Origin: an uncultured Chloroflexia bacterium
Lineage (GTDB): Bacteria > Chloroflexota > Anaerolineae > Caldilineales > Caldilineaceae
Length of the DNA: 64,000 bases
Direction: 5' to 3'
Assembly (NCBI GenBank): GCA_963765875.1
Contig: CAVXYK010000029.1
Span: forward strand, 111,153 to 175,152
Shown here: positions 1 to 64,000 of the stretch, piece after piece
How positions within the stretch are numbered: the stretch's first letter is position 1
How the letters are laid out: every line of letters starts with the position of its first letter
Notes under the pieces: model-generated
What the model was told of the DNA's origin: nothing
The model's database searches: none
Seen by the model: only the letters and a program-made list of their open reading frames with translations
Program-made: the position numbers and the translations under genes

Positions 1-732
1 CTTCAACCTCAGCTGACGTCTTCATGGCAGGTGGTGCAAGATTCGATGTCGAGTTCCAACGTATGCGGGTTATGGCAGTCGTTACAGGTCTCGAAGCCCT
101 CTACGTGGGCGAAATTGCCGTCGTAGGTATCGAAGTCATATTCGTAGCCGCCCTTGGCCAGCGTGCCATACTTGGTTGCGGCAGCCGCGTAGTAGTGGAT
201 ATTCGCGAAACCCAGCTCTTCACTGACGGTGTCCACGCTTTCAAGCGCCAGTTCATCAATGGCGGCGTTGACGCTTACGCTTCGACTCACGGCCCTGATG
301 ACATTCCATACAGCGCGCCTCAGCGCCCAGTCCGGTCAATTCGAGGCCGGAAGGCATAATAACGCTGTCTTTGTGCATGGTGGCATCGTTGTGGCAGGTG
401 ACGCATTCAACAACCTCGGCCGGATCGACCGGTACGGGGCTGTTGACTACGCCGAATTCACTGCCATCGACGCCGTGGAAATCCAGATAGCCGCTGGAAC
501 TGTGGCATTTGGCGCAGTTTTCCGGTACCTCGGCAGGATCGTCTTCATCCCAATGGCGGAAGGCCTCGGCCTCGCTATCGGCATGACCAGATCCCATCCA
601 GTCGAGCAGGAATGGTATTTCGGGCTGAAGCTCTTCTGCTTCTTGAGCAAGTGCGACGCCACTTCCGACGCCCAGTGCGCTCATACAGACAAGTACGACG
701 AACAAGCCTGCGAGCAGTAATATTCGTCTCAT
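1..732 (-). CDS. Multiheme c-type cytochrome with signal peptide; 3' end runs off the window; apparent frameshift at 256-290
   Basis: Minus ORFs 256..732 and 9..290 read as one protein. Signal peptide MRRILLLAGLFVVLVCMSALG. Heme motifs CAKCH, CVTCH, CMECH, then CNDCH, CTTCH in the second frame. The frame switch lies inside the 35-nt overlap, and the ORF is still open at position 9. Confidence 0.7.
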
Positions 733-1025
733 GGTTCTCTCCTCTGGGTAGGTTGTTTATTTAGCCCGATTGGGCCTCAAGCCGGCAACCTAGTTGATCA
801 AATAATTGAACGGAATTCTTGTCAGGCATTCGTCCTTTCGTGGCTGGTTTCGAATGTAAGCGATGAATATATTTGATTGCATCTTGCCGGAAAAATTAAT
901 GCGTCTTTAATGTTCTACTAATCATATCAAATCGTGGAGAATATTACAATCTCGGTTTCTCCCCTTTTGTCATACGCCCAACATGCGCAAATTCCACACC
1001 ATCCACAGTCAGCGATTCCCGCTGT

Positions 1026-1892
1026 CTACTTGGGCTCGACTGTCGGCGTCAGCGGCACGAAGACCTCAACATCCTGGCGTGGTACAGTGGTGATGGCCGT
1101 CGTCTCAATGGTCAGAAACCGATAGGCACCCAACAACATCACCGTCGTGAGAACGATCGCGATCGGCCAATAAACCAGGTTTCTTCGCCGCACAACGTTT
1201 TGCGGCGGCCGGACCACCTTGACGCCCTGTTCAATTTCTGCAAGTTCCAGTTGATGCTCTTCTTCCATGACATGACGATCGATGTATCCGTTGAACATGC
1301 TCTTGTTGAAGTGCTTGAGGTGAACGTTGTACAGATGCCAGGAGAGAATTGAGAGCGTCGCCAGTAAAGCCTCGGCGCTGTGTGCGGCCTTGGAGGCCGG
1401 AATGATCTGTCCAGGCAGATATTGGGTCACCAGAACCGGGTTCCAGAGCGCAAACCCGGTGATTATCATAATCACTGTTCCCCAGATCACGGCCCAATAC
1501 TCAACCTTCTCGCCAAACGTATAGCGACCCATTTGCGGCGCTTCAGACGTCAACCCAAGATTGTAGGTGACCGTGTGGCCGGTGTCTTTGGCATCCTTTG
1601 GGCTGGGCAGCATGGTCAGCGGCAAACGCAGGACAAAGACCTTGTAACTCACCCGACCCAGATGATAGATGGACTCAAAAACCAAGATCGCCGCGGCCAC
1701 ATGATGGATGATGCGTGTCGTCTCGATTCCGCCCATCAATTGAATCGCCCCGTTGCCAAGAAACGAATCGGCATAGCGTTGGGGGATGCCGGTGATCACC
1801 AGCGTCGTGAAGCTCATAATGAGCAGCCCATGTTCGATCCGTGACCAAGTGTTAAAGCGCCAATATCTGGAAGGCTTATTGCTGTTCGCCAT
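1026..1892 (-). CDS. Integral-membrane cytochrome b-type subunit (FdnI/PhsC/hydrogenase cytochrome b-like)
   Basis: ORF 1026..1916. The ATG at 1892 (MANSNKPSRYWRFNTWSRIEHGLLIMSFTTLVITG) overlaps the stop of the upstream cytochrome gene. Several TM helices carry conserved His. Family assigned from motif memory only. Confidence 0.6.
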   Translation of the reverse strand: MANSNKPSRYWRFNTWSRIEHGLLIMSFTTLVITGIPQRYADSFLGNGAIQLMGGIETTRIIHHVAAAILVFESIYHLGRVSYKVFVLRLPLTMLPSPKDAKDTGHTVTYNLGLTSEAPQMGRYTFGEKVEYWAVIWGTVIMIITGFALWNPVLVTQYLPGQIIPASKAAHSAEALLATLSILSWHLYNVHLKHFNKSMFNGYIDRHVMEEEHQLELAEIEQGVKVVRPPQNVVRRRNLVYWPIAIVLTTVMLLGAYRFLTIETTAITTVPRQDVEVFVPLTPTVEPK

Positions 1893-3006
1893 GATCCTCC
1901 TCTTTCTTACGCGCACGTCGTTCTTTGGACGTACGATAGATGTCGCTTCCGATCAACAGCGTGAAGAAGCCAATCGTGATCGGGATGACGATGGCATAGA
2001 ACAGGTCCACCAGGTAGACCAATGTATTGTTCTGCAACGACGGCTTAAAGTGGCTGGTCCATGCATCGGGGAAATTCGTACTCGCATCCGGATGGCACTG
2101 TTGGCAGGTGACAAGCAAGTTTTCGCGGATCACTTGAGAATTTTCATCGCTGGCCGGCAGGATGTTGTGCACGCCGTGACAATCGTAACAGACTGCCTTG
2201 TTGGTCTCCTGATCGGGCGACTGTCTTTCGAAGAGTTCAACGGTCGTGCCGTGGAAGTCGGCCACGTAGGTGTCGAACACATCGGTGGAGATGCCATATT
2301 TGCCCATCATTTCTTCGTCTGCATGGCATTCGGCACACATCTCCGGCGACTGAAGCCTAAACTGGGCCGTCGTTGGATCTTCGATGTGGTGCACGCCGTG
2401 GCAGTCGGTACAGACCGGCACATCCGGATTGTCCTGGCCCATCAACGCCGCTCCGTGGACGCTGTGAGCATACTGATCGTTGATGGTAGAGTGGCATTGG
2501 GAGCAGGTCTGGGAGACACGTTCGCGTGGCTCTGCCGGCATCTGAATATCGTGGTTACCATGACAGTCGAAACAGGTCGCGGCATCGGCTAGGCCGGATG
2601 CATAGGCCTCGGCATGGACGCCGTCACGTTCTGCTTCGTAGATATCGATGTGGCAGTCCCGACACATGCCCTCGTTTTCGAAGTGGTAGCTGCGCAGACC
2701 TGTTAATGTCCTCGTCGGGTGAGGAAACTCGTACTGCTCCACGTTGCTGTGGCAGTCTGTGCAGAGCAATTGGCTATGCTCGTACTGTTCAGTCAGATGG
2801 AAGCCATGAACCGAGTTTTCCAACGTTTCCAGATCGACATTGAGCGGCAACGTGTCGCCCGAAAGCATGGTGATCTCGCTGGTCAGCAGCGTATGGCAGT
2901 TCTTACACTGGGCATCGGCCGGATAGACATGGGTATCGGTATGGCACGTCTGGCAGGTCTGATCCGGGCCCAGATTCGCAACCAGTTCGGCGTGGGTCTC
3001 GGCCAC
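1876..3006 (-). CDS. Decaheme c-type cytochrome with C-terminal TM anchor (probably the distal part of a larger gene, see the in-frame TAG finding)
   Basis: Ten CxxCH motifs (CQTCH, CKNCH, CTDCH, CRDCH, CFDCH, CSQCH, CTDCH, CAECH, CYDCH, CQQCH). C-terminal hydrophobic helix VYLVDLFYAIVIPITIGFFTLLIG plus a basic tail. The track start is a GTG in the same frame as ORF 3061..3573. Confidence 0.8.
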   Translation of the reverse strand: MAETHAELVANLGPDQTCQTCHTDTHVYPADAQCKNCHTLLTSEITMLSGDTLPLNVDLETLENSVHGFHLTEQYEHSQLLCTDCHSNVEQYEFPHPTRTLTGLRSYHFENEGMCRDCHIDIYEAERDGVHAEAYASGLADAATCFDCHGNHDIQMPAEPRERVSQTCSQCHSTINDQYAHSVHGAALMGQDNPDVPVCTDCHGVHHIEDPTTAQFRLQSPEMCAECHADEEMMGKYGISTDVFDTYVADFHGTTVELFERQSPDQETNKAVCYDCHGVHNILPASDENSQVIRENLLVTCQQCHPDASTNFPDAWTSHFKPSLQNNTLVYLVDLFYAIVIPITIGFFTLLIGSDIYRTSKERRARKKEEDHGEQQ

Positions 3007-3060
3007 ACGCTCGTCCTCGTAGGTCTCATGGCAGCTTTGGCAGGTGCCGACTGGGTCGGC

Positions 3061-3573
3061 CTACATGGCGTCCACCGGCTCGGCTTCATGCCCACCGTGG
3101 CAGTCGGTGCAGGTGGGCAGGCCTTCCTTGTCCTCAGCCATCAGATGGCCGGGATTATGAACCTCGCTCGACTCATGGCAGCGCTGGCAATTCTGCGAAA
3201 CATCCGCGGAGAATTCTTGGAGCGTTTCGGCGGGATTGGGCTCATGGGGAAAGCGGTAGCGCTGGGCGCCGCGATGGCAGTCAGTGCAGTAGACGTCCTC
3301 AGCGCTGTGCATACCGTGGACGGACTGATCGAGCGCCATAAGATCTACGCCCAGCGGCATTTCTTCACCGCTAGGCAACGTCATCATGTCCGTTCTGTCA
3401 CCGTGACAGCCGATACAGGCACTGTCCGGCGGAGGTTGGGCAGCCAACACAACGGCCGGCTGCGAGAGTCCGAGTAGTCCGAAAATTGCGATGGCAAATA
3501 GGACTGACACCGTTGCTAGGAGTCGCACACCTAAAATTCGGGCGCGCCTTCGTTGATCCATTGTTCGATCCAT
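3061..3573 (-). CDS. Tetraheme c-type cytochrome segment with N-terminal signal anchor (probably the proximal part of the 1876..3573 gene)
   Basis: TM/signal helix LLATVSVLFAIAIFGLLGL. Motifs CIGCH, CTDCH, CQRCH, CTDCH. Ends at TAG 3061-3063, in the same frame as the downstream decaheme ORF. Confidence 0.75.
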   Translation of the reverse strand: MDRTMDQRRRARILGVRLLATVSVLFAIAIFGLLGLSQPAVVLAAQPPPDSACIGCHGDRTDMMTLPSGEEMPLGVDLMALDQSVHGMHSAEDVYCTDCHRGAQRYRFPHEPNPAETLQEFSADVSQNCQRCHESSEVHNPGHLMAEDKEGLPTCTDCHGGHEAEPVDAM

Positions 3574-5207
3574 TCTAGTTCACGAGGAGCGAGGCTATTG
3601 GGATGCCCCGCCTTCTGTAGTTCGACGAGAAGGCTCTCGTCAGCATTGCCGGGAATGATCGCAGGTCCGAAGTTGCCTCCGTCCATCATCCCTTCGTAAG
3701 TGTCGAGATAGAGGCCGGCTGTGCCGCCATGGCAGGCAACGCAACGCGCCTCGAGGATCGGGCCTACGAGGTCATTCCAGGTTAAATCCGATTCGGGATA
3801 GGTCGGCAACCGAGCGTCAAGCACGTTAGTCAGCTCAACAATACTCGGCGCATTGAAGCCGGCATAAGTCCATTCCGTCGCATGACATGAGCTGTTAGCG
3901 CAGAAGCTTGTATCGCTGATTCCGCCGGGATCGCTGACCGTATGACAACCCTCACATGTGTCATCAAACTCGAAGCGATGGATAGAGATCCAATTGCTGT
4001 CGATGTGCGATTCAGGCTCGAATGATTCCTGCAGGGTCAGGATCGGTGAAGAGCCGTCTTCCGGGCTCTTGACAGGAATCGAATGACAGATGTTGCACTC
4101 AATGCGAATGCTCTCGCCTTGCGGTGTGAGATGTTTGCCATCATGGCAACGGAAGCAGCCGGCTGACTCGCTGTGGCCCAAGTTGTCAGGATGAGATCCC
4201 CAACTTGGTTCCATGGTGGAATACATCATCTTCTGGTAGAGATTCAGCACTTCATCAATTCCGGCACTGAGCGTCTCCTGATTGGCTGCGGTGTAATCCG
4301 GATAGTGCACCTCGTAGTAGCCGTTGAGACCCAGAATGGCACGCTTGGCTTCGTCCATATTGGGGTAATCGCGTTCAAAGACGGCCAGGGCGTTCTGCTT
4401 GAAATAAGGAATCTCCGGTGAGATGACGCCACGCGCCATGGAGTCATCGATCGCTGCACTCGGTGTCGGGAACTGATGGGAGACCCGATTGTGACAGCTT
4501 GTGCAGTCCATCTGCTTGATATTGTCGGCATTCTGCTCGACGAAGTCTGCCGGCAGATCGGCGTCAACATCGATAAATTCCTCAGATTCGCCGGAATCGG
4601 CGTAGTTGACGCGCACCCAGGGAATCTCCTGCTGGAGATGTGGGTCATCGGTGGAAATGTATTCGATGTCATTCTCAATGTGCCAGTGGATTCCCTTGCC
4701 GCGGCCCTCGCGTACGCTGCCGCCACCGGTCTTGAAGGACATATACTGGAGCAACTCCTCATTGTTCTGTTCGGCATCGTAATGCTTGAACTCGCGCAAC
4801 GAATCCGCTGAGAATTTCTCAGGATTGTGGCACTTTTCGCACACTTCAGTGGCCGGTCGGAACGACTTGGTGTAGACGGGCAGATGGTAGCCGGCGCCCG
4901 CATACTTGAGTACGTGGGTAATCTCTTTTGACTTGCGTGTCAACTGGGTGGCGATTGTGGCGCGACCAATGTGGCACTCGACGCACTTGACGTTAGCATG
5001 AGGAGATTCCAGGAATGAGATATACTCGGCCGGCATGGTGTGGCAGGCGGTTCCACAAAACGCATTGCTGTTGGTATATTCCCAGCCCGCTCCCATTATC
5101 AAGAAGACCGTTATCCCCGCGAAAAGAAAGAACGCGTAGGGCATAATGCGAACCCACAGGGGTGACGTCCGTGCGGGGGAAAAAAACCTACCTATGCGTT
5201 CAAACAT
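3531..5207 (-). CDS. NapC/NirT-like membrane-anchored multiheme cytochrome with C-terminal PSCyt1-like cytochrome c domain
   Basis: N-terminal TM helix followed by FCGTACHTMP...CVECHIG (NapC/NirT-like arrangement). Seven canonical CxxCH motifs plus CGTACH and CANSSCH. The C-terminus CVACHGG...IIPGNADESLL...WIEQWINEGA resembles the planctomycete cytochrome c domain. Confidence 0.7.
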   Translation of the reverse strand: MFERIGRFFSPARTSPLWVRIMPYAFFLFAGITVFLIMGAGWEYTNSNAFCGTACHTMPAEYISFLESPHANVKCVECHIGRATIATQLTRKSKEITHVLKYAGAGYHLPVYTKSFRPATEVCEKCHNPEKFSADSLREFKHYDAEQNNEELLQYMSFKTGGGSVREGRGKGIHWHIENDIEYISTDDPHLQQEIPWVRVNYADSGESEEFIDVDADLPADFVEQNADNIKQMDCTSCHNRVSHQFPTPSAAIDDSMARGVISPEIPYFKQNALAVFERDYPNMDEAKRAILGLNGYYEVHYPDYTAANQETLSAGIDEVLNLYQKMMYSTMEPSWGSHPDNLGHSESAGCFRCHDGKHLTPQGESIRIECNICHSIPVKSPEDGSSPILTLQESFEPESHIDSNWISIHRFEFDDTCEGCHTVSDPGGISDTSFCANSSCHATEWTYAGFNAPSIVELTNVLDARLPTYPESDLTWNDLVGPILEARCVACHGGTAGLYLDTYEGMMDGGNFGPAIIPGNADESLLVELQKAGHPNSLAPRELEWIEQWINEGAPEF

Positions 5208-7134
5208 TGCTGCTTCTCCTGGAGCGCACGATGCGCACCACTGAAAAGATCAAAATCCCCAATCCGACCAGTCCCGATAGGGCGTAGAAGCCATAGCGTA
5301 GCCAGAGCCCGGGCGTTGCTACCGGCACATCTACAGGCTGTCCGACGGACGGCAATGGCGTCGGAATGGGCGGTGCGGTTGGGGTCGGTCCGGGACCAAA
5401 GAAAGAGTTGTTGCCTTCCTGTTGTATCACTGAATAATCGATGATTTCCATTGCCCATTGCGGACTCTCACCAAGATCTGTGTGACAGAGATTGCATGCG
5501 TTCGGCATGACCTCCACGCCACCATGGTCAATACTGCCTTGGGGATTCGGTTGCAGGAACGTATGGCTGTGGATATCGTAGTCTACTGCGCTGGTGGCCA
5601 TCTTGGGCATATGACAGTCAGTACAGGTGAAGTCATACTCGGCGCTGGCCACTTCATGATAGGGCATATGCGTGATCAGTGCGCTCTTGTCGCCGTGGCA
5701 GTCGACGCAGAGTTCGTTCACCGGAGCCTTCAGTTGGGCCCGGCCGACACCGCCACCATGGACGGCATGGCATGATGCGCAACTGGTTGTATCGTCCGCC
5801 TGCATGCTATTGCCCGACGTCCAATCCAGGAATTGCTGATTGTGCAGCTTGGCGCTGCCGTCGGGCCAGGAATCCGCCGGATCCGCGGTGAAGGTGAAAT
5901 GGTCGGTCAGTTGATCGCCAGGACGGAAGGTGGCCGGAAAGGGGAATCCGTCCGGAGACATGCCACGGCTATGGCAGGCGCCGCAGACCTGGTCATCGAT
6001 CTGGGCAAAGGGCTTGACATTTTCCGGGTCAGCCACGTGGTCAGTCGACGGACCATGACAGCTCTCACAGCCAATACCAAATTCAGTGAACTCCCAGCTC
6101 TCGGTATCTAACCCCGTGATGTGACAGGTACCGCACGACTCGCGCCAGTCCGTCTCGTCCCAGGTCTCGGGATGATAGCTCGCCCATTCCTCAGTCTCTG
6201 AGTGCCACTCTGCCGGCAACACGTAAAAGCCGCCTTCGCTCCCCGTGATCTGTGCAGCCGACGTGATGTCGGTCGTGGAAGTCAGCCCCACTGTCCCGGT
6301 GATGCCGGATGCTGAGGCGATGCCGGTCGTCACTGTGATAAAACGCTGCATCCACTCGCCGCCGATGGTATAGGCGACGTCGGTCAGTTCGATGGTGCGA
6401 TGCGGGTCGTCCAGCGTAAAATCGGCGACGATGGCATCCGGATTGATCTCTACATCCTGAATCGTGCCGGCGTGGAGCGTGTCGCGCCAACTCAGGTAGA
6501 TGTCCTCATGGCAACCGAGACAGCGTCTGCTGCCACTGAAGTCGACAGCCCCTTCTCCGTAGCCAACACGGCTGTCAAAAAACGATTGCGCCCAGCCATC
6601 GGCTTCATCGGTGTGGCAATCCACACAGCGTTCCGGCATGACATCGACCATCCCCTCAAACGGCTCGACCGCGTGGGCGGTGTGGCAGTCCACACAGGTC
6701 GGAGCGTCCGGACCAGCCTCCAGATCTCCGTGGAACGGGTTGTGCGCATAATGACACGATTCGCAGGTCTGAGACGCTGTCAATGTGTAGGCGCGGCGAT
6801 CAGTGGCTGTGGTCGGTTCGTGGGGAAATCGGTACTCGGTGTCGTTGGTGTGGCAATCGGAACAGGAGATCTCAGTCTCTGATGAGGAACTGTGAGATGA
6901 GACAGAATGTGCCGATTGATCCAACAAATCTAGTGGCACCAACAACGGGAGCGTCTCGCCGGAGGAGAGCGTGAGTTCCCGTTGGTTGTCACCGTGGCAG
7001 CCGCGGCAGGCCAAATCCGGTGGCGACTGCGCATGGCTAGCGCCACCGGTAACTAGACTGAACGCTCCTACCAGGCTCAGAAGGAGCAGCCAACGGACAG
7101 CCGGTATCCTTCTGAACTCGCTAATCCTTTTCAT
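5200..7134 (-). CDS. 13-heme c-type cytochrome with signal peptide and C-terminal TM anchor
   Basis: Thirteen CxxCH motifs, including CTDCHMPK. Start chosen at MKRISEFRRIPAVRWLLLLSLVGAFSLV (ATG 7134); ATGs at 7161 and 7194 are also possible. Pro-rich linker plus TM helix plus RSRR tail at the C-terminus. Confidence 0.75.
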   Translation of the reverse strand: MKRISEFRRIPAVRWLLLLSLVGAFSLVTGGASHAQSPPDLACRGCHGDNQRELTLSSGETLPLLVPLDLLDQSAHSVSSHSSSSETEISCSDCHTNDTEYRFPHEPTTATDRRAYTLTASQTCESCHYAHNPFHGDLEAGPDAPTCVDCHTAHAVEPFEGMVDVMPERCVDCHTDEADGWAQSFFDSRVGYGEGAVDFSGSRRCLGCHEDIYLSWRDTLHAGTIQDVEINPDAIVADFTLDDPHRTIELTDVAYTIGGEWMQRFITVTTGIASASGITGTVGLTSTTDITSAAQITGSEGGFYVLPAEWHSETEEWASYHPETWDETDWRESCGTCHITGLDTESWEFTEFGIGCESCHGPSTDHVADPENVKPFAQIDDQVCGACHSRGMSPDGFPFPATFRPGDQLTDHFTFTADPADSWPDGSAKLHNQQFLDWTSGNSMQADDTTSCASCHAVHGGGVGRAQLKAPVNELCVDCHGDKSALITHMPYHEVASAEYDFTCTDCHMPKMATSAVDYDIHSHTFLQPNPQGSIDHGGVEVMPNACNLCHTDLGESPQWAMEIIDYSVIQQEGNNSFFGPGPTPTAPPIPTPLPSVGQPVDVPVATPGLWLRYGFYALSGLVGLGILIFSVVRIVRSRRSSNV

Positions 7135-8368
7135 TTGCGCTGCCGGCCTGATCTCGATCATGGTAGCCGATGGCGATTTCCTGCAACTCTTCATCCGTCA
7201 GGTTGTCGGCACGACCATCATCCCGATGACAGTTGCGACAGGCAAAATCCAACGCCAGGTATGGCTGCGAGAAAGCGCCGTCCTTGTCGAACTGAGATGT
7301 GGCATGTGGGTTGATGGCCATCAGATGGGTGCGGAGATCGCCACTGAATTGCTCAGGATCGCCCACAGCGCTCTTGGTCACACGCGGCATGTGGCAATCC
7401 ACACACTTGGCATGTCTACGGTCGGTGATTTTCTGGTAGATCTTGTTCTCGAAATGACAGCTTTCGCAATCAGTCTTGATGCCCAATCCACCTGAGGCGT
7501 ATTTGACCGTCTCATGCGGATTGTGGCAGTCGATGCAGCGCATGACGCGCTTCTTGGACTCAAAGAGTTCTTCATACTGCTCGTGATGCTTGATGAAACC
7601 GCCGCTGGCGTCGATCTCGGTCACTTCGCCGCGGATGTGACATTGGCCACAAAGCTCCGAGTCCCGGTCGATGGTGGCCGGCACCTGATAGGGATCGTTG
7701 ACATGGTTACTGCCGGGACCGTGGCATTCCTCACAGCCGATGCCGTCCTCTGCCCAGGTGCCGATTAGGCCCGGCAACCCATCTTGGTTGCCTTCGGGAA
7801 TGTAGCCGGTGGTGTGGCAACTGCCACAATCATAGGGCTTCTCTTCACCGGCATGGTAGGGTACCCAATCATCGCCCATTTTGAGCGTCTTGTTCTCCAA
7901 GTTGTACTGGGTGGCGGCATTCTCGTCGCCGGTGATAATGTAGCCTTCCTGGTCGATAAAGCGGGCCTTCCAACCGTAGCCGCCGATGACGTATAGGATG
8001 TCATCCCACGTGTACCCCTCTGGCGGATCCGACACCTCGGAGAAGGGATATTCAGGTGGCTGGCCGTCAACAACCTTGTTGAGCTTATATGGGTGGCCGG
8101 TCTCCCGATAGGTCGCGTAGAGATCTTCGTGGCATTCCTGACAGTTCTCTGAACCGACGTAGGTAGCAGGAGCCCAGTTCAGCCCATCTTCGCCGACAGG
8201 ACCGGCAGGACCTGCAAGACCTTGCGGACCAGGTGGTCCTGCTTCACCCTGGGGACCGGGCGCACCAGCAGGACCCATAGGACCTGCTTCTGGAGTCTGC
8301 AACTGGCAGCCGCCGCCCATGACCGCTACCATCAGTAGAACAGCCAGCAAAGCTACCGTACGTCGCAT
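7121..8368 (-). CDS. Octaheme c-type cytochrome lipoprotein with N-terminal collagen-like (G-X-Y)11 segment
   Basis: ATG 8368 is preceded by GGGAGGG. Signal plus lipobox MRRTVALLAVLLMVAVMGGGC. GPMGPAGAPGPQGEAGPPGPQGLAGPAGPVGEDG. Eight CxxCH motifs (CQECH, CGSCH, CEECH, CGQCH, CIDCH, CESCH, CVDCH, CRNCH). The track ORF start at 8521 lies in AT-rich leader and is unlikely. Confidence 0.8.
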   Translation of the reverse strand: MRRTVALLAVLLMVAVMGGGCQLQTPEAGPMGPAGAPGPQGEAGPPGPQGLAGPAGPVGEDGLNWAPATYVGSENCQECHEDLYATYRETGHPYKLNKVVDGQPPEYPFSEVSDPPEGYTWDDILYVIGGYGWKARFIDQEGYIITGDENAATQYNLENKTLKMGDDWVPYHAGEEKPYDCGSCHTTGYIPEGNQDGLPGLIGTWAEDGIGCEECHGPGSNHVNDPYQVPATIDRDSELCGQCHIRGEVTEIDASGGFIKHHEQYEELFESKKRVMRCIDCHNPHETVKYASGGLGIKTDCESCHFENKIYQKITDRRHAKCVDCHMPRVTKSAVGDPEQFSGDLRTHLMAINPHATSQFDKDGAFSQPYLALDFACRNCHRDDGRADNLTDEELQEIAIGYHDRDQAGSANEKD

Positions 8369-8662
8369 GTTACCCTCCCGAAAAGAGAATTCGCAAAGAT
8401 GCCTTGTGAAAAAAATAACATTAGTTTGCGTCCAAAAAAAGAAAGAAAAATCTAAAGATCGGTCGGTTACCCTGGATAGGGCAGACAATTCGTGATTTGC
8501 GGTGGGAGAATAATGTGGCATTGATTACAATGTCTGTCTATGATATCCTAACAACAAAATGAAAGCAAGTCCGTTTTGTTCTCCGTTTCAATTCCTGACA
8601 ACAGCAGACAACCCGAATATTTTATCAATTGTTGGCCATTTCGTACCCAGTGGAGGTGACCC

Positions 8663-9004
8663 TTGGCAGAGCTTCAGTGTCCGCATTGCCAGAGTGAAGA
8701 GATCGACCGAGAGGCTCGGCTGGTGGCATCTGACAGGTCGACATCGGTGGGGCGATGGCGTTTGAAGTATGGCCTTGCCAGCGCCATTGGGGCCGGGCTG
8801 TTCGGGCTACTCTGTTTGCTTGCAAGCTGGCTCTGGCTCGAGCCGCCGGCGAATGAAGCGGCCTTCATCATTGCGGTCCTGGCCTTCATTTTTGCCGCAT
8901 TCGTCCTCGGCACAACGCTCGCCTTCTCACGTTGGACTGATGTGACTCAATATCATTGCCGTGCCTGCGATCTGACTTGGATCGAAGAGGTCGAGTCGGA
9001 ATAG
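8663..9004 (+). CDS. Hypothetical small membrane protein with split zinc-ribbon (CPHC ... CRAC)
   Basis: 113-aa ORF with two predicted TM helices between the CxxC pairs. No family recognised. Confidence 0.4.
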   Translation: MAELQCPHCQSEEIDREARLVASDRSTSVGRWRLKYGLASAIGAGLFGLLCLLASWLWLEPPANEAAFIIAVLAFIFAAFVLGTTLAFSRWTDVTQYHCRACDLTWIEEVESE

Positions 9005-9230
9005 ACCTAACATCCTTGAGACATGTCCCGTTCTTTCCGGGACATTTGACCCTTGTTCGCCCTATCCTCTTCCTCTACCCTAGAGCAGCAACAGCGAGAG
9101 CAAACCATCGATCCATGCAGATTTTAAGGCGACTTGGGAATCCGGGTCCGCTGCTCTCGGTGTTTACGTTGTTTTCCCTGGTGATCAGATGCACCACCCA
9201 ATCCACCACCAAGAAGAGAGGTAACAGAGG

Positions 9231-10349
9231 ATGAAAGCAGACCGTATTTTTGCCATTTTTGCCATTGTCTTGATGGCGACTGTGCTGACGACCGGCTGTG
9301 TGTACATGCTCACACCCGAGGCTGAGATGCCAGCAGATACGGAAGCAGAAACATCTGCCGCTGAAGACTGGATGGCCCCTGAGGGCGCCCTGGTCGCAGC
9401 CAAGGTCGACACCGCACCAACCCTGGACGGCATGGCCGACGAGGCCGTCTGGGCGGATGCAGTCGCGATCAGTGTCGACGTCGAGGATGGCGCCAACATG
9501 GAAACGTCCACCGTCAACATCAAGTCTGTCTACGCCGACGACATGGTCTACTTCCTGGTGAAGTGGGCAGATCCGACCCAGAGCTTCATGCGCAGCCCCT
9601 GGCAGAAGCAAGATGACGGAAGCTGGGTCAAATTGAGCGATCCCGACGACCGCGGTGGCGACAACAATGTTTGGTACGAAGATAAGATGTCCTTCATCTG
9701 GCCCATTGACGAAGGCATTCGTAGCTTCGAGAGCAAGGGCTGTTTCACCGCCTGTCATGATGGCGAAAATGAAGACGCCAAGCCCTACGGCAACAAGTAT
9801 ACCGATGAAGGCATGGGCGACATCTGGCACTGGAAATCGGTGCGCAATGTCAACCAAATTGACGACCAGTATCTCGACTCGACCCAATATTCGCCTGAGA
9901 CCCCTTCTGCCGGACGCCACGGCGATCCCAAGGATGGCGGCGGCTACGTGAACAACGACAACGAAGACAAGTCTGCTCCCATGTGGATGGGCCCGGAAGG
10001 CTATCCTGTAGACGGCAGCCCCGGCTATATCCTGGACTCGGAGAAATTACCCTTCGACGATAGCCTTTTCGTGGCCGGCGACATGATTGGCGGCGTGACT
10101 ACGGCTCCCTTTGAGGGCGACCGCGGCGACATCTCTGCGGGTTGGGTCTATGAAGACGGCATGTGGACAGTCGAGATTGGACGTGCACTCGAGACCGGCT
10201 CCGAGTACGATGTCCAATACGACGACCTGAGCAAGCCCTACTACTTCGGCGTAGCAGTCTTTGACAACGCCCAGGTACGTCACGCCTATCAGTACAAGTC
10301 GGAACGAATTGGTCTTCCAGCCATAGAGCGTATGCTTCACAGTAGATAA
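9231..10349 (+). CDS. Lipoprotein with ethylbenzene-dehydrogenase/DMSO-reductase-type heme-binding (EB_dh-like) domain
   Basis: Lipobox LTTGC. AAKVDTAPTLDGMADEAVWADA..., VYFLVKWADPT, DIWHWKSVR and GCFTACHDG are typical of the EB_dh heme domain as I remember it. Confidence 0.55.
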   Translation: MKADRIFAIFAIVLMATVLTTGCVYMLTPEAEMPADTEAETSAAEDWMAPEGALVAAKVDTAPTLDGMADEAVWADAVAISVDVEDGANMETSTVNIKSVYADDMVYFLVKWADPTQSFMRSPWQKQDDGSWVKLSDPDDRGGDNNVWYEDKMSFIWPIDEGIRSFESKGCFTACHDGENEDAKPYGNKYTDEGMGDIWHWKSVRNVNQIDDQYLDSTQYSPETPSAGRHGDPKDGGGYVNNDNEDKSAPMWMGPEGYPVDGSPGYILDSEKLPFDDSLFVAGDMIGGVTTAPFEGDRGDISAGWVYEDGMWTVEIGRALETGSEYDVQYDDLSKPYYFGVAVFDNAQVRHAYQYKSERIGLPAIERMLHSR

Positions 10350-10390
10350 AACAGATGGGGGCCGAGCGATGCTCGGCCCCCATCTGTTTT
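10348..10390. terminator. Bidirectional rho-independent terminator between convergent genes
   Basis: Perfect 20-bp stem AAAACAGATGGGGGCCGAGC / GCTCGGCCCCCATCTGTTTT with A- and T-tracts on either side. It starts at the stop codon of 9231..10349. Confidence 0.85.
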
Positions 10391-10415
10391 ATCTACTGTG
10401 AATTCAACCACTCAC

Positions 10416-11797
10416 CTATTCAAAATAGACATCATCCTCTTCAAGCGCCCTGCGCAGATCCGCATAGGGCAAGGCCCGAATGTCGCAATCCGCAGCCGGC
10501 AGAGAGCGCGGCAGCCGTGCCCGCGGCCTGCCCCATGCCCATGCAGGAGACCGTGTTGCGCGTCGACATGTGCGCGTCGTGATCGGCCGTGATCATCATG
10601 CCGGTGGCGAAAAGGTTGTCCACGCCGGCAACACAGAGCGCCCGATAGGGGATGCCATAGGTGCCGCCGTCCTTGATCTGGAAGCGCGGCGCCATGTCGT
10701 GAAAGCCGTAGGCGAAGACGTCGTCCTCAAAGTGCCGGCCTTCCAGCACGTCCTCACGGGTGATGTCGTAGTCGCAGGTGATGAGCCGCCCACGCCGGGG
10801 ATTGATGTGCGGGCTGGTGCGCGGCGATGAAGGCCTTTTCGCAGCCGGGCACGAATTTGCGGAAGAGTTCGATGGCCGCAACTTGGCGTCGCCGCAGTTC
10901 CAACTCTGCCTCGGCTGTGGCGTCACGATCCGTGGGGCTGACCTTCATCTTGTAGTTGAGCTTGATGAACATGAAGTAGTCGTCGTGCACGGTCGTGGTC
11001 ACGGTGGCCATGCCGATGCGCCGGGCCTCTTCCATGAACTCGGTGGGCAGATTCTTACTGATGCCCATGAGGCGCACGATCTGGTCTTCCTTGCCGCTGC
11101 GCCAGCCCTCGGAATACTCCTTGACCGCATCGTTCTCTTTGAGAAATTCGTAGTACTTCTCAACATCAACGCCGCCTACGCCGATGCTGTTGGCCACCGG
11201 ATAGTCGTTGGGCTCGGAGAAATCGGCCCCGGCATAGGCGCAGAGCTCGCCGAGGCCGGTGCAGTCCACGAACGTGTGAGCGAAGATGGCCTCACGCCCG
11301 GATCGGCTCTCTGCGATGACGCCGGTGATGCGTGAGCCGTCCATGATGGCGCCGGTCAGCAACGTGTTGACGCAGACGGTCACGCCCGCCTCCACCAGCA
11401 TCTCGAAGGTGACGAGCTTGTAGATCTCGGTGTCGATGGCCGTGCAGATCGAGTCGTAGTCGTAACCTTCGGTCATCTCGGCGTGGCCCGACGTGCCGCC
11501 GGCCTCGGCCAGCCGATCGACGATCTCCTGTGGGATGCCCTTGACCACCTGGCGCTTTTCGACGCCGGGGAAGGCCTTCCACAGATTGTAATAACTGTGC
11601 AGCGCCGTTCCACCCTCGACCACCGTGCCGCCGGGATAGCCCTTGGCCTCGATAAGCACCGTGTTGGCCCCACGTCGTGCCGCGGCCAGCGCTGCTACGA
11701 CACCGCCTGTTCCTCCGCCGGCGACGACGACGTCAAAGGTACGGGCGGGTAGTTCTCTACTCGGTTCTTGATAGCGGTGCATAATGATTCCCTTCAT
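10416..11797 (-). CDS. FAD-dependent oxidoreductase (FAD_oxidored family-like), two apparent frameshifts
   Basis: N-terminal dinucleotide fold FDVVVAGGGTGGVVAALAAARRGA (ORF 10754..11797). The C-terminal part continues in ORF 10441..10926 (ITCDYDITREDVLEGRHFEDDVFAYGFHD...). A third frame near 10495 gives the plausible end ADCDIRALPYADLRRALEEDDVYFE*, stop at 10416-10418. Confidence 0.7.
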
Positions 11798-11993
11798 GAA
11801 GATGTTTGAAGTTGGTTGTTCCTTGGTTTTCGGTTGCTCTTACCTTTGTAGCCAATGGAGGGAAAAATGCATTGGTCAAGAAGATGGTGAAATCGTAGAG
11901 ACGCAAGATTTTGCGTCTCCGCTCGTCCATTCGACCCATTGTTTCATTCCAGCATGTCGTTGACCAATACACAATGGAGCAAAAAAGGATCGA

Positions 11994-12575
11994 TCAGCGA
12001 GTATCGCGGACATCAGACACCCAATGGCGCGGCTGCCGGGTGATGCCGGCCAGTGCAACCGTCTCTCCGGCATACTGGCCGTGACATTCCAGACGCTCAA
12101 ACAGGATCTCGTCCAAGGTCCGTAAATAGGTACGGATGTGCTCGAAGGCATCTTCAAGGTTGTTCGCCGGCGCCCCGTCCTTGAGGCTGATCAGCCACTT
12201 ACCCTTGAGCGCCTGTTTGCGGTTGTTGATCGCGCGGTTGACCCGCTGTCGCGGCATCATGGCCAGATCGACCACCGAAAAGAAGCAATATCGAGATTGT
12301 GCGCTGTCACGCACGAGAACCCCACAGCGCGGTGCGTGGCCGATGCACTTGCGCACCGTCAAATCATCCAAGATGAACAGGTCAGTCTCAAGGATTGCCG
12401 TCGGCCAGTGGGCGGCATTGTAGGGTTTTCGCTTCTCCTTGACCTCAAGCTGGAAAATGGGGTCGCCATGGCTGGAGAGGGTGAAATCGAGATCCTTGAA
12501 CGATCTCGTGTTGTCAGAGAAGTCTGCTTTCTGCCGTTTCAGATAGTCTCGGACTTCCTGTTGAAGAGAGGGCAT
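11994..12575 (-). CDS. Hypothetical protein (possible PD-(D/E)xK-like motif DLDF...LEVKEK)
   Basis: ORF 11994..12740. An internal ATG at 12575 (MPSLQQEVRDYL) is more plausible than the track start. Only a weak nuclease-like motif; no family recognised. Confidence 0.35.
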   Translation of the reverse strand: MPSLQQEVRDYLKRQKADFSDNTRSFKDLDFTLSSHGDPIFQLEVKEKRKPYNAAHWPTAILETDLFILDDLTVRKCIGHAPRCGVLVRDSAQSRYCFFSVVDLAMMPRQRVNRAINNRKQALKGKWLISLKDGAPANNLEDAFEHIRTYLRTLDEILFERLECHGQYAGETVALAGITRQPRHWVSDVRDTR

Positions 12576-12884
12576 GATGGCTTTGCATAGATGGAAAGTG
12601 TGGTTCTTGGCACTGACAGTGAAAATTGTAGCCGCCGGAATGTCACCTGTCAATCGCCGCGAACGCGGGTGCAGTTCACGCCAAAGGCGAGATCGTTTGG
12701 AATGACTTCCTGTCTTCTTCGACCACGTGTACTTCATCACGCGGCCAAACGCGGGCGATGTGCTTCGTGATAATTCGTGTCAGAATGGGATCCTTGTAGT
12801 CGGCTCACAAGTTTGCAACGAACCCTCGCGTCAGATGTACAATAGGTGAAACTCAATCAGACCACTCCCATCGGAAGGACCAGA

Positions 12885-14034
12885 ATGAACTATCAGGCAC
12901 TGATCGACTATTTCAACCAACATGAAGACGAGATGTTGGAAACCATCAAGTTGCTGGTCACCACTGAGACGCCCAGCGACGACAAGCCACGACTGGATGC
13001 CTTTGCCGAGCTGCTGGCGGGTCGGCTCAGCGCGGTCGGCGCTGAAACCGAAATCCTACCGACAGAGATCCAGGGCAACCATGTGCGTGCTCGCTTCAAC
13101 AACGGCGACTACGACGCCGACGTCAAACCGGCGTTGATTCTCTGTCACTACGACACGGTCTGGCCGGTCGGCTCATTGGAGACCCATCCATTCCGCATCG
13201 AAGAGGACGGCAAGGGCTACGGCCCGGGCATCTTCGACATGCAGTCGAGTCTCATGCTTTCCGAGTATGCGCTACGCGCGATTGGTGATCTGGCCTTGCA
13301 GTTGCCCCGCCCCATCACCATTCTGATGACGTCGGACGAGGAAGTAGGCAGCCCCACCTCCCGGGCGTTGATCGAAGAGGAGGCTCGGCGCTCCGAGTAT
13401 GCGTTGGTGATGGAATCACCGCTGCCTGGCGGCGTGATCAAGACGGCACGCAAGGGCGGCGGCAGCTTCGGCCTTGAGATCACCGGTCGCGCCGCCCATG
13501 CCGGTGTCGAGCCGGAGGCAGGCATCAGCGCCGTCCACGAGTTGGCCCACCAGATCCTCGCCATTCAGGCGCTAACCGATCTGGGAAAAAGGCACCACGG
13601 TCAGTGTCAATGTAGTCGAGGGTGGCACCAAATCAAATGTAATTCCGGCCAAGGCGGTCGCCAGCATTGACATGCGCGCCTGGACCCAGGACGAGGTAGA
13701 TCGGGTCATGACAGCCATGTACAGTCTGCAACCGGTGCTTCCCGGTGCAACGATCAAGGTGACAGGCGGGGCCAATCGCCCGCCGCTGGAACGCGCAGTC
13801 ACTGCAGCGCTCTTCGAACGTGTACGTGAATTGGGCAAAAAGATGGATCTTGAGCTTGAGGAAGGCAGCACCGGCGGCGGCAGCGATGCCAGCTTCACCG
13901 GCGCGCTGGGCGTGCCCACGCTGGACGGTCTGGGCATCCCAGGCCATGGCGCCCACGCCGATCATGAGCACATCGAGGTCGACCAGATGGTGTCGCGAGC
14001 AGCATTGCTAGTTGCGATGTTGATAGAACTGTAG
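12885..14034 (+). CDS. M20-family metallopeptidase (carboxypeptidase G2 / glutamate carboxypeptidase-like), one homopolymer frameshift
   Basis: ORFs 12846..13670 and 13672..14034 join. The second frame is already open from about 13586 and reads GTTVSVNVVEGGTKSNVIPAKAVASIDMRAW. The shift sits in CTGGGAAAAAGG at about 13583-13590. Motifs HYDTVWP, SDEEVGS, GRAAHAG, GGGSDASF. ATG 12885 has GGAAGGA upstream. Confidence 0.8.
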
Positions 14035-14063
14035 TTGGTCGAAGTCGGATTGTGAAATCTGTA

Positions 14064-14313
14064 GGGACAGGTCTGAGACCTGTCCCATGCGTATCAAGCT
14101 AAGCGTTATGTCTAGCGTTGCCGTTGGTGGCGGCAGGGATAAATCCCGCCGCTAACAACGACAAGCCGCCTCAGCGGCTGGAGTGAAGCGCCTGTGGGCG
14201 CTTTTCGCTGTTAGCAGCCGGCTTCAGCCGCTGCTGCACACCGGTTCAAACCGACGACAAATTTATCATAATCCTTAGCTTGATATCTGTGGGACAGGTC
14301 TGAGACCTGTCCC
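14064..14313. repeat. MITE-like structured element (14093..14284) between two copies of the hairpin GGGACAGGTCTGAGACCTGTCCC
   Basis: Terminal inverted repeats ATCAAGCTAAGCGTTATG / CATAATCCTTAGCTTGAT. Second copy in inverted orientation at 40517..40707. Flanking hairpins at 14064..14086 and 14291..14313, with outer GTAG / CTAC. Confidence 0.8.
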
Positions 14314-14328
14314 TACGCGCGTCTACGG

Positions 14329-15159
14329 CTATTGACAAACCTCACCCGCATAGACATCCGGACGTCGATGCTTGAGGTTGGGCAATCCGGCCCGGATTTG
14401 GTCTTGGGCTGCGTAGTCGATGTCGGCAACCACCACGCACTCTCGTTCAGGCGCCCGGGCCAGTACCGTTCCCCACGGATCGACGATCATGGTGTTGCCG
14501 TAGCAGGTCTTGTTGCCGGCGTGGACGCCGATCTGCGCGGGCGAGACCATGTAGACCTGGTTCTCGATGGCTCGTGCACGGATCAGCGCTTCCCAATGAT
14601 CCTTGCCGGTGTATAAAGTGAAGGCAGACGGCTGGAAAATGACGCGCGAGCCGGCCAGCGTCAACGCCCGGTAGACCTCGGGGAAGCGGATGTCGTAACA
14701 GATGGTCAGGCCGAATTGGCCATGCTCACTTTCGAAGGCCACCATCTCGGTGCCGGCCTCGTAGCGAGACGACTCGTTGTCCGACACAGTGCCTGTGATG
14801 TCGATATCGAAGAGATGGATCTTGCGATACGTGGCGACCAGATCACCGGCGGGATCATAGACCAGCGAGATATTCCAGGCTTTGTCGCTATCAGGCACCT
14901 GGACGGGAATGCTGCCGCCATGCAGTGTGATGCCATGTTGCATTGCCTTGCTCTGGAGAAAGTGACTGGTGGGTCCATCCATCGACTCACGACCAGCACG
15001 GATCTCGCCTGATGTCCCGTAGATGTTGAACATCTCCGGCAACGCCACCACGTCAGCCCCCTGGGCAACCGCCTCATCGATCAGACGCTCGGCCGTCGCC
15101 AGGTTGGCGTCCTTATCCCCCTGCGAGTTCATCTGAACCGCACCAATACGAAATGTCAT
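14329..15159 (-). CDS. Carbon-nitrogen hydrolase family protein (nitrilase/omega-amidase-like)
   Basis: MTFRIGAVQMNSQGDKDANL..., LPEMFN, ICYDIRFPE (catalytic Cys context); 276 aa. Confidence 0.8.
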   Translation of the reverse strand: MTFRIGAVQMNSQGDKDANLATAERLIDEAVAQGADVVALPEMFNIYGTSGEIRAGRESMDGPTSHFLQSKAMQHGITLHGGSIPVQVPDSDKAWNISLVYDPAGDLVATYRKIHLFDIDITGTVSDNESSRYEAGTEMVAFESEHGQFGLTICYDIRFPEVYRALTLAGSRVIFQPSAFTLYTGKDHWEALIRARAIENQVYMVSPAQIGVHAGNKTCYGNTMIVDPWGTVLARAPERECVVVADIDYAAQDQIRAGLPNLKHRRPDVYAGEVCQ

Positions 15160-15211
15160 CCCTTGCCCCCTATCAATCCTTGTCGTTAATCATTGAGATC
15201 AATCATTGAGG

Positions 15212-15817
15212 TCACTCCTCGTCACCGTCAATCACGCGCAATAATGCATGCACGAGTGTTCGATGTTCCGCCTGGTGCATGCGCTTCTCCAGCGTCTCCA
15301 GCGCGTCACTGGGATAGATCGGGACCGTCGTGGTCTCAAGCACCGGCCCGGCATCGACCTGCTCGTCCGGCACCAGATGCACCATGATCCCGGTCTCCCT
15401 GATCTCGCCCCGCTGGTAGGCATCAAACGCACGCTCGATGGCATGGGTGCCGGGGAATTTACCCGGTAGCGCCGGATGGAGATTGATGACCCGGTAGGAG
15501 AATTTGTCCAGAAACGCCGAGCTGAGGATGAGCATCCAACCGGCCAGCACCACCCAATCAGGCCGGTACTCCTTGACGATCTGAGCCAGATCGGCGTCAT
15601 AGTCACGCCGACTGCGTCCGACTTCTTTGTATGGGGCAAGCGAATGCACACGCGTGGGAATGCCCGCCTTCTCCGCCCGTTGCAGGCCATAGGCATCCTC
15701 CTGATTCGATACCACGACCACGATTTCGGCAGGCAAAATGCGATAGCCGATGGCGTCAATCAGGGCCTGCAAGTTTGAACCATTGCCGGAAATGAGCACC
15801 GCGATCTTGGCTGTCAT
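15212..15817 (-). CDS. purN: Phosphoribosylglycinamide formyltransferase
   Basis: KIAVLISGNGSNLQALIDA, INLHPALPGKFPG, and adjacency to purM. Confidence 0.85.
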   Translation of the reverse strand: MTAKIAVLISGNGSNLQALIDAIGYRILPAEIVVVVSNQEDAYGLQRAEKAGIPTRVHSLAPYKEVGRSRRDYDADLAQIVKEYRPDWVVLAGWMLILSSAFLDKFSYRVINLHPALPGKFPGTHAIERAFDAYQRGEIRETGIMVHLVPDEQVDAGPVLETTTVPIYPSDALETLEKRMHQAEHRTLVHALLRVIDGDEE

Positions 15818-15919
15818 GTTGGATTCCTTGATCGGTTTTGCTGAAAACAGCTTTTATTCAGCCACAGGTTTTCAACACAGAGACACAGAGAAGGCACGGA
15901 GGGCCACAGAGAAAACTGC

Positions 15920-16948
15920 CTACCCCGTGATCAACTTGACCTGTTCCGGTTGGCCGTTGCGCGGCTGGAGCTTGCCGATGACGATGGCCTCCGGCACGGC
16001 GGATACGACCTTGTCGGCATTGGCTGCGGAGACAATGCCGACCATCCCGATGCCCATGTTGAAGACCCGATATGCCTCTTGCTGATCCATACCACTCCAC
16101 ACGAGCAAGTTATCGAAAATCGGAGGGGTGCGCCAACGGCTCACATCGATTTCGGCGGCCAGGTTTTCAGGCAAGACGCGTGGAATGTTGTCTACAAAGC
16201 CGCCGCCGGTGATGTGGGCCAGCCCTTTGATATCGACACCGGCCTCGATCATCTGCTCGATTTCAGTCACGTAACAGCGATGGGGCGCCAGCAAGGCGTC
16301 GGCCAGCGTCTGTCCGTCGTCGAGGGTCAGATTCAGGTCCCGGTCGGCGACGAGGCTGCGGATGAGCGAATAGCCGTTGGTGTGGGGCCCGGAACTGGGC
16401 AATCCGACAATCAGATCACCGGCCTGCATGACATCTTGCTGGGGCCAGAGCGCATCACGGTCCACCAGCCCGACGACGGTGCCGGCAAGATCGAAGGCTC
16501 CTTCAGTGTAGACGCCGGGCATCTCTGCGGTTTCGCCGCCCAGCAGTGCACAGCCGGCAGCCTGGCAGGCCTCGGCCACGCCGGTCACGACCGCGGCCAC
16601 GGCCTCGGGCACAAGCTTGCTGGTGGCGATGTAGTCAAGAAAGAAGAGCGGCCGCGCATTCTGGACCAGGATATCATTGACGCAGTGGTTGACAATATCA
16701 TGGCCGATGCCGTGCCAGCGTCCGAGTTCGGCGGCCAGTTTGACCTTGGTGCCTACACCGTCGGTCGAGGCTACCAGCACCGGTCTAGCCGGCAGATTTT
16801 CCAATGCGTAAAGTCCGCCGAAACTGCCGATATCGGCCAATACGCCCGATGTATATGACGCACGCACGGCGCCCTTCATCATGTCAACGGCGCTCTGTGC
16901 GGCATCAATGTCGACGCCGGCTTGCTTGTAGGAATCGGAACTGGACAT
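15920..16948 (-). CDS. purM: Phosphoribosylformylglycinamidine cyclo-ligase (AIR synthetase)
   Basis: YKQAGVDIDAAQSAV, DGVGTKVKLA, GGETAEMPGVY, AHITGGG; 342 aa. Confidence 0.9.
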   Translation of the reverse strand: MSSSDSYKQAGVDIDAAQSAVDMMKGAVRASYTSGVLADIGSFGGLYALENLPARPVLVASTDGVGTKVKLAAELGRWHGIGHDIVNHCVNDILVQNARPLFFLDYIATSKLVPEAVAAVVTGVAEACQAAGCALLGGETAEMPGVYTEGAFDLAGTVVGLVDRDALWPQQDVMQAGDLIVGLPSSGPHTNGYSLIRSLVADRDLNLTLDDGQTLADALLAPHRCYVTEIEQMIEAGVDIKGLAHITGGGFVDNIPRVLPENLAAEIDVSRWRTPPIFDNLLVWSGMDQQEAYRVFNMGIGMVGIVSAANADKVVSAVPEAIVIGKLQPRNGQPEQVKLITG

Positions 16949-17202
16949 GGCTTCTCTTCGCTATGGTTGCTTGTTGGCGGTAGGCGGTCATTCCATTTGG
17001 GCGGACACAAAGGCACGCCCCTACCAGTTGGACGTGTCCATTGTAGATCATTCTGATGGTGCAACCGATCCTCGAAGGCCAGAACATTTTCTTGAGCGGG
17101 AACGTCTTTGGAGAGCAGGGATTTTGGCCGCTGGCCTCGGGCACATTTGTCCGGCTACAGAGTTCATGAAATGTCCGAACACAGCGCAAAGGAGTGGACG
17201 TC

Positions 17203-18814
17203 ATGTCATATTCAGATCGAGTTCGCGATCTGGGCGCCGATCCAGAGCAACTTGAAACGACCTATCATCAGGTCATCGAGATGGGCGATGAGCAAGCCTT
17301 CGCCACTGCCATCGACGGACGCCTACAACGAAGAGCCGGACAATCTGCTCTATGCCGCCTGGCACTATCGTCTGGCCCATTCCCTGGCCGATCGGCTCGA
17401 CGAATGGCGCATTGCCTGGGCGTGGGCCATCCCGCTTGCGATTGTCAACGGCCTGTTACTATGGTGGCTCTCTGACGATGCCCAGTTCAGCGTTCAGATC
17501 GCCGGGACAGGCGACATCCAGGGCTACAACTCGATCCCCAGATCCTGCTGCTCTGGGGGCCAATCAGCGCAGCTCGCTGTCCTGACCTATCTGTGCGTGG
17601 CCGGACGGCACGGTGGGCGCACCTGGTTGGCGTCGTCGCGGCGCTGGCGCTTCTGGTCGTCTACGTGCTCCTGTTCTATTCGCGCACGGGACCGGCCATC
17701 TTCCAGGAACAGTATCTGATGCTCATGGTCTTTCACCTGCCGCTGGCGGCCTGGTCAGCAGTCGGCATCTACCTGCTGTTCGGTCTGCCCGATGCCGAAG
17801 AACGATTTGCCTTCCTCCTCAAATCACTGGAGGTCGCGGTGCTGGCCGGGCTCTTTTTGATTGCGGGCATGGCCTTCGTCGGGATCTCCGTGGCGCTCTT
17901 CGATGCGTTGGATATCCAACTCTCCGAGCTGGTCATGCGGCTCCTTCTGGCTGGGGGCGGCGGACTGATCCCGGTGCTGGCCACGGCCATGACCTACAAC
18001 CCGGGGCCCACACCTGCCGGCCAAGCCTTTGGCTCTGGCCTGAGCCGCCTCATCGCCTTGGTCATGCGCCTGATGTTGCCTCTGACACTGGCGCTTCTGG
18101 CAATCTATCTCGCCTTCATCCCGATGAATTTCCGAGCGCCCTTCGAGAATCGGGACGTGCTGGTCAGCTACAACGCCATGCTCTTCGGCGTGATGGCATT
18201 GCTGCTTGGGGCAACACCCACGCGTGAGCGCGATGCAGCGGGCAAGACCGGCGTATGGCTCCGGCGCGGCATCATCTCGCTGGCCGTCGCTGGCCGTCCT
18301 TGTCAGCCTCTACGCACTCTCGGCCATCCTCTACCGCGCCTGGCAGGATCGCCTGACGCCCAACCGCCTGACATTCATCGGCTGGAACGTCGTCAACATG
18401 GCTATTCTGTTGTTGATTCTCTGGAAGCAGATCTCGAAGCGGGGAAAGTCCTGGTTGTCTGCCCTGCACAGCGCCTTCGCCACCGGCGCGCTGCTCTACG
18501 TCGGCTGGATGCTTGTCGTGATTCTGGCTGTGCCCTGGTTCTTCGGCATCAGCCAGGGCGATATCGCCGATCTGCCCATCTCGGTTCAGTCCATCGTTTA
18601 CGAACGGGCCGAACCTATTTTGCTCAAGTGTCCCACCAGTCCGCACATCTATCTGCTGGACGACGGCGAGAAGCGCTGGGTCCAGGACATTCCGACCTTT
18701 GAAGGAGAAGGCTACGTCTGGGGCGACGTGTCCATGATCCAATGTGACGATCTGCGCAGCATTCCCGACGGTCCGCCGATTCCGCCCGATGCCGGTGAAC
18801 CGCCACAGCCGTAG
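17203..18814 (+). CDS. Polytopic membrane protein, family not recognised; at least three apparent frameshifts
   Basis: ATG 17203 with AAAGGAG upstream. Successive pieces in ORFs 17194.., 17108.., 17593.. and 18206..18814 read on from one another (for example NEEPDNLLYAAWHYRLAH, many TM helices, soluble C-terminal domain). Confidence 0.5.
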
Positions 18815-19243
18815 CGTAGCAGGCACGCGTTGCTATCTGCCGCGGTCGACCCTGACCCGGCGGGTGATGCTCTCACTGGTAACGACCATCGACGACTGGG
18901 TGACGAGTTTGTCCGGTGCCCGAAAGAGCGTTTCCGCCAGCGCGCTGTGGGGATCGCGGTCCGTCACTCCGCGCTGCCGATAGCGGCCGCGCTCGCCGCC
19001 GGCATCCAGTCGCCGACTGATGCCATGGGTCTCTTCCGCCTCACGAACGGCCAGCAGGATGTAGGGAAAGAGCGCGTGGGCATTGCCGAAGAGGGTTAAG
19101 TCGAACATGATAGTATCCTCGATTCGGACCGTGGTTGTGCGCTACTGGGATTGAAGAGTGAGCACCATCGTGATAAAATATGACCATAGTCATGACTATG
19201 GTTTGGCGCTCGATTGTCTAGCTGATAGGACGGAGTGAATGAA

Positions 19244-19474
19244 ATGCAGACAGTCTCCAAGAGCAAATTGAAGGCCGAGATGTTGCGCATCTTCCGCGAG
19301 ATCGAAGAGTCCGGCGAAGAGTTGATCGTCACCGACAACAATCGTCCGGTGTTGAGTATCCGCCCAGTGTCACAGGGACGTAGCGTCGGGGAGGTCTTTG
19401 CCGATATAAGAGGCAAGGTCGTATTCCACGAAGACCCAAACACGCCAACATGGGATGACTGGGAGGATCTGTAG
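19244..19474 (+). CDS. Type II antitoxin, Phd/YefM family
   Basis: MQTVSKSKLKAEMLRIFREIEESGEELIVTDNNRPVLSIRPV. The stop abuts the PIN toxin start. Confidence 0.75.
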   Translation: MQTVSKSKLKAEMLRIFREIEESGEELIVTDNNRPVLSIRPVSQGRSVGEVFADIRGKVVFHEDPNTPTWDDWEDL

Positions 19475-19856
19475 ATGGTCGTCCTCGATACCGCTGCGCT
19501 TGATCTACTGGACGCTCGAAGCGGAAACCCTCTCGCCGGTAGCAGCCAAAGCCATTACTGAAAACCGGCAGGTCATCGCCAGTGCCATCTCTATCTGGGA
19601 GATCGGCTGGAAGACAAAACTGGGCAAGCTCACATTACCGATTTCAACGCGTGAATTCGCAACACGCCTCACTCAAGTTCAGAACGTAGAAATCGTGGCG
19701 GTGGACTCCGAAACCTGGCTGCGCAACGTAGCGCTGGATTGGGATCATCGCGATCCGGCTGACCGCACCATCGTGGCCACGGCTGAACTACGCGGCTGTC
19801 CCCTGGTGACGCCGGACCGGCGGATACGCGACTTCTACGACCTGTCGATCTGGTAG
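19475..19856 (+). CDS. vapC: Type II toxin, PIN domain (VapC-like), one apparent frameshift near 19497-19503
   Basis: The ATG at 19475 gives MVVLDTAAL, then the frame of ORF 19455..19856 gives IYWTLEAETLSPVAAKAI...DPADRTIVATA. One extra base in GCGCTTGATCTACTGG separates them. Confidence 0.7.
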
Positions 19857-19877
19857 AGCGAGGGGCGTTTCAGCTCT

Positions 19878-21253
19878 GTTTCAATCCACGCCCCCCGTGA
19901 GGGGGGCGACGTGGTGGCTAGACTCAGGATGTCTAATCCAAAAATGTTTCAATCCACGCCCCCCGTGGGGGGGCGACGCGATTGCCTGCACGTTATGGCC
20001 ACAATGCGAGCCGTTTCAATCCACGCCCCCCGTGAGGGGGGCGACCTTTATCGGCATCGAACTGGATGAGCAACTACACGGTTTCAATCCACGCCCCCGC
20101 GTGAGGGGGCGACGGCACGTTCGGAATTGGTCGACGTGGCCGAAGCCGTTTCAATCCACGCCCCCCGTGGGGGGCGACCAACAGCGCCGAGCCGGGCGGC
20201 GAATCCCGGCAGTTTCAATCCACGCCCCCCGTGAGGGGGCGACTGCTTCTGATCATTGGCCGCAGGCGATGCGAAGAGTTTCAATCCACGCCCCCCGTGG
20301 GGGGGCGACGTGATGACTTGGAGGATAATATGAGCGACGATCTGTTTCAATCCACGCCCCCGTGTGGGGGGCGACTTGCTTCTGATCATCGGCCGCAGGC
20401 GATGCGAAGAGTTTCAATCCACGCCCCCCGTGAGGGGGGCGACGTGGAACGCACCCTCTCCGGTCAGAACTATGCAAGTTTCAATCCACGCCCCCCGCGT
20501 GGGGGCGACCGGTGCCGTTCGTGTTGGCTATGACCATCAGCTATGTTTCAATCCACGCCCCCCGTGGGGGGGCGACCAGACGTGCAGTTTGATGAGCAAA
20601 TGTATCAGAGGCATGTTTCAATCCACGCCCCCGTGAGGGGGCGACTCGGATTGGTTGCCGTGGTCGACCGTGTGCTGGAGTTTCAATCCACGCCCCCCGT
20701 GAGGAGGGCGACATGATATTGCTATGTCCGTTGCCCGCCGTACAAAAGTTTCAATCCACGCCCCCCGTGAGGGGGGCGACGTGGGCGAAGGCTGTCGGCA
20801 TGAGCGCGATTGAGGTTGTTTCAATCCACGCCCCCCGTGAGGGGGCGACGGGATACGTTCAAAGCACTAGCAAGCAACTATATTGTTTCAATCCACGCCC
20901 CCCGTGAGGGGGGCGACGAGGTTGCAATTCTACAGAAACAAATAGCAGCACTGTTTCAATCCACGCCCCCCGTGAGGGGGGCGACCGCACTAAGCGGGAC
21001 AGCTGCACCTGACTGAGCAAGTTTCAATCCACGCCCCCCGTGAGGGGGCGACATTAAATCCACTTGGTCCATAGCACGATGCAACGTTTCAATCCACGCC
21101 CCCCGTGAGGGGGGCGACATAATGATTTTTCAAAATCGGCTCTTTGATTAGTGTTTCAATCCACGCCCCCCGTGAGGGGGGCGACGGCGTACGTTCAAGG
21201 CGAGTATGCATCTGAGGCCGGTTTCAATCCACGCCCCCCGTGAAGGGGGCGAC
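19878..21253 (-). CRISPR. Type I-C CRISPR array, 21 repeats / 20 spacers, transcribed on the minus strand
   Basis: Plus-strand repeat GTTTCAATCCACGCCCCCCGTGAGGGGGGCGAC. The reverse complement ends ...GTGGATTGAAAC, as in I-C repeats. Spacers are 33-38 nt. Repeat copies are 31-33 nt and differ mainly in C/G-run length. cas2 and the leader lie on the 21254 side. Confidence 0.95.
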
Positions 21254-21426
21254 CGCAACATTTAGGTGACAAACACATGCCGACCCCCTAAATATTGATT
21301 CTGCTATTTCAATTGTACCTCAACACTTGCCTTGAATGCCCTGGAATCGCGGTTGGTAGGCGCCGAAAAGGCTGCGAACCTGTAGGACAGAAACATGGTC
21401 ACTTCCAGTTCGCAATCGTCATGATT
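21254..21426 (-). promoter_or_regulatory. Putative CRISPR leader
   Basis: Non-coding, lower-GC stretch between the corrected cas2 stop (21427-21429) and the first repeat. Position is the only evidence. Confidence 0.45.
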
Positions 21427-21717
21427 TCAGGCAATCAAGGGTCCCTTCCAGATCAATGCTGCCTTTGTGCCTATATGCTCAACACGATTCCGCCATTCAT
21501 TGCCCAGATAGTAGAACCGAGGCTGTCCTTTTCAGGATCTATCAACTCCACCAATCGATGCTTCAACTGCCTCATCTGGGCTGCATCCACCAGGCACTCA
21601 AAGACCGAGTTTTGGACGCGCTGCCCGTAATTTTGACACTGTTTTGCCACCAATCGCAACCGTCGCTTTCCGGCATTGCTGGTGGTATTCACGTCGTAGG
21701 TGATCAAGAACCATCAT
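21427..21717 (-). CDS. cas2: CRISPR-associated endoribonuclease Cas2, at least two apparent frameshifts
   Basis: MMVL (ATG 21717), then ITYDVNTTSNAGKRRLRLVAKQCQNYGQRVQNSVFEC (ORF 21471..21707), then the third-frame end TKAALIWKGPLIA* (stop 21427-21429). Confidence 0.75.
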
Positions 21718-21741
21718 CGGCGTCTAGCCTCCTGCCAATGC

Positions 21742-22773
21742 CTAATTCCAGAAGAAGGGTGGATATGCGTCGATGTCTCCGCGCAGATGACGGGCCAGCA
21801 ACATGGCTTGGACGTGGGGAATCAGCCCAAAGGGAATGCGTTCTTTCAGATATGGGTGCATAATCTCATCTTGCTTGCGTTTCTGCCAGGCCCCCAACAC
21901 CGCCTTGCGGGTCTCGTCATCCATCAGAGTACCGCCGCTTTCCTTCTGAACAAAGCCCTTGCCGCTAACTTGCTTGCGATTGACCAGGGTGAGCGCCAGC
22001 CGGTCGGCAAAGACCGGACGAAGCTCTTCCATCATGTCCAAGCGCCAGAGAGGGACGGCCAGGACGATCAGCGTGCAAGAAGCCCACATACGGGTCAAGG
22101 CCCACAGTCTCCAGGGCGGACGCAACTTCATAGGTCAGCAGAGTGTAGAAAAACGAGAGCAGCGCGTTCATGTTGTCCTGGGGCGGACGTCGAGTGCGTT
22201 TCTCAAAGAAGAAACTCTCCTTCTGATGCAGAATCAGTTGCCCAAAGACCCCAAAGTAGCGTTTGGCCGCGTTGCCTTCCAGTCCTCGCAATGTCTCCAC
22301 CGACTCTCTCCCTCACGGATGGCAGATCAGCATCTCCTTAAGAAATCAGATGTAGTTCGCAAGCCGGCACATCGACCAGCAAGGCATGGTCACGAAGTGC
22401 CCGGTCGATAACCGTCCGGCTGTTGGCAATCTTCCCCAGCAAAGCCGACTGGCGATGGTTGCACTGGCGGCTTCGTTTTGAGAAAGATCATATTGCTTCT
22501 TGCGCAGCAGCAGATTGCCCTTTTCTTTGCCCGCTAACCCGTGCCAGAAAGCGCCCGCTGGGCTTGAGAAAGCAGAGCCCGATGTTGCGTTCGGCACATG
22601 CGCCCATCAGCGCCGGGCTCACCCCGGATAGTTGAAGCAGACGATGTTTTCCAGGTTGTGCAGCGGCAGGCGCATGGACGTTGTATCATCCTTCTTGACC
22701 ACGACGTTTTCACCATCCAAGGACACATAGGCTTTGGGTGTGGTGACATAGAGAACGTTGGCCAGTTTTTCAT
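21742..22773 (-). CDS. cas1: CRISPR-associated endonuclease Cas1 (I-C type), at least four apparent frameshifts
   Basis: Fragments [81 protein letters not shown] and [10 protein letters not shown] are spread over ORFs 22534..22773, 22346..22597, 21965..22300 and 21742..22131. The first shift is in the A5 run right after the ATG. Confidence 0.85.
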
Positions 22774-22825
22774 TGCCTACGCCCTTTCGATCTGTTGGCG
22801 GATGTATTCAGAGGCCGGCACAACT

Positions 22826-23448
22826 TCATTCTTGCAGATGGGGCAGGCAGATATCGGCCAGCGAGCAGGACTTGCACCCCTTGAACGGTTTTACTTTCGG
22901 CGTGTATCCTCGCTGAAAGTACGCGTGCATTTCCTTGGCCGCCTTGCGCACCAGGTCGCGCAGTTCGTCATGTGAGGTCCACAGCCACACGGCGGCGGGT
23001 TTGGCCGTAGTAGAGATAGCCGGTAGGGATCGAGATCGCCAGCATCTCCTCCAGGCAGATGGCCTGAGCGCATAGCTGGGCCTCGTCGCTGCGATCATGT
23101 TTCTTCTTGCCCCGCTTGTATTCCACCGGCGCGGCGAGAAAAGCAGCCCTCGTGCCCAGGCAGGTGGACGCCATCCGGCGATTCGGTGAACTCCACCACA
23201 TCACATATCCCCGACAGACCGAGCGAGCGTGAAGCCACCGGCACCGACCGGGCGACGATCACGCCCTTGCGCTTTTCGGTGAAGAAGGGATCGTCTGCCC
23301 GGCGGTGCATGATTTGGCCCTCGACGGTCAGCGCATTCTCCTGCCACTGACGCTCCACATGGATCAGCGCCCACTGCCGGCGGCAGAAGAGGAAGTGTTG
23401 GATGCCCGAGAGGGGCAGCATATCTTCGGGACTGGTTTCGGTGATCAT
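22826..23448 (-). CDS. cas4: CRISPR-associated exonuclease Cas4, at least two apparent frameshifts
   Basis: LSGIQHFLFCRRQWALIHVE (N-terminal Cys), EYKRGKKK, QLCAQAICLEEML, C-terminal CKSCSLADIC cluster. Pieces lie in ORFs 23095..23448, 22968..23204 and 22826..23098. The ATG overlaps the cas7 stop (ATGA). Confidence 0.8.
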
Positions 23449-23865
23449 AGTTTTTCGATGACGGTCACACCATCGGGCGCGCTGTCTGCGTCGATACTCA
23501 CGTCGTAATCGGTAAAACTGCGCGGCACCACGACATCTGGCTTGCGCGTGACCTTGACCAGATCAAACAACTGATGCGAAGGAGCATTGCCCAGATCGCT
23601 GTCATGTTTGAAGACGATCAGGGTGCGGCTCGCCATCTTGCCGCGGGCCGCCGAGTGGTCGTGTTCGAACATGTTGACCAGAGCATCCCACAGCAGATCC
23701 AGGTCTTCATCGGAAAATCCGGTACCTTTGGTGGGTGCGTTGGCGAGTTTGGCCGAGACATAGCCCTCTGCACGATATAGGCCATAGGGGACATAGTGCT
23801 TGCGGCCCATTTCTGTTGTCTTGTCTTCGTCCTTTCGCGTCACAGTGACTCGGTTATGGAAGCCT
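23445..23865 (-). pseudogene. cas7: cas7 (Csd2) C-terminal fragment, separated from the N-terminal part by an IS element
   Basis: VTVTRKDEDKTTEMGRKHYVPYGLYRAEGYVSAKLA...FSDEDLDLLWDALVNMFEHDHSAARGKM...LGNAPSHQLFDLV, typical of the I-C Cas7 C-terminus. Confidence 0.85.
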
Positions 23866-25455
23866 CTAGCAGTTTGTCGGAGAGAACCGACAGTCGGCTC
23901 TCTGACGGATCGGTGGTAATGTGAGAGCATGGCAAAGAAACGTAAGTTCAGACAAGCGGACTATGAGGCAACGGAAAAGACCCAAATCACGTTGGGCGAA
24001 GCGTTGCCGGAAGATCATCTGGCTCGATTCATCGTGAGCGTAGTCAGCCTGCTCGATTTGAGCAAGGTCTATGGTCAGTACAGCGACCGTGGGGGAGCGC
24101 CGTATGCGCCAGAAGTGCTGCTGGGGCTGTTGCTGTATGGCTACGCAACCGGGACCTTCAGTTCTCGCAAACTGGAGAGGGCGACGTACGAATCGATTCC
24201 GCTTCGATACATTGCCGGGAACATGCATCCAGACCATGACACTATTAACCAGTTTCGCAAGGAGAATCTGGAGACGCTGAAGGGATTGTTTGTACAGGTG
24301 CTGATGCTTGCCTACATATTGGGCCATGTGAGACTGGGCAACATCAGCATTGATGGCAGCAAGGTCCATGCCGATGCGTCCAAGAGCAAGGCGGTGAGTT
24401 ATGGACGTATCTTGTCGATGGAGAAGCGCTTGCAACAAGAGATCAATGAGTTGTTCGCCCTGGCTGAAAAGGCGGACAGCGAGCAACCGGACGATTTTGA
24501 TATCGACGATGAGATCGGACGGCGCACCAAGAAGCTGGTGGATCTTGCCCAAGCCAAGGCAATGATAGAAACGATGGCCGCTCAACGCCATGCTCAAGAA
24601 CAAGCCGAGTATGAACAGAAGATGGCTGCTCGCAAGGAGAAGGAAGAGCAAACTGGCAAGAAGACGCCAGGTCGTATCCCTCAGCCACCTGAACCCGGCC
24701 CGCGTGACAAAGACCAGGTCAATTTCACCGATCCAGAGTCTCGTATCATGAAGAATGGCAACAACAAGGCTTTCCAACAATCGTACAATGCCCAGGCTGC
24801 GGTGGAACATGAGAGTCGCCTCATTGTGGGCAATACTCTTTCCAATCACCCCAACGACAAGCAGGAAGGTGTGGCAACGGCCCAGGCGATCCCGGCTCAA
24901 CTGGGTACCCCGAATGCGGCGGCCATGGATGCCGGCTATTTCAGCCCTGGGACAATCCAGGGCTTTGAAGCCATGGGCATCGAACCTTACATTGCTGCAG
25001 GTCGAGACAGCCATGCGTTCGATCGGCGGACGCTTCTGGAGGGTGAGCCAGAACCCCCGCCCGAGAATGCCAGCCACAAGACCAAAATGCACTACAAACT
25101 GTGCACCGAAGCCGGCAAAGCCATCTACAAACTGCGCAAGAGCACGGTTGAGCCGGTCTTCGGCATCATCAAGGAGATCATGGGTTTCCGACAGTTTTCC
25201 TTGCGCGGACTGACCGCGGCGGCCGGCGAATGGAATCTTGTTTGTTTGGCCTACAATCTGAAGCGTCTTCATGTATTACACACGACCTGATTCTGCGCGC
25301 CCTCAGACGGGAGGGCTGAGAAGATGCGACGCTCTGGAGCATGCATATCCGTGATTATGTCTACTCCCTGCCTGCTATCGAGTCGATTTTGTCAAAAAAC
25401 ATGGCAACAGGCTCAACTATGTTCAATCTATGCTGTCTCTCCGACAGCCTGCTAG
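23866..25455 (+). mobile_element. IS1182-family (IS5-like) insertion sequence, 1590 bp
   Basis: Imperfect terminal inverted repeats CTAGCAGTTTGTCGGAGAGA (23866..) and the reverse complement of ..TCTCTCCGACAGCCTGCTAG (..25455). CTAG at both ends. Single transposase ORF. Flanks are the two halves of cas7. Confidence 0.85.
23929..25290 (+). CDS. IS1182-family DDE transposase
   Basis: 453 aa, uninterrupted. N-terminus LPEDHLARFIVSVVSLLDLSKVYGQY...GAPYAPEVLLGLLLYGYATGTFSSRKLERA (InsH-N/DUF772-like). The C-terminal DDE region ends VEPVFGIIKE...F.LRG...EW.LVCLAYNLKRL. Confidence 0.9.
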   Translation: MAKKRKFRQADYEATEKTQITLGEALPEDHLARFIVSVVSLLDLSKVYGQYSDRGGAPYAPEVLLGLLLYGYATGTFSSRKLERATYESIPLRYIAGNMHPDHDTINQFRKENLETLKGLFVQVLMLAYILGHVRLGNISIDGSKVHADASKSKAVSYGRILSMEKRLQQEINELFALAEKADSEQPDDFDIDDEIGRRTKKLVDLAQAKAMIETMAAQRHAQEQAEYEQKMAARKEKEEQTGKKTPGRIPQPPEPGPRDKDQVNFTDPESRIMKNGNNKAFQQSYNAQAAVEHESRLIVGNTLSNHPNDKQEGVATAQAIPAQLGTPNAAAMDAGYFSPGTIQGFEAMGIEPYIAAGRDSHAFDRRTLLEGEPEPPPENASHKTKMHYKLCTEAGKAIYKLRKSTVEPVFGIIKEIMGFRQFSLRGLTAAAGEWNLVCLAYNLKRLHVLHTT

Positions 25456-25919
25456 TTGTGAAATCGGATCAATGCTGCGCGAGAAGTTGATTTGTACTGG
25501 ACCTCGAACGATACCTGCTGGAACATCGGTGCTCATCACAGCACCAAAGGTGCGATATCGTAGAAGTTCGCACACATCCATTTACGCAATTCCTGAATTT
25601 TCTGCACATTGTTCCGGATTGCCTTTATTTCATTCTTTGAGGCAGGAATTCGGTGTAACGGTAGCAACGTATGCTGCCTCGTGTTGAGTATTCAAAAGGA
25701 TATTCTCTTTGACATAGATTTGATGCCCTGGAGCATCTTCATGTACCAGTTCCGCATAGTTGCGGATCTTGCGCTTCAAGCAGACATCGGTGACGATGCC
25801 GTGGCCGGTTTCTGGATCAATCCGTGGCATATTTCCGGCATCCGGATCGCCGTTGGGGTTACCGTTTTCCACATCGTAAACAGGACAAATTCGTAGCGGT
25901 TGTTGATAGGGGTAGTCAT
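25456..25919 (-). pseudogene. cas7: cas7 (Csd2) N-terminal fragment with additional frameshifts
   Basis: ATG 25919 ([14 protein letters not shown]), then [38 protein letters not shown] (ORF 25630..25872), then [39 protein letters not shown] up to the IS boundary. Confidence 0.8.
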
Positions 25920-25963
25920 GGTCTGATCTCCTGTGAAGATAGCTATTGGTTCTCGGGTTCTGA

Positions 25964-27816
25964 TCAGGATCGATTCAGAGGGCGGTTCGTTTCCTTTTTG
26001 GTGAAGAAGGCGGCGCGTTGATGGTAGTAGCCCAGCACGAAAATACCCTGTTCATCCAGGGTCAGCCGTGAAGGAATGGGGTTCTTCTCAACGTCGAGCA
26101 AATTCAGAATGTCTTGAATACGTCGATCGCTGGCATAGCCATATTCTGCCTTGGCAATGTGATGCTGAGAGAGTCGCAGAAGTGTAGGGAACACGGTCCT
26201 GGGCGAAGCGCAGGCCGAAGTGAAGTAGCGATCTTTGATGCTGGCGTTGACGTCACCGATGGCTTCTCCCTGAACTTTTTCCAACACGGCGAATAGGCGG
26301 CCCAGCAAATAGGCTGGAATTGTGGATTGCTCGTTGAGAGCCATGGTCAGTACCTCCTCGAATGGGTTTTGGGGTTGAAGGCGATATTTGCGCAACAAAA
26401 ATGCCTTGATCGCCGCGGCGCGCACGTAGTTAATTTTGTGGATGCCTTTTCCGAGTCATCCATGTCGGCACGGATGCGGTTGATGATGGCGTAGTAAAGG
26501 GCCGCCGGATACGGTGCGTTGGTGAGAATGGAACGAGAAACAACTCCTGCCAACAAGGGAGATGCATTCTTGTCTTTGGATTTCTTGGAGATGGTCTCGT
26601 TAAGAATTCGCCATACAGTCAGATAGGTTGGCTGATCATCGTACTCCTTGACTATCTCCAAGATCCCGATAGTGCGCCATGATATTCTGGACAATCTTCT
26701 CGAAGGGATCTGCGATGAAGAAACGCACCGAAACCCGTGCTGCATTGGGGGCCAGGCCAAGGATGTAAAAGCGCGGGTTTTCGTCCCTCAAATCTGCCAG
26801 CAAAGCATCCAAATCAAGCATTTGAGTGCGCTTGACCTTCTCGGATACTGTTTTCAAGGCGGCTTCGGCCTTTTTCCGTCCAGCCTGTTTTGCGGTCGCT
26901 TCATCCTCAACATATGTAGGATCGAAGATGCTGGCGAAGGCGGTTTCATAGACCCGGCTGTCGCTCTCGGCCCAATAGACCACCGTCGTGTCACCCAGAT
27001 AGAACTTCTTGTTCGGGTTGGCATCTGACAGCAAGTAATTCAGAACCGTCGTATAGGCGAAAGTCGCTTTTTCGCTGACCGGCGAATTGATACCCTGAGA
27101 ACGATTGTATGATTCGTAAGCAGCAGCATTGAAGCCTACTAATGTTGCCCCGCTTGACTGTGCCCCTCGTACCCGTTTCAAGCTTGGATGCAAACGTGCG
27201 ATGGATCGATCTTTCTCCAGTCACGAGGCATTGCATGTGATTCGCTCTCCTGTCCAGCTCTGGTGTTCTTCCCAAACCTCACGAATGCGCGGATCATTGT
27301 GTGCAAACGCACCGTTAATCAGAAAGACTAGATTTCCACCTGCCATAAGGGCGTCCAGGTTTCCGGCTATAGCAGGATAGTTGGCGGCCATGCGCTGGAT
27401 CATATTGTTCAAGAAACGCAAGCATGGCACGAGCAGGCTCGCAATCAACACCACTCAACAGATTCGTAATGCAACTGACGAAACGCACTCAAAGCGGTCC
27501 TGGCTGTATTCAGGCTTCTTATCGTCCCTTTCTGAAATCCCCAGAACATACACGCTGTTGTCCCACAGGAAATTTGGCGGCGACATTGACTGAGCGCTTG
27601 ACTTGGCCCGGCACAACCATCGGTCGCGGCACCTCCACCATCTTCTTGCCGCGCTGTTCCTGCGTAAACTGCGGCAGAATATCCAGCAACTCGCCCTGTG
27701 CTGAAATAGTTAAGTGCAAAGCTGACTCCAACCGTACTGTACCCAAACGGGGCGATCTCAGTTTTGGGATCTTCTACCAGAATGTCGTAATACCGATTCA
27801 AAGCTTGCAGAATCAT
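25964..27816 (-). CDS. cas8c: Type I-C large subunit Cas8c (Csd1), at least six apparent frameshifts
   Basis: [17 protein letters not shown]... at 27816, with an ATGA overlap with the cas5 stop. Collinear pieces in ORFs 27445.., 27519.., 27221.., 26991.., 26636.., 26347.. and 25964..26425 cover about 617 codons in changing frames. Position between cas5 and cas7. Confidence 0.75.
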
Positions 27817-28475
27817 TGCCGCACCTCAACTTCGGTCAGATCAATTACACCGTCTTGCATGGTCGCTTTGAAGAACTGAGGCCTAATATCCTGAGGATCT
27901 CGAAAGTCCAGGTCATAGAGCATCCAGCCCAACTCTTGTGTGCCGCTCAACGGGCTTTGAGGAATATTCCCCCCTTCGATAAGGTCCACCTTTGCGCCAA
28001 ACTCTCGGGTTCCCAGATAGGGTGCGTGGTAATGTTGCCCTTTGCGCAGACGGCGCAAGGCAATGTTGTAGTGCTTCTCCACCGTGTCATCTGGTCCGGC
28101 TTGTTCAGGTACAGGTTCAAAGTGGGCTTCCACAATGTAATCCACATTTTTCAGCACGAGGGCGGCGCGCTGTTGACGGGCATCGGTTGCATCCAGAAAA
28201 AACGGATCTGTCGCTCCATTCATGCGTCGCTCCGCCTCACGAGTTGAAATCTTCTCGCTCACCTCGTTGCGCCGGATATTGGTGAATTCGATCTCACTCA
28301 GTACATGGATCTTGTCGATCACCCAACGGATGGCCGGTTTCCAGTAGATGGCCTCGATGACACCTCGTGCCGCCGATGGCGTGATGACATCGTAGCTCAC
28401 CCGTTCGACCTTCATTTCGGGTCGAGTGAACAGAGCGTAATCGCCACGGATGCGAATCGTGATTCCGTATCCCAT
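27813..28475 (-). CDS. cas5: Type I-C Cas5 (Cas5d/Cas5c) pre-crRNA endoribonuclease
   Basis: ATG 28475 preceded by AAGGAGG. MGYGITIRIRGDYALFTRPEMKVERVSYDVITPSAARGVIEAIYWKP. Uninterrupted. Confidence 0.85.
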   Translation of the reverse strand: MGYGITIRIRGDYALFTRPEMKVERVSYDVITPSAARGVIEAIYWKPAIRWVIDKIHVLSEIEFTNIRRNEVSEKISTREAERRMNGATDPFFLDATDARQQRAALVLKNVDYIVEAHFEPVPEQAGPDDTVEKHYNIALRRLRKGQHYHAPYLGTREFGAKVDLIEGGNIPQSPLSGTQELGWMLYDLDFRDPQDIRPQFFKATMQDGVIDLTEVEVRQ

Positions 28476-28498
28476 AAGATGAACCTCCTTTCTGGTCT

Positions 28499-31400
28499 TC
28501 AATCAAAGAATATGGCTTCCCCGCCACGACTTTCCGGGAGGACAAGCCCGGTTTGGGGATGGTAATAGTGCTTCATCCAATCTTCGTCTAACACATGGCA
28601 TACATCAGCGATTGTCTGAATGACACCCAGACTCTGCAAACTCTGAAATTCTCGTTCGTAAATGTTGACGGTGTACACCTGCAACTTGCGCAAGGTGCTA
28701 AACGGATAGAGCGTGTGCCGCAATTCCCGCAGCCGAATTTTCGCTTCTTTATCATACGGAATCACCACCGACACCGTATCGTCATCAATCAACTTGAAGT
28801 TTTCGGCCGCTGTTTTGAAATCGAAATCCAAGCTTCGGGAACCTTTGTCGAGAAAACTTAGAATTCTCCTGGCATCGAAACTGGCTTTATCATGCAGGGT
28901 GTAAAGACGGTCGTAGTAGGCCTCAATTGCCGCAATCGTCGTTGGATCCGTACTGAAATCACGCAGGGTACTCTTGGCCACAGCACCCGTCTGTGCGATG
29001 AAGATCGGCGTGCGCTTGATGAAGTCGGTCTTGGGGTCGAACACGAGCATTTCCCCGATCGATTGCTTACCTTCCCGATTGATTCGCCCTGCCGCCTGGA
29101 TGATTGAGTCCAATCCCGCCAGCGCACGATAGCCGACCGGGAAATCCACGTCGATCCCGGCTTCCATAACCTGCGTCGAGACGACGCGGCAGACGTCCCC
29201 GTCTTCAAGCCGTTGGCGGATTTCCGTCAGGATTACCTTGCGGTGTACCGGACACATCAAGGTTGAGAGGTGAAATCGCCCTTCCCCGACCAGTCCATCA
29301 AACAGCCCCTTGGCATGGCGACGGGTGTTGACAATACACAAAACCTGGCGCTGCGCTTCAAGCTTCTCCAGTAACTCTTGATCGGGCAGAGTTCCCAGTT
29401 CCTTCACCTGTACACGGCGATAGAAATCGAACAACTGTTGGGGATTGGGAGCCAGTTCCGTAAACTGCGTACTGTCTGGGAAGAATCGCTGCAAAGATGG
29501 TTGCGTGGCTGTGCAAAAGACTGTGCTGACTCCGTAATTATGCACCAATTCCTGAACAGCCGATAGGCTGGGTGTCATGTATTCTCGCGGCAGCGTTTGA
29601 GCCTCATCGAAAATGATCACGCTCTTGGCGATGTTGTGCAGTTTGCGCGCCCGTGATTTCTTGCTGGCAAACAGGGACTCGAAGAACTGCACATTGGTCG
29701 TAACCACGATAGGGATGTCCCAGTTCTCGGCAGCCAATCTCAGCTTCTCATGTACGTCGTTGGTCTCATCGTCTGATGTATGTCGCAGCCCCTCCCAATC
29801 AAAATTGGAATGGTGCTCCAAGATGTTTTCCTCTCCCAGTATGCCCAATGACTCCCTAAACACCGCAGCGTTTTGTTCAATGATGCTGGTAAAGGGAATG
29901 ACATAGATGACTCGCTTCAACCCGTGAGCAATGGCGTGATTGAGTGCAAAAGCCATTGAGGCCAGTGTCTTGCCGCCACCAGTCGGCACGGTCAAGGTGA
30001 AAAAGCCCGGATCTTGGTTGGCTTTAGCCCGGCAGGCGTGCAGGGTTTCGGTACGCTTGCGGTTGATGGGCGTTTGCGGATCCTCGAAACGCTGCAAATA
30101 TCGGTTGAATTGCTCAGCCAATGCCTCGATACTGGCATACTGACCGCGGGGCTTTTCGACCTCTTGCATATACCGTTCAGTGTCCAGCCAGTCGGCATCC
30201 ACCAAGGTAGAGAACAACATGCGCGTCAAGAAGGATATTGAAAAGCCTGGATATTCACGATTGACTTTTATGTGCAGGGGCTGGAATTGTAGTTGGTTGG
30301 CATCAAGTTCCGTGGCATAGGCGCTGTAGTCTTCCAGTTGTTTCTTCTCCCGCCGCGCCAGAAGGGTTCCATCCGCTTCCGTATCACCAAGGCTGCCATA
30401 GTCGGGCAGACCAGAATGGTGCCCAGCGATGCAGTAGGACAGTAACTCGGCATAGGTGTTATCGGGCTTTGCGGGGAATAGGCTGACTATTTCCCGTGCG
30501 CCGGCAGTAGCATGATCGACTCGCTTGTTCGAGCCGCGCAACCGATCCTGAAAAGCCTGCGAGTATTTGCCAATGTCGTGCAAAATCCCAGCTACTCGTG
30601 CCAGTTCGGACACACCGGCATCTCGCCCCAGCTCAAAAGCCAGATCGCCAGTTTGGAATAAGTGGTCTCTCAGCAACTGCCACTCTGATTCATCGATGCC
30701 GGGCTTCGAGTGGGCATAGTATCGCTCGTCGAAGGTTTTGAACGCTGAAACAGCGTACAACTCAGCCAGCTGTCGTGCTTCTCGAATCAGCGACTCCCGC
30801 AATTTTACCGGCTCCAACACTTCGACTTTGCTGCCCCACCCGCGTATCCACGGCAACATCTCCTGCGGTTCGGCTACCCAAGCCCGCCAGAGCAGACTGC
30901 CGTCCGCTTCCAACACGGTCTGCTGCGACTGATGCCAGCGCGTCTCCTCCACCCGCTTGGCCACGCGTGGATGGAACTTGAGCACCACCTCCACCGGCTC
31001 GGCCTCCGTGTACCAGATGCCCCAGGCGTTAGCGAGCTTGGCACGCGGGTCAAAATCATCAGGAATCTCATAGCTGTCTCGGAGAATCTCGGCCGAGCGC
31101 AGCCGCTCCACCTTGAAAGTGCGCACAGCGCTTGGCGGCTCACGCCAGCCGATGACGTGTGCAGTCTGACCGACGGCATACGGTTCGATGAAGTAGGGCG
31201 AAAAGGTGTACTCAAAGACCCGCCCGTCTTCCATCTGGTGACTCACCTTCACCTTGCGCCCCACGGACCACGCCTCGGTCAGCTTCTGCAGCACGTCCAG
31301 GTAGACCGGATCACGATAGGCCGCAGCCTCGTCCATCATTTCGGCAGAACGCAGCAGATGTCGGCTCACGTTGTTGTCCAGACGCCGCAAGGCCATGCCC

Positions 31401-31729
31401 AGCTTGCGTAGCGACGACGCAGCATGGGGGTTCTGTTTGTCCGTACGCGTTGCCAGCAGACGGGTCGCTAAATGGATGGCCATGATTTCATGTAGGCTGA
31501 AGGACGCTTTGGTCAGGTCGGCCGAGCGGTCCAACTTGAGCTTATTGCCGTCTAGATCATCTTCGTAGATGCTGGGCGGCAGATGATCCTTGTCCAGATA
31601 GCGACCAATGGTAGATCGGTTCACATTCAGGCGTCGGGCGATCTCGGCCCGAGTCATGCCCTCCGGGTGCGCCCAGAGCAGTTCCTCGATCTGCAACAGG
31701 CGTTGTGATTTCTCTTGTGCCCTGTTCAT
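28499..31729 (-). CDS. cas3: Cas3 HD nuclease/SF2 helicase with N-terminal HTH-WYL-WCX regulator-like extension (about 330 aa)
   Basis: Single 1076-codon ORF. N-terminus MTRAEIARRLNVNRSTIGRYL (HTH), VGRKVKVSHQMEDGRVFEYTFSPYFIEPYAVGQTAHVIGW...RTFKVERL (WYL-like). Then the HD domain (AGILHDIGKYSQAFQ, CIAGHHSGLPD), Walker A VPTGGGKT, DEAQ and QAAGRINREG. Confidence 0.9.
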   Translation of the reverse strand: MNRAQEKSQRLLQIEELLWAHPEGMTRAEIARRLNVNRSTIGRYLDKDHLPPSIYEDDLDGNKLKLDRSADLTKASFSLHEIMAIHLATRLLATRTDKQNPHAASSLRKLGMALRRLDNNVSRHLLRSAEMMDEAAAYRDPVYLDVLQKLTEAWSVGRKVKVSHQMEDGRVFEYTFSPYFIEPYAVGQTAHVIGWREPPSAVRTFKVERLRSAEILRDSYEIPDDFDPRAKLANAWGIWYTEAEPVEVVLKFHPRVAKRVEETRWHQSQQTVLEADGSLLWRAWVAEPQEMLPWIRGWGSKVEVLEPVKLRESLIREARQLAELYAVSAFKTFDERYYAHSKPGIDESEWQLLRDHLFQTGDLAFELGRDAGVSELARVAGILHDIGKYSQAFQDRLRGSNKRVDHATAGAREIVSLFPAKPDNTYAELLSYCIAGHHSGLPDYGSLGDTEADGTLLARREKKQLEDYSAYATELDANQLQFQPLHIKVNREYPGFSISFLTRMLFSTLVDADWLDTERYMQEVEKPRGQYASIEALAEQFNRYLQRFEDPQTPINRKRTETLHACRAKANQDPGFFTLTVPTGGGKTLASMAFALNHAIAHGLKRVIYVIPFTSIIEQNAAVFRESLGILGEENILEHHSNFDWEGLRHTSDDETNDVHEKLRLAAENWDIPIVVTTNVQFFESLFASKKSRARKLHNIAKSVIIFDEAQTLPREYMTPSLSAVQELVHNYGVSTVFCTATQPSLQRFFPDSTQFTELAPNPQQLFDFYRRVQVKELGTLPDQELLEKLEAQRQVLCIVNTRRHAKGLFDGLVGEGRFHLSTLMCPVHRKVILTEIRQRLEDGDVCRVVSTQVMEAGIDVDFPVGYRALAGLDSIIQAAGRINREGKQSIGEMLVFDPKTDFIKRTPIFIAQTGAVAKSTLRDFSTDPTTIAAIEAYYDRLYTLHDKASFDARRILSFLDKGSRSLDFDFKTAAENFKLIDDDTVSVVIPYDKEAKIRLRELRHTLYPFSTLRKLQVYTVNIYEREFQSLQSLGVIQTIADVCHVLDEDWMKHYYHPQTGLVLPESRGGEAIFFD

Positions 31730-31817
31730 TCGACACTTCCTTTGTGGTTGGTGGTTGTCGCTGTGAACAACTTATCACAGGGTGCTGCGATTTCCTGCAA
31801 CACCCCGTGAAATTGGC

Positions 31818-32027
31818 CTATTTCCGTCGGCCGAATGGCCAAAGACCGCCACGTTCATCCTGGCTGAAGAGGATACCGGCCTCTTCCATACCCGCCAGCC
31901 GATGGCCAATGGTCGATACCGCTACGTCCAGTTCTCTCGCCAACTCAGCCTGGGTTTTACCCGGATCGCTCTCGACTACCTGCGCCATTGTTTCATACTC
32001 ATTCTTGCTCTTGCGCCAAATACCCAT
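31818..32027 (-). CDS. Small winged-helix DNA-binding protein upstream of the cas operon
   Basis: MGIWRKSKNEYETMAQVVESDPGKTQAELARELDVAVSTIGHRLAGMEEAGIL, an HTH pattern. Start uncertain (track ORF 31818..32051). Confidence 0.5.
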   Translation of the reverse strand: MGIWRKSKNEYETMAQVVESDPGKTQAELARELDVAVSTIGHRLAGMEEAGILFSQDERGGLWPFGRRK

Positions 32028-32587
32028 TTTGCACCTCCATGTTGGGAACAATCGGACTCGTTGTCCGAACTATCCCCAGCATGGAGGTGACATGTTGCAC
32101 CTACTGCAACACGCATAGATCAATTCCGAATACTCATCAAGTTCACCGGATTAGGCACAAGTCCATTCAAATAAGCCGGGATGACCGTTCAGTAGGCACG
32201 CCCACGTGCCGGTCGCTCCCGTGTAGAGCCGCAAGTGGGCGTGCTCACTGGACGTTATTTGAATTGTCTTGGGATTAGGCAGGCTCAAGCGAATGAAGCA
32301 GCAATCCGCTCCATTCCAAATCTGCTGTAGTATTGCTCCTCCAATAACAAACCACGCACTCCGGCAATCGCCGGGTGCGTGGGTCAAGAACATTTCCGTT
32401 GGCCAGAAACTCAAACCTCGCGCGGGAGATACGCATGATCACCCTTTCGGGGTGTGTGGAGCGGACACTCGACGGCGGCGGCAGTGCTGTGCCGGTCAAG
32501 TCTGTGGTGCTATGGATTCAGTATAGTTCTCCTCAAAAAAGGCGTCAATCAGGATTCCAGCGTTGGAGGGTTGTGACCCTCTGAACG

Positions 32588-32683
32588 ATTGTGGGCTGGA
32601 CAACCCGACCTCCGGGAGGTGTCTGAGAAACCTCTGGCTCGTACACCGTTTGTGGGCACCTCCCGGAGGTCTAGCCCCACAAT
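32588..32683. repeat. Long-hairpin repeat family 'ACCTCCGGGAGGT', copy 1
   Basis: ATTGTGGG..ACCCGACCTCCGGGAGGTGTC .. CACCTCCCGGAGGTCT.GCCCCACAAT. Closely related copy at 48133..48233 and a variant at 47001..47099. Confidence 0.8.
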
Positions 32684-32779
32684 TCTTCAGAGAACCAGGG
32701 TTGTTTGGCGATTGACACACATGTTGATGCGCCATATAATATCGCATGAGACATCACAAATTGTTCGAGCGAGGCAAAC

Positions 32780-33169
32780 ATGGCACGATATCCCCTAAAC
32801 CTACCTCAGCAGCTCAAACAGGATGCAGAGACCTGGGCTGGGAAACAGGGCATCTCCCTCAACAAATTTATCCTCTGGGCGACAGCAGAGAAAGTCGGTT
32901 CGCTGAACCAACAGCTTGACGATCCTGCATTTCCGCAGATCACCTACCGCCGAGGCGCAAGCGGTATTCCCACGCCGATTCTGAGAGGCACAGGGCTACG
33001 TGTGCAAGCGGTGGCCATCGCCCATGAACGGTGGGGCATGCAGCCTGCCGAAATCGCTGACGAGTACGGGCTTACGCAACGCCAGATCAAAGAAGCGCTG
33101 GCCTTCTTTGACGCGCATCGCGCAGAAATCGAAATGCACATAGCCGGAGAGCAGCGGCTGAGCGGCTGA
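32780..33169 (+). CDS. Putative antitoxin: RHH/HicB-like N-terminus fused to a DUF433-like domain
   Basis: YPLNLPQQLKQDAETWAGKQGISLNKFILWATAEKV (RHH-like), then RRGASGIPTPILRGTGLRVQAVAIAHERWGMQPAEIADEYGLTQRQIKEALAFF (DUF433-like). Confidence 0.55.
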   Translation: MARYPLNLPQQLKQDAETWAGKQGISLNKFILWATAEKVGSLNQQLDDPAFPQITYRRGASGIPTPILRGTGLRVQAVAIAHERWGMQPAEIADEYGLTQRQIKEALAFFDAHRAEIEMHIAGEQRLSG

Positions 33170-33181
33170 ACGGTTGAACAG

Positions 33182-33535
33182 ATGGCAATCCCCCGGCTAC
33201 ACCTCGATGCAGACGTTTCCTATCGCACCCTGCACATGGCCTTGAATGAACGAGGCCATGATGTAACGCGCACGCCATGTGAGTGGATGCCCATGGATGC
33301 CGATGATGAACAGCAGTTGCTGGAGGCCGGCGCACGTGGGCGTTGTATCATGACGTTCAACATCGGCGATTTCATGCGCCTGGCGAAGACACACCCTGAC
33401 CATGGCGGCATCGTGCTGGCTCAGCAGGTGGACTGGTCGCTCGCATCGCTAATTTCTGCGCTGGACAACTTGTTGACACAGACTGACGCTGCGGATTGGC
33501 CCGGTCAAGTGCGTTGGCTCACCGAGTGGAAATAG
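33182..33535 (+). CDS. DUF5615-like (PIN-like) putative toxin partner of DUF433
   Basis: 117 aa, 12 nt downstream of the DUF433-like gene. HLDADVSYRTL...MTFNIGDF pattern. Family from memory only. Confidence 0.45.
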   Translation: MAIPRLHLDADVSYRTLHMALNERGHDVTRTPCEWMPMDADDEQQLLEAGARGRCIMTFNIGDFMRLAKTHPDHGGIVLAQQVDWSLASLISALDNLLTQTDAADWPGQVRWLTEWK

Positions 33536-33544
33536 AGCTTCCTC

Positions 33545-34855
33545 CTACCCCAACACCCAAGGCCCCACCATATTCCCATCCTCATCAAAAGCCAGCGGCA
33601 CTTCGACGGCAATGGTCAAGCGCGGGTGAGCTTCAATGGTCGCGCGCAGGCTGGGGCTGGCATAGAAGCGATCCAGGGTCAGTGTGTCGCGGATGAAGAC
33701 CATGGCGGCCTCGTCCTGGGGCACGGCGCAGCAGCGCAGCGAGACGTTGAGCGCCTGCCGGTCGTTGGGCATCGTAAGGGGCAGCGCAGCCCGGTACATG
33801 CCGAAGATGCCCGAGGTGACGGCGTTCATGTAGGTGGCCTGCCAGTCGATCTTCTCGGCCACGCGTGCCGTGGTCACGTTGGCCAGGCCCAGGCCCGAGG
33901 CATTGCCGTGGGTCTCTTCGGTGAAGTCAAGCACCGTGATCACGGCCACATCGACCTTGCCGAAGGCCTCAGGCTGGCGCGGGATCATCAGGCGTGAGAC
34001 GATGTTGGTGTCCATGCCCGTGCCGCTGATGTTCTTGCCAAGGTCGCGCACGACCAGGACGTCGACGGCGTCGAAGGGCAGCCCGGCCAGCAGATCCTTG
34101 GCCTCCTGCAAGAGGTCCGCCTCGGGTTGCAGGCCGACCTGCTTGTCGGTCAGGCCGACGATCTTGGCGGTGTCGTCATAGGCGTTCTCGATGGGACAGA
34201 TGGCTCCTGCGAAATTGCTGTGGGTCTCGTAGACTCGGGCCGCCGGCGCCAGATATTTCTGGAAGTTGGCCCCGCCGCCGGAGTGCATCTGCGCGGCGCC
34301 GAACTGCTTGCCCAGGCCGATAACACACATTTTCGACGGGCCACTCTCCAGGTGCGAGCGGAAGTCGGTGTGGGGTTTGATGCGGCTGACCAGAATGGCG
34401 TGGTCTGCGGCCATCGAGTCCTTGCCCTGGTAGAGGGGCGGCCCGTTCTCGATGCGGCCGATCTGCTCGACCTCCATGGTGGCGCGCACCTCTGCGCCCA
34501 CGCTCTCTTCGGTGACGCCCAGGAAGGCGAGCATCTCCTTTTGGCCTTCGGCCGTGGCCCCGCCATGGCTGCCCATGGCCGGCATCACGAAGGGCTTCAT
34601 GCCCGCCGCGCGCAGCCCGTCCACCGTCGCCTTGACAATGGCCGGCAGGTTGGCAATGCCCCGGCTGCCCGCGCCCACAGCCACTGTATCGCCAGGGGTC
34701 ATGCGATCGAGAATGCCGCTTTCATTCAGCGCGGCGATTGTCGCTGCCGCGATGTCGTTCACCTTGGGCGCATCAAAACGCTGCTCCACTTCGAGTAGCG
34801 TGGACGGTAAATTGGCGGGGAAGTCGAGTTGGGAAATTTGGGATAGTAGGTTCAT
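33545..34855 (-). CDS. LarA-like / DUF2088-type domain protein (function unknown)
   Basis: ATG 34855 preceded by AGGAG. MNLLSQISQLDF...VAVGAGSRGIANLPAIV...AMGSHGGATAEGQ. The track fuses it into a 739-aa ORF through repeats. Family call is weak. Confidence 0.45.
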   Translation of the reverse strand: MNLLSQISQLDFPANLPSTLLEVEQRFDAPKVNDIAAATIAALNESGILDRMTPGDTVAVGAGSRGIANLPAIVKATVDGLRAAGMKPFVMPAMGSHGGATAEGQKEMLAFLGVTEESVGAEVRATMEVEQIGRIENGPPLYQGKDSMAADHAILVSRIKPHTDFRSHLESGPSKMCVIGLGKQFGAAQMHSGGGANFQKYLAPAARVYETHSNFAGAICPIENAYDDTAKIVGLTDKQVGLQPEADLLQEAKDLLAGLPFDAVDVLVVRDLGKNISGTGMDTNIVSRLMIPRQPEAFGKVDVAVITVLDFTEETHGNASGLGLANVTTARVAEKIDWQATYMNAVTSGIFGMYRAALPLTMPNDRQALNVSLRCCAVPQDEAAMVFIRDTLTLDRFYASPSLRATIEAHPRLTIAVEVPLAFDEDGNMVGPWVLG

Positions 34856-35356
34856 GGGATCTCCTGTTAGCTGCTGCGTGCTACTTGCTGCTTGCTGCGT
34901 GATTGGTTTTGGTGTCTTGAAGTGGTTGGCGAGATACGAAACTGGTTCTTCGCGGATGTTGTGTTTGTGTTGGTCGGACAGCATGGCTAGGAGCAGGCGA
35001 ATGATTCGGGTTAGGTTGTCACAACGGTGTTCAACGATGGCTGTACCCAGAATATGTCGTGCCCCGAAATACCAGGTGCGTGCTTCTCGGGCTGAACCGA
35101 GTGAATATTCGTAGAATCGAGCCCGGTCCTTCCCTGAGTTCTTGCCGTAGCCTTCGGCAATGTTGGCACCGATAGAACCGATAGCCCGGTAGAGCTGATC
35201 GGAAAGCGATCGAGTTCTCGTATCTCGGCTCAATTTGCTCACATCCGGCCAACTGATGTCGAGGGCAAAGAGTGCAAGTCGGTAAACCTGCAACCGCCAG
35301 AGCGGATCGCCGGTCAAATACGTTGGAACGGAAAGTTCCCACTCGGAGTAGTTCAT
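34856..35356 (-). CDS. Four-helix-bundle protein (23S rRNA intervening-sequence protein / Avd-like family), no in-frame stop before the next gene
   Basis: ATG 35356 preceded by GGAGGTG. LWRLQVYRLALFALDISW...SLSDQLYRAIGSIGANIAEGYGK...RFYEYSLGSAREARTWY. Reads through the left inverted repeat into the 33545..34855 frame. Confidence 0.7.
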
Positions 35357-35785
35357 CGCACCTCCAATCAGGGATGTGCTGCTTGCTGCTTGCTGCTTGC
35401 TGCTTGCTGCTTGCTGCTTGCTGCTTGCTGCTTGCTGCTTGCTGCTTGCTGCTTGCTGCTTGCTGCTTGCTGCTTGCTGCTTGCTGCTTGCTGCTTGCTG
35501 CTTGCTGCTTGCTGCTTGCTGCTTGCTGCTTGCTGCTTGCTGCTTGCTGCTTGCTGCTTGCTGCTTGCTGCTTGCTGCTTGCTGCTTGCTGCTTGCTGCT
35601 TGCTGCTTGCTGCTTGCTGCTTGCTGCTTGCTGCTTGCTGCTTGCTGCTTGTCTGCTGTGCTGCTTGCTGCTTGCTGCTTCTCGAATGAGGATAAGCCAC
35701 AAGGAGGACTTGTCAACCCCGAGACTCTCCAAATGCGGCAGCCCAATCTGAGCGGAAACCTCACGCAGCAAGCAGCACGCAGCAG
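34871..35785. repeat. Inverted-repeat-bounded intergenic cassette A (carries the four-helix-bundle gene and heptamer array)
   Basis: CTGCTGCGTGCTACTTGCTGCTTGCTGCGTGA at 34871..34902 and TCACGCAGCAAGCAGCACGCAGCAG at 35761..35785. Fills the gap from 1 nt after the 35787.. gene stop to 4 nt before the RBS of the 34855 gene. Confidence 0.85.
35377..35680. repeat. Heptanucleotide tandem repeat (TGCTGCT; AAGCAGC on the minus strand), about 39 perfect plus about 4 degenerate copies
   Basis: Perfect 7-nt periodicity at 35377..35650. All frames translate to QQAASSK / LLAACCL, which produces several artefactual ORFs. Confidence 0.95.
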
Positions 35786-35786
35786 T

Positions 35787-36452
35787 CTACCCCTTCACCC
35801 TCTCCACAATCTCCCGCAACAACCCCTCAAAATTCTCCTGCGCCACCTCGAATGCCTCGTTGCTGATCACAAGCGGCGCGCCAAAGACGACGATCTCTGC
35901 GCCCATGTCCAGGGTATCGATGGCTTGCTCGATGCTGAGACCGCCTACGGCCTGGACCGGGATGTCGACGGCGGCGAGGATGTCGGCCAGGTCATCGAGG
36001 GGGCTGAGGCCGGGGATCATATTGCGCTCGTCAAAGCCTGTGTGCACGATGATGTAGTCGACGCCCAGATCCTGGGCTTGCTTGGCGCGGCCGGGCTTGT
36101 CCGGGCAGAGCATGACGTCGGCCATGACCTTGCCGCCATACTGCTTGGCCATCTTGACCTGCTCGATGATGGAGGCGTCGTGGGCCACACCCATGACGAC
36201 CACCATGTCGGCCCCGGCCTTGAACATCATCTCGGCCTCCAGTCCGGCCCCGTCCATGGTCTTGAGATCAGCCACGATGGGCACGTCGGGAAACTCGGCG
36301 CGCATAACCTCGACACAGCGCAGCCCCTCGGCCAAGATGAGCGGCGTACCCGCTTCCAGCCAGTCCACGCCGGCCCTCACCGCAGCCCGCGCCAGGTCCA
36401 TGGCCTCATCAATAGAGGTCACGTCGATAGATACTTGAATAATTGGTTTCAT
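35787..36452 (-). CDS. OMP-decarboxylase-family enzyme (3-hexulose-6-phosphate synthase / KGPDC-like)
   Basis: MKPIIQVSIDVTSIDEAMDLA...DWLEAGTPLI...IVADLKTMDGAGLEAEMMFKAGADMV... Confidence 0.7.
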   Translation of the reverse strand: MKPIIQVSIDVTSIDEAMDLARAAVRAGVDWLEAGTPLILAEGLRCVEVMRAEFPDVPIVADLKTMDGAGLEAEMMFKAGADMVVVMGVAHDASIIEQVKMAKQYGGKVMADVMLCPDKPGRAKQAQDLGVDYIIVHTGFDERNMIPGLSPLDDLADILAAVDIPVQAVGGLSIEQAIDTLDMGAEIVVFGAPLVISNEAFEVAQENFEGLLREIVERVKG

Positions 36453-36513
36453 GAGGAATCCTTTTTGTGTAGGTAGAGTAGATGGGATTGGTGGTCAGGG
36501 TTTGTGAAACTGG

Positions 36514-36653
36514 CTGCTGCGTGCTGCTTGCTGCGTGACAATTGGCATGAACAACAGTCGAATCGATTGGAAACTGGTTGACAAGCCAAAACGATTCCAA
36601 GGACGAATTCGGATACTGCCCGAAGACCTCACGCAGCAAGCAGCACGCAGCAG
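36514..36653. repeat. Inverted-repeat-bounded intergenic cassette B (empty, about 90-nt core)
   Basis: CTGCTGCGTGCTGCTTGCTGCGTGA (36514..36538) and TCACGCAGCAAGCAGCACGCAGCAG (36629..36653), a perfect 25-nt inverted repeat. Confidence 0.9.
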
Positions 36654-36660
36654 ATCCCTA

Positions 36661-37699
36661 CTACCTAATCACCAAAACCGACTTCACATTCTCCCCCTCC
36701 TCCATCTTGGAGAAGGCTTCTTCCCATTGGTCCAGCCCATAGACGCCGCCGATGACCGCGTCCATGTTGAGCTTGCCGTCGGCCATGAGGCGCAGGACGC
36801 GCTCCCAGGTGGCGTAGGTGTGGCTGAAACTGCCCTGCAGCGTGACCGCTTTTTGCACCAGCGGGTCCAGGCTGAAGTCCATCGGCTGTGGTCCCCAGCC
36901 GATCTTGGTGATGCGCCCGCCGGCCCGCACCATCTCCATGGACTGTTGCAGCGCCCGAGAGACGCCGGTGCAGTCGACCACCAGGTCGGCCCCGAAGCCG
37001 TCGCCCAGATCCTGAATCAACTCCATGGGATCCTGGCGCTGGATATTGATGGCGTAGTCCGCGCCCAATTCGGCGGCGACCTCCAGCCGACGCTCGTCGA
37101 CATCCGTACCGAGCACGATGATGGGCCCGGCCCCGCGCAGCTTGGCTACCTGCAAGGCCATGATGCCGATGGGCCCCGGCCCCTGGATGACGGTCATGTC
37201 GCCCGGCTTGATCTCGGTCTTCTCCACCAGCGCGTTCATGGCCACGCAGACCGGTTCGGTGAGGGCGGCATGCTCAAAGGGCACATGCTCGGGGATGCGA
37301 TGCAGAATCTGCGGACGTGCGGCCACGTACTCGGTCATGGATGCCGCCGATCAGCGCGCCGTAGCCCAGCCGGTGCGGGCAGAGATTGTACTCGCCACTG
37401 AGGCAATAGGTACACTGGCCGCAGACTGTGGCCGCAGTCTCGCAGGCCACCCGGTCGCCTACTGAAAAGCCGGTCACGTTGGCCCCGACATCGACCACGG
37501 TCGCCGAAAATTCATGGCCGAGCACCAGCGGTAAGTTGATCTTCCAGCTCTGATGCTCGCGCCACATGTGTACATCGCTGCCGCAGACGCCCACCGCCTG
37601 CACCTTCAACAACACCTGGTCCGGCGACATCACCGGTTCAGCCACCTCCCGCACCTCCACGGCACGGTCTTCGTATGCGTATTTGACGACGGCTTGCAT
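36661..37699 (-). CDS. Zn-dependent medium-chain alcohol/polyol dehydrogenase, one apparent frameshift near 37335
   Basis: GVCGSDVHMW, LGHEFSATVVDVG and CGQCTYCLSGEYNLC (ORF 37274..37699) continue as MTEYVAARPQ...VIQGPGPIGIMALQ (ORF 36661..37338). Confidence 0.8.
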
Positions 37700-37734
37700 G
37701 GGATAGATCCTTGGCTAATATTGGATGATTTGTT

Positions 37735-37866
37735 GTGCTGCTTGCTGCGTGATTTTTTTTAGACCTATGCTCAACGCGATTGGGAACTTGTTGATTGAAC
37801 TAACTGATCCCAATCGCGAATCCGGATACTATCCGGAAAACTCACGCAGCAAGAAGCACGCAGCAG
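37735..37866. repeat. Inverted-repeat-bounded intergenic cassette C (empty; left repeat truncated to 18 nt)
   Basis: GTGCTGCTTGCTGCGTGA (37735..37752) and TCACGCAGCAAGAAGCACGCAGCAG (37842..37866). The core is homologous to cassette B (CGATTGGRAACTKGTTGA, CGAATYCGGATACT). Confidence 0.85.
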
Positions 37867-37889
37867 ATTCCCGCTCAGTATACCTTCCA

Positions 37890-38777
37890 TCAAAAATACT
37901 TGTCCCTCATCCCCTTCAAAAAGTCCACCGACTCCTTCATCTCGCCCATGCCGTTCATGCCGTCTTCGATGCTGACCCAGCCGTCGTAGCCGGCGTCGGC
38001 GAGGAGGGAGAAGATGGTATCGTAGTCGTTGAGACCCTGGCCGGTGATGCCATGCTGGAGCATGTCGGGATAGCCGATCATGCCGTCGGCCTGGAGCACG
38101 TCGTCCAGGGTGGAGCCTTCGGTCAGGTAGCGGTCGCTGGCGTGAACGCTGACGACGCGGTCGACCACGGCGCGCAGCAACGCGATGGGATCATCGCCGG
38201 CCACGATGGAGTTGGAGGGATCGTACTGGACGCCGAAATAGTCACGCTCGGGGATGGCGTCAAGCACCTTGAGGAAGACATCCATACGCTGGGCGAACTC
38301 GGGATAGAGCCAGTGTCCATCTTTGTAGTGGTTCTCCAGACCAAGAATGATGTCATACTCACGCGCCACCGGCAGCAATTGCTCGATGCACTCCTTGACC
38401 CAGGCCACGCCTTGTTCGACGCTGACCTCAGGATAGCGCTGGCCGGTGAGCACGCGGCAGATGGCCTTTGGCCCACCCATGCGCCGGGTGACCGCGATCA
38501 TCTCAGCCTCGTGGTCGACGGCCTGTTTGCGGGCATCGGCGTCCGGGTTGGTGAAGTCGGGTGAGCAGCACATCATGGGCATGGCGTAGCCAGCTCCGTG
38601 GATGGCATCGGCCACTGAATCGACATAGTCGTCGTCAATCTGCCAGAGAAAGCCTTCGTACATCTCCAGCCCCTCTGCGCCCAATGGCTCAGCCATCTTG
38701 ATCCAATCAAAGACGCTCATAGTGCGGTCATAGGAGATGGCGTCGAGATAGCACTTGGGAAATGCGGATATTTTCAT
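37890..38777 (-). CDS. Sugar phosphate isomerase/epimerase (xylose isomerase-like TIM barrel)
   Basis: ATG 38777 (MKISAFPKCYLD...). LGLENHY, VQYDPSN, VSIEDG motifs. The track start at 38882 is unlikely. Confidence 0.7.
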   Translation of the reverse strand: MKISAFPKCYLDAISYDRTMSVFDWIKMAEPLGAEGLEMYEGFLWQIDDDYVDSVADAIHGAGYAMPMMCCSPDFTNPDADARKQAVDHEAEMIAVTRRMGGPKAICRVLTGQRYPEVSVEQGVAWVKECIEQLLPVAREYDIILGLENHYKDGHWLYPEFAQRMDVFLKVLDAIPERDYFGVQYDPSNSIVAGDDPIALLRAVVDRVVSVHASDRYLTEGSTLDDVLQADGMIGYPDMLQHGITGQGLNDYDTIFSLLADAGYDGWVSIEDGMNGMGEMKESVDFLKGMRDKYF

Positions 38778-38883
38778 GATTGTACTGATCCTCGTTGATC
38801 TTTCATTGTGGTTGCGACCATTTCTATTCTGCACCCGAACGACCCGATTGGCAAGCATTTCAAAAATAGATAGCGCCTCCAAT

Positions 38884-38917
38884 CAAAAAGAAGGAACGCC
38901 AAAGTTGGCGTTCCTTC
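38884..38917 (-). terminator. Rho-independent terminator after the lipoprotein gene
   Basis: Stem AAGGAACGCC / GGCGTTCCTT followed by a T-tract on the minus strand (CTTCTTTTTGATT). Confidence 0.75.
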
Positions 38918-38939
38918 CTGAGAAAGTCAGAACAGAAAT

Positions 38940-39992
38940 TTACTGGACCGGGAAATTGACCGTCAGCGACACGCCCATCTGGCTCAACAGAGGCAGCACC
39001 TGTTGCAGCGGACCCTTGATGGCGCTCAACGCTTTGCCCGCACCTTCGGACATGTTGCCGCCCAAATCGATGAGATCAAACAGCTCTTGATTGTCATCAA
39101 ATTTGATGAAGGGCATAATCTCGCCATTTACCTTGATCAGAATACCGCTGGGCGTGACACTCAAACCAACACTTTCAATACCCATATCGGTGATGCTCTC
39201 AACCTGATCCGCCTCCAGGTTGGCAGCAGCCAATTGGCCCTGAATCATGCCCATCATCAGCGGATTGATGCCGGCCAGTTCAAACGAGCCATCCTCGGCA
39301 TAGTTGAGTTCCAATGCCAGCGCAGCCTCTGCGTTGGCAATCGCCTGCAAGTCAGTGGCAGCCAACGAATCAACAGATTGATCGCTATAGGTCATGGGTA
39401 TTTCAGACTCGCCGGCAGCGACAGGGAAGCGCAAGGCAAAGTTCATACCCAACTGAGGCAGAAGCGGCAGTAGCTTGCCGGCGTCGCCAATATCCTGGCC
39501 TGTGGCCTCAAGCACGCCCACGACCGAAGTCAACACGTCGGCATCCCAAACCAGGGCCGGGGCAGCTTTGCTGTTGATGTAAATCAACATGCCATTGGGC
39601 TGGTTGGAGAGCTGAACATGCTGAACATTCGCGTCCATCAGCCGCGCGACCGTCTCTGGATCCATAGAGATGCTGGACAAATCTTGGCCGAGCGATTCAC
39701 CCAATTCCGCCGCGGGAATGCCGGCGATGGTGGCTTCGCCCTGCTCATCAAAATCGACGTAGATCATCGGGATGTCGACAACCAGTTCATCTGCCGGAGC
39801 CGGAGCCGGGGCTGCATCACCGATACGCGGGCCACAGCCCGCCAGAAGCAGCATGGAGACCAGAAGCAGAGCTGTCAGTACCCAATACGCCTTGTGCTGG
39901 TAACTGTTACGTATGTGTCGCACTGTTCTTTTCCTCTTTTTGAATGAATTCGATTGGCTGATTGGCGAAAGCATGATCAATAGCGTGATCAA
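38940..39992 (-). CDS. Hypothetical secreted lipoprotein with an internal duplication
   Basis: Lipobox LLLAGC after a hydrophobic segment. Repeated ...LPLLPQLGMNFALRFPV / ...LPLLSQMGVSLTVNFPV. True start within the ORF is uncertain. Confidence 0.5.
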   Translation of the reverse strand: MITLLIMLSPISQSNSFKKRKRTVRHIRNSYQHKAYWVLTALLLVSMLLLAGCGPRIGDAAPAPAPADELVVDIPMIYVDFDEQGEATIAGIPAAELGESLGQDLSSISMDPETVARLMDANVQHVQLSNQPNGMLIYINSKAAPALVWDADVLTSVVGVLEATGQDIGDAGKLLPLLPQLGMNFALRFPVAAGESEIPMTYSDQSVDSLAATDLQAIANAEAALALELNYAEDGSFELAGINPLMMGMIQGQLAAANLEADQVESITDMGIESVGLSVTPSGILIKVNGEIMPFIKFDDNQELFDLIDLGGNMSEGAGKALSAIKGPLQQVLPLLSQMGVSLTVNFPVQ

Positions 39993-40055
39993 TGGGCTGA
40001 AATGCTGAAGATGTACCCATTTTATAGCACACCCTTAGGCCACGGTCAATCAAGA

Positions 40056-40373
40056 TTATTGACGTCCTGGTAACACATCGGCGGGTGACGTAGCGATCTC
40101 AAGAAGAAGTAGTCCCCTCATGGCAGCCTCGTTGGAGTCACGACACATCTCCATTGCGGGTCCAAGCCGGACACAAACTTGCGGTCGTTCGGGCAGGCCA
40201 AAGAGCTTGCACCGGTTGTCATTCGTCAGCTGGACACAGCGAACACCGGCCGGTTTGCCATTCGGCATACCAGGGATCGGCGAAGAGATCGACGGCGCAA
40301 TACAGCAGGCTCCGCAGCCCAAACGACAGTCCATGGCTGTTTCAGGTCTTTCGTCCTTCTTCATGCTCTTCAT
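40056..40373 (-). CDS. YkgJ-family cysteine-cluster protein
   Basis: CRLGCGACCIAPSISS...RCVQLTNDNRCKLFG...PQVC pattern. Start taken at MKSMKK. Confidence 0.65.
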   Translation of the reverse strand: MKSMKKDERPETAMDCRLGCGACCIAPSISSPIPGMPNGKPAGVRCVQLTNDNRCKLFGLPERPQVCVRLGPAMEMCRDSNEAAMRGLLLLEIATSPADVLPGRQ

Positions 40374-40516
40374 GGATCGGCGTGAATCAGATTCGTTTTC
40401 CCGACTCGGTTTCAGGGGGCGGCAAAACACAAGAATCCCGCCGAATACAGCTTGCTTGACAGCTACTTCGATAGTGTATCACATATGCTTGCGGCTGGGT
40501 TAAAAATCCGTGCGCA

Positions 40517-40707
40517 CCAAGCTAAGGATTATGTTAAACCCGCCACCGGTTCACACCGGCGTACAGCAACGGCTGAAGCCGGCTGCCAACAGCGAAAAGC
40601 GCCCTCAGGCGCTAGAGCTCAGCCGCTGAGGCGGCTTTTCGCTGTTAGCGGCGGGATTTATCCCTGCCGAAACCGACGACAGCGCTAGACATAACGCTTA
40701 GCTTGAT
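40517..40707. repeat. MITE-like structured element, second copy (inverted relative to 14093..14284)
   Basis: Its reverse complement aligns along the full length with 14093..14284 (same termini CAAGCTAAGG... / ...CTTAGCTTGAT, same internal hairpins such as GGCAGGGATAAATCCCGCC). Flanked by GGGTTAAAAA.CC hairpin copies. Confidence 0.85.
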
Positions 40708-40791
40708 GCGCACGGGTTAAAAACCCGGCGCTAACATACGGAAGCCTAACCACCTTTTGCCAACCAAAGACTGCAAAACCTATACTGTCGG

Positions 40792-43700
40792 CATGAACAA
40801 CCCGCCAACCCATCTGCATGTGCATTCGCACTTCAGCCTATTGTCAGCCACACCCTCGATCCAATCGCTATTGCGACCGCGCCGTGGCCGATAGTCTGAC
40901 CCATCTGGCGCTCACAGACACTAGTTCACTCTATGGGGCAGTCCAGTTTTCCAATGCTTGCCAGGCAGTCGGCATCCAGCCCATCATCGGTATGTCGACC
41001 CGCGTTCAATCGCTTGACACCGAAGAGGTGTCAGAGCCCGGTCGCATGCTCGTGCTTCTGGCCACCGGCCAAGCCGGCTACCGCTCACTCTGCCGGCTCT
41101 CTTCGCAATTGCAGGCCAGGCCAGACCGCGAAGAAAGGATGGTTCGAGGACTCGACTGGGCGACATTGAAGGAAAATGCGGACGGGATCATCTGTCTTTC
41201 GGGTGGACGACAGGGCTGGATCGAATGCTGTCTGCGCGCCGGAGAAAACATGGGCGCTGCACGATATGCGGGTCAACTCGGCGGCATATTCGGCAGCCGG
41301 GCCTACCTCTCACTCGAACTGCATGGCGAGAAAGACCACTCGACGGCCCGTGCCATCATGGCGCTGGGCAATCGCTTTGGACTACGTACGGTCGCTGTGC
41401 AACCGGTCTACACAATGCTGCCATCGGACCGCGCTCACCTGCGACTGCTGCGCGCCATCGACCGCAACTGTCCGCTGACCGAACTGCCGGCCGACGCCAT
41501 GCCGGACGCCGGACTGGACTCCAGACTGGACGGAGATGAAACGTCCATAGGACTGCACTGGCTCTCACCAGCCGAGCTCACCCAGCGCTTCGACGCTTTC
41601 CCCGATGCGCTGGCCGCCGTCGAAGAGATTACGTCGCTCTGCCAACCGGCCCTGCCCGACAGCAATCCCATCTGGCCCAGGCCTGCCTTGCCATCTGACA
41701 TCCCAGCCGACACACCTGTGGAAGAGGCGTTGTCCACCCTCGCAGCCGCCGGTCTAGCAGATCGATACGCGCGGTAGAGACGCAACATCTTGCGTCTCCG
41801 AAACGCCGTCAGACAGGTCGGCCACAGATAGTGCAGCCGACGGAGACGCAAGATGTTGCGTCTCCGAAACGCCGTCAGACAGGTCGGCCACAGATAGTGC
41901 AGCCGACGGAGACGCAACATCTTGCGTCTCCGAAACGCCGTCAGACAGGTCGGCCACAGATAGTGCAGCCGACGGAGACGCAGGATGTTGCGTCTCCGAA
42001 ACACCGTCAGACAGGTCGACCACAGATAGTGCAGACGACGGAGACGCAAGATGTTGCGTCTCCGAAACACCGTCAGACAGGTCGACCACAGATAGTGCAG
42101 ACGATGGAGACGCAAGATGTTGCGTCTCCGAAACACCGTCAGACAGGTCGACCACAGATAGTGCAGCCGACGGAGACGCAAGATATTACGTCTCTACCGA
42201 TGTGACGGACCGACTGACGCGTGAACTAGCCGTCATCAACGAACATGGATTTGCACCCCTATTCCTGGTCGTGGCGGATGTCGTGCGCCATGCACGCGAG
42301 CAGGGAATCCCGGTCAGTACACGCGGCAGCGTGGCCAATTCGCTGGTCGCCTACTGCACCGGCATCACCACCGTCGATCCCATCGAGCACGATCTACTCT
42401 TCGAACGTTTCTTGAATCCGGCGCGCATCACGCCGCCCGACATCGATCTGGATTTTTGCAGCCGTCGCAGAGACGAGGTGCTCAACTATGTGCGCGAGAC
42501 CTACGGCGCTGACCATGTTGCCCTGGTCGCAACCATCAGCACCATGCGCCCCAAGTCCGCAGTGCGCGAGACGGGCAAGGCCTATGGCCTCGACAATGCC
42601 GCGATTTCACGCCTGACACGCCTGCTTCCCGGCGGCTGGCATCCGGACCCTCGCCGGCGAGACCGGCGCAAGTTGCCCGACATTCTGGAACAGGTCGCCG
42701 ATCCGACCGATCGGCAGGTGCTGAGCGACGCCTACGCCATCGTCGGCACGCCCCACCACCTGAGCATCCATCCTGGCGGCGTGGTCATCACGCCAGGGCC
42801 CCTTACAGACCGCTTGCCCTTGCAGTGGACGGCCAAGGGATTCCTCATCACCCAGTTTGATCACAACGATGTAGAGCAGATCGGCCTGCCCAAGATCGAC
42901 CTGCTGGGCATCCGCGCCCTGACGGTGCTGGCCGATGCCACTGCTTTGGTGCGCAAACACCACGACGCCGGTTTCACGCTTGATCAGATCGATGAAGGCG
43001 ATCCTGAGACGGAGCAGATGCTGAGTCAGGGCGATACTGTGGGCGTCTTCCAATGCGAGTCGACGGGGGCCAGACGGACGCTGCGCCAGCTCAAGGTACG
43101 CAGCGTCCGTGACCTGGCTGTGGCCAACGCCTTTTTCAAGCCGGGTCCGGCCACGGGCGGCATGGCCCAGGCCTTCATTCGTCGCTATCGTGGCGAAGAG
43201 CCGGTCCACTACCTGCATGAAACCTTGACGCCGATTCTGAATCCGACCAAGGGCGTGCTGCTCTTCCAGGAACAGATTTTGCGTGTGGCCAGGGAGATTG
43301 CCGGATTGAGTTGGGAAGAGGCCGACCATCTGCGCCGGGGCATGAGCAAATTCCAGACTGCTGAGATGAAAGCCATGCGTGAGCGTTTTGTGGCCGGTTG
43401 TGTGCAAGCGAAGCCGGACGGCCCCGGCTTCTCACCGACCCAGGCAACGACGCTTTGGGAGCAGGTCGAGGCCTTCGCCGGTTACGGCTTCAACCAGGGG
43501 CACGCCACGGCCTATGCCGATGTGAGCTATCGATCGGCCTACATCAAGGCACACTGGCCGGCCGAGTTCTGCGCAGCGCGTCCAGTCGATTGGGGCGGTT
43601 TTCATCACCAGGCGATCTACATTGCCGAAGCAAAACGGCTGGGCATCCCGGTGCGACCGCCTCACGTCAATCAGAGCGGTCGCAAGTTCACCTTGACACG

Positions 43701-44364
43701 CCACAATGGCATACCTGTGCTGTGGATGGGGCTGGGACAAGTTCGAGACCTGCGCCGCACGTCCGTTGCCCAGATCATGGCGCAACGAGCAGAGCGCCCT
43801 TTCGTGGATCTGGCCGATCTCTTGCGCCGCGTGCAATTCCAGGCCAAGGAGATCCGCCATCTTATCCAATGTGGAGCGCTGGATGGGCTGGGCGACAGCC
43901 GTGCGGCCATGCTCGCGCAGTCGATCGAGCTGTGGCGTGCCGGCGGCGCACAACAGATGGCCTTCAGCTTCACGGCTGAGCCGCCGCCGCCCGAAACTGC
44001 CGAGGACCGCCTCCAATGGGAGCGCCACCTCCTGGGGCTGCCGCTCACCGATCATCCCTTGGATGTCGCTGCGGCGTATGCCCCTCCCGTTGGATTACCG
44101 GTTGTCCCGCTGCAAAACGTTGCAGACAGTGCAGGCAGACCCTGCGTGGTGCGCGCGGTTCGTCTGCCCGGCTGGACCGGCGGCAAAGGTTTTTTTGTCG
44201 GGGATCGCCGGACATACGCGGTGGCCATCGCCGCAAAAGGGCTTGCCTCGCCCAAGCCATGGCAACCGCTGGCGTTGCGCGGCCGTTGGCGGGTAGATGA
44301 ATGGGGCGGAGGTTGGCTGCAAATGGATGGGATTGAGATGTTGGAAAAGCAGGAAGGTGAGTAG
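40792..44364 (+). CDS. dnaE: DNA polymerase III alpha subunit (DnaE family) with two apparent frameshifts and an internal tandem-repeat insertion
   Basis: ATG 40792 MNNPPTHLHVHSHFSLL (PHP) shifts near 40870 into ORF 40818..41777. This stops at the TAG of the GTAG repeat head. The C-terminal frame (open from 41758) runs through the repeats into DRLTRELAVINEHGFAPLFLVVADVV...RGSVANSLVAYCTGITTVDP...FNQGHATAYA (ORF 42202..44364). Confidence 0.85.
41774..42197 (+). repeat. Tandem array of 6 x 66-nt units plus a terminal hairpin, bounded by GTAG ... CTAC, inside dnaE
   Basis: Unit GAGACGCAA-GATG/CATC-TTGCGTCTC CGAAACRCCGTCAGACAGGTCGRCCACAGATAGTGCAGMCGAYG. Units start at 41777, 41843, 41909, 41975, 42041, 42107 and 42173. 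Confidence 0.95.
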
Positions 44365-44370
44365 GTTCTG

Positions 44371-44449
44371 TGTAGGTGCGGTTTGGAACCGCACAATTCT
44401 CATGACGTTCAGAGGTAGCCATTGATCGTGCGGTTGCAAACCGCACCTA
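44371..44449. repeat. REPIN-like inverted hairpin pair with GTAG/CTAC ends
   Basis: GTAGGTGCGGTTTGGAACCGCAC (44371..44393), a 33-nt spacer, then GTGCGGTTGCAAACCGCACCTAC (44427..44449), just after the dnaE stop. Confidence 0.8.
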
Positions 44450-44539
44450 CGCCATCCCCGTGTTATTTCGTAAAATCCCAATATCCCGGACTCTGAAATG
44501 TCAAATGAACCTGGTCAAGCCAGAAAGCCCCAGGCGACC

Positions 44540-46981
44540 TCATTTCTCGATCTCAAACTGACCGACTGCAATTGAATCACCGGCCGATGTGTCGTCTACT
44601 GAGACGGGTAGCCGTTCCAGCGTCGTGAAATCGTAGAAGCCAACGACGGCCGAGTACTCACCGCTTAGCAGGTCCTCTGGGAGGACGAGATGGACGGTCT
44701 CGTGGACCGGCATCAGTGGGTTCCACGCACTTGTGGGCAGAAACCCATCCAGCGGGGGACTGTCAGCTTGGGCTACGAGTTGCCCATCGGCATCGAGGAT
44801 GTGGACGAAACGCGTATAATCTCCAGTGACAGATTCATCGGTTCGCCAACGCAAATCAATAGAGACAGTGCCCCCTTCGGCGGATCGATTCTGCGCCAAC
44901 CCGGCGTTCGTCAGTTCGATTGAGTCACCGAAGCGTGCAAGAGGTTCCGTCGGCGCCTGCCCTGCATCGGGAGCCCCAACCGCCAGATAGCCGACTGTCA
45001 CCGGAGCGCCCAGGTCATCCGTGGTGCTGGGGTCATAGAAGCGGACATCGATGCGATAGTAGCCCGGTGGCGTATCTTCGGGCAGTGTGAACTCTTGGCC
45101 ATCGGGCCAAACATCGCCCGGCTTCCACTGTGAGGTCCTCGATCCGAACGGCCAACCGTCGGCACGCAGCAACTCCTGTCCATCCGCACCAACGACGCGC
45201 ACCTGCCGGTTGTAGTTTGCCTCCATCGGACGCAAACTCTGCAAATAGACGGTCAACAGTAAATCTTCGCCTGGCTTCAACAGACGATCAGGTATCGACG
45301 CACCGCCAAATTGAATGGCATCCCCCCATTGCGCCAGGGGAGAAAGCCAGAGAATGCTCTCGTCCGGCAGATTAACGGGCATGTACGCCTCGTCCTCTGC
45401 GTACGCGATCAGTGCGACTTCTTCGTCGGCATCGTCATCTTCCACCCCGGTCAGAATGGCTCGCGGCGGATCTGACTCGACAAGCGTCGACAATTCTTCC
45501 AATCCCACGATGTGAAAACGAGCACGATCGAGATCCGATACCAGCGGTGAAACGCGCCATGCAAAGGGCCCGGTGGCAAACTCGGGATAGATGGACGCGC
45601 CGCCCTCCAGCGCATAGAGCGGAGCCAGCGTCAATACGTTGCCTGCTGTGGAAGCGCCGCCTGTCACACCAGGAGCTGACACCAGATCTTCGACAAAACG
45701 GCCATAGCAGTGCGCCTTCGTCGGAAGCCACTGATCCGGCTGGTTCAACAACGCCAAACCGGGTGCGTAGACAGGAATAGCCACCAGAACTGCGGCTAAA
45801 CCGCCCAGGAAATAGGCGTAGATGCCGCCGGCACGTAACGACGACGGCCATGCCGAGAAGGCATCTACAATGCCGAGCAACGCAAGCGGAAAGAGCGGAT
45901 AGAAATATTGGGGCTGAGAAGGTGTTGCGCCAAACGCGCCGATCAGGGCAAAGAACATCAACAACAGAACGAAAGTCAATCTCAGACGTAGAGCAGTGTT
46001 GGCCTCCGAATTCTTGTCGGTCGAAACGGTACCGTTGGCCATTGGCCGGCGGCGAATGAGTCTTCGCAAGGGCCATAGGCTGACAGCCAACGCCACCAGT
46101 GTGATCAGGCTTGTCGGCTGCTCTACCAACATCGCGCCGGCATAGAGAAGCTTCTCGACCAGAAGTTGATAGCCCGATACCAAGCCAGTTCCGGTCTCCG
46201 TCGCAGCATCAGAAGCAACAGTCTGTTGAAAGAATCGCGTGTTCAACCCCACATAGTCGAGATTGCCGAACAGAAAGGCTTGAGGGGCACGGAAAAACGA
46301 CGCCAATACAGAAGCCAGGCCCAGCAATCCACCCGCAGAAAAGAGTATCGTGCCCACCATCCGTTCGCGCATCGACCGCGCCGGCGCAAGCCAGATCAGC
46401 AACAAGAATGGGGCGACGGTTAGAGCAAAGGAGAGGCGCGTAGCAGTCGCCAGCCCTATAAGCAGACCGCTCAGCAAGAACCAGACGACGTTGCGCCGTG
46501 AAACACATGCTTCCCCATGCACGATGACGGCCAGCAACATCAGAAAGAGCGGGAGATCATGGTTCCAGGCGCGGCCGCTTGTGTAGGTGAAGAGGGGGAG
46601 CGCCGCCATCCATAGCGCGGCAAGGGCCGAAAAGCGCCAGCGAGACCACGAAACATCAGTACGTGCACGCTGCCAGGCAAAAACGAAGACCAGGACCACC
46701 GAGAGCCAGCCGAAGAAGATCGAAAGCAGGCGACTGCTCAGCAGGAGCGAATCGAAGAGAGTGTAGAGCAGTGCATAGACGTAGACCAGCAGCGGCACAT
46801 GAAAGAATGCAAAATCTCGGTAGGGAACCAGACCGTCGCGTGCGATGAGGGCTGCACCAGCGATGAACTGGTGCTCGTCGTGGTTGAGCTCACGTCCCAT
46901 ATTCAGGCCAAAAAGCAGCAGGAAGAGCAAGGCCATCAGCAGCGCTGTCGCACCGCGCATCTTCCATACGGACGGATGCAT
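44540..46981 (-). CDS. GT-C-fold (GT39/ArnT-like) membrane glycosyltransferase-like protein with extracytoplasmic C-terminal domains
   Basis: ATG 46981 preceded by AAGGAGAG; the track TTG start at 47008 lies inside a repeat. RELNHDEHQFIAGAALI, more than 10 TM helices. C-terminal module FVHILDADGQLVAQADSPPLDGFLPTSAW...YSAVVGFYD. Confidence 0.65.
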   Translation of the reverse strand: MHPSVWKMRGATALLMALLFLLLFGLNMGRELNHDEHQFIAGAALIARDGLVPYRDFAFFHVPLLVYVYALLYTLFDSLLLSSRLLSIFFGWLSVVLVFVFAWQRARTDVSWSRWRFSALAALWMAALPLFTYTSGRAWNHDLPLFLMLLAVIVHGEACVSRRNVVWFLLSGLLIGLATATRLSFALTVAPFLLLIWLAPARSMRERMVGTILFSAGGLLGLASVLASFFRAPQAFLFGNLDYVGLNTRFFQQTVASDAATETGTGLVSGYQLLVEKLLYAGAMLVEQPTSLITLVALAVSLWPLRRLIRRRPMANGTVSTDKNSEANTALRLRLTFVLLLMFFALIGAFGATPSQPQYFYPLFPLALLGIVDAFSAWPSSLRAGGIYAYFLGGLAAVLVAIPVYAPGLALLNQPDQWLPTKAHCYGRFVEDLVSAPGVTGGASTAGNVLTLAPLYALEGGASIYPEFATGPFAWRVSPLVSDLDRARFHIVGLEELSTLVESDPPRAILTGVEDDDADEEVALIAYAEDEAYMPVNLPDESILWLSPLAQWGDAIQFGGASIPDRLLKPGEDLLLTVYLQSLRPMEANYNRQVRVVGADGQELLRADGWPFGSRTSQWKPGDVWPDGQEFTLPEDTPPGYYRIDVRFYDPSTTDDLGAPVTVGYLAVGAPDAGQAPTEPLARFGDSIELTNAGLAQNRSAEGGTVSIDLRWRTDESVTGDYTRFVHILDADGQLVAQADSPPLDGFLPTSAWNPLMPVHETVHLVLPEDLLSGEYSAVVGFYDFTTLERLPVSVDDTSAGDSIAVGQFEIEK

Positions 46982-47000
46982 CGAACTCTCCTTAGTGAGT

Positions 47001-47099
47001 GTCCGCAAATAACCTCCGGGAGGTGGTCACGAACGTTTGGCTGAACGAAGTGGTTCTGACCACCTCCCGGAGGTTCAAACCGCTCAGTTGTTTGCGGAC
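47001..47099. repeat. Long-hairpin repeat family 'ACCTCCGGGAGGT', variant copy
   Basis: GTCCGCAAATAACCTCCGGGAGGTGGTCA ... TGACCACCTCCCGGAGGTT...TTTGCGGAC. Confidence 0.75.
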
Positions 47100-47175
47100 A
47101 GTTACTTACTCGGTCTTCGGCGTCTATGTCTTTGGCGTCTACATCTTCGGCGTCTGTCGATGACGGTATTGCCAC

Positions 47176-48045
47176 TCACTGGTGCATGCGCCAGCCGCCG
47201 CCCACATAGAGCAACTGGCCCGTCATCCAGCGCGCCTGCTCGGAGGCCAAGAAGACCATGACATCAGCCACGTCCTCGGGCGTGCCCAGGCGGCCGAGCG
47301 GCGTGCCTTCGTTGATCATCGCCTCAGATTCTGGTGTGATATAGCCGGTCTGAATGGGGCCAGGGGCGAGAATGTTGACGGTGATGCCATATTTGCCTAG
47401 CTCGGCAGCAGCGGAGCGGCTGTAGGATTCGATGGCATGTTTGGAGGCGGCATAGCTGATATTGGCGGTGTGGGCATGCGCGGCGTCGGTGCTGGTATTG
47501 ATGATGCGCCCCCAGGTCGCGTCACGCGCCAGATAGCGCTTGACGTATTCGGCCATCATCAGGACCACGCCACGCGTGTTGACGGTGAAGTGCAGATCGA
47601 TTACATCGGCGGACGGCAGCGAAATGCCGGAGTCTTCATCACTGGTCAATGACGGATCAAACGTTTCGAGGATACAGACCGTGTGGTTGTTGATCAGCAC
47701 ATCGACCGGACCAAAGGCCGCCTCACAAGCGTCAAAGAGCCTGTGCACATTGGCGATGTCGCCCAGATCGGCCTCCGTTGCCGTTGCCTTTCCACCGGCA
47801 GCGCGGATCTCCCCGACCAATTCGTCGGTGGTCTGCTGCTGATAAGCGCGGTAGAGCTTGTCTCCACCGACCGCCTCATCTTTCGCACCGGCCAGTTCCG
47901 CCTCGGAATAGACGGTCGGTTCTCGGAAATACGAGACAAAGACCTTGGCCCCCTGAACGGCAAATGCGCGTGCAGTGGCTGCACCGATACCATGGTTGGC
48001 GCCGGTGATCAGGATGGTCTTGTCAGTCAGTTGCGGGTCGATCAT
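47176..48045 (-). CDS. SDR-family oxidoreductase
   Basis: KTILITGANHGIGAATARAF, YAASKHA, PGPIQT. Confidence 0.8.
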   Translation of the reverse strand: MIDPQLTDKTILITGANHGIGAATARAFAVQGAKVFVSYFREPTVYSEAELAGAKDEAVGGDKLYRAYQQQTTDELVGEIRAAGGKATATEADLGDIANVHRLFDACEAAFGPVDVLINNHTVCILETFDPSLTSDEDSGISLPSADVIDLHFTVNTRGVVLMMAEYVKRYLARDATWGRIINTSTDAAHAHTANISYAASKHAIESYSRSAAAELGKYGITVNILAPGPIQTGYITPESEAMINEGTPLGRLGTPEDVADVMVFLASEQARWMTGQLLYVGGGWRMHQ

Positions 48046-48132
48046 TGTTGAGCTCCTGGGTGTCTCGACCTACAAACATCGAATTTCAGCAGTTCACGAA
48101 TTCAAGCAAAACAAGATTCGGCTCTTTGAGCT

Positions 48133-48233
48133 ATTGTGGGGACATATGGAAACCCGACCTCCGGGAGGTGTCCAGGAAATCTCTGCCCCGACGGCCATTT
48201 TGTGGACACCTCCCGGAGGTCTCGCCCCACAAT
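48133..48233. repeat. Long-hairpin repeat family 'ACCTCCGGGAGGT', copy 2
   Basis: ATTGTGGGG...ACCCGACCTCCGGGAGGTGTCC ... GGACACCTCCCGGAGGTCTCGCCCCACAAT. Confidence 0.8.
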
Positions 48234-48373
48234 TCCTCACAGAGCCCAAGATTCTTCGCTGGTCATTTTCCAGAGCAAAGTAGTTCGGCAGACCTACTCA
48301 GAATGACAATTCGTGAAGTACTATATTTCGCAATAGTGATGCGTCGCAGCCGGACATCGGCTATCACCGGCGA

Positions 48374-49712
48374 TCACTGGCTCTCTGATGAAGAGTTCAG
48401 AGAGCGTGCACAGCGAAACCCGCCTTGAGGCGCTCGAAAGTGCGGATCATCGCCTTTGTGCCCTGAATGGCGATAGGTCGTCATGCGATAGTTCCAGCCT
48501 TCCCGATAACATCCTCCCCGTGTCACGTGCCAATAGGACTCTTCCGGCCCCTGCGGGTTGTAGTATGGCGAATACTGATAGTAGCCGTCTTCCCATTTAT
48601 CGTTCACCCATTCCTTGACGTTGCCGGCCATATCAAATAGGCCATAGGGACTCACGTTGCCGACCAGAGAACCGACCTGGCGCGTCTGCTCGGGCAGACC
48701 GCAATCCCCTGAGGCCCGCAAATAGTTGAGGAGATCACAGGTGGGCGCTTCATCCCCCCAGGGCCAGGAGCGCATATCAACACCTCTAGCGGCCTTCTCC
48801 CACTCGGCTTCGGTCGGCAGACGCATCCCCTGCCAGGCGCAGTAGTCTTGGGCATTCTGCCATGACACATAGACGACCGGATAATAGTTGAACTTTTCGT
48901 CAGAGAAATATCGAGATCTTCCCTCTCCGTCTGCACTCGCGAGACGCGGGCGATCACAGTACCCTTCGACCACGCAGGTTCGATACTGGATATTGGTCAC
49001 CTCGTACTTACTCATCTCGAAACTATCCAGATAGACGGGATGCATGGGCATCTCATGCAAATTGCACGGCCACGCCGATATCCCTGGATAGCAGCCCATT
49101 TGGAACTCACCGGCCGGCACGACTCTCGTACTGTAGATGTCAGGCGGATCCGGCACAGGCGGCATGATCGTGAACGACCAGATCGGCCCAAACAGGGTCT
49201 GAGCGGAAGGACTTGTGGCGACAACCTGCCAGAAATACGTAGCGCCAAATTCCATCGTCGCCGTATCGAGAAAGCCGCCGGTTAGATTGCCGGCGATCAG
49301 CGAAATCGGGTTGGGGTTGTTTATGTCCATGTAGACATGAAAGCGATAGTCGCTTGGGTTGTCGACATCTAGCTCCCAGGCAAGGAAGATGGTCGGGCTC
49401 TGATCGGTCGCATTTTGGGATGGATGGGGGTTCTTGAGCTTGCTCGACTCATGAATGAAGGGCAGGAAATACGCATTGATCGCCGAGTCGTCGGAAGGGG
49501 CGGATGAGCGTGACTGTGATGAAGTCGAGTCGATGGCCGGATCCGGTTCGTACGAGGCGGCATCGATCTGGAAGCGAACGATAAGAAGAAACGAACAAAA
49601 AAACAGAGACTATCGCCACGATTATTGCGAGGGTGCGAGCGGCGGCAATTGCCAATGCTCGCTTCTGTATGCCATAATTGCAGCTTATTGATCTACCCGA
49701 TATAGAAGACAT
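48374..49712 (-). CDS. Membrane-anchored FGE-sulfatase (SUMF1) domain protein, one apparent frameshift near 49590-49600
   Basis: ORF 49449..49712 gives the TM anchor ALAIAAARTLAIIVAIVSVFLFV. After a T7/A7 run, the frame of ORF 48374..49330 is already open (..FQIDAASYEPD..). FGE motifs: YLDSFEMSKYEVTN, YPVVYVSWQNAQDYCAWQGMRLPTEAEWEKAARG, GNVKEWV, GFRCARS. Confidence 0.75.
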
Positions 49713-49833
49713 TATTCACCTATTTTCGACTGTCTAGCCCTTGCCGATATCGTATCGACTCAGGATCACGATCGGTCAGATACAGTGAAATTCTATCATA
49801 GGTTTGCGAGTAGAGAACACATTGAACCAGAAC

Positions 49834-52041
49834 ATGAATAGCCAAAAGACCGACGTTGCCAATGTGTTAGTCATCATGATTGCCGCACTGCTCGTACTTC
49901 GGCCCTTTTGGTCCTACGGCATGCCAAATGCCAACGATTTTCTGATGAGCGTGCACCGAGTCTTCGAACTGAAGACCGGATGGGAACTAGGCATCTTCTT
50001 TCCCAGATTCGGCGCGGATCTCACATTTGGATATGGCGCACCCCTCTTTCAGTTCTATCCGCCGCTGGCCAGCTATCTCGCCTTAATCTTCCACTGGTTT
50101 GGGCTGGGCTATGTCGATGCGTTGAAAGCCGTCTTGACGTTTAGCATGCTCTCCGGAAGCATCGGCGTATACTTCTATGCACGTTTTCTACTGCGCGACA
50201 GATGGGTTGCATTGACGAGCAGTTTGCTCTATCTGCTTACCCCCTACTTGTTGACCATCGTCTATGAACGCGGGGCCGTTGCCGAATCGATGACATGGGC
50301 GCTATTGCCCTGGTTTTTTCTATTCGCCCACCGCTGCTACAAGTACCCGAGACGGAAAGATGCGGCCATTCTCGCCGCCGTCGTAGCCTTGATGATTCTG
50401 GGGCACAATGCGACCGCCATGTTTGTTGTGCCCGGGGTCGCCCTCTTCATTTTTTTGCTCGCGCTCTTCGATCGCAACTGGCGACCGCTATTCATCGTCG
50501 CCGGCACCTTCCTGCTTGGAGCCGGAATCAGCGCGTTCGATTGGATGCCCGCACTCGGAGAACTTCACTATACCAACACGAGCGATATCATGCTCAATGC
50601 GGGCACCGATGTCCGCAACAATGTTGTGTCGTTGACGAATCTGATTCAGACCACGCTGGCCCATCAATTTGTCGGCCCCCAACGTTTCCGCTATTCGCTC
50701 TGGCCCTTTGTGCTCGGTCTCTGCGTTTTCATCCCATTAGTCATCCGACGGGGAAAAGTGCCGGCCATTACCTGGCTCTTTGGCGCGGCATGGGGCCTCA
50801 TCCTCATCCTACAAACAGATTTCGCTCTGAATTTCTGGACCGATGTCCCGTTTGTGGATTTCATTCAATTCCCGTGGCGGCTATACGGTTTTGCATCCTT
50901 CAGCATCGTCATGCTTGCGGGAACGGCTTTCATGGTAACCAAACCATCAAGCCGCACCGGGCTATGGGTCTGGGCCGTAACGATGGGGGCCGTGGTCGCG
51001 ATCGCATGGTATGCTGGGACCACCAACGCATCGCCGGGAAAGCTGTCGCTTTGGGCACAGATGGATGAGGGCCAGATCTCCAAACAGCAAATGTGGGAGC
51101 GAGGGGTTTCCGACTACCCCTTGTTTGATGATTATTCACTCACGACCCAGCAACTGCGCACGGCGCATCTGGCATTATCGCGTCCGGCAGAAGAAGGCAG
51201 TATTCTGCCGCCGACCAACACGCCCAGCATCAACGTAATCTCAGAGCATCCGATGCGCTATGTGCTCAATGTGCATGCCCCGCAGCCATGGACATTGAGG
51301 CTCCATCGTCTCTATTTCCCCGGATGGCAGATCTACCAGGACGGCGCTCCGGTTGAGACCAGGGCCGACGGCGTTGCAGGCCTGGTGACGGCGGAGTTGC
51401 CGGCCGGCGACTATCGTGTAGAGGCCAAGTTCGGTGATTCCCTCCTGCGCACCATCGCCACGCTTCTTTCAGTGCTGTCGCTGGCGATCTGGATCACACT
51501 GCTTGTCCGCTCCGGGACCGGCTGGATCGATCTGCTGATCATCGCGATTCTTGCTATCGGCATCGGCGTCTCAGTTCGCCTTCTGTCAGATTTCGGCAAA
51601 CAGCCCTATCAGCCGACTGCCTTTGAGACCCGTTTTGAAGGCGATGTCACACTCTACGGCTATCACCTACCGCCCGCGGCGCTCTGTGCCGGCGACCAGG
51701 TCCCCTTACGGCTCTACTGGTTTGTGAGCAAGACGCCTGAGGTCGATCTCAAGTACTTCATTCACATCAACAACCCGGAAGAGGATCGCATTGTCGCCCA
51801 ATTCGATAGCATACCCTTCGACGGGTTCAGCCCCATGACGCGCTGGGAATCGGGCGAATTGGTGCCCGATGAAAAGATGCTTGCGATCCCCGCCGATATC
51901 GCTCCAGGTGTCTACCAGGTCCTCGTCGGCCTCTATGACCCGGTAACCGTGCAAAATCAGATCGTGTTGGATGCGCCGGACGTGTTGCCCGGGGAGCGGC
52001 TGCCTTTGACTGAACTGGAGATCGTCGCTTGTCCCGAGTAG
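49834..52041 (+). CDS. GT-C-like polytopic membrane protein (YfhO / PTPS-related membrane protein-like) with the shared C-terminal module
   Basis: ATG 49834. NANDFLMSVHRVFELKTGWELGIFFPRFGADLTFGYGAPLFQFYPPL, many TM helices. C-terminus FIHINNPEEDRIVAQFDSIPFDGFSPMTRWESGE...YQVLVGLYDP. Confidence 0.6.
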   Translation: MNSQKTDVANVLVIMIAALLVLRPFWSYGMPNANDFLMSVHRVFELKTGWELGIFFPRFGADLTFGYGAPLFQFYPPLASYLALIFHWFGLGYVDALKAVLTFSMLSGSIGVYFYARFLLRDRWVALTSSLLYLLTPYLLTIVYERGAVAESMTWALLPWFFLFAHRCYKYPRRKDAAILAAVVALMILGHNATAMFVVPGVALFIFLLALFDRNWRPLFIVAGTFLLGAGISAFDWMPALGELHYTNTSDIMLNAGTDVRNNVVSLTNLIQTTLAHQFVGPQRFRYSLWPFVLGLCVFIPLVIRRGKVPAITWLFGAAWGLILILQTDFALNFWTDVPFVDFIQFPWRLYGFASFSIVMLAGTAFMVTKPSSRTGLWVWAVTMGAVVAIAWYAGTTNASPGKLSLWAQMDEGQISKQQMWERGVSDYPLFDDYSLTTQQLRTAHLALSRPAEEGSILPPTNTPSINVISEHPMRYVLNVHAPQPWTLRLHRLYFPGWQIYQDGAPVETRADGVAGLVTAELPAGDYRVEAKFGDSLLRTIATLLSVLSLAIWITLLVRSGTGWIDLLIIAILAIGIGVSVRLLSDFGKQPYQPTAFETRFEGDVTLYGYHLPPAALCAGDQVPLRLYWFVSKTPEVDLKYFIHINNPEEDRIVAQFDSIPFDGFSPMTRWESGELVPDEKMLAIPADIAPGVYQVLVGLYDPVTVQNQIVLDAPDVLPGERLPLTELEIVACPE

Positions 52042-55000
52042 CCCATTCCAGACGGCTGTGGATTGAGCTGCTATTGGTGGCATTACTCACCGCCGTTGCA
52101 CTCTTCATTCGCACCTTTCAACTGCAAACATTCCCCCCAGGCCTGTACATTGATGAAGCAGCCTACGCTCTCGACGCGCTCTCAGTGCTTGACGGCGATT
52201 TCGCCGTTTTCTTCCCGCGCAACAATGGCCGAGAACCCTTCTTCATCTACGTTCTGGCCCTCGTCTTCTCTCAGCTCGGCTCGACCGCCTACACGGTCCG
52301 CCTGACGGCAGCCATCTGTGGATCGCTCACGGTGGCGACGTCCTACTGGATGGTGCGAGAGATGTTCAAGTTCGGCGGCTACTTCCGCTCGGCACGCTGG
52401 TATGCTGCCTGGACAGCACTCTTTCTGACATTTTCGTACTGGCACATCAGCTTGAGCCGGCTTGGATTCCGGGCAATCACGTTGCCGCTCGTCACGACCG
52501 TAGCATTTGCGCTCATGTGGCACACGTGGCGACGTCTGCGTGATGGGACCGGCCTGCCATGGAGTTGGGCGATTGCCACCGGCGCAGCGTTGGGTCTCAC
52601 GGTCTACACCTACACGGCCGGACGCATGGCCCCGTTCCTGTTTTTGGCCATCGGCATGATCACGCTGATCTTCGCACATCACCTGAGCATGGACCGTGGT
52701 CGCGTCATCAAGGTCACGCTGTTGATCGTGGCGTCCATGTTGGTGGCCATGACGCCGCTGATCAGCTACTTCGTCACACACCCGGCTGCGTTTAGCGAAC
52801 ATGCGGCAATGGTTTCGGTCTTCAGCAATGAATTCACTGACGACGGCCCAATTGTGGCCATCCTGAAGAACAGCGCAAAGATGGCGCTCTTCTTTGTGAC
52901 AGAACCAGACAAGAATCCGCGCCACAATCCTGCTCAAATCCCCGCCTTCGACCCCCTCCTGGCGCTCTGGTTGGCGGCCGGCATCGGCATCGCAATCATC
53001 CAATGGCGCAAGCTGCCGTCCCTGTTCAGTCTGCTTTGGTTCCTCTGTTTCCTTGCCCCCGCTCTGCTCTCTGCAGAGGGGATGCCCCATTCATTGCGCG
53101 CCATCGGCCTGCTGCCCATCGTCTACGTACTGCCCTTAATCGCAATGGGGTGGACGACAACCAGAACGCCGCCTCGCTTCGATTCGATTGTGCGATGGCT
53201 GCCGTTGCCCTTCCTCTTGATCTCGGGCATCCTCGGCGTCAACAGCTACTACAGCGTTATCGATGAACCGGACCGGTTCGCAGCGCCCTTCTTCGTCAAA
53301 TTCTGGGAGCTATCGCTCTCGTTACAAGACAATCCCGACGATACTGTCTGGGTGCTGCCTTTGCCGCCAGGTGAAGATCTCACCGATCATCGCCTGTACA
53401 CGACTGAATTCGGACTGCGCGACCCCAACGTTCTGGTGACGATTCCACTTGATGAAGCGACGCTGCCCACGGATTTGGCGCGGCTGACGGAGGGGAAGCG
53501 TGTTGTCAATGTGTTGCGCACCTATGGAGAGGAAGGCCTCACCTACTACGACACTCGATTCATGGATCCGAAAGGCCGTCTTGATCTTCATTTGCGTCGC
53601 AATACCGACGCGCCGATCACACAGGGGGAGTGGACGGGAATCCCATACACATCCTATCCCCTGATAGAGTCGCCTGACTTCGAATTGCCGGAGACGGGAG
53701 AACCGACCGATATCCTCTTTGGCGACCTGGTACGCCTGACTGCGGCCAACATCGGGGTCACCGCGGCAAGCGAGTCGACGATCGACGATTCTGAAGAGAC
53801 TGCGGGTCCAGGGGGTGGCGAGCTGGTCCAGGATGTAGCGCATATCGCCAACGACCAGTCTGCTTGGGTCGTGTTGAACTGGCAAGCCGAAGAGGAGATC
53901 GAGGGCTATCTGAAGACGAGCCTGGTCTTGCGCAGCCAGACCGGGGAGTTTGCCGGGCAGATTGACGGCTTCCTGACTGGGGAGCGCTTCCCCAGGCACC
54001 CGGTCTGGAACGCCGGTGACGCCGCTAAGACCTACCACATCGTCGAACCGCTGCCGGCGCTGCCGCCGGGCCGATACACCCTCGCACTCACCGTGTACGA
54101 CGATGAATCAGGTCGGACCTATCAGGCTCAGATGCCTGATGGGACAGTCACCACAAATGTACCATTGGCGATCATCGAGATTTCGCCGCCACTGACGCCG
54201 GGCGCGGACAGCAGTCCACAGATCCCGTTGACGGATGCCTTCCTGGCCGACGATCTGCAGGTCGTCGGCATAGATCTGCCGAACTCGTTGGTCTCGCCGG
54301 GCGACACGATTCCGGTTACGCTTCATTTCCGTGCAATCGAGGTCCCCCAGGAGGACTACGTCGTCGCAGTCGAACTGCGCGACGAAGACGGCAAGCTGAT
54401 CCAGCAAGTTGAAGCGCCGCCCGGCGGAGACGGCTTCCCTACCAGTCAATGGCGAACAGGCGAAGTCATACGAAGTCAGTACAGGCTTCCCCTGGAAGCA
54501 GATACGGAATCCGGTGAATATACGCTCTCTGCCACAATGGCCGGAACCGAACCAGCGGAACCAACGGTCGTGGTTCTTGCCTCCGTCAGCGTGAACAACC
54601 GGCCCCGTCTGCTCATTGCCCCGCCCATGACCCATGAGATGGATGTCTCGTTCGAATCAGCCATTCGTCTGGCGGGCGTGGATGCACAAGAAGCGATATC
54701 TGTTCGACCGGGCGACGTCGTCACAACGACGCTGGTCTGGCAACCGACAGCGACCAGCACCAACGAAGCGTTGACTCGTTCCGCCCAACTCCTCAACGCA
54801 GAAGGGCAATTGGTCGCGCAGGAGGATACGATCCCCTGCGGCGGTTCATGTCCGGCCACATCTTGGCTGGCCGACGAGTATTTGCTCGACGACACTGCGG
54901 TCAGCTTGCCGGGCGATTTAGCTCCGGGCACGTACACACTCATTGTCGGATTCTATGATCCGACCACACAGAGCCGCCTGGTTGCAACAGATGAAAACGG

Positions 55001-55058
55001 AACGGCGCTGCCCAACAATATGGCCGCCCTTCCATTCAGTGTGATCGTGGAAGAATGA
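52029..55058 (+). CDS. GT39/ArnT-like membrane glycosyltransferase-like protein with three C-terminal repeat modules
   Basis: TTG start overlapping the upstream stop. FQLQTFPPGLYIDEAAYALDALSVLDG...NNGREPFFIY. About 400 aa TM region, then three copies of the ...VAQ.D..P..G.PTS.W...Y.L..G.YD module. Confidence 0.7.
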   Translation: MSRVAHSRRLWIELLLVALLTAVALFIRTFQLQTFPPGLYIDEAAYALDALSVLDGDFAVFFPRNNGREPFFIYVLALVFSQLGSTAYTVRLTAAICGSLTVATSYWMVREMFKFGGYFRSARWYAAWTALFLTFSYWHISLSRLGFRAITLPLVTTVAFALMWHTWRRLRDGTGLPWSWAIATGAALGLTVYTYTAGRMAPFLFLAIGMITLIFAHHLSMDRGRVIKVTLLIVASMLVAMTPLISYFVTHPAAFSEHAAMVSVFSNEFTDDGPIVAILKNSAKMALFFVTEPDKNPRHNPAQIPAFDPLLALWLAAGIGIAIIQWRKLPSLFSLLWFLCFLAPALLSAEGMPHSLRAIGLLPIVYVLPLIAMGWTTTRTPPRFDSIVRWLPLPFLLISGILGVNSYYSVIDEPDRFAAPFFVKFWELSLSLQDNPDDTVWVLPLPPGEDLTDHRLYTTEFGLRDPNVLVTIPLDEATLPTDLARLTEGKRVVNVLRTYGEEGLTYYDTRFMDPKGRLDLHLRRNTDAPITQGEWTGIPYTSYPLIESPDFELPETGEPTDILFGDLVRLTAANIGVTAASESTIDDSEETAGPGGGELVQDVAHIANDQSAWVVLNWQAEEEIEGYLKTSLVLRSQTGEFAGQIDGFLTGERFPRHPVWNAGDAAKTYHIVEPLPALPPGRYTLALTVYDDESGRTYQAQMPDGTVTTNVPLAIIEISPPLTPGADSSPQIPLTDAFLADDLQVVGIDLPNSLVSPGDTIPVTLHFRAIEVPQEDYVVAVELRDEDGKLIQQVEAPPGGDGFPTSQWRTGEVIRSQYRLPLEADTESGEYTLSATMAGTEPAEPTVVVLASVSVNNRPRLLIAPPMTHEMDVSFESAIRLAGVDAQEAISVRPGDVVTTTLVWQPTATSTNEALTRSAQLLNAEGQLVAQEDTIPCGGSCPATSWLADEYLLDDTAVSLPGDLAPGTYTLIVGFYDPTTQSRLVATDENGTALPNNMAALPFSVIVEE

Positions 55059-55074
55059 TCGCAAGAAAGAGTGG

Positions 55075-55315
55075 CGTCCGCTGCAAAAAGGGATCTTGAC
55101 AAGAATTCACACAGATTATCACGAATTTTCTCTCTGGGGCGACGACACAATTCGTAAAAATACGTGACCATTCGTGACTCCACTGCAAAAAGGGATTGGA
55201 CACGAATTAACACAAATCTGCACGAATTCTCCCTCTGGCGCCACACTTCATTTCGTGTAAATTCGTGACAATTCGTGTCCAGAAAAGGCTTTTTGCAGGA
55301 GAGTCATTCGTATCA
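55075..55315. repeat. Two tandem ~105-bp units plus a terminal inverted repeat between convergent GT39 genes
   Basis: CTGCAAAAAGGGAT..GACA.GAATT.ACACA.AT....CACGAATT.TC.CTCTGG.G... occurs twice. Closing GGCTTTTTGCAG is inverted to the CTGCAAAAAG heads. Rich in ATTCGTG words. Confidence 0.7.
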
Positions 55316-55367
55316 AGAATAGACTTTCTCCCGTTGAGCCACAGTGAATTTACACCTTGAACCGGCC

Positions 55368-58300
55368 TTACTGCACGACAACTTCAATCGGCAGCGTAAT
55401 CAAGCCGTCCTCATGTCGCTGGCCGTCACCATCGACCGCTGAGGGGCGCACGAATGTTTCGGGCTCGTACCAGCCTACGGCCATGGTATAGGTTCCGGCA
55501 GCAAGATCGTCCGGGATGGCCACAGAAACGGGATCGACCAGGTACTCATCGGCGAGCCATGAGGTGGACGGGCAGGATCCGTCACAGGGCACGGTGTCCT
55601 GTTGAGCCACCGGCGCACCATCAACACCCAACAGATGCACGAATCGAGTGAGCGGCGTCTGCGCTGGATCGATCACCTGCCAGATCAGATCAAATGTGGC
55701 GATCTGACCTGGTTCGAGGGTCAGCTCGGTCGGTCCATCGACACCGATCAGCCGCACCGTCTGATCATACTGAGCGTCAACCGATTGCGTAAGCAACGGC
55801 TCCTCAAATAGACGCGCAATCCCCTGTACCTCAATGACGCCGAGTTGAATCGGCCCTGGCTGACCTGATGTTCCATCCGTCTGTGCGCTATCCGCCAACA
55901 TGAGCGCATAGAGGCCGGTCTCTGTATCGGGCGGAATCGACAGATTTTTCCAATCCCTCACCACTTCTTCGGCCCGCCACGAGCCGGTGGGGAAACTCGA
56001 TCTCCCGACCATCGCTTGCATCTCAGCCACCGGCCGGGCATTGGCGTCAGCGAGCGTCAGCGTAATCCAATGATCTTCTGATGGGGCCTCCTGCGCCTTC
56101 CAATAGAGCGTGACCGGGACCTGTTCGCCTGGAGCGACCGATGTTCGCGGCAGGTCATATCCGGCCAGCAACAGATCTGGGCCGACGGAAAATTCAACCT
56201 CGGGTTGGCGCTCAGGCTCGACCATTTGCGGACGCACGGCTGGCTCAACCTCAATCGACCCCAGATGGAGTTCCTTGTTCAAGAGCGCTCCATCTCGGTC
56301 TACAACCGGATAGGCGCGCTTCGATTCATCCTCGTAGACACGAAGAGAAAGGTCGTAGATGCCCGGTGAGACGCCGGGCCAGAGCGGTAGGATATGGTAA
56401 CTCTTGGTCGGCTCACCGGCCGCCCAGATGCGCTCTACCGGGTAGCGGTCATCGACCAACAGATCATCGACCTGGCCGGCCAGGTTGCCGGCATCATCTC
56501 TGATCACCAGGCTTGCCTTCAGATCGACATCGATGGGTGCAAGCGCCTCCCAATCTAGAACGACCCAGAGCTTTTCGCCCACGGCGACGCGGTTCGTAGA
56601 AAGATCCGGGGCAGAAAGATCTGGCGCAACAAGGTCCGGTGACACAGAAGAATCGACGGCCGTGTGGCCAATGTCATGGCCATTCAGCGCCACCTGACCG
56701 GCAAACGATGCATGGGTCTGGGTAAACTCATTGTGGACCGCATAGTCGGCCTGATCCGGCAGTTTGTACAGCGTGAACGGGATGCCGCTCTCGTTCTCTT
56801 CATCATCGATTTTCTCAATGGGGCTGCCGTACTTTTCCAGCAGAAATTCGACCAGGTTCTTCGGATCACCCATGATATAGGAGGCGCTCGTGATCTCAGT
56901 CATCTCCTGAGAGCGCACGAGATAGGCGAACCGTTTGTCCTCCGTGATGTCGGCAAGCGACGACGAAATCGTCTCATCGTCAAGCCAAGCAAAGCCAACA
57001 TCGGCGCTGCCCTGATGCATGAACTCCAACGGATAGAAGGTATTGTCCGACCAGTGATAATTCGGTGACAATGGCCAGATCCAAATACCGTCGGCATCGC
57101 CATACGCCGACATGTCAATCGACTGAAAATCGGACAGAAAGGGGCCACGAAAGCGATCAGGATTCTGCCATGCGCCGAAATAGCTCTGCACACCGATGGC
57201 GGCGCTGATCAGCAGGAAGGGCAGCGGCGTCCAGACCATTGCCGGTATGAAGCGATGGGAAAGTGCTTGCCCAATGGACATCATGCCGATCACACCAAGA
57301 AGATAGGCCGGGACCACCATGCCGATTGCCCGCAGCGAGTGAGGAACGCCTTCAGCCGTGACCACAGCCGGGATGGCGAAGAGCAGGAAACCGGAGAGGG
57401 CGAAAAAGTACGGCAGTGTCCGAATGCGCAGGACAGCGATGATGATTCCAGCCAGAAGCCACAGCGCCATCAGCAGATCAAAGACGGGTCGTTGTGCGGG
57501 ATTATGGCGCAAATTCGGGTCGCCTTGATCGACAAACATCCTGGCCGTATCGATGATGCTGACAGCCAGTGCTCGTCCAGGAAGATCGCCGGCGAAGTAG
57601 GGGTTGAAGACTGAGACATCGGCGGCCCGGCCATAGAACTGTTCGGGATTGAACAAAAAGTAGCCGCCGAGAGGTACAAAGACCAAATCGCGCGACCCCC
57701 GTGATCACGCCGAAGGAGGCAGCAAGTCGACCCAGCCCAACAGTGCGCCTTACCTGGATCGCGCCAACGAGAAAGGTGAGGGCGAGCCAGAGTGGCGCTA
57801 ATCTAGCGGCGGTGTAGGTGTAGAGGCAGAGTCCCGTGAGGACGCCGCATAGAACCAGACTCAGCCAGGGAAATCTGCGGCCATCAACCGATCGATGCCA
57901 GGCTCGCCAGAACAATGCCAGTGCCAATGACACGACCAGCGGGAGGAGGATGGCGCGAAAACCAAGCCGGCTCAGGCTAATATGCCGATCGGAGAAGGCA
58001 ACGAAAAGGGCCGTCCACAGACCAAGCCAGCGTGAGGGCAATCGGTCGTATCGAAACGCTTCACGGACCATCCGATCGACGGCGGGAACGGTTAGGGCGC
58101 CGATGACGGCGGGGACCACGCGCAGTGCGTGCGGCGTTGCGCCGAGCATGCCAATCGCCAGGGCCTGAAGATAGATAAGAATCGGCTCGCGTCCGGTGTT
58201 GCGTTCGAAGAAGACTGAAAAGCGGCCTCCCAATACATCGAGGGCATCCACGCCGTTTGCGGCCTCATCCACATAGAGCCCGGGCGGAAACGCCTCAAGT

Positions 58301-58386
58301 CGATAGAGACGCAGAGCGAGCGCCACACCCAGCAAAAGTATGACGATCGAGAATTCGATGGTTTTGTTTTTGCGAGAATCACTCAT
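55368..58386 (-). CDS. GT39/ArnT-like membrane glycosyltransferase-like protein, paralog of 52029..55058, one apparent frameshift near 57690
   Basis: ATG 58386. LYRLEAFPPGLYVDEAANGVDALDVLGG...NTGREPILIY (ORF 57502..58416) continues as VFVPLGGYFLFNPEQFYGR...NLRHNPAQRPVFD (ORF 55368..57686). C-terminus FVHLLGVDGAPVAQQDTVPCDGSCPSTSWLADEY...YTMAVGWYEP. Confidence 0.7.
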
Positions 58387-58654
58387 TGCTGGTTCTGTCG
58401 AGGCGACCACATCCAAAGTTTTCAGCTCTCCCGGCGGCTACATCTGGAGGATCTTCAGCATCCCTGTGTTAAACTCAAGGAGCGATGAATCGTCACTTTC
58501 TGTCGCCTTTTTTGGAGAATCTACTATACCTCAACGAGTCTCCAACCCGAGAATTCGATGGCTTGTCTGGAAATACGGCATCCATCGCGAACGAATAGCA
58601 ATAACTGATCAGCAAGTCAGTGATCACACCCAACCAAATCGGAGTACGTATCAA

Positions 58655-60019
58655 ATGGCCAAGATCTGGTTCACAGAGGAGTTCGGTGGCGTCCGAGTCG
58701 TCAGTTTTGTTCTCATCTATCTCATTTGCCAACTCATGCCGGCGACAGAAATCATGCATGCGATGCCCAACAACCGCATGGCCGACGAACCAGGCAAAGA
58801 GGAACATACCCTCTACTTTCCCAACCTCCTGTACGAAAACTATCGTGACTACACAGTGCCGTCCACGCCCTATCCCCCAGACGGCGCGACCGATGTGAGT
58901 ATCAACACGTTTTTTCGCTGGAACAACAATCCACGCACACTGCCGGACGATTCTTCGCCATACGATTTCGAAGTCTATCTTGCTCCCGGAGAGACTACAT
59001 CTGACCTGGCCATTGTCCGTGTGAGCCGAAATGCGGTCGACACCGGGACGTTGATGCCTGACACCCTCTACACATGGCGAATCGTCTCCATCGATCCCGA
59101 AGGCCGACGCTACCCCGGTCCTGAATGGCGCTTTAGGACGCTCTCCGTTGCGCGGGACACCTCTGAAATTCCAGATCTGAACGCCATGGTCCCAGTGCCT
59201 GCCGGAGAATTCACTATGGGCTGCGATCGAAACAATCCTCATGATGAATCCAATAATCCCTGTGAAGACGGCACAGGTGTTGCATCTGAGCCCTTACACA
59301 CGGTCTACCTTGATGCCTTTGAAATCGATAAATACGAAGTATCGAACGCCAGCTACAAGGCATGTGTCGACGCCGGCATCTGTGATCGCCCACGCGAAGA
59401 ACCGATAGAGGAGCGCCTGGAACGGTATGGGCTTGAAGAATATGCACGGTATCCAGTGGTCTATGTTTCCCGGCAAGATGCGCTGGACTACTGCGGCTGG
59501 CAGGGAAAACGGCTGCCCACCGAAGCCGAATGGGAAAAAGCCGCTCGAGGGCCAGTTGACACGCGATCGTGGCCCTGGGGAAACGAGCGGTTTTCGTGCG
59601 ACCGTATGCACATCGGGCGTGATAGTAAGTGCAGCGATTGGATTGACGTCGTACCTATCGGGTCGTTTCCCAATGGGATGAGCCCGTATGGTGCGCTCGA
59701 TGTCTCGGGAAACGTCGCCGAATGGGTCAACGACAAGTTTGATCGAACCTATTACAGTTGGTCACCTTATGCCAATCCGCAGGGCTCGGACGTATCGCGC
59801 GTTTTCACAGAATCCCTCGAAGTGACTACGGACGATTGGGGATGGCCAACCTATGTGCTGCGCGGTGGTGATTTTTGGGGCCGCTTCTACTATCACCACG
59901 TCTACTATCGCTATTGGGGTCACTGGGGCGAATCTGCTCACCTCGATGATATCCCCCTCTTTCGCAACCGACGGACCGGCTTTCGATGCGCACGTTCAAT
60001 TTCCGATGGCAGTCAGTAG
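58655..60019 (+). CDS. Membrane-anchored FGE-sulfatase (SUMF1) domain protein, paralog of 48374..49712
   Basis: ATG 58655 MAKIWFTEEFGGVRVVSFVLIYLICQL (anchor). Fn3-like PPDGATDVS...YTWRIVS. YLDAFEIDKYEVSN, YPVVYVSRQDALDYCGWQGKRLPTEAEWEKAARG, GNVAEWV, GFRCARS. Confidence 0.75.
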   Translation: MAKIWFTEEFGGVRVVSFVLIYLICQLMPATEIMHAMPNNRMADEPGKEEHTLYFPNLLYENYRDYTVPSTPYPPDGATDVSINTFFRWNNNPRTLPDDSSPYDFEVYLAPGETTSDLAIVRVSRNAVDTGTLMPDTLYTWRIVSIDPEGRRYPGPEWRFRTLSVARDTSEIPDLNAMVPVPAGEFTMGCDRNNPHDESNNPCEDGTGVASEPLHTVYLDAFEIDKYEVSNASYKACVDAGICDRPREEPIEERLERYGLEEYARYPVVYVSRQDALDYCGWQGKRLPTEAEWEKAARGPVDTRSWPWGNERFSCDRMHIGRDSKCSDWIDVVPIGSFPNGMSPYGALDVSGNVAEWVNDKFDRTYYSWSPYANPQGSDVSRVFTESLEVTTDDWGWPTYVLRGGDFWGRFYYHHVYYRYWGHWGESAHLDDIPLFRNRRTGFRCARSISDGSQ

Positions 60020-60100
60020 CGGCTCTACCCTAGCTCCATGGGCCGTCAACTCAGGAATCCGAGTCGTTTCCCGTGAACTCAGCATTCGGTCTGGACAAAG

Positions 60101-63100
60101 ATGATGTCACGCCATCAACTTAAATTCTCTTGTCAGCGAACACCGATCGCTGAAGCAGCCGGTCTTGCACTAGTTCATTTCGTTGTCGCTCTATATGCAA
60201 AATTTGCGCTTGGTATCGATATCGCCGCTCATACGCGTGGCAACTACTGGGACTATTTCTCACAGACTCTTCCCAGCGAGCTCCTGAAAAATGATCTCTG
60301 GACCAGCATTTGGCTACTCCATGCACAGCCGCCGCTCTACAATCTGCTGGGCGGACTAACGATCAGGCTATTCCCAGTAAAATACCCGGATATCATTCAT
60401 TTCCAATACATTCTATTGGGATCGTTGATGGTTGGGTTACTCTATATCGTCCTATACCAGTTGACCTCGAATCGGTACTTTTCAGGAGTGATGGGCTTGC
60501 TGCTGGCTCTGTACCCTGCCATTCTGCTATACGAAGCCTATTTTTTATATTCATTGCCCGTGGCATTTCTGATCACTTGTAGTGTCGCTATGCTGTCATG
60601 TTTCTCGCTTTATCAGAGAAATTCGTTCCTCGTCGCATTCATCGTCTGCATCAACCTCCTTATCCTGACGAGAAGCGCGTACCATATTTTGATCCTCTTG
60701 CCCACGATGGCCGCTGTTTGGTTGGCCGTTCGAACAGATACGCGACGTATCCTGACCATCGCATTTCTGATCTGTCTGATCTCTGTCGGTTGGTATTCGA
60801 AAAACCAGGTGCAGTTTGGCTTCTGGGGCAGCAGCAGTTGGATAGGCATGAACTTATTTCGAGCTGCCGAAGCTAACTATGGAAACAACGAACTCAAGGA
60901 GTTAGCCGATGAGGGCGTCATCGATCAGCTGACCGGATACGTAAAGCCGATGGCAAGGCCGAGCGTTTACGGCGAATATGGATACGTCTCAGACTCTGAG
61001 CTACCTGCGCTCTCAGGGGACCATTACAACAATCAGATCTTTCTGACGCTATCGCCCATTTACATGAGGAACACGCTTCGGCTCGTTTCCCATGATCCGA
61101 AGCGCTATGTGAACGGCCTTGCAGATTCGATCATGAGGTTCGCGGCGCCCTCATCGCGCTACCCACATCTTGCCGCCAATGCGGCATCGTTGGGCATCTA
61201 CGAGTCCTTCGTATCCCAAACTTTGCTTGGGCAACGACTGTTTCCCTCTGTTGACGATGAACCCAAAGGATCCATTCTTCTCTTTCTGATGCCGCTCAGT
61301 TTGATCCTGTACGGCTATCTGCTGTTCAATCTGTCTCGCCGGCCATGGCCGGCCGGGCAGACATGGGGTCATTTGCGCCGGCAGCTTGCTCCGGACATTG
61401 CACTGCACTTCATGTTCGTGATCTTCGCATACACACTGGCTGTCGGAATTCTGTTCGAACATGGCGAGAACGAACGATTCAAGTTCATGATCGAACCGAT
61501 CTGGTGGGTATTCTTCGCGACGGTCTTGTATCGGACAGTCTATCTATTCCGCCATCGGGAATCCGATCTGGGAACCAAAGAACGACAAGAGACTCCATCG
61601 TCATTCGCCGAACCAAGCTCCGCCCATTATCCGGCAACCGTGATCGTACTGGTGGCCCTGATGCCGCTGGCAATCTGGGTACGCTGGCACTATGTCGCCA
61701 ATGTCGGTCTCCACGTAGACGAGTTCAGCACGCTCTGGGGCAGTCGCCAGGTCATGAATTCGGGTCTCCCGCTCATGCCCAGCGGCGTGCTCTACACCCG
61801 CGGACTCTTCTCAACCTACCTGATAGCGGCGGTCGGCAAGTTGTTTGGGCTCACCTACATAGTCGGTCGCATGCCGAGTTTGATCTTTGGCGTGCTGGCC
61901 GTACTCGCGACCTTTTTCTTGGGTCAGCGCAGTTGGAATGCACGCGCCGGCTTGCTGGCGGCTGCCCTGCTGGCGCTCCTGCCGGAGGCAATCGAAGCAT
62001 CTGGCCGGGCCCGTTTCTATGCGCCGCTCTCGCTGTGGTCTCTGCTTGCCGTCGGCATCCTCTTTTTGACGGTCCGACATCCACTGAAGGTCGAAAAAGA
62101 TCACGCCCTTCGTTATGGCAACCACATCCTCTTTGGCCTCTTCTTCGCGGCCTCGCTCTTCTCGCAGGAAGCAACCATCCTGCTCTACCCAGCCTCGCTG
62201 CTCTGCATGATCTGGTGGCGCGGCTACCGCTATCTGCTGAAGTTGCCAGTGCTGGTGGGGCAAGGCATCGCCGTCGCAGCCATCGGCCTGCGACTGGCCA
62301 TCGAACAGATCGGCCAGCCGGGCCAGTTGGAGAGCATCCAATCCGGCTCTCCCTATCTGGCGCTCTCGCTCGATATCCCTGCGGCCTGGCGGGCGTTTGA
62401 TCAACTCTTTGTGTCGCCCGTTCGCCTACCTTGGACCATCGCAGCACTGGTCGCGGTGACTGTCGCCCTCATTGCGATTCGGCGAAACCGATGGCGTATC
62501 GCCGGCCTCGCGCCTTTCCACCAAGCCACGCTCTGGTACGCAGCCCAGTTCCTCTTTGTCCTCGGGGTGCTGCTCACCGTGGTCGGCGAAGACTGGCGTC
62601 ACCCCCGCTACGTCCTGTTCATCCAGCAATTCTGGTTGCTCGTCGGCGCAGCAGGCGCGATCTGGGTCATCGACCGGCTCCTGAAGGGCGGGACAGGTCG
62701 TTGGATTGCCACAGCGGCTGTGACGGGGATGGCCCTATTCTTCATGTGGTCCGATGCCATTGACATGACAGAAAGAGAGATGTTGGGCTATGAACAGGGC
62801 TTCGCCTATGTGGCAGACCAGAGAACGCCGGGCGATGTGGTAATGACGCCGCAGGCAGCCGGTTGTGCGCTTGTGCTGGGCGATCCATGCGACTATTACA
62901 TGCGTCAAGCGGGATATGAGCCATTTGTGATCAGACGCGAAGGCGAACTAATCGACCGCTGGTCAGGCGCACCACTGTTGCAGTCGACGGAACAGCTTCA
63001 AGCTGCGATTCAATCGAGCGAGCGTGTGTGGATGGTGATCGACGGCGACCGGCTGGCAACCACGTTCACGCCGCAGTTCACAGCGCTGATCGAGGAGCAG

Positions 63101-63967
63101 TTCCAGCCAGTCTTCCAGACGGGAAAGACATCGGTACTGGTGGCTGAGAGATGGGAGGAGATTCCTGACTACACATTCGCTGAAGAATTCGATCCTGCGT
63201 TGGCCTGGCCGAGCCTTGCGCTCGTTGGCTGGGAACGGAGCGAGCCTGTCTCAGGCGAGCCGCTGGCCGTACGTCTGTATTGGAAGCTATTGGGCGACAT
63301 CGATGACGACATTCATACGTCGTTGCAGTTGATTGCCCACGACGGCGCCAACGTGGCACAGATCGACGGGCCCATCAATCAAGGAATTCTCTCGCTGGGC
63401 GACATCGAAGATCAACCGTTCCCCGAGTTCAAGCAACTCGGAGTACCAGAGCTTGTCCCTGGCCACTATCGGCTAGACGTTGTCGCCTATGACATCGATG
63501 ACAAAGACCCGATCGGACCGCCGATATCCGTGGGCTGGTTCAGCATTGGTGACACTGAGTCACTGCCGGTGGAAGCGCCAGGCGCAACATGGGCCGAGGG
63601 TCTCAGTCTGGATACACACAGTTCTCTACCGGAATCCCTAATCCCGGGCGATATGCTTACCCTGGATCTGGCTTGGTTGACGAAGAGCCCGCTTGACCGA
63701 AATTTTATTGCCTTCGTGCATGTGCTCGGTCCGGAAGGGACAGTCATCGCCCAACGCGATCAGGCCCCGCTCAATGGTTTCTTTCCTACCTCACGATGGC
63801 CAACGGGCGAGCCGGTGACGGACCGATACGATGTACAACTGCCTACTGCTTTGGCCCCAGGCGCCTACCGTCTTGTCGTCGGCTGGTACGACGGCGAGAC
63901 AGGTGAACGTCTACCCACTGTCGATGGTGGTGATCTCATCGAACTGGGCAATTGGCTAGTCCAGTGA
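60101..63967 (+). CDS. Very large (1288 aa) two-module polytopic membrane protein, GT-C/GT39-like, with the shared C-terminal modules
   Basis: Uninterrupted ORF. The first TM block is family-unknown. The second block starts HVDEFSTLWGSRQVMNSGLPL... (GT39-like). C-terminus FVHVLGPEGTVIAQRDQAPLNGFFPTSRWPTGE...YRLVVGWYDG. Confidence 0.6.
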   Translation: MMSRHQLKFSCQRTPIAEAAGLALVHFVVALYAKFALGIDIAAHTRGNYWDYFSQTLPSELLKNDLWTSIWLLHAQPPLYNLLGGLTIRLFPVKYPDIIHFQYILLGSLMVGLLYIVLYQLTSNRYFSGVMGLLLALYPAILLYEAYFLYSLPVAFLITCSVAMLSCFSLYQRNSFLVAFIVCINLLILTRSAYHILILLPTMAAVWLAVRTDTRRILTIAFLICLISVGWYSKNQVQFGFWGSSSWIGMNLFRAAEANYGNNELKELADEGVIDQLTGYVKPMARPSVYGEYGYVSDSELPALSGDHYNNQIFLTLSPIYMRNTLRLVSHDPKRYVNGLADSIMRFAAPSSRYPHLAANAASLGIYESFVSQTLLGQRLFPSVDDEPKGSILLFLMPLSLILYGYLLFNLSRRPWPAGQTWGHLRRQLAPDIALHFMFVIFAYTLAVGILFEHGENERFKFMIEPIWWVFFATVLYRTVYLFRHRESDLGTKERQETPSSFAEPSSAHYPATVIVLVALMPLAIWVRWHYVANVGLHVDEFSTLWGSRQVMNSGLPLMPSGVLYTRGLFSTYLIAAVGKLFGLTYIVGRMPSLIFGVLAVLATFFLGQRSWNARAGLLAAALLALLPEAIEASGRARFYAPLSLWSLLAVGILFLTVRHPLKVEKDHALRYGNHILFGLFFAASLFSQEATILLYPASLLCMIWWRGYRYLLKLPVLVGQGIAVAAIGLRLAIEQIGQPGQLESIQSGSPYLALSLDIPAAWRAFDQLFVSPVRLPWTIAALVAVTVALIAIRRNRWRIAGLAPFHQATLWYAAQFLFVLGVLLTVVGEDWRHPRYVLFIQQFWLLVGAAGAIWVIDRLLKGGTGRWIATAAVTGMALFFMWSDAIDMTEREMLGYEQGFAYVADQRTPGDVVMTPQAAGCALVLGDPCDYYMRQAGYEPFVIRREGELIDRWSGAPLLQSTEQLQAAIQSSERVWMVIDGDRLATTFTPQFTALIEEQFQPVFQTGKTSVLVAERWEEIPDYTFAEEFDPALAWPSLALVGWERSEPVSGEPLAVRLYWKLLGDIDDDIHTSLQLIAHDGANVAQIDGPINQGILSLGDIEDQPFPEFKQLGVPELVPGHYRLDVVAYDIDDKDPIGPPISVGWFSIGDTESLPVEAPGATWAEGLSLDTHSSLPESLIPGDMLTLDLAWLTKSPLDRNFIAFVHVLGPEGTVIAQRDQAPLNGFFPTSRWPTGEPVTDRYDVQLPTALAPGAYRLVVGWYDGETGERLPTVDGGDLIELGNWLVQ

Positions 63968-64000
63968 GATCCCCAAGTTCTCATTAGCGACTTCTCGCGA

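Follow-up and report, generated by a model that had tools for sequence, protein, structure and literature searches.

On sequence evidence, the minus-strand stretch 1876-3561 of the analysed window (the whole 64,000-nucleotide stretch of contig sequence) is one gene for an exported 15-heme c-type cytochrome, with a C-terminal helix as its predicted membrane anchor, and it is interrupted by one in-frame TAG. The TAG appears to be an ordinary nonsense codon with no new coding trick behind it, and it is probably an assembly artefact.

A single reading frame for a 15-heme cytochrome

The minus-strand ORFs 3573..3061 and 3006..1876 have a common frame, and the window translation confirmed the initial annotation in that their sole interruption is the TAG at 3063-3061, followed by the 18 codons ADPVGTCQSCHETYEDER. 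The junction translates as ...HEAEPVDAM-TAG-ADPVGTCQSCHETYEDER-VAETHAELV..., and the frames 3561..3064 and 3060..1876 form a single reading frame cut by the TAG alone. The start MDQRRRAR (ATG 3561) is the conserved one, while the in-frame ATG 3573 further upstream is unused by the relatives. The read-through product comprises 565 residues from ATG 3573, and 561 from the conserved ATG (Table 1).

Table 1. Features of the interrupted cytochrome gene and of its operon, in window coordinates.
Feature	Position	Strand	Remarks
Complete 15-heme c-type cytochrome gene (predicted)	1876..3561	-	561 codons including the in-frame TAG; TAA at 1878-1876
In-frame TAG (plus strand CTA)	3061..3063	-	critical base A at 3063, or T at 3062; window position 3063 is C29:114215 on the contig
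Fragment upstream of the TAG	3064..3561	-	166 aa; signal peptide and hemes 1-4
18 'intergenic' codons ADPVGTCQSCHETYEDER	3007..3060	-	heme motif 5 (CQSCH, 3028-3042) and a fortuitous GAGGA (3014-3018)
Annotated downstream fragment from internal GTG 3006	1876..3006	-	376 aa; hemes 6-15 and C-terminal anchor
N-terminal signal peptide or signal anchor (predicted)	3439..3561	-	RRRAR, hydrophobic core, VLA/AQ; from hydropathy and orthologue alignment
C-terminal TM helix LVYLVDLFYAIVIPITIGFFTLLIGSD (predicted), then basic cytoplasmic tail	1942..2022	-	residues 514-540; from hydropathy
Partner cytochrome b gene (FdnI/HydC-type)	1026..1892	-	288 aa; PF01292 at 36.6 bits, cut-off 30.1
NrfH/NapC-like multiheme cytochrome gene, upstream	3531..5207	-	558 aa; ends in TAG (3531-3533)
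Multiheme protein gene	5200-7194		same operon; 664 aa
Collagen-stalked multiheme protein gene	7121-8521		same operon

The joined product contains exactly 15 CxxCH motifs, of which the fifth is the CQSCH of the supposed gap, and it matched three Pfam profiles above their cut-offs: PF14522 (Cytochrome_C7, 67.5 bits, cut-off 24.8), PF09699 (Paired_CXXCH_1, 64.8 bits, cut-off 20.6) and PF14537 (Cytochrom_c3_2, 64.6 bits, cut-off 25). Motifs and profiles together place it among the multiheme c-type cytochromes. The named NCBIfam decaheme and NrfB families were matched weakly, and a PDB sequence search with the joined protein gave no match at E ≤ 0.01. By hydropathy, the joined product has one N-terminal hydrophobic signal or anchor segment (residues 7-41), and nothing else in the protein serves as an export signal. 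The export signal that a multiheme cytochrome requires is thus carried by the whole gene and is absent from the piece after the TAG; the piece from GTG 3006 begins MAETHAELVANLGPDQ and lacks a hydrophobic leader, in agreement with the earlier observation that the downstream ORF has no signal peptide of its own. The C-terminal TM helix is kept in all aligned orthologues.

With the joined sequence as query, the protein collection yielded, among the matches listed, at least 120 homologues at E ≤ 1e-198, nearly all of 500-600 aa and covering about 90-100% of the query; the orthologues, from Caldilineaceae / Caldilinea, are named 'cytochrome c3 family protein' by their sources. None of the 24 aligned homologues is interrupted at the junction, and each of the 15 CxxCH motifs is kept in every sequence of the 25-sequence alignment, including the motif that had been noticed in the gap (C178/C181/H182, 25/25). 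Four direct orthologues (P0024, P0038, P0099 and P0105; 54-61% identity over 88-99% of the length) have the 15 invariant CxxCH motifs, the signal peptide and the C-terminal helix in common with the window gene, and differ from it in being uninterrupted, with Ala, Gln and similar residues where the window has TAG. The proposal of a single gene (about 565 codons, 15 hemes) is fully supported by the orthologues, none of which is divided here or has a separate start and signal peptide for its distal part.

The residue at the stop site varies freely. Members of the same 90% cluster have Q (P0002, P0124, P0125), E (P0126) or L (P0128, P0129, P0130), and more distant orthologues A, N, T, V or Y. The orthologous codons, named at the outset as a check, proved to be sense codons, CAG in the 91%-identical L001 and TTG in the same-genus G001, and TAG is one base from either. 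About 32 orthologues were aligned, all without a stop at this point; likewise, the gene was present in 16 of 41 related genomes searched, with an internal stop in none of the 16. In its own genome the cytochrome c gene is single-copy.

Wrong base or recent mutation

The sequence downstream of the TAG has remained under constraint, with dN/dS of 0.063 against L001 and 0.049 against G001, as compared with the higher values of 0.14 and 0.12, respectively, upstream. The translation contains no second stop or frameshift downstream of the TAG, the window product has no private changes at positions invariant in the 24 other orthologues, and the family-invariant residues and all 15 CxxCH motifs are intact. 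Neither relaxed constraint nor further lesions, which would mark an established pseudogene, were seen. This absence of decay after the stop implies that the lesion is either very young or not biological.

Single-base errors were identified elsewhere in the assembly. Of the 21 repeats in the type I-C CRISPR array (19877-21261), 12 depart from the consensus GTTTCAATCCACGCCCCCCGTGAGGGGGGCGAC. Most of the departures concern the length of C/G runs, but at least two consist purely of a G-to-A substitution on the plus strand, which is also the change that would make CTA out of CTG at 3063. Four-way and three-way alignments with L001, G001 and G002 further disclosed 1-bp insertions that are private to the window and lie in conserved genes, at 14, 283, 10487, 10824, 13580 and 16150 (about six in 14 kb). 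The sister assemblies G001, G002 and L001 are worse, since their versions of the same operon show two or three frames per gene through 1-bp insertions.

We infer that the TAG base is one of these single-base errors. On balance we lean towards a wrong consensus base in an error-prone, long-read-type metagenome assembly, with the real gene probably intact. Besides the errors elsewhere, the lack of decay downstream (dN/dS, intact motifs and operon frames kept) speaks for this reading, as does the record of truncated products, which, including the exact 166-aa product, come from the window's own contig only. The exact 30-nt pattern around the stop, with the first codon base as N, had no match in metagenome or genome contigs, and a protein-seeded scan of metagenome contigs, a set from which records of the own genome may have been withheld, returned only relatives at 64% identity or less; these searches thus gave no contig of the same species from another sample. 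Against a consensus error stand the nature of the verified errors, mostly 1-bp indels rather than substitutions, the position of the site outside any homopolymer, and the local consensus, which looks comparatively good: the five operon genes at 1026-8521 have no frame break in the window, unlike in the assemblies of the relatives. Consensus errors of long-read metagenome-assembled genomes (MAGs) resemble the present case in that a single-base lesion lies in an otherwise constrained gene, and the window assembly shares homopolymer and CRISPR-repeat length variation and private 1-bp insertions with error-prone MAGs of this kind; the difference is that the window lesion is a substitution outside a homopolymer, a less typical error class than the documented indels.

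That the sampled population really carries a very young amber mutation (CAG to TAG) is a serious possibility, if short of an even chance. TAG is what the deposited sequence contains, the rest of the operon is free of frame errors, and the verified assembly errors are chiefly indels; moreover, C-to-T transitions are the commonest spontaneous mutations, and the operon is dispensable in the wider group, as the carriage of the gene by 16 of 41 related genomes indicates. With no second lesion and dN/dS of 0.05-0.06 downstream, such a mutation would, however, have to be very young, and it would need to be the majority allele in a single-copy gene amid an intact conserved operon, when the allele is found on one contig only. 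In either case the TAG would differ by one base from CAG or TTG and act as a simple nonsense codon, placed in a loop where the residue varies and decoded by no special mechanism.

If the stop is an error, as we favour, the consequence concerns annotation only: the two ORFs belong in a single entry for a 561-aa cytochrome, and the assembly needs a flag for polishing. If it is real, translation would end after residue 166 with an exported 4-heme fragment, and the remaining 394 codons (11 hemes and the anchor) would be left unmade, or be translated from GTG 3006 as a product that has no signal peptide and could be neither exported nor supplied with heme. The gene would then be a newly made null allele or pseudogene, leaving the cytochrome b partner without a c-type subunit and the module disabled. 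Of the two quinol-oxidising modules of this multiheme operon, which is probably concerned with extracellular electron transfer, one would in that event have recently been deprived of its c-type subunit in a Caldilineaceae-type population, by ordinary pseudogenisation.

Decoding, gene splitting and release factor 1

The initial annotation had named three causes for the stop, of which an amber mutation and a base error remain, whereas programmed read-through is effectively excluded. That the UAG is decoded to give the full-length protein, whether through pyrrolysine, an amber-suppressor tRNA, programmed read-through or leaky termination without RF1, is in our estimate very unlikely. In its favour, both halves of the gene are perfectly conserved and in frame, the site accepts a wide range of residues and would put no demand on the amino acid inserted, and the assembly has a gene for RF2 and none for RF1. 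The machinery was sought in the 6.55-Mb assembly (29 contigs, 93.9% complete), and the check for a suppressor tRNA or pyl genes, suggested at the outset, came back empty for CUA tRNAs, PylS and PylD. Among the 49 tRNAs predicted by ARAGORN in the whole assembly, there was no CUA anticodon and no tRNA-Pyl. The best match to PylS (TIGR02367) scored 16.9 bits against a cut-off of 178, with a positive Methanosarcina control, and the best match to PylD (TIGR03911) 18.9 bits against a cut-off of 150. A tRNA-Sec (UCA), irrelevant to UAG, is present in the assembly.

TAG is moreover a frequent and conserved terminator in this genome, as it ends 39% of the open frames of at least 300 codons. Gene ends were compared on a 264-kb contig of the same-genus G001 by aligning frames to the C-terminus, a design chosen to avoid circularity, and 45 of the 51 TAG-ended long frames were found to stop at the same residue in G001, where the codon is TAG in 31, TAA in 11 and TGA in 3 cases. 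The proportions of conserved ends for the other stops were comparable, at 37/41 (TGA) and 28/29 (TAA). A local example of a true stop is the TAG of the NrfH-like gene, the product of which has the same length as its L001 orthologue.

In-frame stops were also counted by tblastn of G001 ORFs against the genome (at least 85% identity), refined to remove shadow frames. Over 47,060 aligned residues, no clean mid-gene stop other than the studied TAG emerged. The other matches fell in 5′ leaders, alignment ends, frameshifted stretches and the block C3:113.7-114.1 kb, which is taken to be rRNA. Stops derived from substitutions are accordingly rare (one in 47,060 residues) whatever their origin, which is as compatible with an uncommon error as with an uncommon real mutation. 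Genome-wide, 1,339 same-frame ORF pairs were present, mostly just neighbouring genes.

The 126 nt of RNA from the stop onward fold no better than shuffled sequences (MFE -40.9, shuffle mean -40.9, z = 0.01), by which a PYLIS- or SECIS-like structure was rejected, and the fourth base is G, which in E. coli stop contexts is not weak. Decoding is likewise contradicted by the orthologues, with no stop at the site, and by the solitary occurrence of the in-frame stop in the census. Pyrrolysine, a suppressor tRNA and reassignment were rejected on the lack of tRNA-CUA, PylS and PylD and on the conserved TAG ends; together with structured read-through, they are excluded as far as sequence analysis goes. 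The known pyrrolysine UAG codons (Methanosarcina mtmB-type; bacterial users such as Desulfitobacterium) resemble the window only in being in-frame UAG in a conserved gene, whereas the present genome has no pylS, pylD or tRNA-Pyl, uses UAG abundantly as a true stop, and has the UAG at a variable site that is not common to the orthologues. The useful outcome is accordingly a negative one, that this is no case of pyrrolysine, suppression or read-through.

Two genuine genes, one for a soluble 4-heme cytochrome and another for a separately started, anchored 10-heme cytochrome, are what the gene callers annotated as two products, and an SD-like GAGGA (3018-3014) does lie 7 nt before GTG 3006. The earlier statement that the gap has no plausible ribosome-binding site was in this respect inexact; its substance stands, because the GAGGA belongs to the coding sequence of a conserved YEDE and also occurs inside the intact L001 gene, and so is no evidence for a separate start. 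Without a signal peptide the distal product would have no access to the heme-attachment machinery; heme motif 5, which all 25 aligned sequences keep, would stay untranslated; and no orthologue is divided at this site. A natural two-gene split was rejected on the orthologues and on the GAGGA-N7-GTG arrangement within the intact L001 gene, and we regard it as improbable in the extreme.

As to release factor 1, the prfA profile search of the genome returned the RF2 locus only, at 242 bits, and the same locus scored 471 bits for prfB, over the cut-off; tblastn with the RF1 of G001 found nothing in the assembly besides this RF2 locus. The relatives have RF1. The prfA of G001 is carried by a short contig of 10.7 kb, which has no counterpart in the 93.9%-complete assembly except for short dispersed repeats and the cross-match of prfA to the RF2 gene. 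Since this contig is missing as a whole and TAG is a conserved terminator, the missing prfA is more readily explained by a gap in assembly or binning than by RF1 loss. The least probable of all the readings, and barely worth entertaining, is an organism truly without RF1 in which a leaky UAG would be read by a near-cognate tRNA (e.g. tRNA-Gln CUG) often enough for a working 15-heme cytochrome.

Operon context and comparison with CbcL

The ATG of the partner cytochrome b gene overlaps the 3′ end of the cytochrome c gene by 17 nt, and the encoded protein has weak NCBIfam matches to formate-dehydrogenase gamma. The same c/b gene order is found in L001, and in P0080 (819 aa) c-type domains and PF01292 are fused in one protein. 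The cytochrome c and cytochrome b pair may form a CbcL-like module for electron transfer from quinol to multiheme proteins, in an operon of the Caldilineaceae-type Chloroflexota. By analogy, the operon is consistent with a surface or extracellular electron-transfer chain, such as has been proposed for Ardenticatena maritima, an iron reducer of the Chloroflexota (PMC5808234).

The closest described system by function is CbcL of Geobacter sulfurreducens, an inner-membrane bc-type quinol oxidoreductase for extracellular electron transfer, in which a six-helix di-heme b cytochrome is fused to a nine-heme periplasmic domain, and which takes electrons from the quinol pool and hands them on toward acceptors outside the cell (PMC9129911). 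Both CbcL and the window pair combine a membrane b cytochrome of the FdnI/HydC-type (PF01292) with a periplasmic or extracytoplasmic multiheme c domain, and both are set among other multiheme cytochrome genes. The coupling of a b-type cytochrome to a multiheme c-type protein is seen here in the overlap with the gene at 1026-1892, the pairing in L001 and the P0080 fusion. The architectures differ in that in CbcL a single chain carries nine c-hemes and six TM helices, whereas the window has two overlapping genes, with a c-part of 15 hemes that carries its own C-terminal anchor. The hosts differ as well, the window deriving from a probably monoderm member of the Chloroflexota and CbcL from the Desulfuromonadales. 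The likeness is therefore one of architecture rather than of membership, and the window pair would work like CbcL.

Single-base insertions in the window and its relatives

The multiheme cytochrome gene at the start of the window is disrupted by two window-private 1-bp insertions, one reading GAGTCGAAGCG where the relatives have GAGTC-AGGCG, and the other GACGTCAGCTG where they have GACGTT-GCCG; both are absent from three relatives. Four more window-private 1-bp insertions were identified at 10487, 10824, 13580 and 16150, in genes conserved in the same-genus genome G001 and in a further relative, G002. Two of the four create or occupy GATC/CGAT contexts (CCGATCTGG, ATCGATTTC), and such contexts may hint at a systematic basecalling error, possibly linked to methylation. 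The type I-C CRISPR array of the window was used as an internal measure of consensus error, and 12 of its repeats deviate from the consensus, by C/G-run length or by G-to-A or A-to-T changes.

In the loci L017 (G001:C14), L019 (G002:C20) and L001, from three related assemblies, the same cytochrome operon is cut by many 1-bp insertions, which split the genes into two to three frames each, with approximately 15 insertions within 7 kb in the G002 copy. Among the aligned contexts inspected, many of the inserted bases come after GA.

Coordinates of features in the window and in its genome assembly (G000)
Feature	Location	Strand	Remarks
Multiheme cytochrome gene that follows the cytochrome b gene	window 9-732	minus	breaks near 283 and 14
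Type I-C CRISPR array	window 19877-21261		21 repeats
Dispersed element, ~100-140 nt	window 48115-48256 (C29:159267-159408)		matches G001:C27:825-960
RF2 gene	G000 C6:646590-647603
tRNA-Sec (UCA)	78179-78278 of one G000 contig

Release factors and tRNA-Sec

No RF1 gene (prfA) was detectable across the 6.55-Mb G000 assembly, where only RF2 was found. In G001, prfA is located on the 10.7-kb contig C27. Matches to this contig in G000 are limited to dispersed short repeats and the cross-matching RF2 gene; the contig is otherwise missing, and the lack of prfA therefore most likely represents an assembly or binning gap. The dispersed element of the window recurs at more than 10 other sites in G000, often as inverted pairs, with copies on contigs C3, C4, C6, C7, C9, C10, C11, C12, C13, C25 and C29.

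On the basis of its tRNA-Sec gene, the organism probably synthesizes selenoproteins. The neighbouring multiheme proteins returned weak NCBIfam matches to “(seleno)protein” cytochrome families.

Likeness to CbcL

The homologue P0080 (819 aa, NCBI, on a 3.8-kb contig), obtained by protein search with the joined 15-heme cytochrome sequence, combines a multiheme c-type part with a cytochrome b part (PF01292) on one chain. It is a putative fusion of the two overlapping genes of the window, either genuine or produced by an artefactual frameshift, resembling CbcL, the bc-type quinol oxidoreductase of Geobacter sulfurreducens.

What the first reader, a model, noticed from the sequence alone, without database searches (positions are those of the whole stretch)
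8183..8284. Collagen-like (G-X-Y)11 stalk between the lipid anchor and an octaheme cytochrome
Directly after the lipobox Cys (MGGGC) and a short linker, the protein reads GPM GPA GAP GPQ GEA GPP GPQ GLA GPA GPV GED G. That is 11 uninterrupted Gly-X-Y triplets rich in Pro, followed by an 8-heme domain.

Bacterial collagen-like repeats (Scl, BclA-type) form trimeric stalks. Fused to a multiheme domain, such a stalk would trimerise the cytochrome and hold it away from the membrane. That is an attractive design for electron transfer across a thick envelope. I do not know of a characterised example.
Basis: partly seen in the sequence, partly recalled or inferred. Interest (0 to 1): 0.65.

Follow-up and report, generated by a model that had tools for sequence, protein, structure and literature searches.

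The report
Collagen-stalked, lipid-anchored octaheme cytochrome
A membrane-anchored eight-heme cytochrome of a Caldilineaceae-type bacterium (Chloroflexota) carries a short collagen-type (Gly-X-Y) stalk that hundreds of relatives keep in exact register, an undescribed but widespread way of holding an electron-transfer protein at a fixed distance from the membrane.

Summary
Window 8183-8284 (minus strand) encodes GPMGPAGAPGPQGEAGPPGPQGLAGPAGPVGEDG: 11 Gly-X-Y triplets plus a closing Gly. It lies 7 residues after a lipobox Cys and 13 residues before the first of eight CxxCH motifs. It is the only Gly-X-Y run of 5 or more triplets in all six frames of the 64 kb window.

It is a conserved feature, not low-complexity noise.
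- 101 of 108 full-length close homologues carry 9-16 uninterrupted triplets.
- The last Gly sits exactly 13 residues before heme 1 in 100 of 101.
- Gly frequency is 0.96 at ten in-register positions and at most 0.03 between them, while X and Y vary.

The heme domain belongs to the OcwA/OmhA/MccA/c554 clade. The gene heads a conserved operon of multiheme cytochromes plus a cytochrome b.

Within this family the stalk clusters phylogenetically, mainly in Chloroflexota and in a second clade that includes Myxococcota. An unrelated 5-6-heme lipoprotein family (Bacteroidota, Longimicrobiales) has the same Cys-(GXY)n-heme layout, so the design arose more than once.

Trimerisation is inferred, not shown. 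The stalk is short and unhydroxylated, and a few paralogues use ordinary linkers. I found no paper describing this architecture.

Verdict: real, conserved, a new variant of known kinds, moderately interesting.

The parts
7121..8368 (-). Whole gene: 415-aa lipoprotein octaheme c-type cytochrome with a collagen-like stalk. It is the first gene of a minus-strand cytochrome operon.
   Evidence: ORF and translation. RBS GGGAGGG upstream of the ATG. 3557 homologues with E<=1e-5. Pfam multiheme families plus Collagen.
8306..8368 (-). Signal peptide and lipobox (aa 1-21, MRRTVALLAVLLMVAVMGGGC). Cys21 is the predicted lipid-attachment site.
   Evidence: Read directly from the sequence. Cys21 is conserved in at least 90% of 83 aligned homologues. 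Homologues show LAAC/LAGC/VAAC lipoboxes.
8285..8305 (-). Short non-repeat linker QLQTPEA (aa 22-28).
   Evidence: In homologues this gap is 0-16 aa and trades off against triplet number, so Cys-to-heme-1 stays 56 +/- 2 aa.
8183..8284 (-). Collagen-like (Gly-X-Y)11-Gly stalk (aa 29-62). About 10 nm long if triple-helical.
   Evidence: exact sequence. (unique in the window). (Gly 0.96 at in-register positions; X = 64% Pro, Y = 27% Pro/25% Ala/15% Gln). PF01391 at 26.2 bits.
8144..8182 (-). Conserved 13-residue junction LNWAPATYVGSEN between the last Gly and the first heme Cys.
   Evidence: The spacing is exactly 13 residues in 100 of 101 homologues. Motif [LVI][SD][YFW]x[PA][PA]x[YF]VGS.
7124..8143 (-). 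Octaheme domain (aa 76-415, eight CxxCH), OcwA/OmhA/MccA/c554 clade.
   Evidence: Best PDB sequence hit is 6I5B OcwA at E 2.3e-16; MccA 3e-4; OmhA 4e-4; c554 8e-4. Foldseek top hits are OmhA, OcwA and MccA. Heme motifs.
5200..7194 (-). Next gene: 13-heme cytochrome with an N-terminal signal sequence and a C-terminal Pro/Thr-rich linker (FFGPGPTPTAPPIPTPLPSVG...) plus a TM anchor. The likely start is the internal Met at 7134.
   Evidence: The tail motif is conserved in L003, L004, L006, L008, L009, L013 and L057. Synteny.
3531..5207 (-). NapC/NirT-like membrane-anchored cytochrome: N-terminal TM, seven CxxCH plus variant motifs.
   Evidence: Pfam Cytochrom_NNT and PSCyt1.. Conserved in the long form of the operon.
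1876..3573 (-). 15-heme cytochrome with a C-terminal TM helix, partner of the cytochrome b. Here an in-frame TAG at 3061-3063 interrupts it.
   Evidence: Alignment to uninterrupted orthologues in L003, L057 and L013. Conserved next to cyt b in at least 12 Chloroflexota loci.
1026..1916 (-). Membrane cytochrome b (Ni_hydr_CYTB/b561 type), the presumed quinol-interacting subunit.
   Evidence: Pfam PF01292. Conserved at the operon end in L001, L003, L009, L010, L012, L013, L019, L022, L023, L028 and L057.

Best explanation
The gene encodes a lipoprotein. After signal-peptidase-II processing it is held in the outer leaflet of the cytoplasmic membrane by lipidated Cys21. This is in a Caldilineaceae-type Chloroflexota cell, a group regarded as monoderm with a multilayered envelope.

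The 11-12 Gly-X-Y triplets are a true collagen-type segment. Three chains most likely wind into a triple helix about 10 nm long (34-36 residues x about 0.29 nm). Help probably comes from having all three N-termini fixed in the membrane and from the C-terminal heme domain. The result would be a triply anchored 'lollipop' with three octaheme heads (24 hemes) at a fixed stand-off from the membrane.

The head is an OcwA/OmhA/MccA-clade cytochrome. The operon supplies a cytochrome b plus a 15-heme TM subunit (presumed quinol-coupled module), a NapC/NirT-like cytochrome, and a 13-heme cytochrome tethered by a Pro-rich linker of similar length. The stalked octaheme is therefore most likely a distal, wall-level member of an electron conduit between the quinone pool and an extracytoplasmic or extracellular redox partner.

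Shown: the anatomy, the conservation and register of the repeat, the homology of the head, and the synteny. Inferred: lipidation, triple-helix formation and trimer stoichiometry, the direction of electron flow, and the substrate.
For: - Exact repeat, unique in the window.
- 101 of 108 close homologues have 9-16 uninterrupted triplets. The last Gly is 13 aa from heme 1 in 100 of 101. Cys-to-heme-1 is 56 +/- 2 aa.
- Gly is 0.96 at ten in-phase positions and at most 0.03 elsewhere, while X and Y vary. Pro is 64% at X and 27% at Y, richer than the 19-31% X-Pro typical of bacterial collagen-like proteins.
- On a tree of heme domains the stalk is inherited, not scattered: 8 state changes against a mean of 29.9 (minimum 24) in 500 shuffles.
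- The same Cys-(GXY)n-heme layout exists in an unrelated 5-6-heme family. 113 of 120 members have at least 3 triplets, with a mode of 10-11.
- Head homology to cell-surface cytochromes of Gram-positives, OcwA and OmhA.
- Conserved operon with cyt b and TM-anchored multiheme cytochromes.
- 20 of 24 Chloroflexota orthologues carry the stalk, against 0 of 31 orthologues from other or unclassified lineages in the genome sample.
- The Caldilineae envelope is multilayered and considered monoderm (PMC13319060).
Against: - No oligomer prediction or experiment was possible.
- 11-12 unhydroxylated triplets are short. From my own knowledge, (Pro-Pro-Gly)10 melts near room temperature, and characterised bacterial collagens have 50-79 or more triplets. 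The helix would need the head or the membrane to hold it together.
- OcwA is monomer/dimer in solution.
- Seven of 108 close homologues, some encoded in tandem with a stalked copy, use non-GXY A/P/E/Q linkers or are not lipoproteins. A generic tether can therefore suffice.
- The second family includes members with only 3-5 triplets, too short for a stable helix.
- Stalked forms also occur in diderm phyla, so spanning a thick monoderm wall is not a general explanation.
- The AF2 monomer model is poor (pLDDT 64).
- The operon's 15-heme gene carries an in-frame TAG in this window.
Confidence: 0.6

Rival explanations
1. Monomeric spacer. The Gly-X-Y/Pro-rich tract is an extended, polyproline-II-like or flexible tether on a single chain. 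It gives the heme head reach from its lipid anchor without forming a triple helix or trimerising the protein.
For: - The tract is short (11-12 triplets) and no hydroxylase was seen among the ORFs of the window that I scanned.
- Paralogues have non-GXY linkers of 41-52 aa.
- Family-2 members have only 3-5 triplets.
- OcwA is monomer/dimer.
- The neighbouring 13-heme protein uses a plain Pro/Thr linker.
Against: A generic linker has no reason to keep Gly at 96% at every third position over at least 10 triplets, with at most 3% Gly between them. It also has no reason to restrict length changes to whole triplets in fixed register to the head. The non-collagen paralogues show what an unconstrained linker looks like here, and it is not periodic.
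Confidence: 0.25
2. Heterotypic collagen assembly. The stalk pairs with chains of paralogous stalked cytochromes, or with large collagen-like proteins of the same organism. This would give mixed trimers or dock the cytochrome onto a collagenous sheath or fibre.
For: - Some loci encode two stalked octaheme paralogues (L010, L011, L023).
- In Caldilineaceae locus L005 a giant collagen-like protein (more than 290 triplets) lies directly downstream of the stalked octaheme gene.
Against: - This window has only one Gly-X-Y run.
- The giant collagen neighbour was seen in 1 of about 24 Chloroflexota loci.
- The stalk length of 9-16 triplets is tied to the head register, not to a partner.
Confidence: 0.07
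3. Compositional accident or misannotation. The Gly/Pro-rich run would be translated from GC-rich DNA or from a wrongly chosen frame or start, with no structural meaning.
For: Pfam Collagen scores just below the gathering threshold (26.2 against 27.2 bits). A longer upstream ORF start exists.
Against: - The window is only 57% GC and has no other such run in six frames.
- The frame is fixed by the signal peptide upstream and the heme domain downstream.
- The feature is conserved in hundreds of homologues with varied codons and varied X/Y residues.
Confidence: 0.01

Closest known systems
OcwA (Thermincola potens, PDB 6I5B) and OmhA (Carboxydothermus ferrireducens, PDB 6QVM), cell-surface multiheme cytochromes of Gram-positive bacteria
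   Same: The heme domains are homologous: phmmer E 2.3e-16 to OcwA over aa 69-250, and Foldseek top hits are OmhA and OcwA. They share the OcwA/OmhA/MccA/c554 clade (PMC9250108). Both sit outside the cytoplasmic membrane of bacteria without an outer membrane and are implicated in extracellular electron transfer (PMC6703420).
   Different: OcwA has 9 hemes and OmhA 11; this protein has 8. No lipobox or Gly-X-Y stalk is reported for either. OcwA is monomer/dimer, and OmhA is S-layer associated according to its PDB title. The function of the window protein is untested.
MccA octaheme sulfite reductase (Wolinella succinogenes, PDB 4RKM)
   Same: Octaheme, same structural clade. Sequence hit E 3e-4 and Foldseek hits. 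From my memory of Hermann et al. 2015, MccA is a homotrimer, so a trimeric head would have precedent in the clade.
   Different: MccA is a soluble periplasmic enzyme with a heme-copper active site and a CX15CH heme. It has no stalk and no lipid anchor. No MccA-type special motif was seen here.
Bacterial collagen-like surface proteins Scl1/Scl2 (Streptococcus pyogenes) and BclA (Bacillus anthracis)
   Same: Unhydroxylated Gly-X-Y repeats form, or are predicted to form, a stalk that carries a globular head. This is the 'lollipop' design on the cell surface (PMC8968730).
   Different: - Those stalks have 50-79 or more triplets, vary in number between strains, are rich in Thr or charged residues, and rely on dedicated trimerisation domains (V domain, C1q-like CTD).
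- They are anchored by LPXTG or to the exosporium.
- Here the stalk has 9-16 triplets of nearly fixed length and is very Pro-rich. It is N-terminally lipid-anchored, and the head is a multiheme cytochrome.
Braun's lipoprotein Lpp (functional analogue only)
   Same: A lipidated N-terminal Cys is followed by a rigid trimeric rod that acts as a spacer of defined length in the envelope (from my own knowledge).
   Different: Lpp is an alpha-helical coiled coil with no functional head, in the diderm periplasm. There is no sequence relationship.
PgcA of Geobacter sulfurreducens
   Same: A lipoprotein-type extracellular multiheme cytochrome whose heme units are joined by Pro-rich repeats. The authors explicitly asked whether a collagen-like structure forms (PMC5732950).
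   Different: The PgcA repeats are Pro-Thr, not Gly-X-Y, and CD showed no unusual structure. It is triheme and unrelated in its heme domain.
Second collagen-stalked cytochrome family found here (about 360 aa, 5-6 hemes; Cyclobacteriaceae, Salinivirgaceae, Bacteroidales, Longimicrobiales, Kapaibacteriales)
   Same: The layout is identical: lipobox Cys, immediately (GXY)n, then the first CxxCH. Triplet number ranges 3-16 with a mode of 10-11.
   Different: The heme domain is not detectably related; only the collagen part aligns. The hosts are diderm phyla. The stalk starts directly at Cys+1 ('CEGPEGP') and ends about 6 aa before heme 1.

Membership tests
Collagen triple helix repeat (Pfam PF01391) / prokaryotic collagen-like proteins | Uninterrupted Gly-X-Y periodicity over many triplets | tested here: met
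   11 triplets plus Gly in the window. 9-16 triplets in 101 of 108 homologues. Gly 0.96 in phase and at most 0.03 out of phase.
Collagen triple helix repeat (Pfam PF01391) / prokaryotic collagen-like proteins | Score at or above the Pfam gathering threshold | tested here: not met
   26.2 bits against a cut-off of 27.2 for the window protein. The precomputed tables list PF01391 for it and most homologues, but as weak hits.
Collagen triple helix repeat (Pfam PF01391) / prokaryotic collagen-like proteins | High imino-acid content at X and Y, compatible with an unhydroxylated triple helix | tested here: met
   X is 64% Pro and Y is 27% Pro across 101 homologues. Bacterial collagen-like proteins average 19-31% Pro at X (PMC8968730).
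Collagen triple helix repeat (Pfam PF01391) / prokaryotic collagen-like proteins | Actual formation of a trimeric triple helix (CD 220 nm band, cooperative melting, trimer mass) | not testable with these tools
   Only a monomer AF2 prediction was available, and it was poor (pLDDT 64). There is no multimer option.
Scl/BclA-type surface collagens | Long, strain-variable collagen region (tens to over 100 triplets) with a dedicated trimerisation domain (V or C1q-like) and LPXTG or exosporium anchoring | tested here: not met
   The stalk is 9-16 triplets with a near-constant total length. No such domains appear in Pfam. The anchor is an N-terminal lipobox.
OcwA/OmhA/MccA/cytochrome c554 clade of multiheme cytochromes | Significant sequence similarity of the heme domain to clade members | tested here: met
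   6I5B OcwA E 2.3e-16, 4RKM MccA 3.3e-4, 6QVM OmhA 4.1e-4, 1BVB c554 8.1e-4. Pfam Cytochrome_C554 at 36.1 bits, above its 20.8 cut-off.
OcwA/OmhA/MccA/cytochrome c554 clade of multiheme cytochromes | Shared fold and heme-core arrangement | tested here: inconclusive
   Foldseek ranks OmhA, OcwA and MccA first (probability 0.98-1.0). But TM-scores are only 0.26-0.38, because the heme-less AF2 model is of low confidence.
OcwA/OmhA/MccA/cytochrome c554 clade of multiheme cytochromes | Penta-coordinated (catalytic-type) heme(s) at defined positions | not tested
   Axial ligands cannot be assigned reliably from this model.
Bacterial lipoproteins (signal peptidase II substrates) | n-region, hydrophobic h-region and a lipobox ending in an invariant Cys | tested here: met
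   MRR / TVALLAVLLMVAV / MGGG-C fits the PROSITE PS51257-type pattern (my reading). The Cys is conserved in at least 90% of 83 homologues. Homologues have L-A-[AG]-C.
Bacterial lipoproteins (signal peptidase II substrates) | Demonstrated acylation and processing | not testable with these tools
   This needs labelling or globomycin experiments.
Cbc-type quinol:cytochrome c modules (cyt b plus TM-anchored multiheme subunit, as in Geobacter CbcBA/CbcL) | Adjacent genes for a Ni_hydr_CYTB-type cytochrome b and a multiheme cytochrome with a TM helix | tested here: met
   PF01292 cyt b at 1026-1916 lies next to a 15-heme protein with a C-terminal TM. The pairing is conserved in at least 12 loci. The comparison with Cbc is from my own knowledge; homology to Cbc proteins was not tested.

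The most novel reading that the evidence does not exclude
A short collagen triple helix would be a convergently evolved molecular ruler for lipid-anchored multiheme cytochromes. It would trimerise them into 15-24-heme heads held at about 3-35 nm from the membrane, with about 10 nm the commonest value. On this reading it arose independently in at least two unrelated cytochrome families, across Chloroflexota, Myxococcota, Bacteroidota and Gemmatimonadota. It would define a previously unrecognised structural class of extracytoplasmic electron-transfer proteins.

A more exotic reading is not excluded (about 5%): the stalks co-assemble with giant collagen-like proteins, as seen in locus L005, into cytochrome-decorated collagen fibres.
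Probability: 0.45. Interest if true: 0.72.

Novelty: new variant of a known kind. Interest (0 to 1): 0.6.

Why it matters
How bacteria without an outer membrane move electrons across a multilayered wall is poorly understood, and for Chloroflexota almost nothing is known. This is a large, strongly conserved protein family whose design is easy to test.

The tests are direct. One can ask whether the protein is a trimer, whether the stalk is about 10 nm long, and whether changing the triplet number changes function. The result would bear on the geometry of extracellular electron transfer in abundant environmental Chloroflexota (Caldilineaceae, Ardenticatenaceae, Promineifilaceae, Anaerolineales).

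The same layout recurs in an unrelated cytochrome family in other phyla, which suggests a general engineering solution: a rigid spacer plus multimerisation of heme heads. It would also give protein engineers a compact natural collagen stalk (about 12 triplets, 64% Pro at X) that presumably folds without hydroxyproline.

Tried and rejected
- **AF2 monomer prediction** with an 83-sequence alignment. Mean pLDDT was 64 because no hemes are modelled. It was useful only to rank OmhA, OcwA and MccA in Foldseek, and says nothing about the stalk or oligomer.
- **Literature.** Six full-text searches for the architecture combined collagen terms or OcwA with multiheme, c-type cytochrome, extracellular electron transfer or Chloroflexi. 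None found a description. The only near hit was PgcA, where collagen is mentioned as an analogy.
- **'Stalk occurs only in monoderms'.** The genome sample supported this (20 of 24 against 0 of 31). I rejected it as a rule after finding a Myxococcota-named member of a second stalked clade and the Bacteroidota/Longimicrobiales family.
- **The divergent EB_dh-domain lipoprotein (9231-10349) as a conserved partner.** phmmer found no counterpart in any of the 83 related loci at E<1e-8, so I dropped it.
- **Slippage-prone VNTR as in Scl/BclA.** TRF found only a weak 9-nt x 3.2 repeat, and homologues keep a near-constant total length. Rejected.
- **Prolyl hydroxylase in the window.** None appeared among the 29 ORFs scanned with Pfam. 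The rest of the genome was not available.
- **Promoter/terminator scan** of the operon region was uninformative.
Full report

Yes. Window 8183-8284 on the minus strand translates to GPMGPAGAPGPQGEAGPPGPQGLAGPAGPVGEDG. That is eleven Gly-X-Y triplets closed by a Gly, with a twelfth in-phase 'GLN'.

The gene is 7121-8368 (-) and encodes 415 aa. The mechanical ORF list extends it to 8521. Three things fix the start at ATG 8368: a GGGAGGG Shine-Dalgarno just upstream, the signal peptide, and every homologue.

The N-terminus MRRTVALLAVLLMVAVMGGGC is a lipoprotein signal, and the Cys is conserved in at least 90% of 83 aligned homologues. The order is then a 7-aa linker, the repeat, 13 residues, and the first of eight CxxCH motifs.

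No other run of 5 or more Gly-X-Y triplets exists in any frame of the 64 kb window, which is 57% GC. Pfam Collagen scores 26.2 bits, just below its 27.2-bit cut-off. The DNA is not a clean tandem repeat.

**2. Is it conserved?**

A search of the 5.8-billion-protein collection gave 3557 hits at E<=1e-5. The best 120 are mostly proteins of about 415 aa from Caldilineaceae, Anaerolineales and Promineifilum.

Of 108 full-length members, 101 carry an uninterrupted run of 9-16 triplets, with a mode of 13. Three features argue for structural selection rather than a sloppy linker:
- **Fixed register.** The last Gly lies exactly 13 residues before the heme-1 Cys in 100 of 101 sequences.
- **Constant length.** The distance from lipobox Cys to heme 1 is 56 +/- 2 residues, with triplet number trading off against the short non-repeat segment after the Cys.
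- **Sharp periodicity.** Anchored on heme 1, Gly frequency is 0.96 at positions -14, -17 ... -41 and at most 0.03 at the positions between them. The X and Y residues change freely.

X is 64% Pro and 12% Glu. Y is 27% Pro, 25% Ala and 15% Gln. This is much more Pro-rich than the 19-31% X-Pro reported for bacterial collagen-like proteins (PMC8968730).

Seven close homologues lack the repeat. They have aperiodic A/P/E/Q/T linkers of 41-52 aa or a signal-peptidase-I type signal. Some are encoded in tandem with a stalked copy: L004 8270-9490, and probably P0084 beside P0024, whose source locus tags are consecutive.

**3. What is the head?**

The best solved relative by sequence is OcwA of Thermincola potens (6I5B, E 2.3e-16, aa 69-250). 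It is followed by MccA, OmhA and cytochrome c554.

The AF2 monomer model is poor, with mean pLDDT 64. Foldseek still ranks OmhA, OcwA and MccA first.

These four form 'clade 3' in a published phylogeny of the NrfA/HAO/MccA superfamily (PMC9250108). OcwA is the cell-surface terminal reductase of a Gram-positive electroactive bacterium, and is a monomer/dimer mixture in solution (PMC6703420).

**4. Surroundings**

The gene heads a minus-strand operon, in this order:
- octaheme lipoprotein;
- 13-heme cytochrome with a conserved C-terminal 'FFGPGPTPT.PP.PTP.PSVG' linker of about 35 aa plus a TM anchor;
- NapC/NirT-like heptaheme cytochrome with an N-terminal TM;
- 15-heme cytochrome with a C-terminal TM;
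- Ni_hydr_CYTB-type cytochrome b.

This long form recurs in L003, L009, L013 and L057. A short form (stalked octaheme, 15-heme, cyt b) occurs in L001 (Promineifilum), L010, L012, L019, L022, L023 and L028. Ccm maturation genes are often nearby.

The constant core is therefore a cyt b plus TM multiheme module and the stalked octaheme. From my own knowledge, that module is reminiscent of Geobacter Cbc quinol oxidoreductases.

The rest of the window is housekeeping plus a Cas3 gene.

**5. Distribution of the stalk**

In one-genome-per-species GTDB contigs, 20 of 24 Chloroflexota orthologues have 5 or more triplets. None of 31 orthologues from other or unclassified lineages do: Gemmatimonadota, Ignavibacteria, Bacteroidota, Proteobacteria, Zixibacteria, Calditrichota, Methanoperedenaceae, three unclassified MAGs and others. 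Most of these begin the conserved 'YVGS..C..CH' shortly after the signal peptide or lipobox; the Gemmatimonadota and Benthicola ones carry an extra N-terminal region instead.

Among 149 representatives clustered at 50% identity, 28 have 5 or more triplets, nearly all directly after a lipobox-like Cys (two, P0147 and P0189, carry the run internally). Lengths run from 5 to 40 triplets.

On a neighbour-joining tree of heme domains the character is strongly clustered. There are 8 parsimony changes, against a mean of 29.9 and a minimum of 24 in 500 shuffles. The stalk falls in two main clades. One sequence of the second clade is annotated as Myxococcota.

Loci from Cyclobacteriaceae and Roseivirgaceae also encode, near their stalk-less octaheme orthologue, a different lipoprotein of about 360 aa with 5-6 hemes. 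It reads 'FVTGC-EGPEGPIGPKGDTGDTGPQGPAGPQGPVGAD-ANESCKQCH'. Its heme domain does not align with the query.

That second family has 572 hits. Of its top 120, 113 carry 3-16 triplets starting at Cys+1. It spans Bacteroidota, Longimicrobiales and Kapaibacteriales.

The layout 'lipidated Cys, collagen repeat, multiheme head' has therefore evolved at least twice, and it is not confined to monoderms.

**6. How it most likely works**

Strict in-phase Gly with free X/Y is the defining requirement of collagen triple-helix packing, and I know of no other fold that imposes it. The best explanation is a homotrimeric stalk about 10 nm long that fixes the height of three octaheme heads above the membrane.

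The neighbouring 13-heme protein has a Pro-rich tether of comparable contour length. This fits both heads working at the same level of the envelope.

Caldilineae have a multilayered envelope (cytoplasmic membrane, peptidoglycan, inner layer, shared outer layer, S-layer-like layer) and are considered monoderm (PMC13319060). A defined stand-off makes sense there.

Caveats:
- Trimerisation is inferred.
- From my own knowledge of collagen peptides, 11-12 unhydroxylated triplets are marginal unless both ends are held in register.
- OcwA is not a trimer.
- Non-collagen paralogues and very short variants exist.
- The direction of electron flow and the substrate are unknown.

I put about 0.6 on the triple-helical trimer model, about 0.25 on a monomeric extended tether, and small probabilities on heterotypic collagen assembly or artefact.

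**7. Novelty**

Automated annotation already flags the domain pair. One JGI entry reads 'Collagen triple helix repeat/Cytochrome c554', and one NCBI entry reads 'collagen-like protein'.

Six full-text searches for the architecture found no paper describing or testing a collagen-stalked cytochrome. A review of prokaryotic collagen-like proteins does not contain the word 'cytochrome' or 'lipoprotein'.

Both modules are known kinds. Their conserved, convergent combination is a new variant. Interest is moderate to good at 0.6: not categorically new, but widespread, cleanly testable, and relevant to how Chloroflexota wire their envelopes.

Noticed in passing
window 3061-3063 (minus strand), within 1876-3573: An in-frame TAG splits the operon's 15-heme, C-terminally TM-anchored cytochrome gene into 170-aa and 376-aa ORFs. 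The sequence on both sides, including a CQSCH heme motif between the stop and the next GTG, aligns with uninterrupted orthologues, which have N, L or R at that position. It is a nonsense mutation, a sequencing error or read-through.
   Followed up: partly
L047 8989-10071 (+), L063 15039-16127 (+), L055 about 4000-4107: An unrelated 5-6-heme lipoprotein family of about 360 aa in Bacteroidota, Longimicrobiales and Kapaibacteriales has the same Cys-(GXY)3-16-CxxCH layout. Many members have Thr/Asn/Asp-rich triplets (GTNGTDG), reminiscent of the glycosylated BclA repeats.
   Followed up: partly
L005 10547-14396 (+): In a Caldilineaceae MAG the stalked octaheme gene is followed by a giant collagen-like protein. 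It appears as two ORFs of about 700 and 679 aa, possibly one gene broken in the repeats. It has more than 290 Gly-X-Y triplets, a signal peptide, globular ends, and Cys-bounded Asp/Asn-rich loops (C.D.NHNGQADADEDINGDGKVDTWDC) directly before the collagen runs. Similar Cys/Asp loops precede the GXY run in octaheme homologues P0147 and P0189.
   Followed up: no
window 9231-10349 (+): A lipoprotein with an ethylbenzene-dehydrogenase-gamma-like (EB_dh, heme b type) domain (Pfam E 2e-38) is transcribed divergently from the cytochrome operon. phmmer found no counterpart in the 83 related loci, so the adjacency is not conserved.
   Followed up: yes
window 20211-20443 and 28499-31729 (-): There is a CRISPR-like array fragment: 66-nt period, repeat about GTTTCAATCCACGCCCCCCGTGGGGGGGCGAC. 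Nearby is a 1076-aa Cas3 with N-terminal WYL and WCX domains fused to HD and helicase domains.
   Followed up: no
window 41777-42194: A 66-nt tandem repeat (6.3 copies, 95% identical) sits exactly between an ORF with the PHP domain (40818-41777) and an ORF with the DNA polymerase III alpha catalytic, finger and HhH domains (42202-44364). The dnaE-like gene appears split by a repeat insertion.
   Followed up: no
window 35377-35680: A heptanucleotide repeat, TGCTGCT x 43 copies at 98% identity, lies inside overlapping ORFs near 33545-35764.
   Followed up: no
L010 about 11163-11243 (-), L011 about 13946-14017 (-), L023 about 11593-11655 (-); L004 8270-9490: Several Chloroflexota loci carry a second octaheme paralogue in the same cluster. 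It either has a shorter stalk (7-9 triplets) or has a non-collagen linker. This suggests sets of heads tethered at different heights or with different rigidity.
   Followed up: no
P0005, P0009, P0017, P0053, P0062, P0068, P0121, P0136: There are tandem-duplicated versions of the octaheme domain: 15-16 hemes in about 720 aa, a 1398-aa protein with four matched stretches, and a 30-heme 896-aa protein (P0136) with a 10-triplet stalk. Most of the 15-16-heme forms lack the collagen repeat.
   Followed up: no

Follow-up and report, generated by a model that had tools for sequence, protein, structure and literature searches.

The window analysed here, a 64,000-nt stretch of contig CAVXYK010000029.1 from an uncultured Chloroflexia bacterium, contains a 14.7-kb island (18812..33543) that has no counterpart in the same-genus genome G001. 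Analysis of synteny by tblastx shows that the sequences flanking the island (3.4-18.8 kb and 33.5-45 kb of the window) adjoin each other in that genome and are colinear with it (G001:C14). The island holds a toxin-antitoxin pair, a CRISPR array, a cas operon, and an upstream regulatory region. The operon lies on the minus strand and has the type I-C order cas3-cas5-cas8c(Csd1)-cas7(Csd2)-cas4-cas1-cas2, as judged from the Pfam families of orthologous loci, with no ORF between these genes. Type I-C systems have no cas6, crRNA being processed by Cas5d. The array (19878..21253, minus strand) adjoins the operon and has 21 repeats of 31-33 nt; the repeat itself has 33 nt and a GC-rich stem, and its coding strand terminates in ATTGAAAC, as is typical of type I-C.

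Frameshift-aware protein-to-DNA alignment was used to compare the operon with two intact orthologous operons, L010 (an NCBI metagenome contig, 78.6% nucleotide identity) and L011 (a Logan contig with the full operon). Two genes are clean. The WYL-fused cas3 (28502..31729) aligns over 1076 of 1076 codons with no frameshifts, stops, or gaps relative to L010 (83% identity), and cas5, which encodes Cas5d (27816..28475), over 220 of 220 codons with no frameshifts or stops (93% identity to L010). The other five genes are all broken. In cas8c (Csd1; 25950..27816) there are 10-11 frameshifts, among them eight +1 insertions within 27215-27708, and the fragments match successive parts of PF09709. An insertion sequence (IS) splits cas7 (23448..25919), which has four frameshifts (25879, ~25647, 25555, and 23847), not counting the IS and one copy of CTAG. 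Three are found in cas4 (22780..23448; at 23145, 22970, and 22831), six by alignment in cas1 (21745..22774) plus one, from three-frame reading, at the A5 run 22766-22770, and two in cas2 (21430..21717; at 21708 and 21520) relative to L011 Cas2 (83% amino acid identity). Together the five genes have about 27 single-base frameshifts in 4.7 kb, on average one every ~175 bp. Were events uniform from cas3 to cas2, the chance of none in cas3 and cas5 would, by our own arithmetic, be ~1e-7. An earlier note on this DNA had given a minimum of 17 frameshifts for the five genes, which holds as a minimum but is too low. It had also placed a break at the A5 run after the cas1 ATG, which alignment missed and which is the extra cas1 event counted above, and had called cas3, cas5, and the IS transposase clean, as alignment to orthologues or to other IS copies confirms (no frameshifts in each).

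Where does the damage begin and end? The note took it to be concentrated in cas8c-cas7-cas4-cas1-cas2, with a sharp boundary at cas5/cas8c. All five genes are indeed broken, but they are only part of an indel-dense block (17317..27708, ~10.4 kb from the first to the last localised frameshift) in which coding DNA, where assessable, has ~5 frameshifts per kb; outside it, a frame-HMM finds only ~0.15 frameshift-like junctions per kb of the window. The block continues through the array into a conserved membrane-protein gene that is unrelated to cas (17203..18811, plus strand; 536 codons, no Pfam family). Compared with the intact 547-codon open frame of G001 (88% amino acid identity), this gene has five frameshifts (17317, 17535, 17572, 17610, and 18289) and no stops. 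Neither end of the block coincides with a gene border or an island border: one end is inside the membrane-protein gene, the block straddles the left edge of the island, and it stops mid-island at a right-most break (27708) that is 108 nt inside cas8c. The apparent boundary at cas5/cas8c is therefore only roughly in register with the gene junction, and is no more than one end of a technical block. Repeats at the two block ends that would mark a rearrangement or a misjoin were looked for and none was found. Also within the block is the toxin-antitoxin pair, a Phd/YefM antitoxin and a PIN toxin (19229..19853, plus strand; 0.6 kb), both intact as judged from Pfam matches and ORFs; this clean pair counts against reading the block as an artefact.

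The CRISPR repeats act as an internal gauge of sequence error, since they should be identical and they disagree in length. Only eight match the consensus; 13 of the 21 deviate, 11 of them in length, and the variants are scattered along the array. Over 681 nt the deviations come to 14 indels and 5 substitutions, each of them within the C6-GTGA-G6 core. An exact anchor search of the genome found no second array of this repeat that could have served as a clean control.

These results bear on the possibility of genuine early pseudogenisation, in which the IS inactivates cas7, the Cascade and adaptation genes gain frameshifts, and WYL-cas3 and cas5 stay under selection. Such a history would fit the clean/broken boundary near the cas5/cas8c junction, as well as the accessory status of the island in the genus, which makes it dispensable. 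The damage, however, extends beyond the operon: break density is equal in the neighbouring membrane-protein gene and the CRISPR repeats. Nor do the breaks carry the other marks of decay. In the cas genes and the membrane-protein gene together there are ~32 frameshifts, yet no nonsense codon in ~2090 frame-corrected codons, hardly any in-frame indels, and no large deletion. Indels that arise naturally are found mostly in repeats, and deletions outnumber insertions in bacterial pseudogenes; the events here are single-base, in random context, and more often extra (19) than missing (13). Cas8c shows no excess divergence, the window copy being closer to L010 (77.6% identity) and L011 (79.4%) than these are to each other (71.8%). 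Cas7, which is 77% identical to each of L010 and L011 where these are 90% identical to each other, may count against the artefact reading; its mismatches are grouped in a variable loop and around the IS junction and the frameshifts. A search for a nearly identical, independently assembled copy of the locus gave no match closer than 93% for Cas5 in the protein collection, too distant for strain-level comparison or a meaningful dN/dS. Taken with the genome-wide results given below, these observations make pseudogenisation very unlikely.

The sequence context of the events is not that suggested by the earlier note, which had described the sites it could localise as homopolymer length changes. This does not hold generally: 38% of 26 coding events are at most 3 nt from a run of at least 3, as against 39% of background positions. 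No enrichment of the methylation motifs GATC and CCWGG, or of any other k-mer context, was found at the events. Indels in the array repeats, unlike the coding events, are at homopolymers. Error type is also locally correlated, with eight consecutive +1 events at the 5' end of cas8c and mostly -1 events in cas1. The encoded fragments are highly conserved, which is the one point in favour of programmed recoding or an alternative decoding that reads through the frame changes. That idea would have to accommodate ~27 shifts of both signs at unrelated contexts with no common slippery motif, orthologues that are plain open frames, and like changes in non-coding CRISPR repeats. The lack of a common site motif effectively refutes it, and we give it a negligible chance.

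The IS (23866..25455, plus strand) is of the IS5/IS1182 type and encodes a 453-aa DDE transposase (23929-25290) with Pfam domains DDE_Tnp_1 and DUF772. Its ends are inverted (CTAGCAG..TGTCGG), CTAG stands on either side, and the genome has four further copies. Without the IS and one of the two CTAG copies, the cas7 reading frame runs on across the junction. From these sequence features, insertion into cas7 at a CTAG target duplication looks like the only biological lesion at the locus, and its precision is a further point on the side of pseudogenisation. The multi-copy element has itself been spared, which is a point on the other side: relative to copies on two other contigs (C10 and C19) it has 99.75-99.81% identity and no gaps over 1590 bp, where ~9 indels would be expected at the rate of its flanks. 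That said, a clean IS would equally fit real decay that preceded a very recent IS insertion. The locus resembles other IS-disrupted or decaying CRISPR-Cas loci in having an IS5/IS1182-type element inside cas7 with a CTAG duplication; it differs from them in that there is no trustworthy further decay, with no nonsense codon, no deletion, and no acceleration of Cas8c divergence.

Frame breaks are not peculiar to this locus. Essential single-copy genes elsewhere in the genome are also broken, rpoB once (two frames) and rpoC twice (three segments), which counts against genuine decay of the cas operon. To survey the whole genome we used a dicodon frame-HMM with a switch penalty of -5, dense stretches being labelled non-coding at -10. 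(A sliding statistic based on the longest covering ORF was dropped in favour of the frame-HMM as it was blurred by shadow ORFs at 57% G+C.) The scan gave 2064 frameshift-like junctions, which are over-dispersed (variance/mean 2.9) and form 84 clusters of at least 5; translation of the two largest clusters gave plainly coding fragments hopping between frames. The same detector run on 400 kb of a finished single-contig genome of the same family gave 0.09 junctions per kb and clusters of 3 at most, versus 0.25-0.28 per kb and clusters of up to 17 in the genome studied here. The 84 comparable clusters, against none in the finished relative, are again at odds with decay specific to the operon. The idea that the noisy blocks are low-G+C foreign islands was ruled out: the clusters have 59.2% G+C versus 57.1% in controls, and the block in the window covers only part of the CRISPR island plus a core gene.

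We conclude, with a probability of about 0.9, that the cas frame breaks are a consensus or polishing artefact of a noisy assembly and not decay in nature. Of the two readings offered in the earlier note, a locally poor consensus is the one supported, by repeat lengths, the membrane-protein gene, rpoB and rpoC, the 84 clusters, and the absence of nonsense codons; genuine early decay after the IS hit is not supported, in view of the breaks beyond the operon, the lack of other decay marks, and the sparing of the IS. The frameshift pattern is thus almost certainly not a genuine biological feature. The assembly (29 contigs for 6.5 Mb; 93.9% completeness, 3.8% contamination) is probably based on long reads, because its few contigs run through the 1.6-kb multi-copy IS and the 21-repeat array. 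Its base accuracy is patchy: single-base indels are sparse over most of the genome but occur once per 100-300 bp in some 80 to 100 blocks 1-10 kb long, and cas8c-cas2 lie in one such block (window 17.3-27.7 kb). Very few reads probably went into building or polishing the consensus there; low read support is what we infer from the sequence pattern. Sequencing depth may have dipped locally, the segment may vary between strains, or the stretch may have been gap-filled or left unpolished. Under the artefact explanation cas3 and cas5 would be clean simply because they lie past the right end of the block, and the IS within it would be clean since its sequence is also backed by reads from the other copies in the genome.

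A related possibility is that the consensus is of a strain mixture, in which at least two collapsed haplotypes, which might differ in the IS or in divergent cas8c-cas2 alleles, gave rise to indels where reads disagree; the breaks would be artefacts in that case too. The completeness and contamination values are MAG-like, an active multi-copy IS and the edge of an accessory island lie within the block, and the locally correlated error type would also fit. Against this, the block includes a conserved core gene and stops mid-island, and the slightly higher G+C of the dense clusters is unlike that of foreign islands. We regard a strain mixture as a possible but unlikely source.

Residual indels are known to fragment genes in long-read MAGs to an extent that depends on coverage and polishing (PMC9262707; PMC8812927), and such indels, in MAGs as in other long-read assemblies, form the closest known parallel to the present case (Sereika et al. 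2022, PMC9262707; Wick and Holt 2022, PMC8812927; Kastor 2025, PMC12007338). The present case is like these in that single-base indels split conserved genes, essential genes are hit, density would depend on local support, and identical repeats are miscalled at C/G runs. It is unlike them in two respects. In the first place, the coding events have no homopolymer bias. Secondly, the multi-copy IS has fewer errors here than the unique sequence beside it, whereas short-read polishing usually fails in the repeats. Homopolymer-concentrated errors are the typical signature of nanopore consensus, and the lack of this bias in the coding events is a point against the artefact reading.

The underlying biology is that of an ordinary type I-C CRISPR-Cas island in which only cas7 is genuinely interrupted. 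Its gene order and Pfam families are those of L010 and L011, and its Cas3 has a WYL fusion, as in the closest relatives of this protein; the IS in cas7 sets it apart, and its other apparent defects are attributable to sequence error. The chief value of the analysis is as a warning that this assembly is no safe guide to gene breaks, apparent pseudogenes, odd stops, or variants in repeat length. In weighing other results from this genome, one should allow for ~0.2-0.3 spurious frame breaks per kb, plus blocks of 1-10 kb that are 10 to 30 times worse. Real frameshifts would have meant that WYL-Cas3 and Cas5 were selectively retained in a decaying type I-C locus, which the evidence does not support. 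It is most improbable that even some of the frameshifts are real, in a sub-population whose type I-C island is losing the large subunit and backbone of Cascade, together with the adaptation genes, but keeps Cas5 and the WYL-Cas3 fusion intact. If this were so, it would be a hint that WYL-Cas3 has a function independent of Cascade.

A type I-C CRISPR-Cas operon lies on the minus strand of the window, with a WYL-fused cas3 (31729-28502), cas5 (28475-27816), cas8c (27816-25950), cas7 (25919-23448), cas4 (23448-22780), cas1 (22774-21745), cas2 (21717-21430) and a CRISPR array of 21 repeats (21253-19878, minus strand). Two intact orthologous operons were retrieved via the clean Cas5 protein, one on an NCBI metagenome contig (L010; 78.6% DNA identity to the window operon) and one on a Logan contig (L011) in which all seven cas genes are present. 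Orthologous proteins were aligned to the window DNA with a frameshift-tolerant dynamic programme. cas3 (1076 codons) and cas5 (220 codons) aligned end to end with no frameshifts and no stops, whereas cas8c required 10-11 frameshifts, cas7 four, cas4 three, cas1 six and cas2 two. The A5 run right behind the cas1 ATG, to which the earlier note had assigned an event, is a further real one, overlooked by the alignment and seen in three-frame reading. Overall the five broken genes have ~27 events in 4.7 kb, which bears out the concentration in cas8c-cas2 described in that note and exceeds its stated minimum of 17. By our own arithmetic the probability of no event in cas3 plus cas5 is ~1e-7 if events are uniform from cas3 to cas2, so the contrast is real.

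Is this genuine early decay following the hit on cas7 by an IS5/IS1182-type element, or poor consensus? Genuine decay with ~32 indels would, judging by bacterial pseudogenes in general, be accompanied by numerous substitutions, several nonsense codons, a bias toward repeats and deletions that differ in size. All of these marks are missing, from which we infer that real decay is improbable. The events are single-base changes throughout (19 extra bases and 13 missing; one is ambiguous, +2 or -1), there are no nonsense codons in ~2090 frame-corrected codons, and codon-level gaps relative to L011 are absent from cas8c, cas4 and cas2 and number one in cas1. Localisable sites had been described as homopolymer length changes; this holds for the cas1 A5 run but not for coding events generally, 38% of which lie ≤3 nt from a run of ≥3 as against 39% of background positions. 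Nor were events enriched near GATC, CCWGG or any 4-mer. The window Cas8c is 77.6% identical to L010 and 79.4% to L011; between L010 and L011 the figure is 71.8%. Judged from these identities, divergence on the window branch is not in excess, again contrary to decay. Cas7 has diverged further (77% for the window copy vs 90% between L010 and L011); its mismatches concentrate in a variable loop, next to the frameshifts and beside the IS junction.

The damage is also not limited to the five cas genes. A membrane-protein gene left of the array (17203-18811; 88% protein identity to an intact 547-codon frame in G001, a same-genus genome) has five frameshifts (17317, 17535, 17572, 17610 and 18289) and no stops; the next gene leftward (15923-16960), which reads like purM, is clean. 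Only 8 of the 21 array repeats equal the consensus GTTTCAATCCACGCCCCCCGTGAGGGGGGCGAC. Counted over 681 nt, the others have 14 indels and 5 substitutions, each of them within the C6-GTGA-G6 core, and these are scattered over the whole array, not at its old end; the array is usable as an internal error gauge. Since window segments 3.4-18.8 kb and 33.5-45 kb adjoin each other in G001 (contig C14, ~209303-209369), the 14.7 kb between them (18.81-33.54 kb; 18812-33543) form an accessory island that G001 lacks. Besides a toxin-antitoxin pair, the array and the cas operon, the island contains an upstream regulatory region, a small wHTH gene and ~1.8 kb of largely non-coding DNA. The indel-dense block of ~10.4 kb (17317-27708) begins in a core gene, passes the left island junction and ends mid-island, its last event 108 nt inside cas8c. 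Its ends match neither gene nor island borders, and no repeats marking them were found. The boundary at cas5/cas8c that had seemed oddly sharp is therefore an approximate coincidence. With a core gene and the array repeats damaged too, decay of the cas genes after the IS hit is very unlikely.

The element itself (23866-25455) has no gaps over 1590 bp relative to copies on contigs C10 and C19 of the source genome, with ~9 expected at the flank rate, confirming that its transposase is clean. Its ends are inverted and flanked on both sides by CTAG, and cas7 minus the IS and one CTAG copy reads IDPISQLEASITE in frame vs IDPIVQQEVTITR in orthologues; the insertion thus looks genuine in this assembly and is probably real. 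At its right end (25300-25456) 156 nt are 100% identical to sequence in G001 (C2:24419-24574), a genome of another species in the genus, and four further copies in the source genome are 99.8%, 99.7%, 93.7% and 81-83% identical. This sequence evidence suggests recent activity or recent exchange of the element.

Frame breaks were then counted across all 6.55 Mb using a dicodon frame model trained on 1476 long ORFs and a seven-state Viterbi, a junction being a same-strand frame switch not ending at a stop codon. This detector is conservative: of the ≥32 events known from the cas block, it flags 11. Genome-wide it found 2064 junctions (0.32 per kb), over-dispersed (variance/mean 2.9 in 10-kb bins) and including 84 clusters of ≥5. 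The two largest (C29:176436-182649 and C28:4773-8352) translate to plainly coding fragments, by eye apparent glycosyltransferase, aminotransferase, methyltransferase, ATPase and helicase, with frame changes every 30-150 codons. In the C8:206926-215574 region rpoB is in two frames (break near 208401) and rpoC in three segments (breaks near 213081 and 214113); because both genes are essential, these breaks are assembly errors. In 400 kb of a single-contig same-family genome the same pipeline, self-trained, gave 0.09 junctions per kb, with clusters of 3 at most, vs 0.25-0.28 per kb in three 400-kb chunks of the source genome; four of five chunks had clusters of 8 to 17. Contig C3 (363 kb; lowest G+C, 55.9%) is nearly control-clean (0.20 per kb, no cluster >3); it may have been covered by more reads, or it may represent another replicon or another member of the bin. 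Homology to G001 suggests about 5-8 frame changes in the ~40 kb syntenic core of the window; frame breaks are thus some 25 to 30 times denser in the block than around it.

A block that ignores gene and island borders, disagreeing array repeats, broken rpoB and rpoC and a clean control genome support poor consensus, and we consider the frameshifts a consensus artefact of the ordinary kind (probability about 0.9). The assembly is probably long-read based, since it spans a 1.6-kb multi-copy IS and the whole array in only 29 contigs. In long-read MAGs residual indels fragment genes, depending on coverage and polishing (PMC9262707, PMC8812927, PMC12007338). Base accuracy would be patchy here, with cas8c-cas2 in a block that, like many others, has poor support; cas3 and cas5 would be clean because they lie outside it, and the IS because its sequence is additionally backed by reads from its other copies. 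Candidate causes are a dip in read depth, the collapse of strain variants, and sequence that was left unpolished or filled in at a gap. Dense clusters have slightly higher G+C than random windows (59.2% vs 57.1%, p = 4e-12), and 13 of the 84 lie ≤10 kb from a contig end, a mild enrichment over the expected 8.9%, so a coverage-related cause fits better than a foreign-island one.

Events close together tend to share an error type: at the cas8c 5' end (27215-27708) eight in a row are +1 insertions, unlike those in cas1 (22343-22768), five of seven of which are deletions. The cluster at C29:176436-182649, just right of the window, is the densest of the genome (20 junctions in 6.2 kb), its fragments reading like glycosyltransferase, methyltransferase and aminotransferase genes. 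Outside the block, an M20-family peptidase gene (12852-14031) has one isolated frame change at ~13582-13589 relative to the intact 395-codon G001 frame.

Follow-up and report, generated by a model that had tools for sequence, protein, structure and literature searches.

Why should the same inverted repeat enclose every space between the genes of one operon? In the window (the whole 64-kb stretch of DNA that was analysed), a sequence-only reading had noticed that the spaces between four minus-strand genes of one operon, three in number, each hold a cassette bounded by a 25-nt repeat pair, and had offered several readings, among them RNase III processing sites and mobile elements akin to the intervening sequences (IVS) of 23S rRNA. 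We looked at the anatomy of these cassettes, at the same sites in related genomes and at the genes with which such arms are associated in other bacteria. All features below are on the minus strand, and 5' and 3' refer to the mRNA sense.

The operon and its three cassettes

The four genes form a single sugar operon. Gene 1 (37890..38777) encodes a xylose-isomerase-like TIM-barrel sugar-phosphate isomerase/epimerase (PF01261, E = 4.7e-34) and is preceded by a terminator-like site (38919-38888) and by promoter-like sites (38854-38779). Gene 2 (36661..37699) encodes a Zn-dependent alcohol/polyol dehydrogenase (ADH), with PF08240 and PF00107 found on two ORFs; a frameshift (1-nt insertion) near 37340 splits the reading frame, and the extra base is missing from L054 and L017, two of the related sequences described below. 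Gene 3 (35787..36452) encodes a 3-hexulose-6-phosphate-synthase (HPS)-like protein of the OMP-decarboxylase family (PF00215, E = 1.2e-25), which matched TIGR03128 with E = 8.8e-50 and a score under the cutoff of that profile. Gene 4 (33545..34855) encodes a nickel-pincer-cofactor (LarA-like) isomerase of group 22 (NF052515, 456 bits for a cutoff of 400), 71% identical to the gene that lies downstream of the four-helix-bundle (4HB) gene in a Caldilineaceae MAG. The order of the genes in this catabolic operon is conserved across several lineages, and their functions are coherent.

Cassettes A, B and C occupy all three internal gaps, as had been claimed. The 25-mer CTGCTGCGTGCTGCTTGCTGCGTGA and its complement gave six matches with at most 3 mismatches, compared with 0 in 100 shuffles, and the arms are far beyond chance. 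They consist of three or four tandem heptamers, GCTGCKT, in inverted orientation. The repeat pair was thus confirmed at the places given for it: both arms of B and the 5' arm of A are exact, the 5' arm of C is nearly so, the 3' arm of C is shorter and that of A is a longer variant.

In cassette C, the 5' arm CTGCTGCGTGCTTCTTGCTGCGTGA (37842..37866) begins 23 nt past the stop codon of gene 1 and differs from the 25-mer by 1 mismatch. Within the core (37755..37841), an A8 run comes after two inner hairpins (CCGGAUAGUAUCCGG and CGAUUGGGA..UCCCAAUCG). The 3' arm (37735..37754) is shortened to about 20 nt and is separated by 35 nt from the next start codon; it is full-length in the L017 and L159 orthologues. 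Cassette B has its 5' arm (36629..36653), which begins 7 nt past the stop codon of gene 2, paired over 25 of 25 positions with an exact reverse complement (36514..36538), 61 nt away from the next start codon, and the two arms enclose a 90-nt loop (36539..36628). This loop is a paralogue of the C core, so that the proposed homology of the two cores stands (66% identity in the window, 81% mean column identity over orthologues and paralogues). The two cassettes, each 130-140 nt long, share a consensus structure, and the fold is stable in both (-58 kcal/mol, z = -7.75 for C; -73 kcal/mol, z = -8.73 for B). More generally, the units are hairpins of 130-900 nt with 25-nt arms, and their stems of 24-32 bp gave fold z values of -6.5 to -9 in most copies.

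Cassette A is the only one that contains a gene. Its outer 5' arm (35761..35785) begins 1 nt past the stop codon (TAG) of gene 3, as had been stated. Its 3' arm (34871..34902) is 32 nt long and has four heptamers, one more than the 25-mer; when the entire cassette is folded, the two arms pair in the minimum-free-energy structure. The cassette ends about 5 nt ahead of the AGGAG of gene 4. Inside the 5' arm lies a leader core that resembles a miniature element (35681..35760), with a sigma-70-like site (TTGACA-16-TATCCT, 35716-35689); its first ~28 nt closely resemble, by eye, the start of the miniature of L005. In L159, the core that matches the A leader is a B/C-type core in flipped orientation, 76% identical to the B core of L159.

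The leader core is followed by an array that the sequence-only reading did not mention (35377..35680). It consists of (AAGCAGC)n in mRNA sense, that is (GCTGCTT)n, a unit of the 3'-arm type that here lies upstream of the 4HB gene, in its 5' leader. TRF reported a period of 7, 98% matches and 43.1 copies, although heptamer copy numbers are possibly inexact because the MAGs were assembled from long reads and frameshifts are visible in them. Only a few units are present at this place in L017 and L159, while comparable expansions were found in L158 and L161.

The 4HB gene (34903..35356; ATG at 35356, GGAGG at 35365-35361) belongs to the family PF05635/TIGR02436, with scores of 58.7 bits (cutoff 33.8) and 65.4 bits (cutoff 24), respectively. 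It has more than 4800 homologues at E < 1e-5 and matches PDB 2gsc with E = 1.5e-3. This identification, like those of the four operon genes, agrees with the previous one. The 4HB frame, which no stop codon closes ahead of the ATG at 34855, continues in frame into the LarA-like gene, the 3' arm being translated as its tail. With this translated arm ~5 nt away from the ribosome-binding site that follows, access to the LarA-like gene would depend on whether the 4HB gene is translated or the stem cleaved.

No terminator was predicted between the operon genes or at A, B or C, and none of the stems is followed by a T-run. The Rfam covariance models gave no match at gathering score in the window, B and C yielding only sub-threshold noise of the miRNA-precursor-hairpin kind.

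The same sites in related genomes

The same cassettes were found at orthologous sites in four related Chloroflexia genomes (L017, L054 and L159 besides the window) and in at least five independent assemblies. The flanking genes are 75-85% identical between species that keep the elements at the same sites. The sequence-only reading had named unrelated spacers in the orthologous operons as evidence against it, and this is not what we found.

That reading had also recommended a search for empty sites, and these were found, together with intermediate states. The window, L017, L054 and L159 all have cassette B; in L160 it has been deleted, and L162 lacks it. The deletion in L160 left ~11-13 nt of the 5' arm as a stump, and B is intact in L054, the closest relative of L160 (96.6% nucleotide identity in the HPS gene). 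The window and L159 have an intact 4HB ORF; it is recognisable but frame-disrupted in L017, and decayed in L054, where the arms persist; L160 retains an armless remnant. In L162, a distant relative, gaps of the same operon are empty and measure 46 and 55 nt; the empty site is too diverged for a base-by-base alignment. A distant Caldilineaceae relative has different hairpin elements, made of other heptamers, in the same operon gaps. Neither fresh insertions nor near-identical dispersed copies were observed, and nothing points to recent transposition. The cassettes have a long history and evolve fast.

Confinement of the 25-mer to this operon, which would also have counted against the sequence-only reading, was not observed either. 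In three related Chloroflexia MAGs, an 18-nt core of the arm marks 43 loci; in other taxa it had 25 matches for a rough chance estimate of ~35. All of the ~30 paired elements that we examined are intergenic, and most begin no more than ~25 nt past an upstream stop codon; the orientation of their cores relative to the flanking genes is mixed. Among the 43 loci, the orthologue of cassette A was the only one in which a 4HB gene was detected, the others comprising dozens of miniatures. Like bacterial MITEs (Correia/CREE, ERIC, RUP), the miniatures are small, non-coding units with terminal inverted repeats and many dispersed copies. These copies were counted in the related MAGs; the 64-kb window contains none outside the operon.

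Seven further orthologous site pairs, compared between two MAGs, illustrate the contrast between interiors and arms. The interiors are only 14-58% identical, while the arms are ~80-100% complementary wherever a stem was detected, and in at least two pairs the unit switched between GCTGCKT and ACTGCGT on both sides. The two arms thus co-evolve. Mismatches within the arms were about as often G.U as A.C (71:69 and 16:15), that is, symmetric as to the transcribed strand. This symmetry gives no indication that selection on the stems acts through the transcribed strand and not on the DNA, and maintenance of the arms at the DNA level fits the mismatch data equally well.

The elements are present at some orthologous sites and missing from others, and they turn up in unrelated contexts, as a mobile element should. 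No target-site duplication was evident in the inspected flanks, where the ends of the arms are blurred by heptamer slippage, and no transposase was found inside or adjoining cassette A, the 4HB gene being the only coding partner with these arms. Therefore, it is the distribution of the elements that argues for their mobility.

PF05635 genes and known elements

Further support for the mobile, IVS-like reading was obtained from PF05635 genes in many phyla. Inverted tandem-repeat arms (z > 4) flank 47 of 71 metagenomic PF05635 genes, as compared with 0 of 48 neighbouring control genes. The repeat period is mostly 6 or 7 nt, and the arms end a median of 32 nt before the 4HB start codon and begin again a median of 13 nt past the stop. 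4HB homologues that are 62-68% identical have heptamer arms of the CGTG type in unrelated operons (lysine biosynthesis, Wadjet, methyltransferase) and upstream of DsbD-like genes. CGTG-type heptamers are common to the close homologues across phyla, and the units are of other kinds in distant PF05635 members. Together with the series of gaps from filled to empty, these comparisons give strong support to this part of the sequence-only reading. A, B and C belong to a widespread class of foldback elements, apparently undescribed, whose full-length form carries a 4HB gene.

The closest likeness is to the ORF-carrying IVS of 23S rRNA in Leptospira, Coxiella and Brucella, in which, as in A, a PF05635 (S23p) 4HB ORF lies in the loop of a long stem. 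The cassettes share the complementary termini and the long enclosing stem (24-32 bp, with the PF05635 ORF in the loop of A) and, presumably, transcription within a host RNA. They differ in their location, between protein-coding genes of an mRNA operon instead of in a 23S or 16S rRNA helix (helix 9, 25 or 45 for IVS), in their arms, which are expanding and contracting heptamer arrays, and in the existence of ORF-less miniatures with the same arms at other intergenic sites. Excision by RNase III belongs to IVS and is only predicted for the cassettes. In Coxiella, a 28-bp stem surrounds an S23p ORF that is also decaying, and RNase III excises the element without re-ligation (PMC4990558). A comparison with rRNA operons had been proposed; there is no rRNA gene in the window, none of the 36 arm-bearing loci scanned is in an rRNA operon, and we found no link to an rRNA IVS of the same genomes.

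Other repeats resemble the cassettes less completely. Correia elements have ~26-bp repeats of unique sequence and a TA target duplication, and they lack a coding partner. In the cassettes, the arms are tandem repeats, a target duplication could not be detected, and the full-length partner has a 4HB gene in place of a transposase. REP/BIME sequences are intergenic palindromes that lie past stop codons within operons and influence mRNA decay; REP are single imperfect palindromes of 20-40 nt that number in the hundreds and are associated with a Y1 transposase, while the cassettes have neither this size nor such a gene, no RAYT-type gene being present in the window around the operon. The STRR of cyanobacteria are intergenic tandem heptamers with lineage-specific units. 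Drosophila foldback (FB) transposons have long terminal inverted repeats made of short tandem repeats, around a centre that is variable or absent; they are eukaryotic and unrelated in sequence, and the analogy is one of architecture. The TAACTGA repeats of Beggiatoaceae are likewise tandem heptamers, found mostly between genes and with units that differ from lineage to lineage (PMC4679880). Both STRR and TAACTGA arrays are described as direct, while those of the cassettes are inverted pairs around a gene or a core. Correia/CREE (NEMIS) and ERIC/IRU elements are, like the cassettes, intergenic and multicopy with terminal inverted repeats; they are ~100-160 nt long, frequently lie within transcripts, where they fold into hairpins that are targets of RNase III, and can create promoters (PMC2649163, PMC2229807). 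The view that such elements had not been described as tiling an mRNA operon needs tempering, since the co-transcribed Correia/CREE repeats of Neisseria are bound and cut by RNase III within mRNAs (PMC2649163).

Proposed RNA processing and rival readings

The cassettes are read as mRNA-borne counterparts of ORF-carrying 23S rRNA IVS, together with their ORF-less miniatures. Taken as a whole, the explanation that we favour, and that we consider moderately probable, is that A, B and C are one IVS-like foldback family residing in mRNA spacers and processed by RNase III. B, C and the A leader would be ORF-less miniature paralogues, and A the full-length form around the 4HB gene. The elements would have entered the operon before the sampled Chloroflexia species diverged, with subsequent local copying between gaps, and their interiors would since have evolved fast while both arms were kept complementary. 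When transcribed within the polycistronic mRNA, each element would fold into a near-perfect 24-32-bp stem, a substrate for RNase III, whose predicted cleavage of these stems is likely. Cleavage would split the operon transcript into separately stable pieces and, at A, would free the 4HB message as a stem-capped fragment. The L162 operon shows that the genes work without any cassette, and we count this, as well as the mixed orientation of the cores, against the favoured explanation.

The same L162 operon would be expected if the cassettes were selfish or neutral DNA foldback elements with no RNA role, in which complementarity is maintained by hairpin- or cruciform-templated repair, by slippage in tandem units, by recombination between arms or by a requirement of the mobilising machinery. 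The absence of strand asymmetry in the arm mismatches, the flipping of cores between arms, the expansion and contraction of the heptamer arrays (from a few units in L017 and L159 to 43 copies in the window, and long arrays in L158 and L161) and the decay and deletion of elements all point in this direction. We nevertheless think it unlikely, because persistence at the same sites with near-perfect arms, while interiors randomise, is unusual for neutral remnants, and because the Caldilineaceae relative fills the same gaps with different hairpin elements. Furthermore, RNase III can hardly be expected to spare stems of this length once they are transcribed. It is also conceivable, though rather doubtful, that the heptamer arrays are binding sites of the 4HB protein, acting as a pentameric nucleic-acid binder like Avd, for autoregulation or for copying of the element, with miniatures mobilised or regulated in trans. 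The repeat unit tracks the 4HB clade, the arms hug the ORF, and PF05635 shares its fold, and is homologous, with Avd, the accessory protein of diversity-generating retroelements (PMC10053308). Against such binding, dozens of miniatures accompany a single detected type of 4HB gene, two types of heptamer occur in one genome, and the L054 arms outlast their 4HB gene. Among the genes called around the cassettes we noticed no reverse transcriptase, and the likeness to Avd is a lead for mechanism only. Binding of this kind would be compatible with the explanation by RNase III processing.

Could the stems have been selected by the host as uncleaved mRNA stabilisers that block 3'-to-5' exonucleases and set the level of each cistron, as REP/BIME do? 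Their length and stability, their position directly past the stop codons of co-directional genes and the filling of the same gaps by other hairpins in the distant relative would fit. This is improbable, since near-perfect duplexes of 24-32 bp are of the kind that RNase III typically cuts and are far longer than a block to an exonuclease would require, and since a protein-coding cargo and a spread across phyla point to an element rather than to a signal evolved by the host. Hairpins between co-directional genes might finally suggest intrinsic terminators or attenuators, integron attC sites or assembly artefacts, but we give these hardly any credence. Intrinsic terminators were rejected on the lack of a U tract and the negative scan. 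An integron cassette array was rejected as well, the genes forming a conserved catabolic operon of constant order in several lineages; no attC-like core was seen by eye in the arms, and no integrase was noticed near the operon. The recurrence of the cassettes in independent assemblies speaks against an artefact.

A broader reading joins these observations, and we put forward with somewhat less than even confidence that PF05635 4HB genes throughout bacteria are the cargo of unrecognised, phylum-spanning foldback cassettes. Their arms would be clade-specific inverted arrays of 6-7-nt units, they would insert just past stop codons in operons without a recognisable transposase, and ORF-less miniatures would spread to neighbouring gaps. 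Mobility or maintenance may depend on the Avd-like 4HB protein, through its action on the repeat arrays or on the hairpin RNA once excised, and the 23S rRNA IVS would be the special case in which the insertion is into rRNA.

A study on Coxiella still calls the origin and function of 23S rRNA IVS unclear (PMC4990558). The cassettes account for recurrent odd spacers in Chloroflexota operons, and the number of heptamers can toggle the 4HB gene between a separate frame and one fused with the downstream enzyme. Cleavage of the stems by RNase III, binding of 4HB proteins to their cognate repeats and a census of filled and empty sites are now open to test. To our knowledge, the origin and function of the rRNA elements have been a question since 1990, and thousands of 4HB genes have no assigned role outside diversity-generating retroelements. 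The same gene-in-hairpin unit within ordinary operons of several phyla, accompanied by ORF-less derivatives, would place the rRNA IVS in a much larger family of elements.

Hairpin cassettes in the gaps of one operon

The repeat CTGCTGCGTGCTGCTTGCTGCGTGA and its reverse complement, which the sequence-only reading had reported as the borders of three consecutive cassettes, gave six matches (with up to three mismatches) from 34871 to 37866, and no match in shuffles of the window. The arms are built of three or four tandem GCTGCKT heptamers. Cassette B (36514-36653) has perfect 25-nt arms and a 90-nt loop; in cassette C (37735-37866) the right arm departs from the repeat at one position and the left arm is shortened to about 20 nt; in cassette A (34871-35785) the right arm matches exactly and the left arm, with one heptamer extra, measures 32 nt. 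The family was absent elsewhere in the 64-kb window, and arms of the ACTGCGT type were absent from all of it.

All three cassettes belong to a minus-strand operon coding for a xylose-isomerase-like TIM barrel (37890-38777), a Zn-dependent alcohol dehydrogenase (ADH; 36661-37699), a 3-hexulose-6-phosphate synthase (HPS)-like protein of the OMP-decarboxylase family (35787-36452) and a nickel-pincer LarA-like isomerase (33545-34855). A scan of the operon found no terminator-like or promoter-like site between the genes. Because a terminator-like site and promoter-like sites were present only upstream of the first gene, the operon is predicted to be one transcription unit, and cassettes A, B and C do occupy all three of its internal gaps, as had been claimed.

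The predicted folding energies were -73 kcal/mol for B and -58 kcal/mol for C (z about -8), and the entire cassette A folded with its outer arms paired. B and C, which had been described as homologous and as forming a stem of at least 25 bp, yielded a common predicted consensus in which a terminal stem of 24 bp is combined with two inner hairpins; across the five sequences compared, three pairs are compensatory.

One extra base at 37330-37350 splits the ADH gene into two ORFs (GGCGGCATCCATGACC in the window, GGCGGCTCCATGACC in the related Chloroflexia loci L054 and L017), so that the gene is a recent pseudogene or the base a sequencing error. A further related locus (L160) and a more distant one (L161) likewise have ADH or TIM genes in pieces, which makes long-read indel errors likely. 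A DUF433/DUF5615 gene pair on the plus strand (32780-33535) is convergent with the last gene of the operon.

The window also contains other repeats. An inverted-repeat element at 14061-14316, unrelated to the cassettes, has 50-nt arms that are 86% complementary, lie 156 nt apart and each contain their own palindrome, GGGACAGGTCTGAGACCTGTCCC. A 66-bp tandem repeat (41777-42194; 6.3 copies, 95% identity) directly follows the ORF at 40818-41777, each unit holding a 26-nt palindrome, CGGAGACGCAAGATGTTGCGTCTCCG. An array with a 66-nt period (20211-20443; 3.5 copies) resembles a short CRISPR array, and a 1076-aa ORF on the minus strand (28499-31729) has, by eye, the look of an HD nuclease/helicase of the Cas3 type that carries an additional DNA-binding region at its N-terminus. 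Three more repeats are a hairpin at 10336-10402, perfect over 32 nt and with a loop of 3 nt, a hairpin with 26-nt arms (44372-44450) and, at 55077-55277, two copies of a 101-bp unit in which ACGAATT motifs abound.

A four-helix-bundle gene enclosed by tandem-repeat arms

Cassette A is composite. On the coding strand it opens with the outer 5' arm, after which come a leader core of 80 nt with a sigma-70-like site, an array of 43 copies of the 3'-arm-type unit, (AAGCAGC)n, a four-helix-bundle (4HB) gene (34903-35356) and the 3' arm. The gene matches PF05635/TIGR02436 and has a good ribosome-binding site (RBS), and the 3' arm is the translated tail of its ORF. As this ORF has no stop codon in the window, its frame runs on into the LarA-like gene (33545-35356; junction 34856-34902). 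The same stop-less junction was found in an independent genome, L159 (4343-6157), where a 604-aa ORF is called, and in L017 (7940-7995) the 4HB frame closes at a TGA overlapping the ATG. The distance from arm to ATG is 48 nt in the window and in L159 versus 41 nt in L017, i.e. one heptamer fewer, which suggests, within a comparison of long-read metagenome-assembled genomes (MAGs) with visible frameshifts, that heptamer slippage toggles between fused and separate 4HB and LarA frames.

The 4HB protein has thousands of homologues, the best being 60-70% identical across phyla. It had no match in the PADLOC (defence) and PHROGs (phage) libraries, nor on plasmids by tblastn. In a Caldilineaceae MAG and a metagenome contig (L069 and L155), the gene lies upstream of the same LarA-like gene, with arms GTGCTGCGTGA / TCACGCAGCAC; in L069 the LarA-like protein is 71% and the 4HB protein 66% identical to those of the window, and the upstream gene is unrelated. 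A verrucomicrobial MAG and a JGI metagenome contig (L072 and L073) carry it upstream of a DsbD-like gene, with about 28 copies of GTGATGC and its complement, and GTAAAAC-type units. On other metagenome contigs it was found in a methyltransferase operon with GTGAGGC units (L156), between LysZ-like and LysJ-like genes with CGTACTG units (L157), and inside a Wadjet operon (L158) in a composite layout like that of cassette A (5' array, 3'-type array, 4HB gene, 3' array).

The association was also tested family-wide on 80 more distant PF05635 loci from metagenomes, 71 of which were evaluable, by comparing with shuffles the highest-scoring inverted repeat that pairs the upstream region with the 3' end. 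A flanking inverted repeat with z > 4 was present at 47 of the 71 loci versus none of 48 neighbouring genes. The arms at these loci consist of short units in tandem, usually 6 or 7 nt long and specific to the clade (e.g. CCGTCG, CCGTTG, TAGAAGN, GGAACAN or AATAGGC). The upstream arm ends a median of 32 nt before the start codon and often abuts the stop codon of the neighbouring gene, which has the same direction in 23 of 27 cases; the downstream arm begins a median of 13 nt after the stop.

Turnover of the cassettes in relatives

The operon is present in four close relatives. L159 has B and C and an intact 4HB gene in A; L017 also has B and C, with a 4HB gene that is recognisable but disrupted in its frame. 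In L054, B is present, the 3' arm of C is visible at the edge of the locus, and A has kept its arms, of the ACTGCGT type, around a decayed ORF. In L160, C has a degenerate 3' arm, A is reduced to an armless, decayed 4HB remnant, and B is deleted except for about 11-13 nt of its 5' arm; B is intact in L054, the nearest relative of L160 (96.6% HPS nucleotide identity). Two relatives are more distant. One of them, L161, a Caldilineaceae MAG, holds in the same two upstream gaps hairpin elements of other heptamers (2170-2348 and 3377-3501), namely units of the GATGCGTGA type, followed by about 13 TCACGNN units, and arms of the GACACAGAT type, indicating that these gaps were repeatedly colonised or that elements turned over there. 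Empty sites were found in the other, L162 (75% HPS nucleotide identity), where the gaps measure 46 and 55 nt and contain no element. The same gaps thus occur filled or empty, and with decayed or deleted elements; as judged from these loci, the cassettes are old as well as dynamic, and they are dispensable.

The leader core of A in L159 is a flipped core of the B/C type, best matching the B core when reverse-complemented (76% identity), consistent with cores flipping between arms. This suggests that the three cassettes are paralogues that spread locally within the operon, which would explain why three copies lie inside 3 kb when a related genome has only about 20 loci with an exact arm. The inner GGTCTCG motif was of mixed orientation relative to the flanking genes (roughly 6 to 6 among confident cases) and, together with the flipped core, this makes orientation uninformative.

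Searching for the 18-nt arm core retrieved 22 loci in one Chloroflexia MAG, 20 in another and a single one in a third; the other 25 hits were single ones in unrelated taxa, which is the level of chance, roughly estimated at about 35 hits. Some 30 paired elements, 100-200 nt in length, were obtained, all of them intergenic according to heuristic gene calls, and most begin within about 25 nt of the upstream stop codon. Seven further orthologous site pairs were compared between the first two of these MAGs; the element or its arms were detected in both members of all but one pair, a result biased towards occupied sites since the exact 18-mer was required at both loci. Flanking genes were about 75-85% identical and the interiors only 14-58%. 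In at least two pairs the heptamer type had switched between GCTGCKT and ACTGCGT in both arms together, and arm complementarity within each genome was about 80-100% wherever a stem was detected. By tblastn and a subfamily HMM, no arm in the related MAGs had a 4HB gene nearby other than the cassette-A orthologues.

In two related MAGs a family member precedes a ZMP/ZTP riboswitch by about 70 nt (L050, 2112-2254 with 2326-2428; L032, 4903-5005), indicating that the elements also occupy 5' leaders and not just intra-operon gaps. L053 (4980-5100) has two 5' arms of differing heptamer type (ACTGCGT, then GCTGCTT) in tandem before a single core, which suggests nested or recombined elements.

Nature and possible role of the elements

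These data show a foldback element family with tandem-repeat arms, whose full-length members carry a PF05635 gene and whose short members (miniatures) are ORF-less. Its members lie in the spacers of operons, where they decay, are deleted, expand their arrays or invert their cores while their arms stay complementary. ORF-carrying intervening sequences (IVSs) of 23S rRNA are likewise stems of complementary termini around an S23p ORF (PMC4990558), and the PF05635 cassettes share this architecture, but they sit in mRNA spacers. The comparison with rRNA operons that the sequence-only reading had proposed turned up no rRNA IVS with the same arms among 36 arm-bearing loci. An Rfam search (gathering and E-value thresholds) returned no family, only miRNA-hairpin noise. 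Intrinsic terminators were rejected, the terminator scan having found none between the operon genes, as were REP-type palindromes; the cassettes do not look like an attC array, since the operon is conserved, and an assembly artefact was rejected because at least five independent assemblies agree.

Arms and gene have been found together in unrelated operons and across phyla, which speaks for mobility of the elements, now or in the past; no transposase was found for them, nor any recognisable target-site duplication in their flanks. The arm sequences indicate that the stem is kept up by some process, which may act on RNA or on DNA. The main rival to the RNA-level mechanism set out below is a selfish DNA-level element with no RNA role. 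Counting G.U versus A.C arm mismatches on the transcribed strand, which was meant to separate the two levels of constraint, gave symmetric values (71:69 in 50 4HB cassettes and 16:15 in 22 miniatures) and hence no signal either way.

In the mechanism that we propose, the cassettes would be transcribed together with the operon, as no terminator or strong promoter separates its genes. Their near-perfect stems of 24-32 bp would be RNase III substrates, by analogy with IVSs and Correia elements (PMC4990558, PMC2649163), and cleavage would segment the operon transcript. In cassette A, the RBS located 5 nt downstream of the 3' arm would be freed either by ribosomes translating that arm or by cutting of the stem. 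Binding of the repeats by the 4HB protein would be a compatible addition to this mechanism.

The novelty claimed for such elements held in part. Co-transcribed inverted repeats cut by RNase III are already known, e.g. Correia elements (PMC2649163), as are ORF-bearing IVSs in rRNA (PMC4990558). In the literature searched, whose coverage was limited, we found no description of an IVS-type gene-in-a-hairpin unit inside mRNA operons, of tandem 6-7-mer arms around PF05635 genes, of ORF-less miniatures or of a family-wide association of arms with PF05635. There is a substantial chance that the cassettes define a broader, so far unrecognised class of elements.
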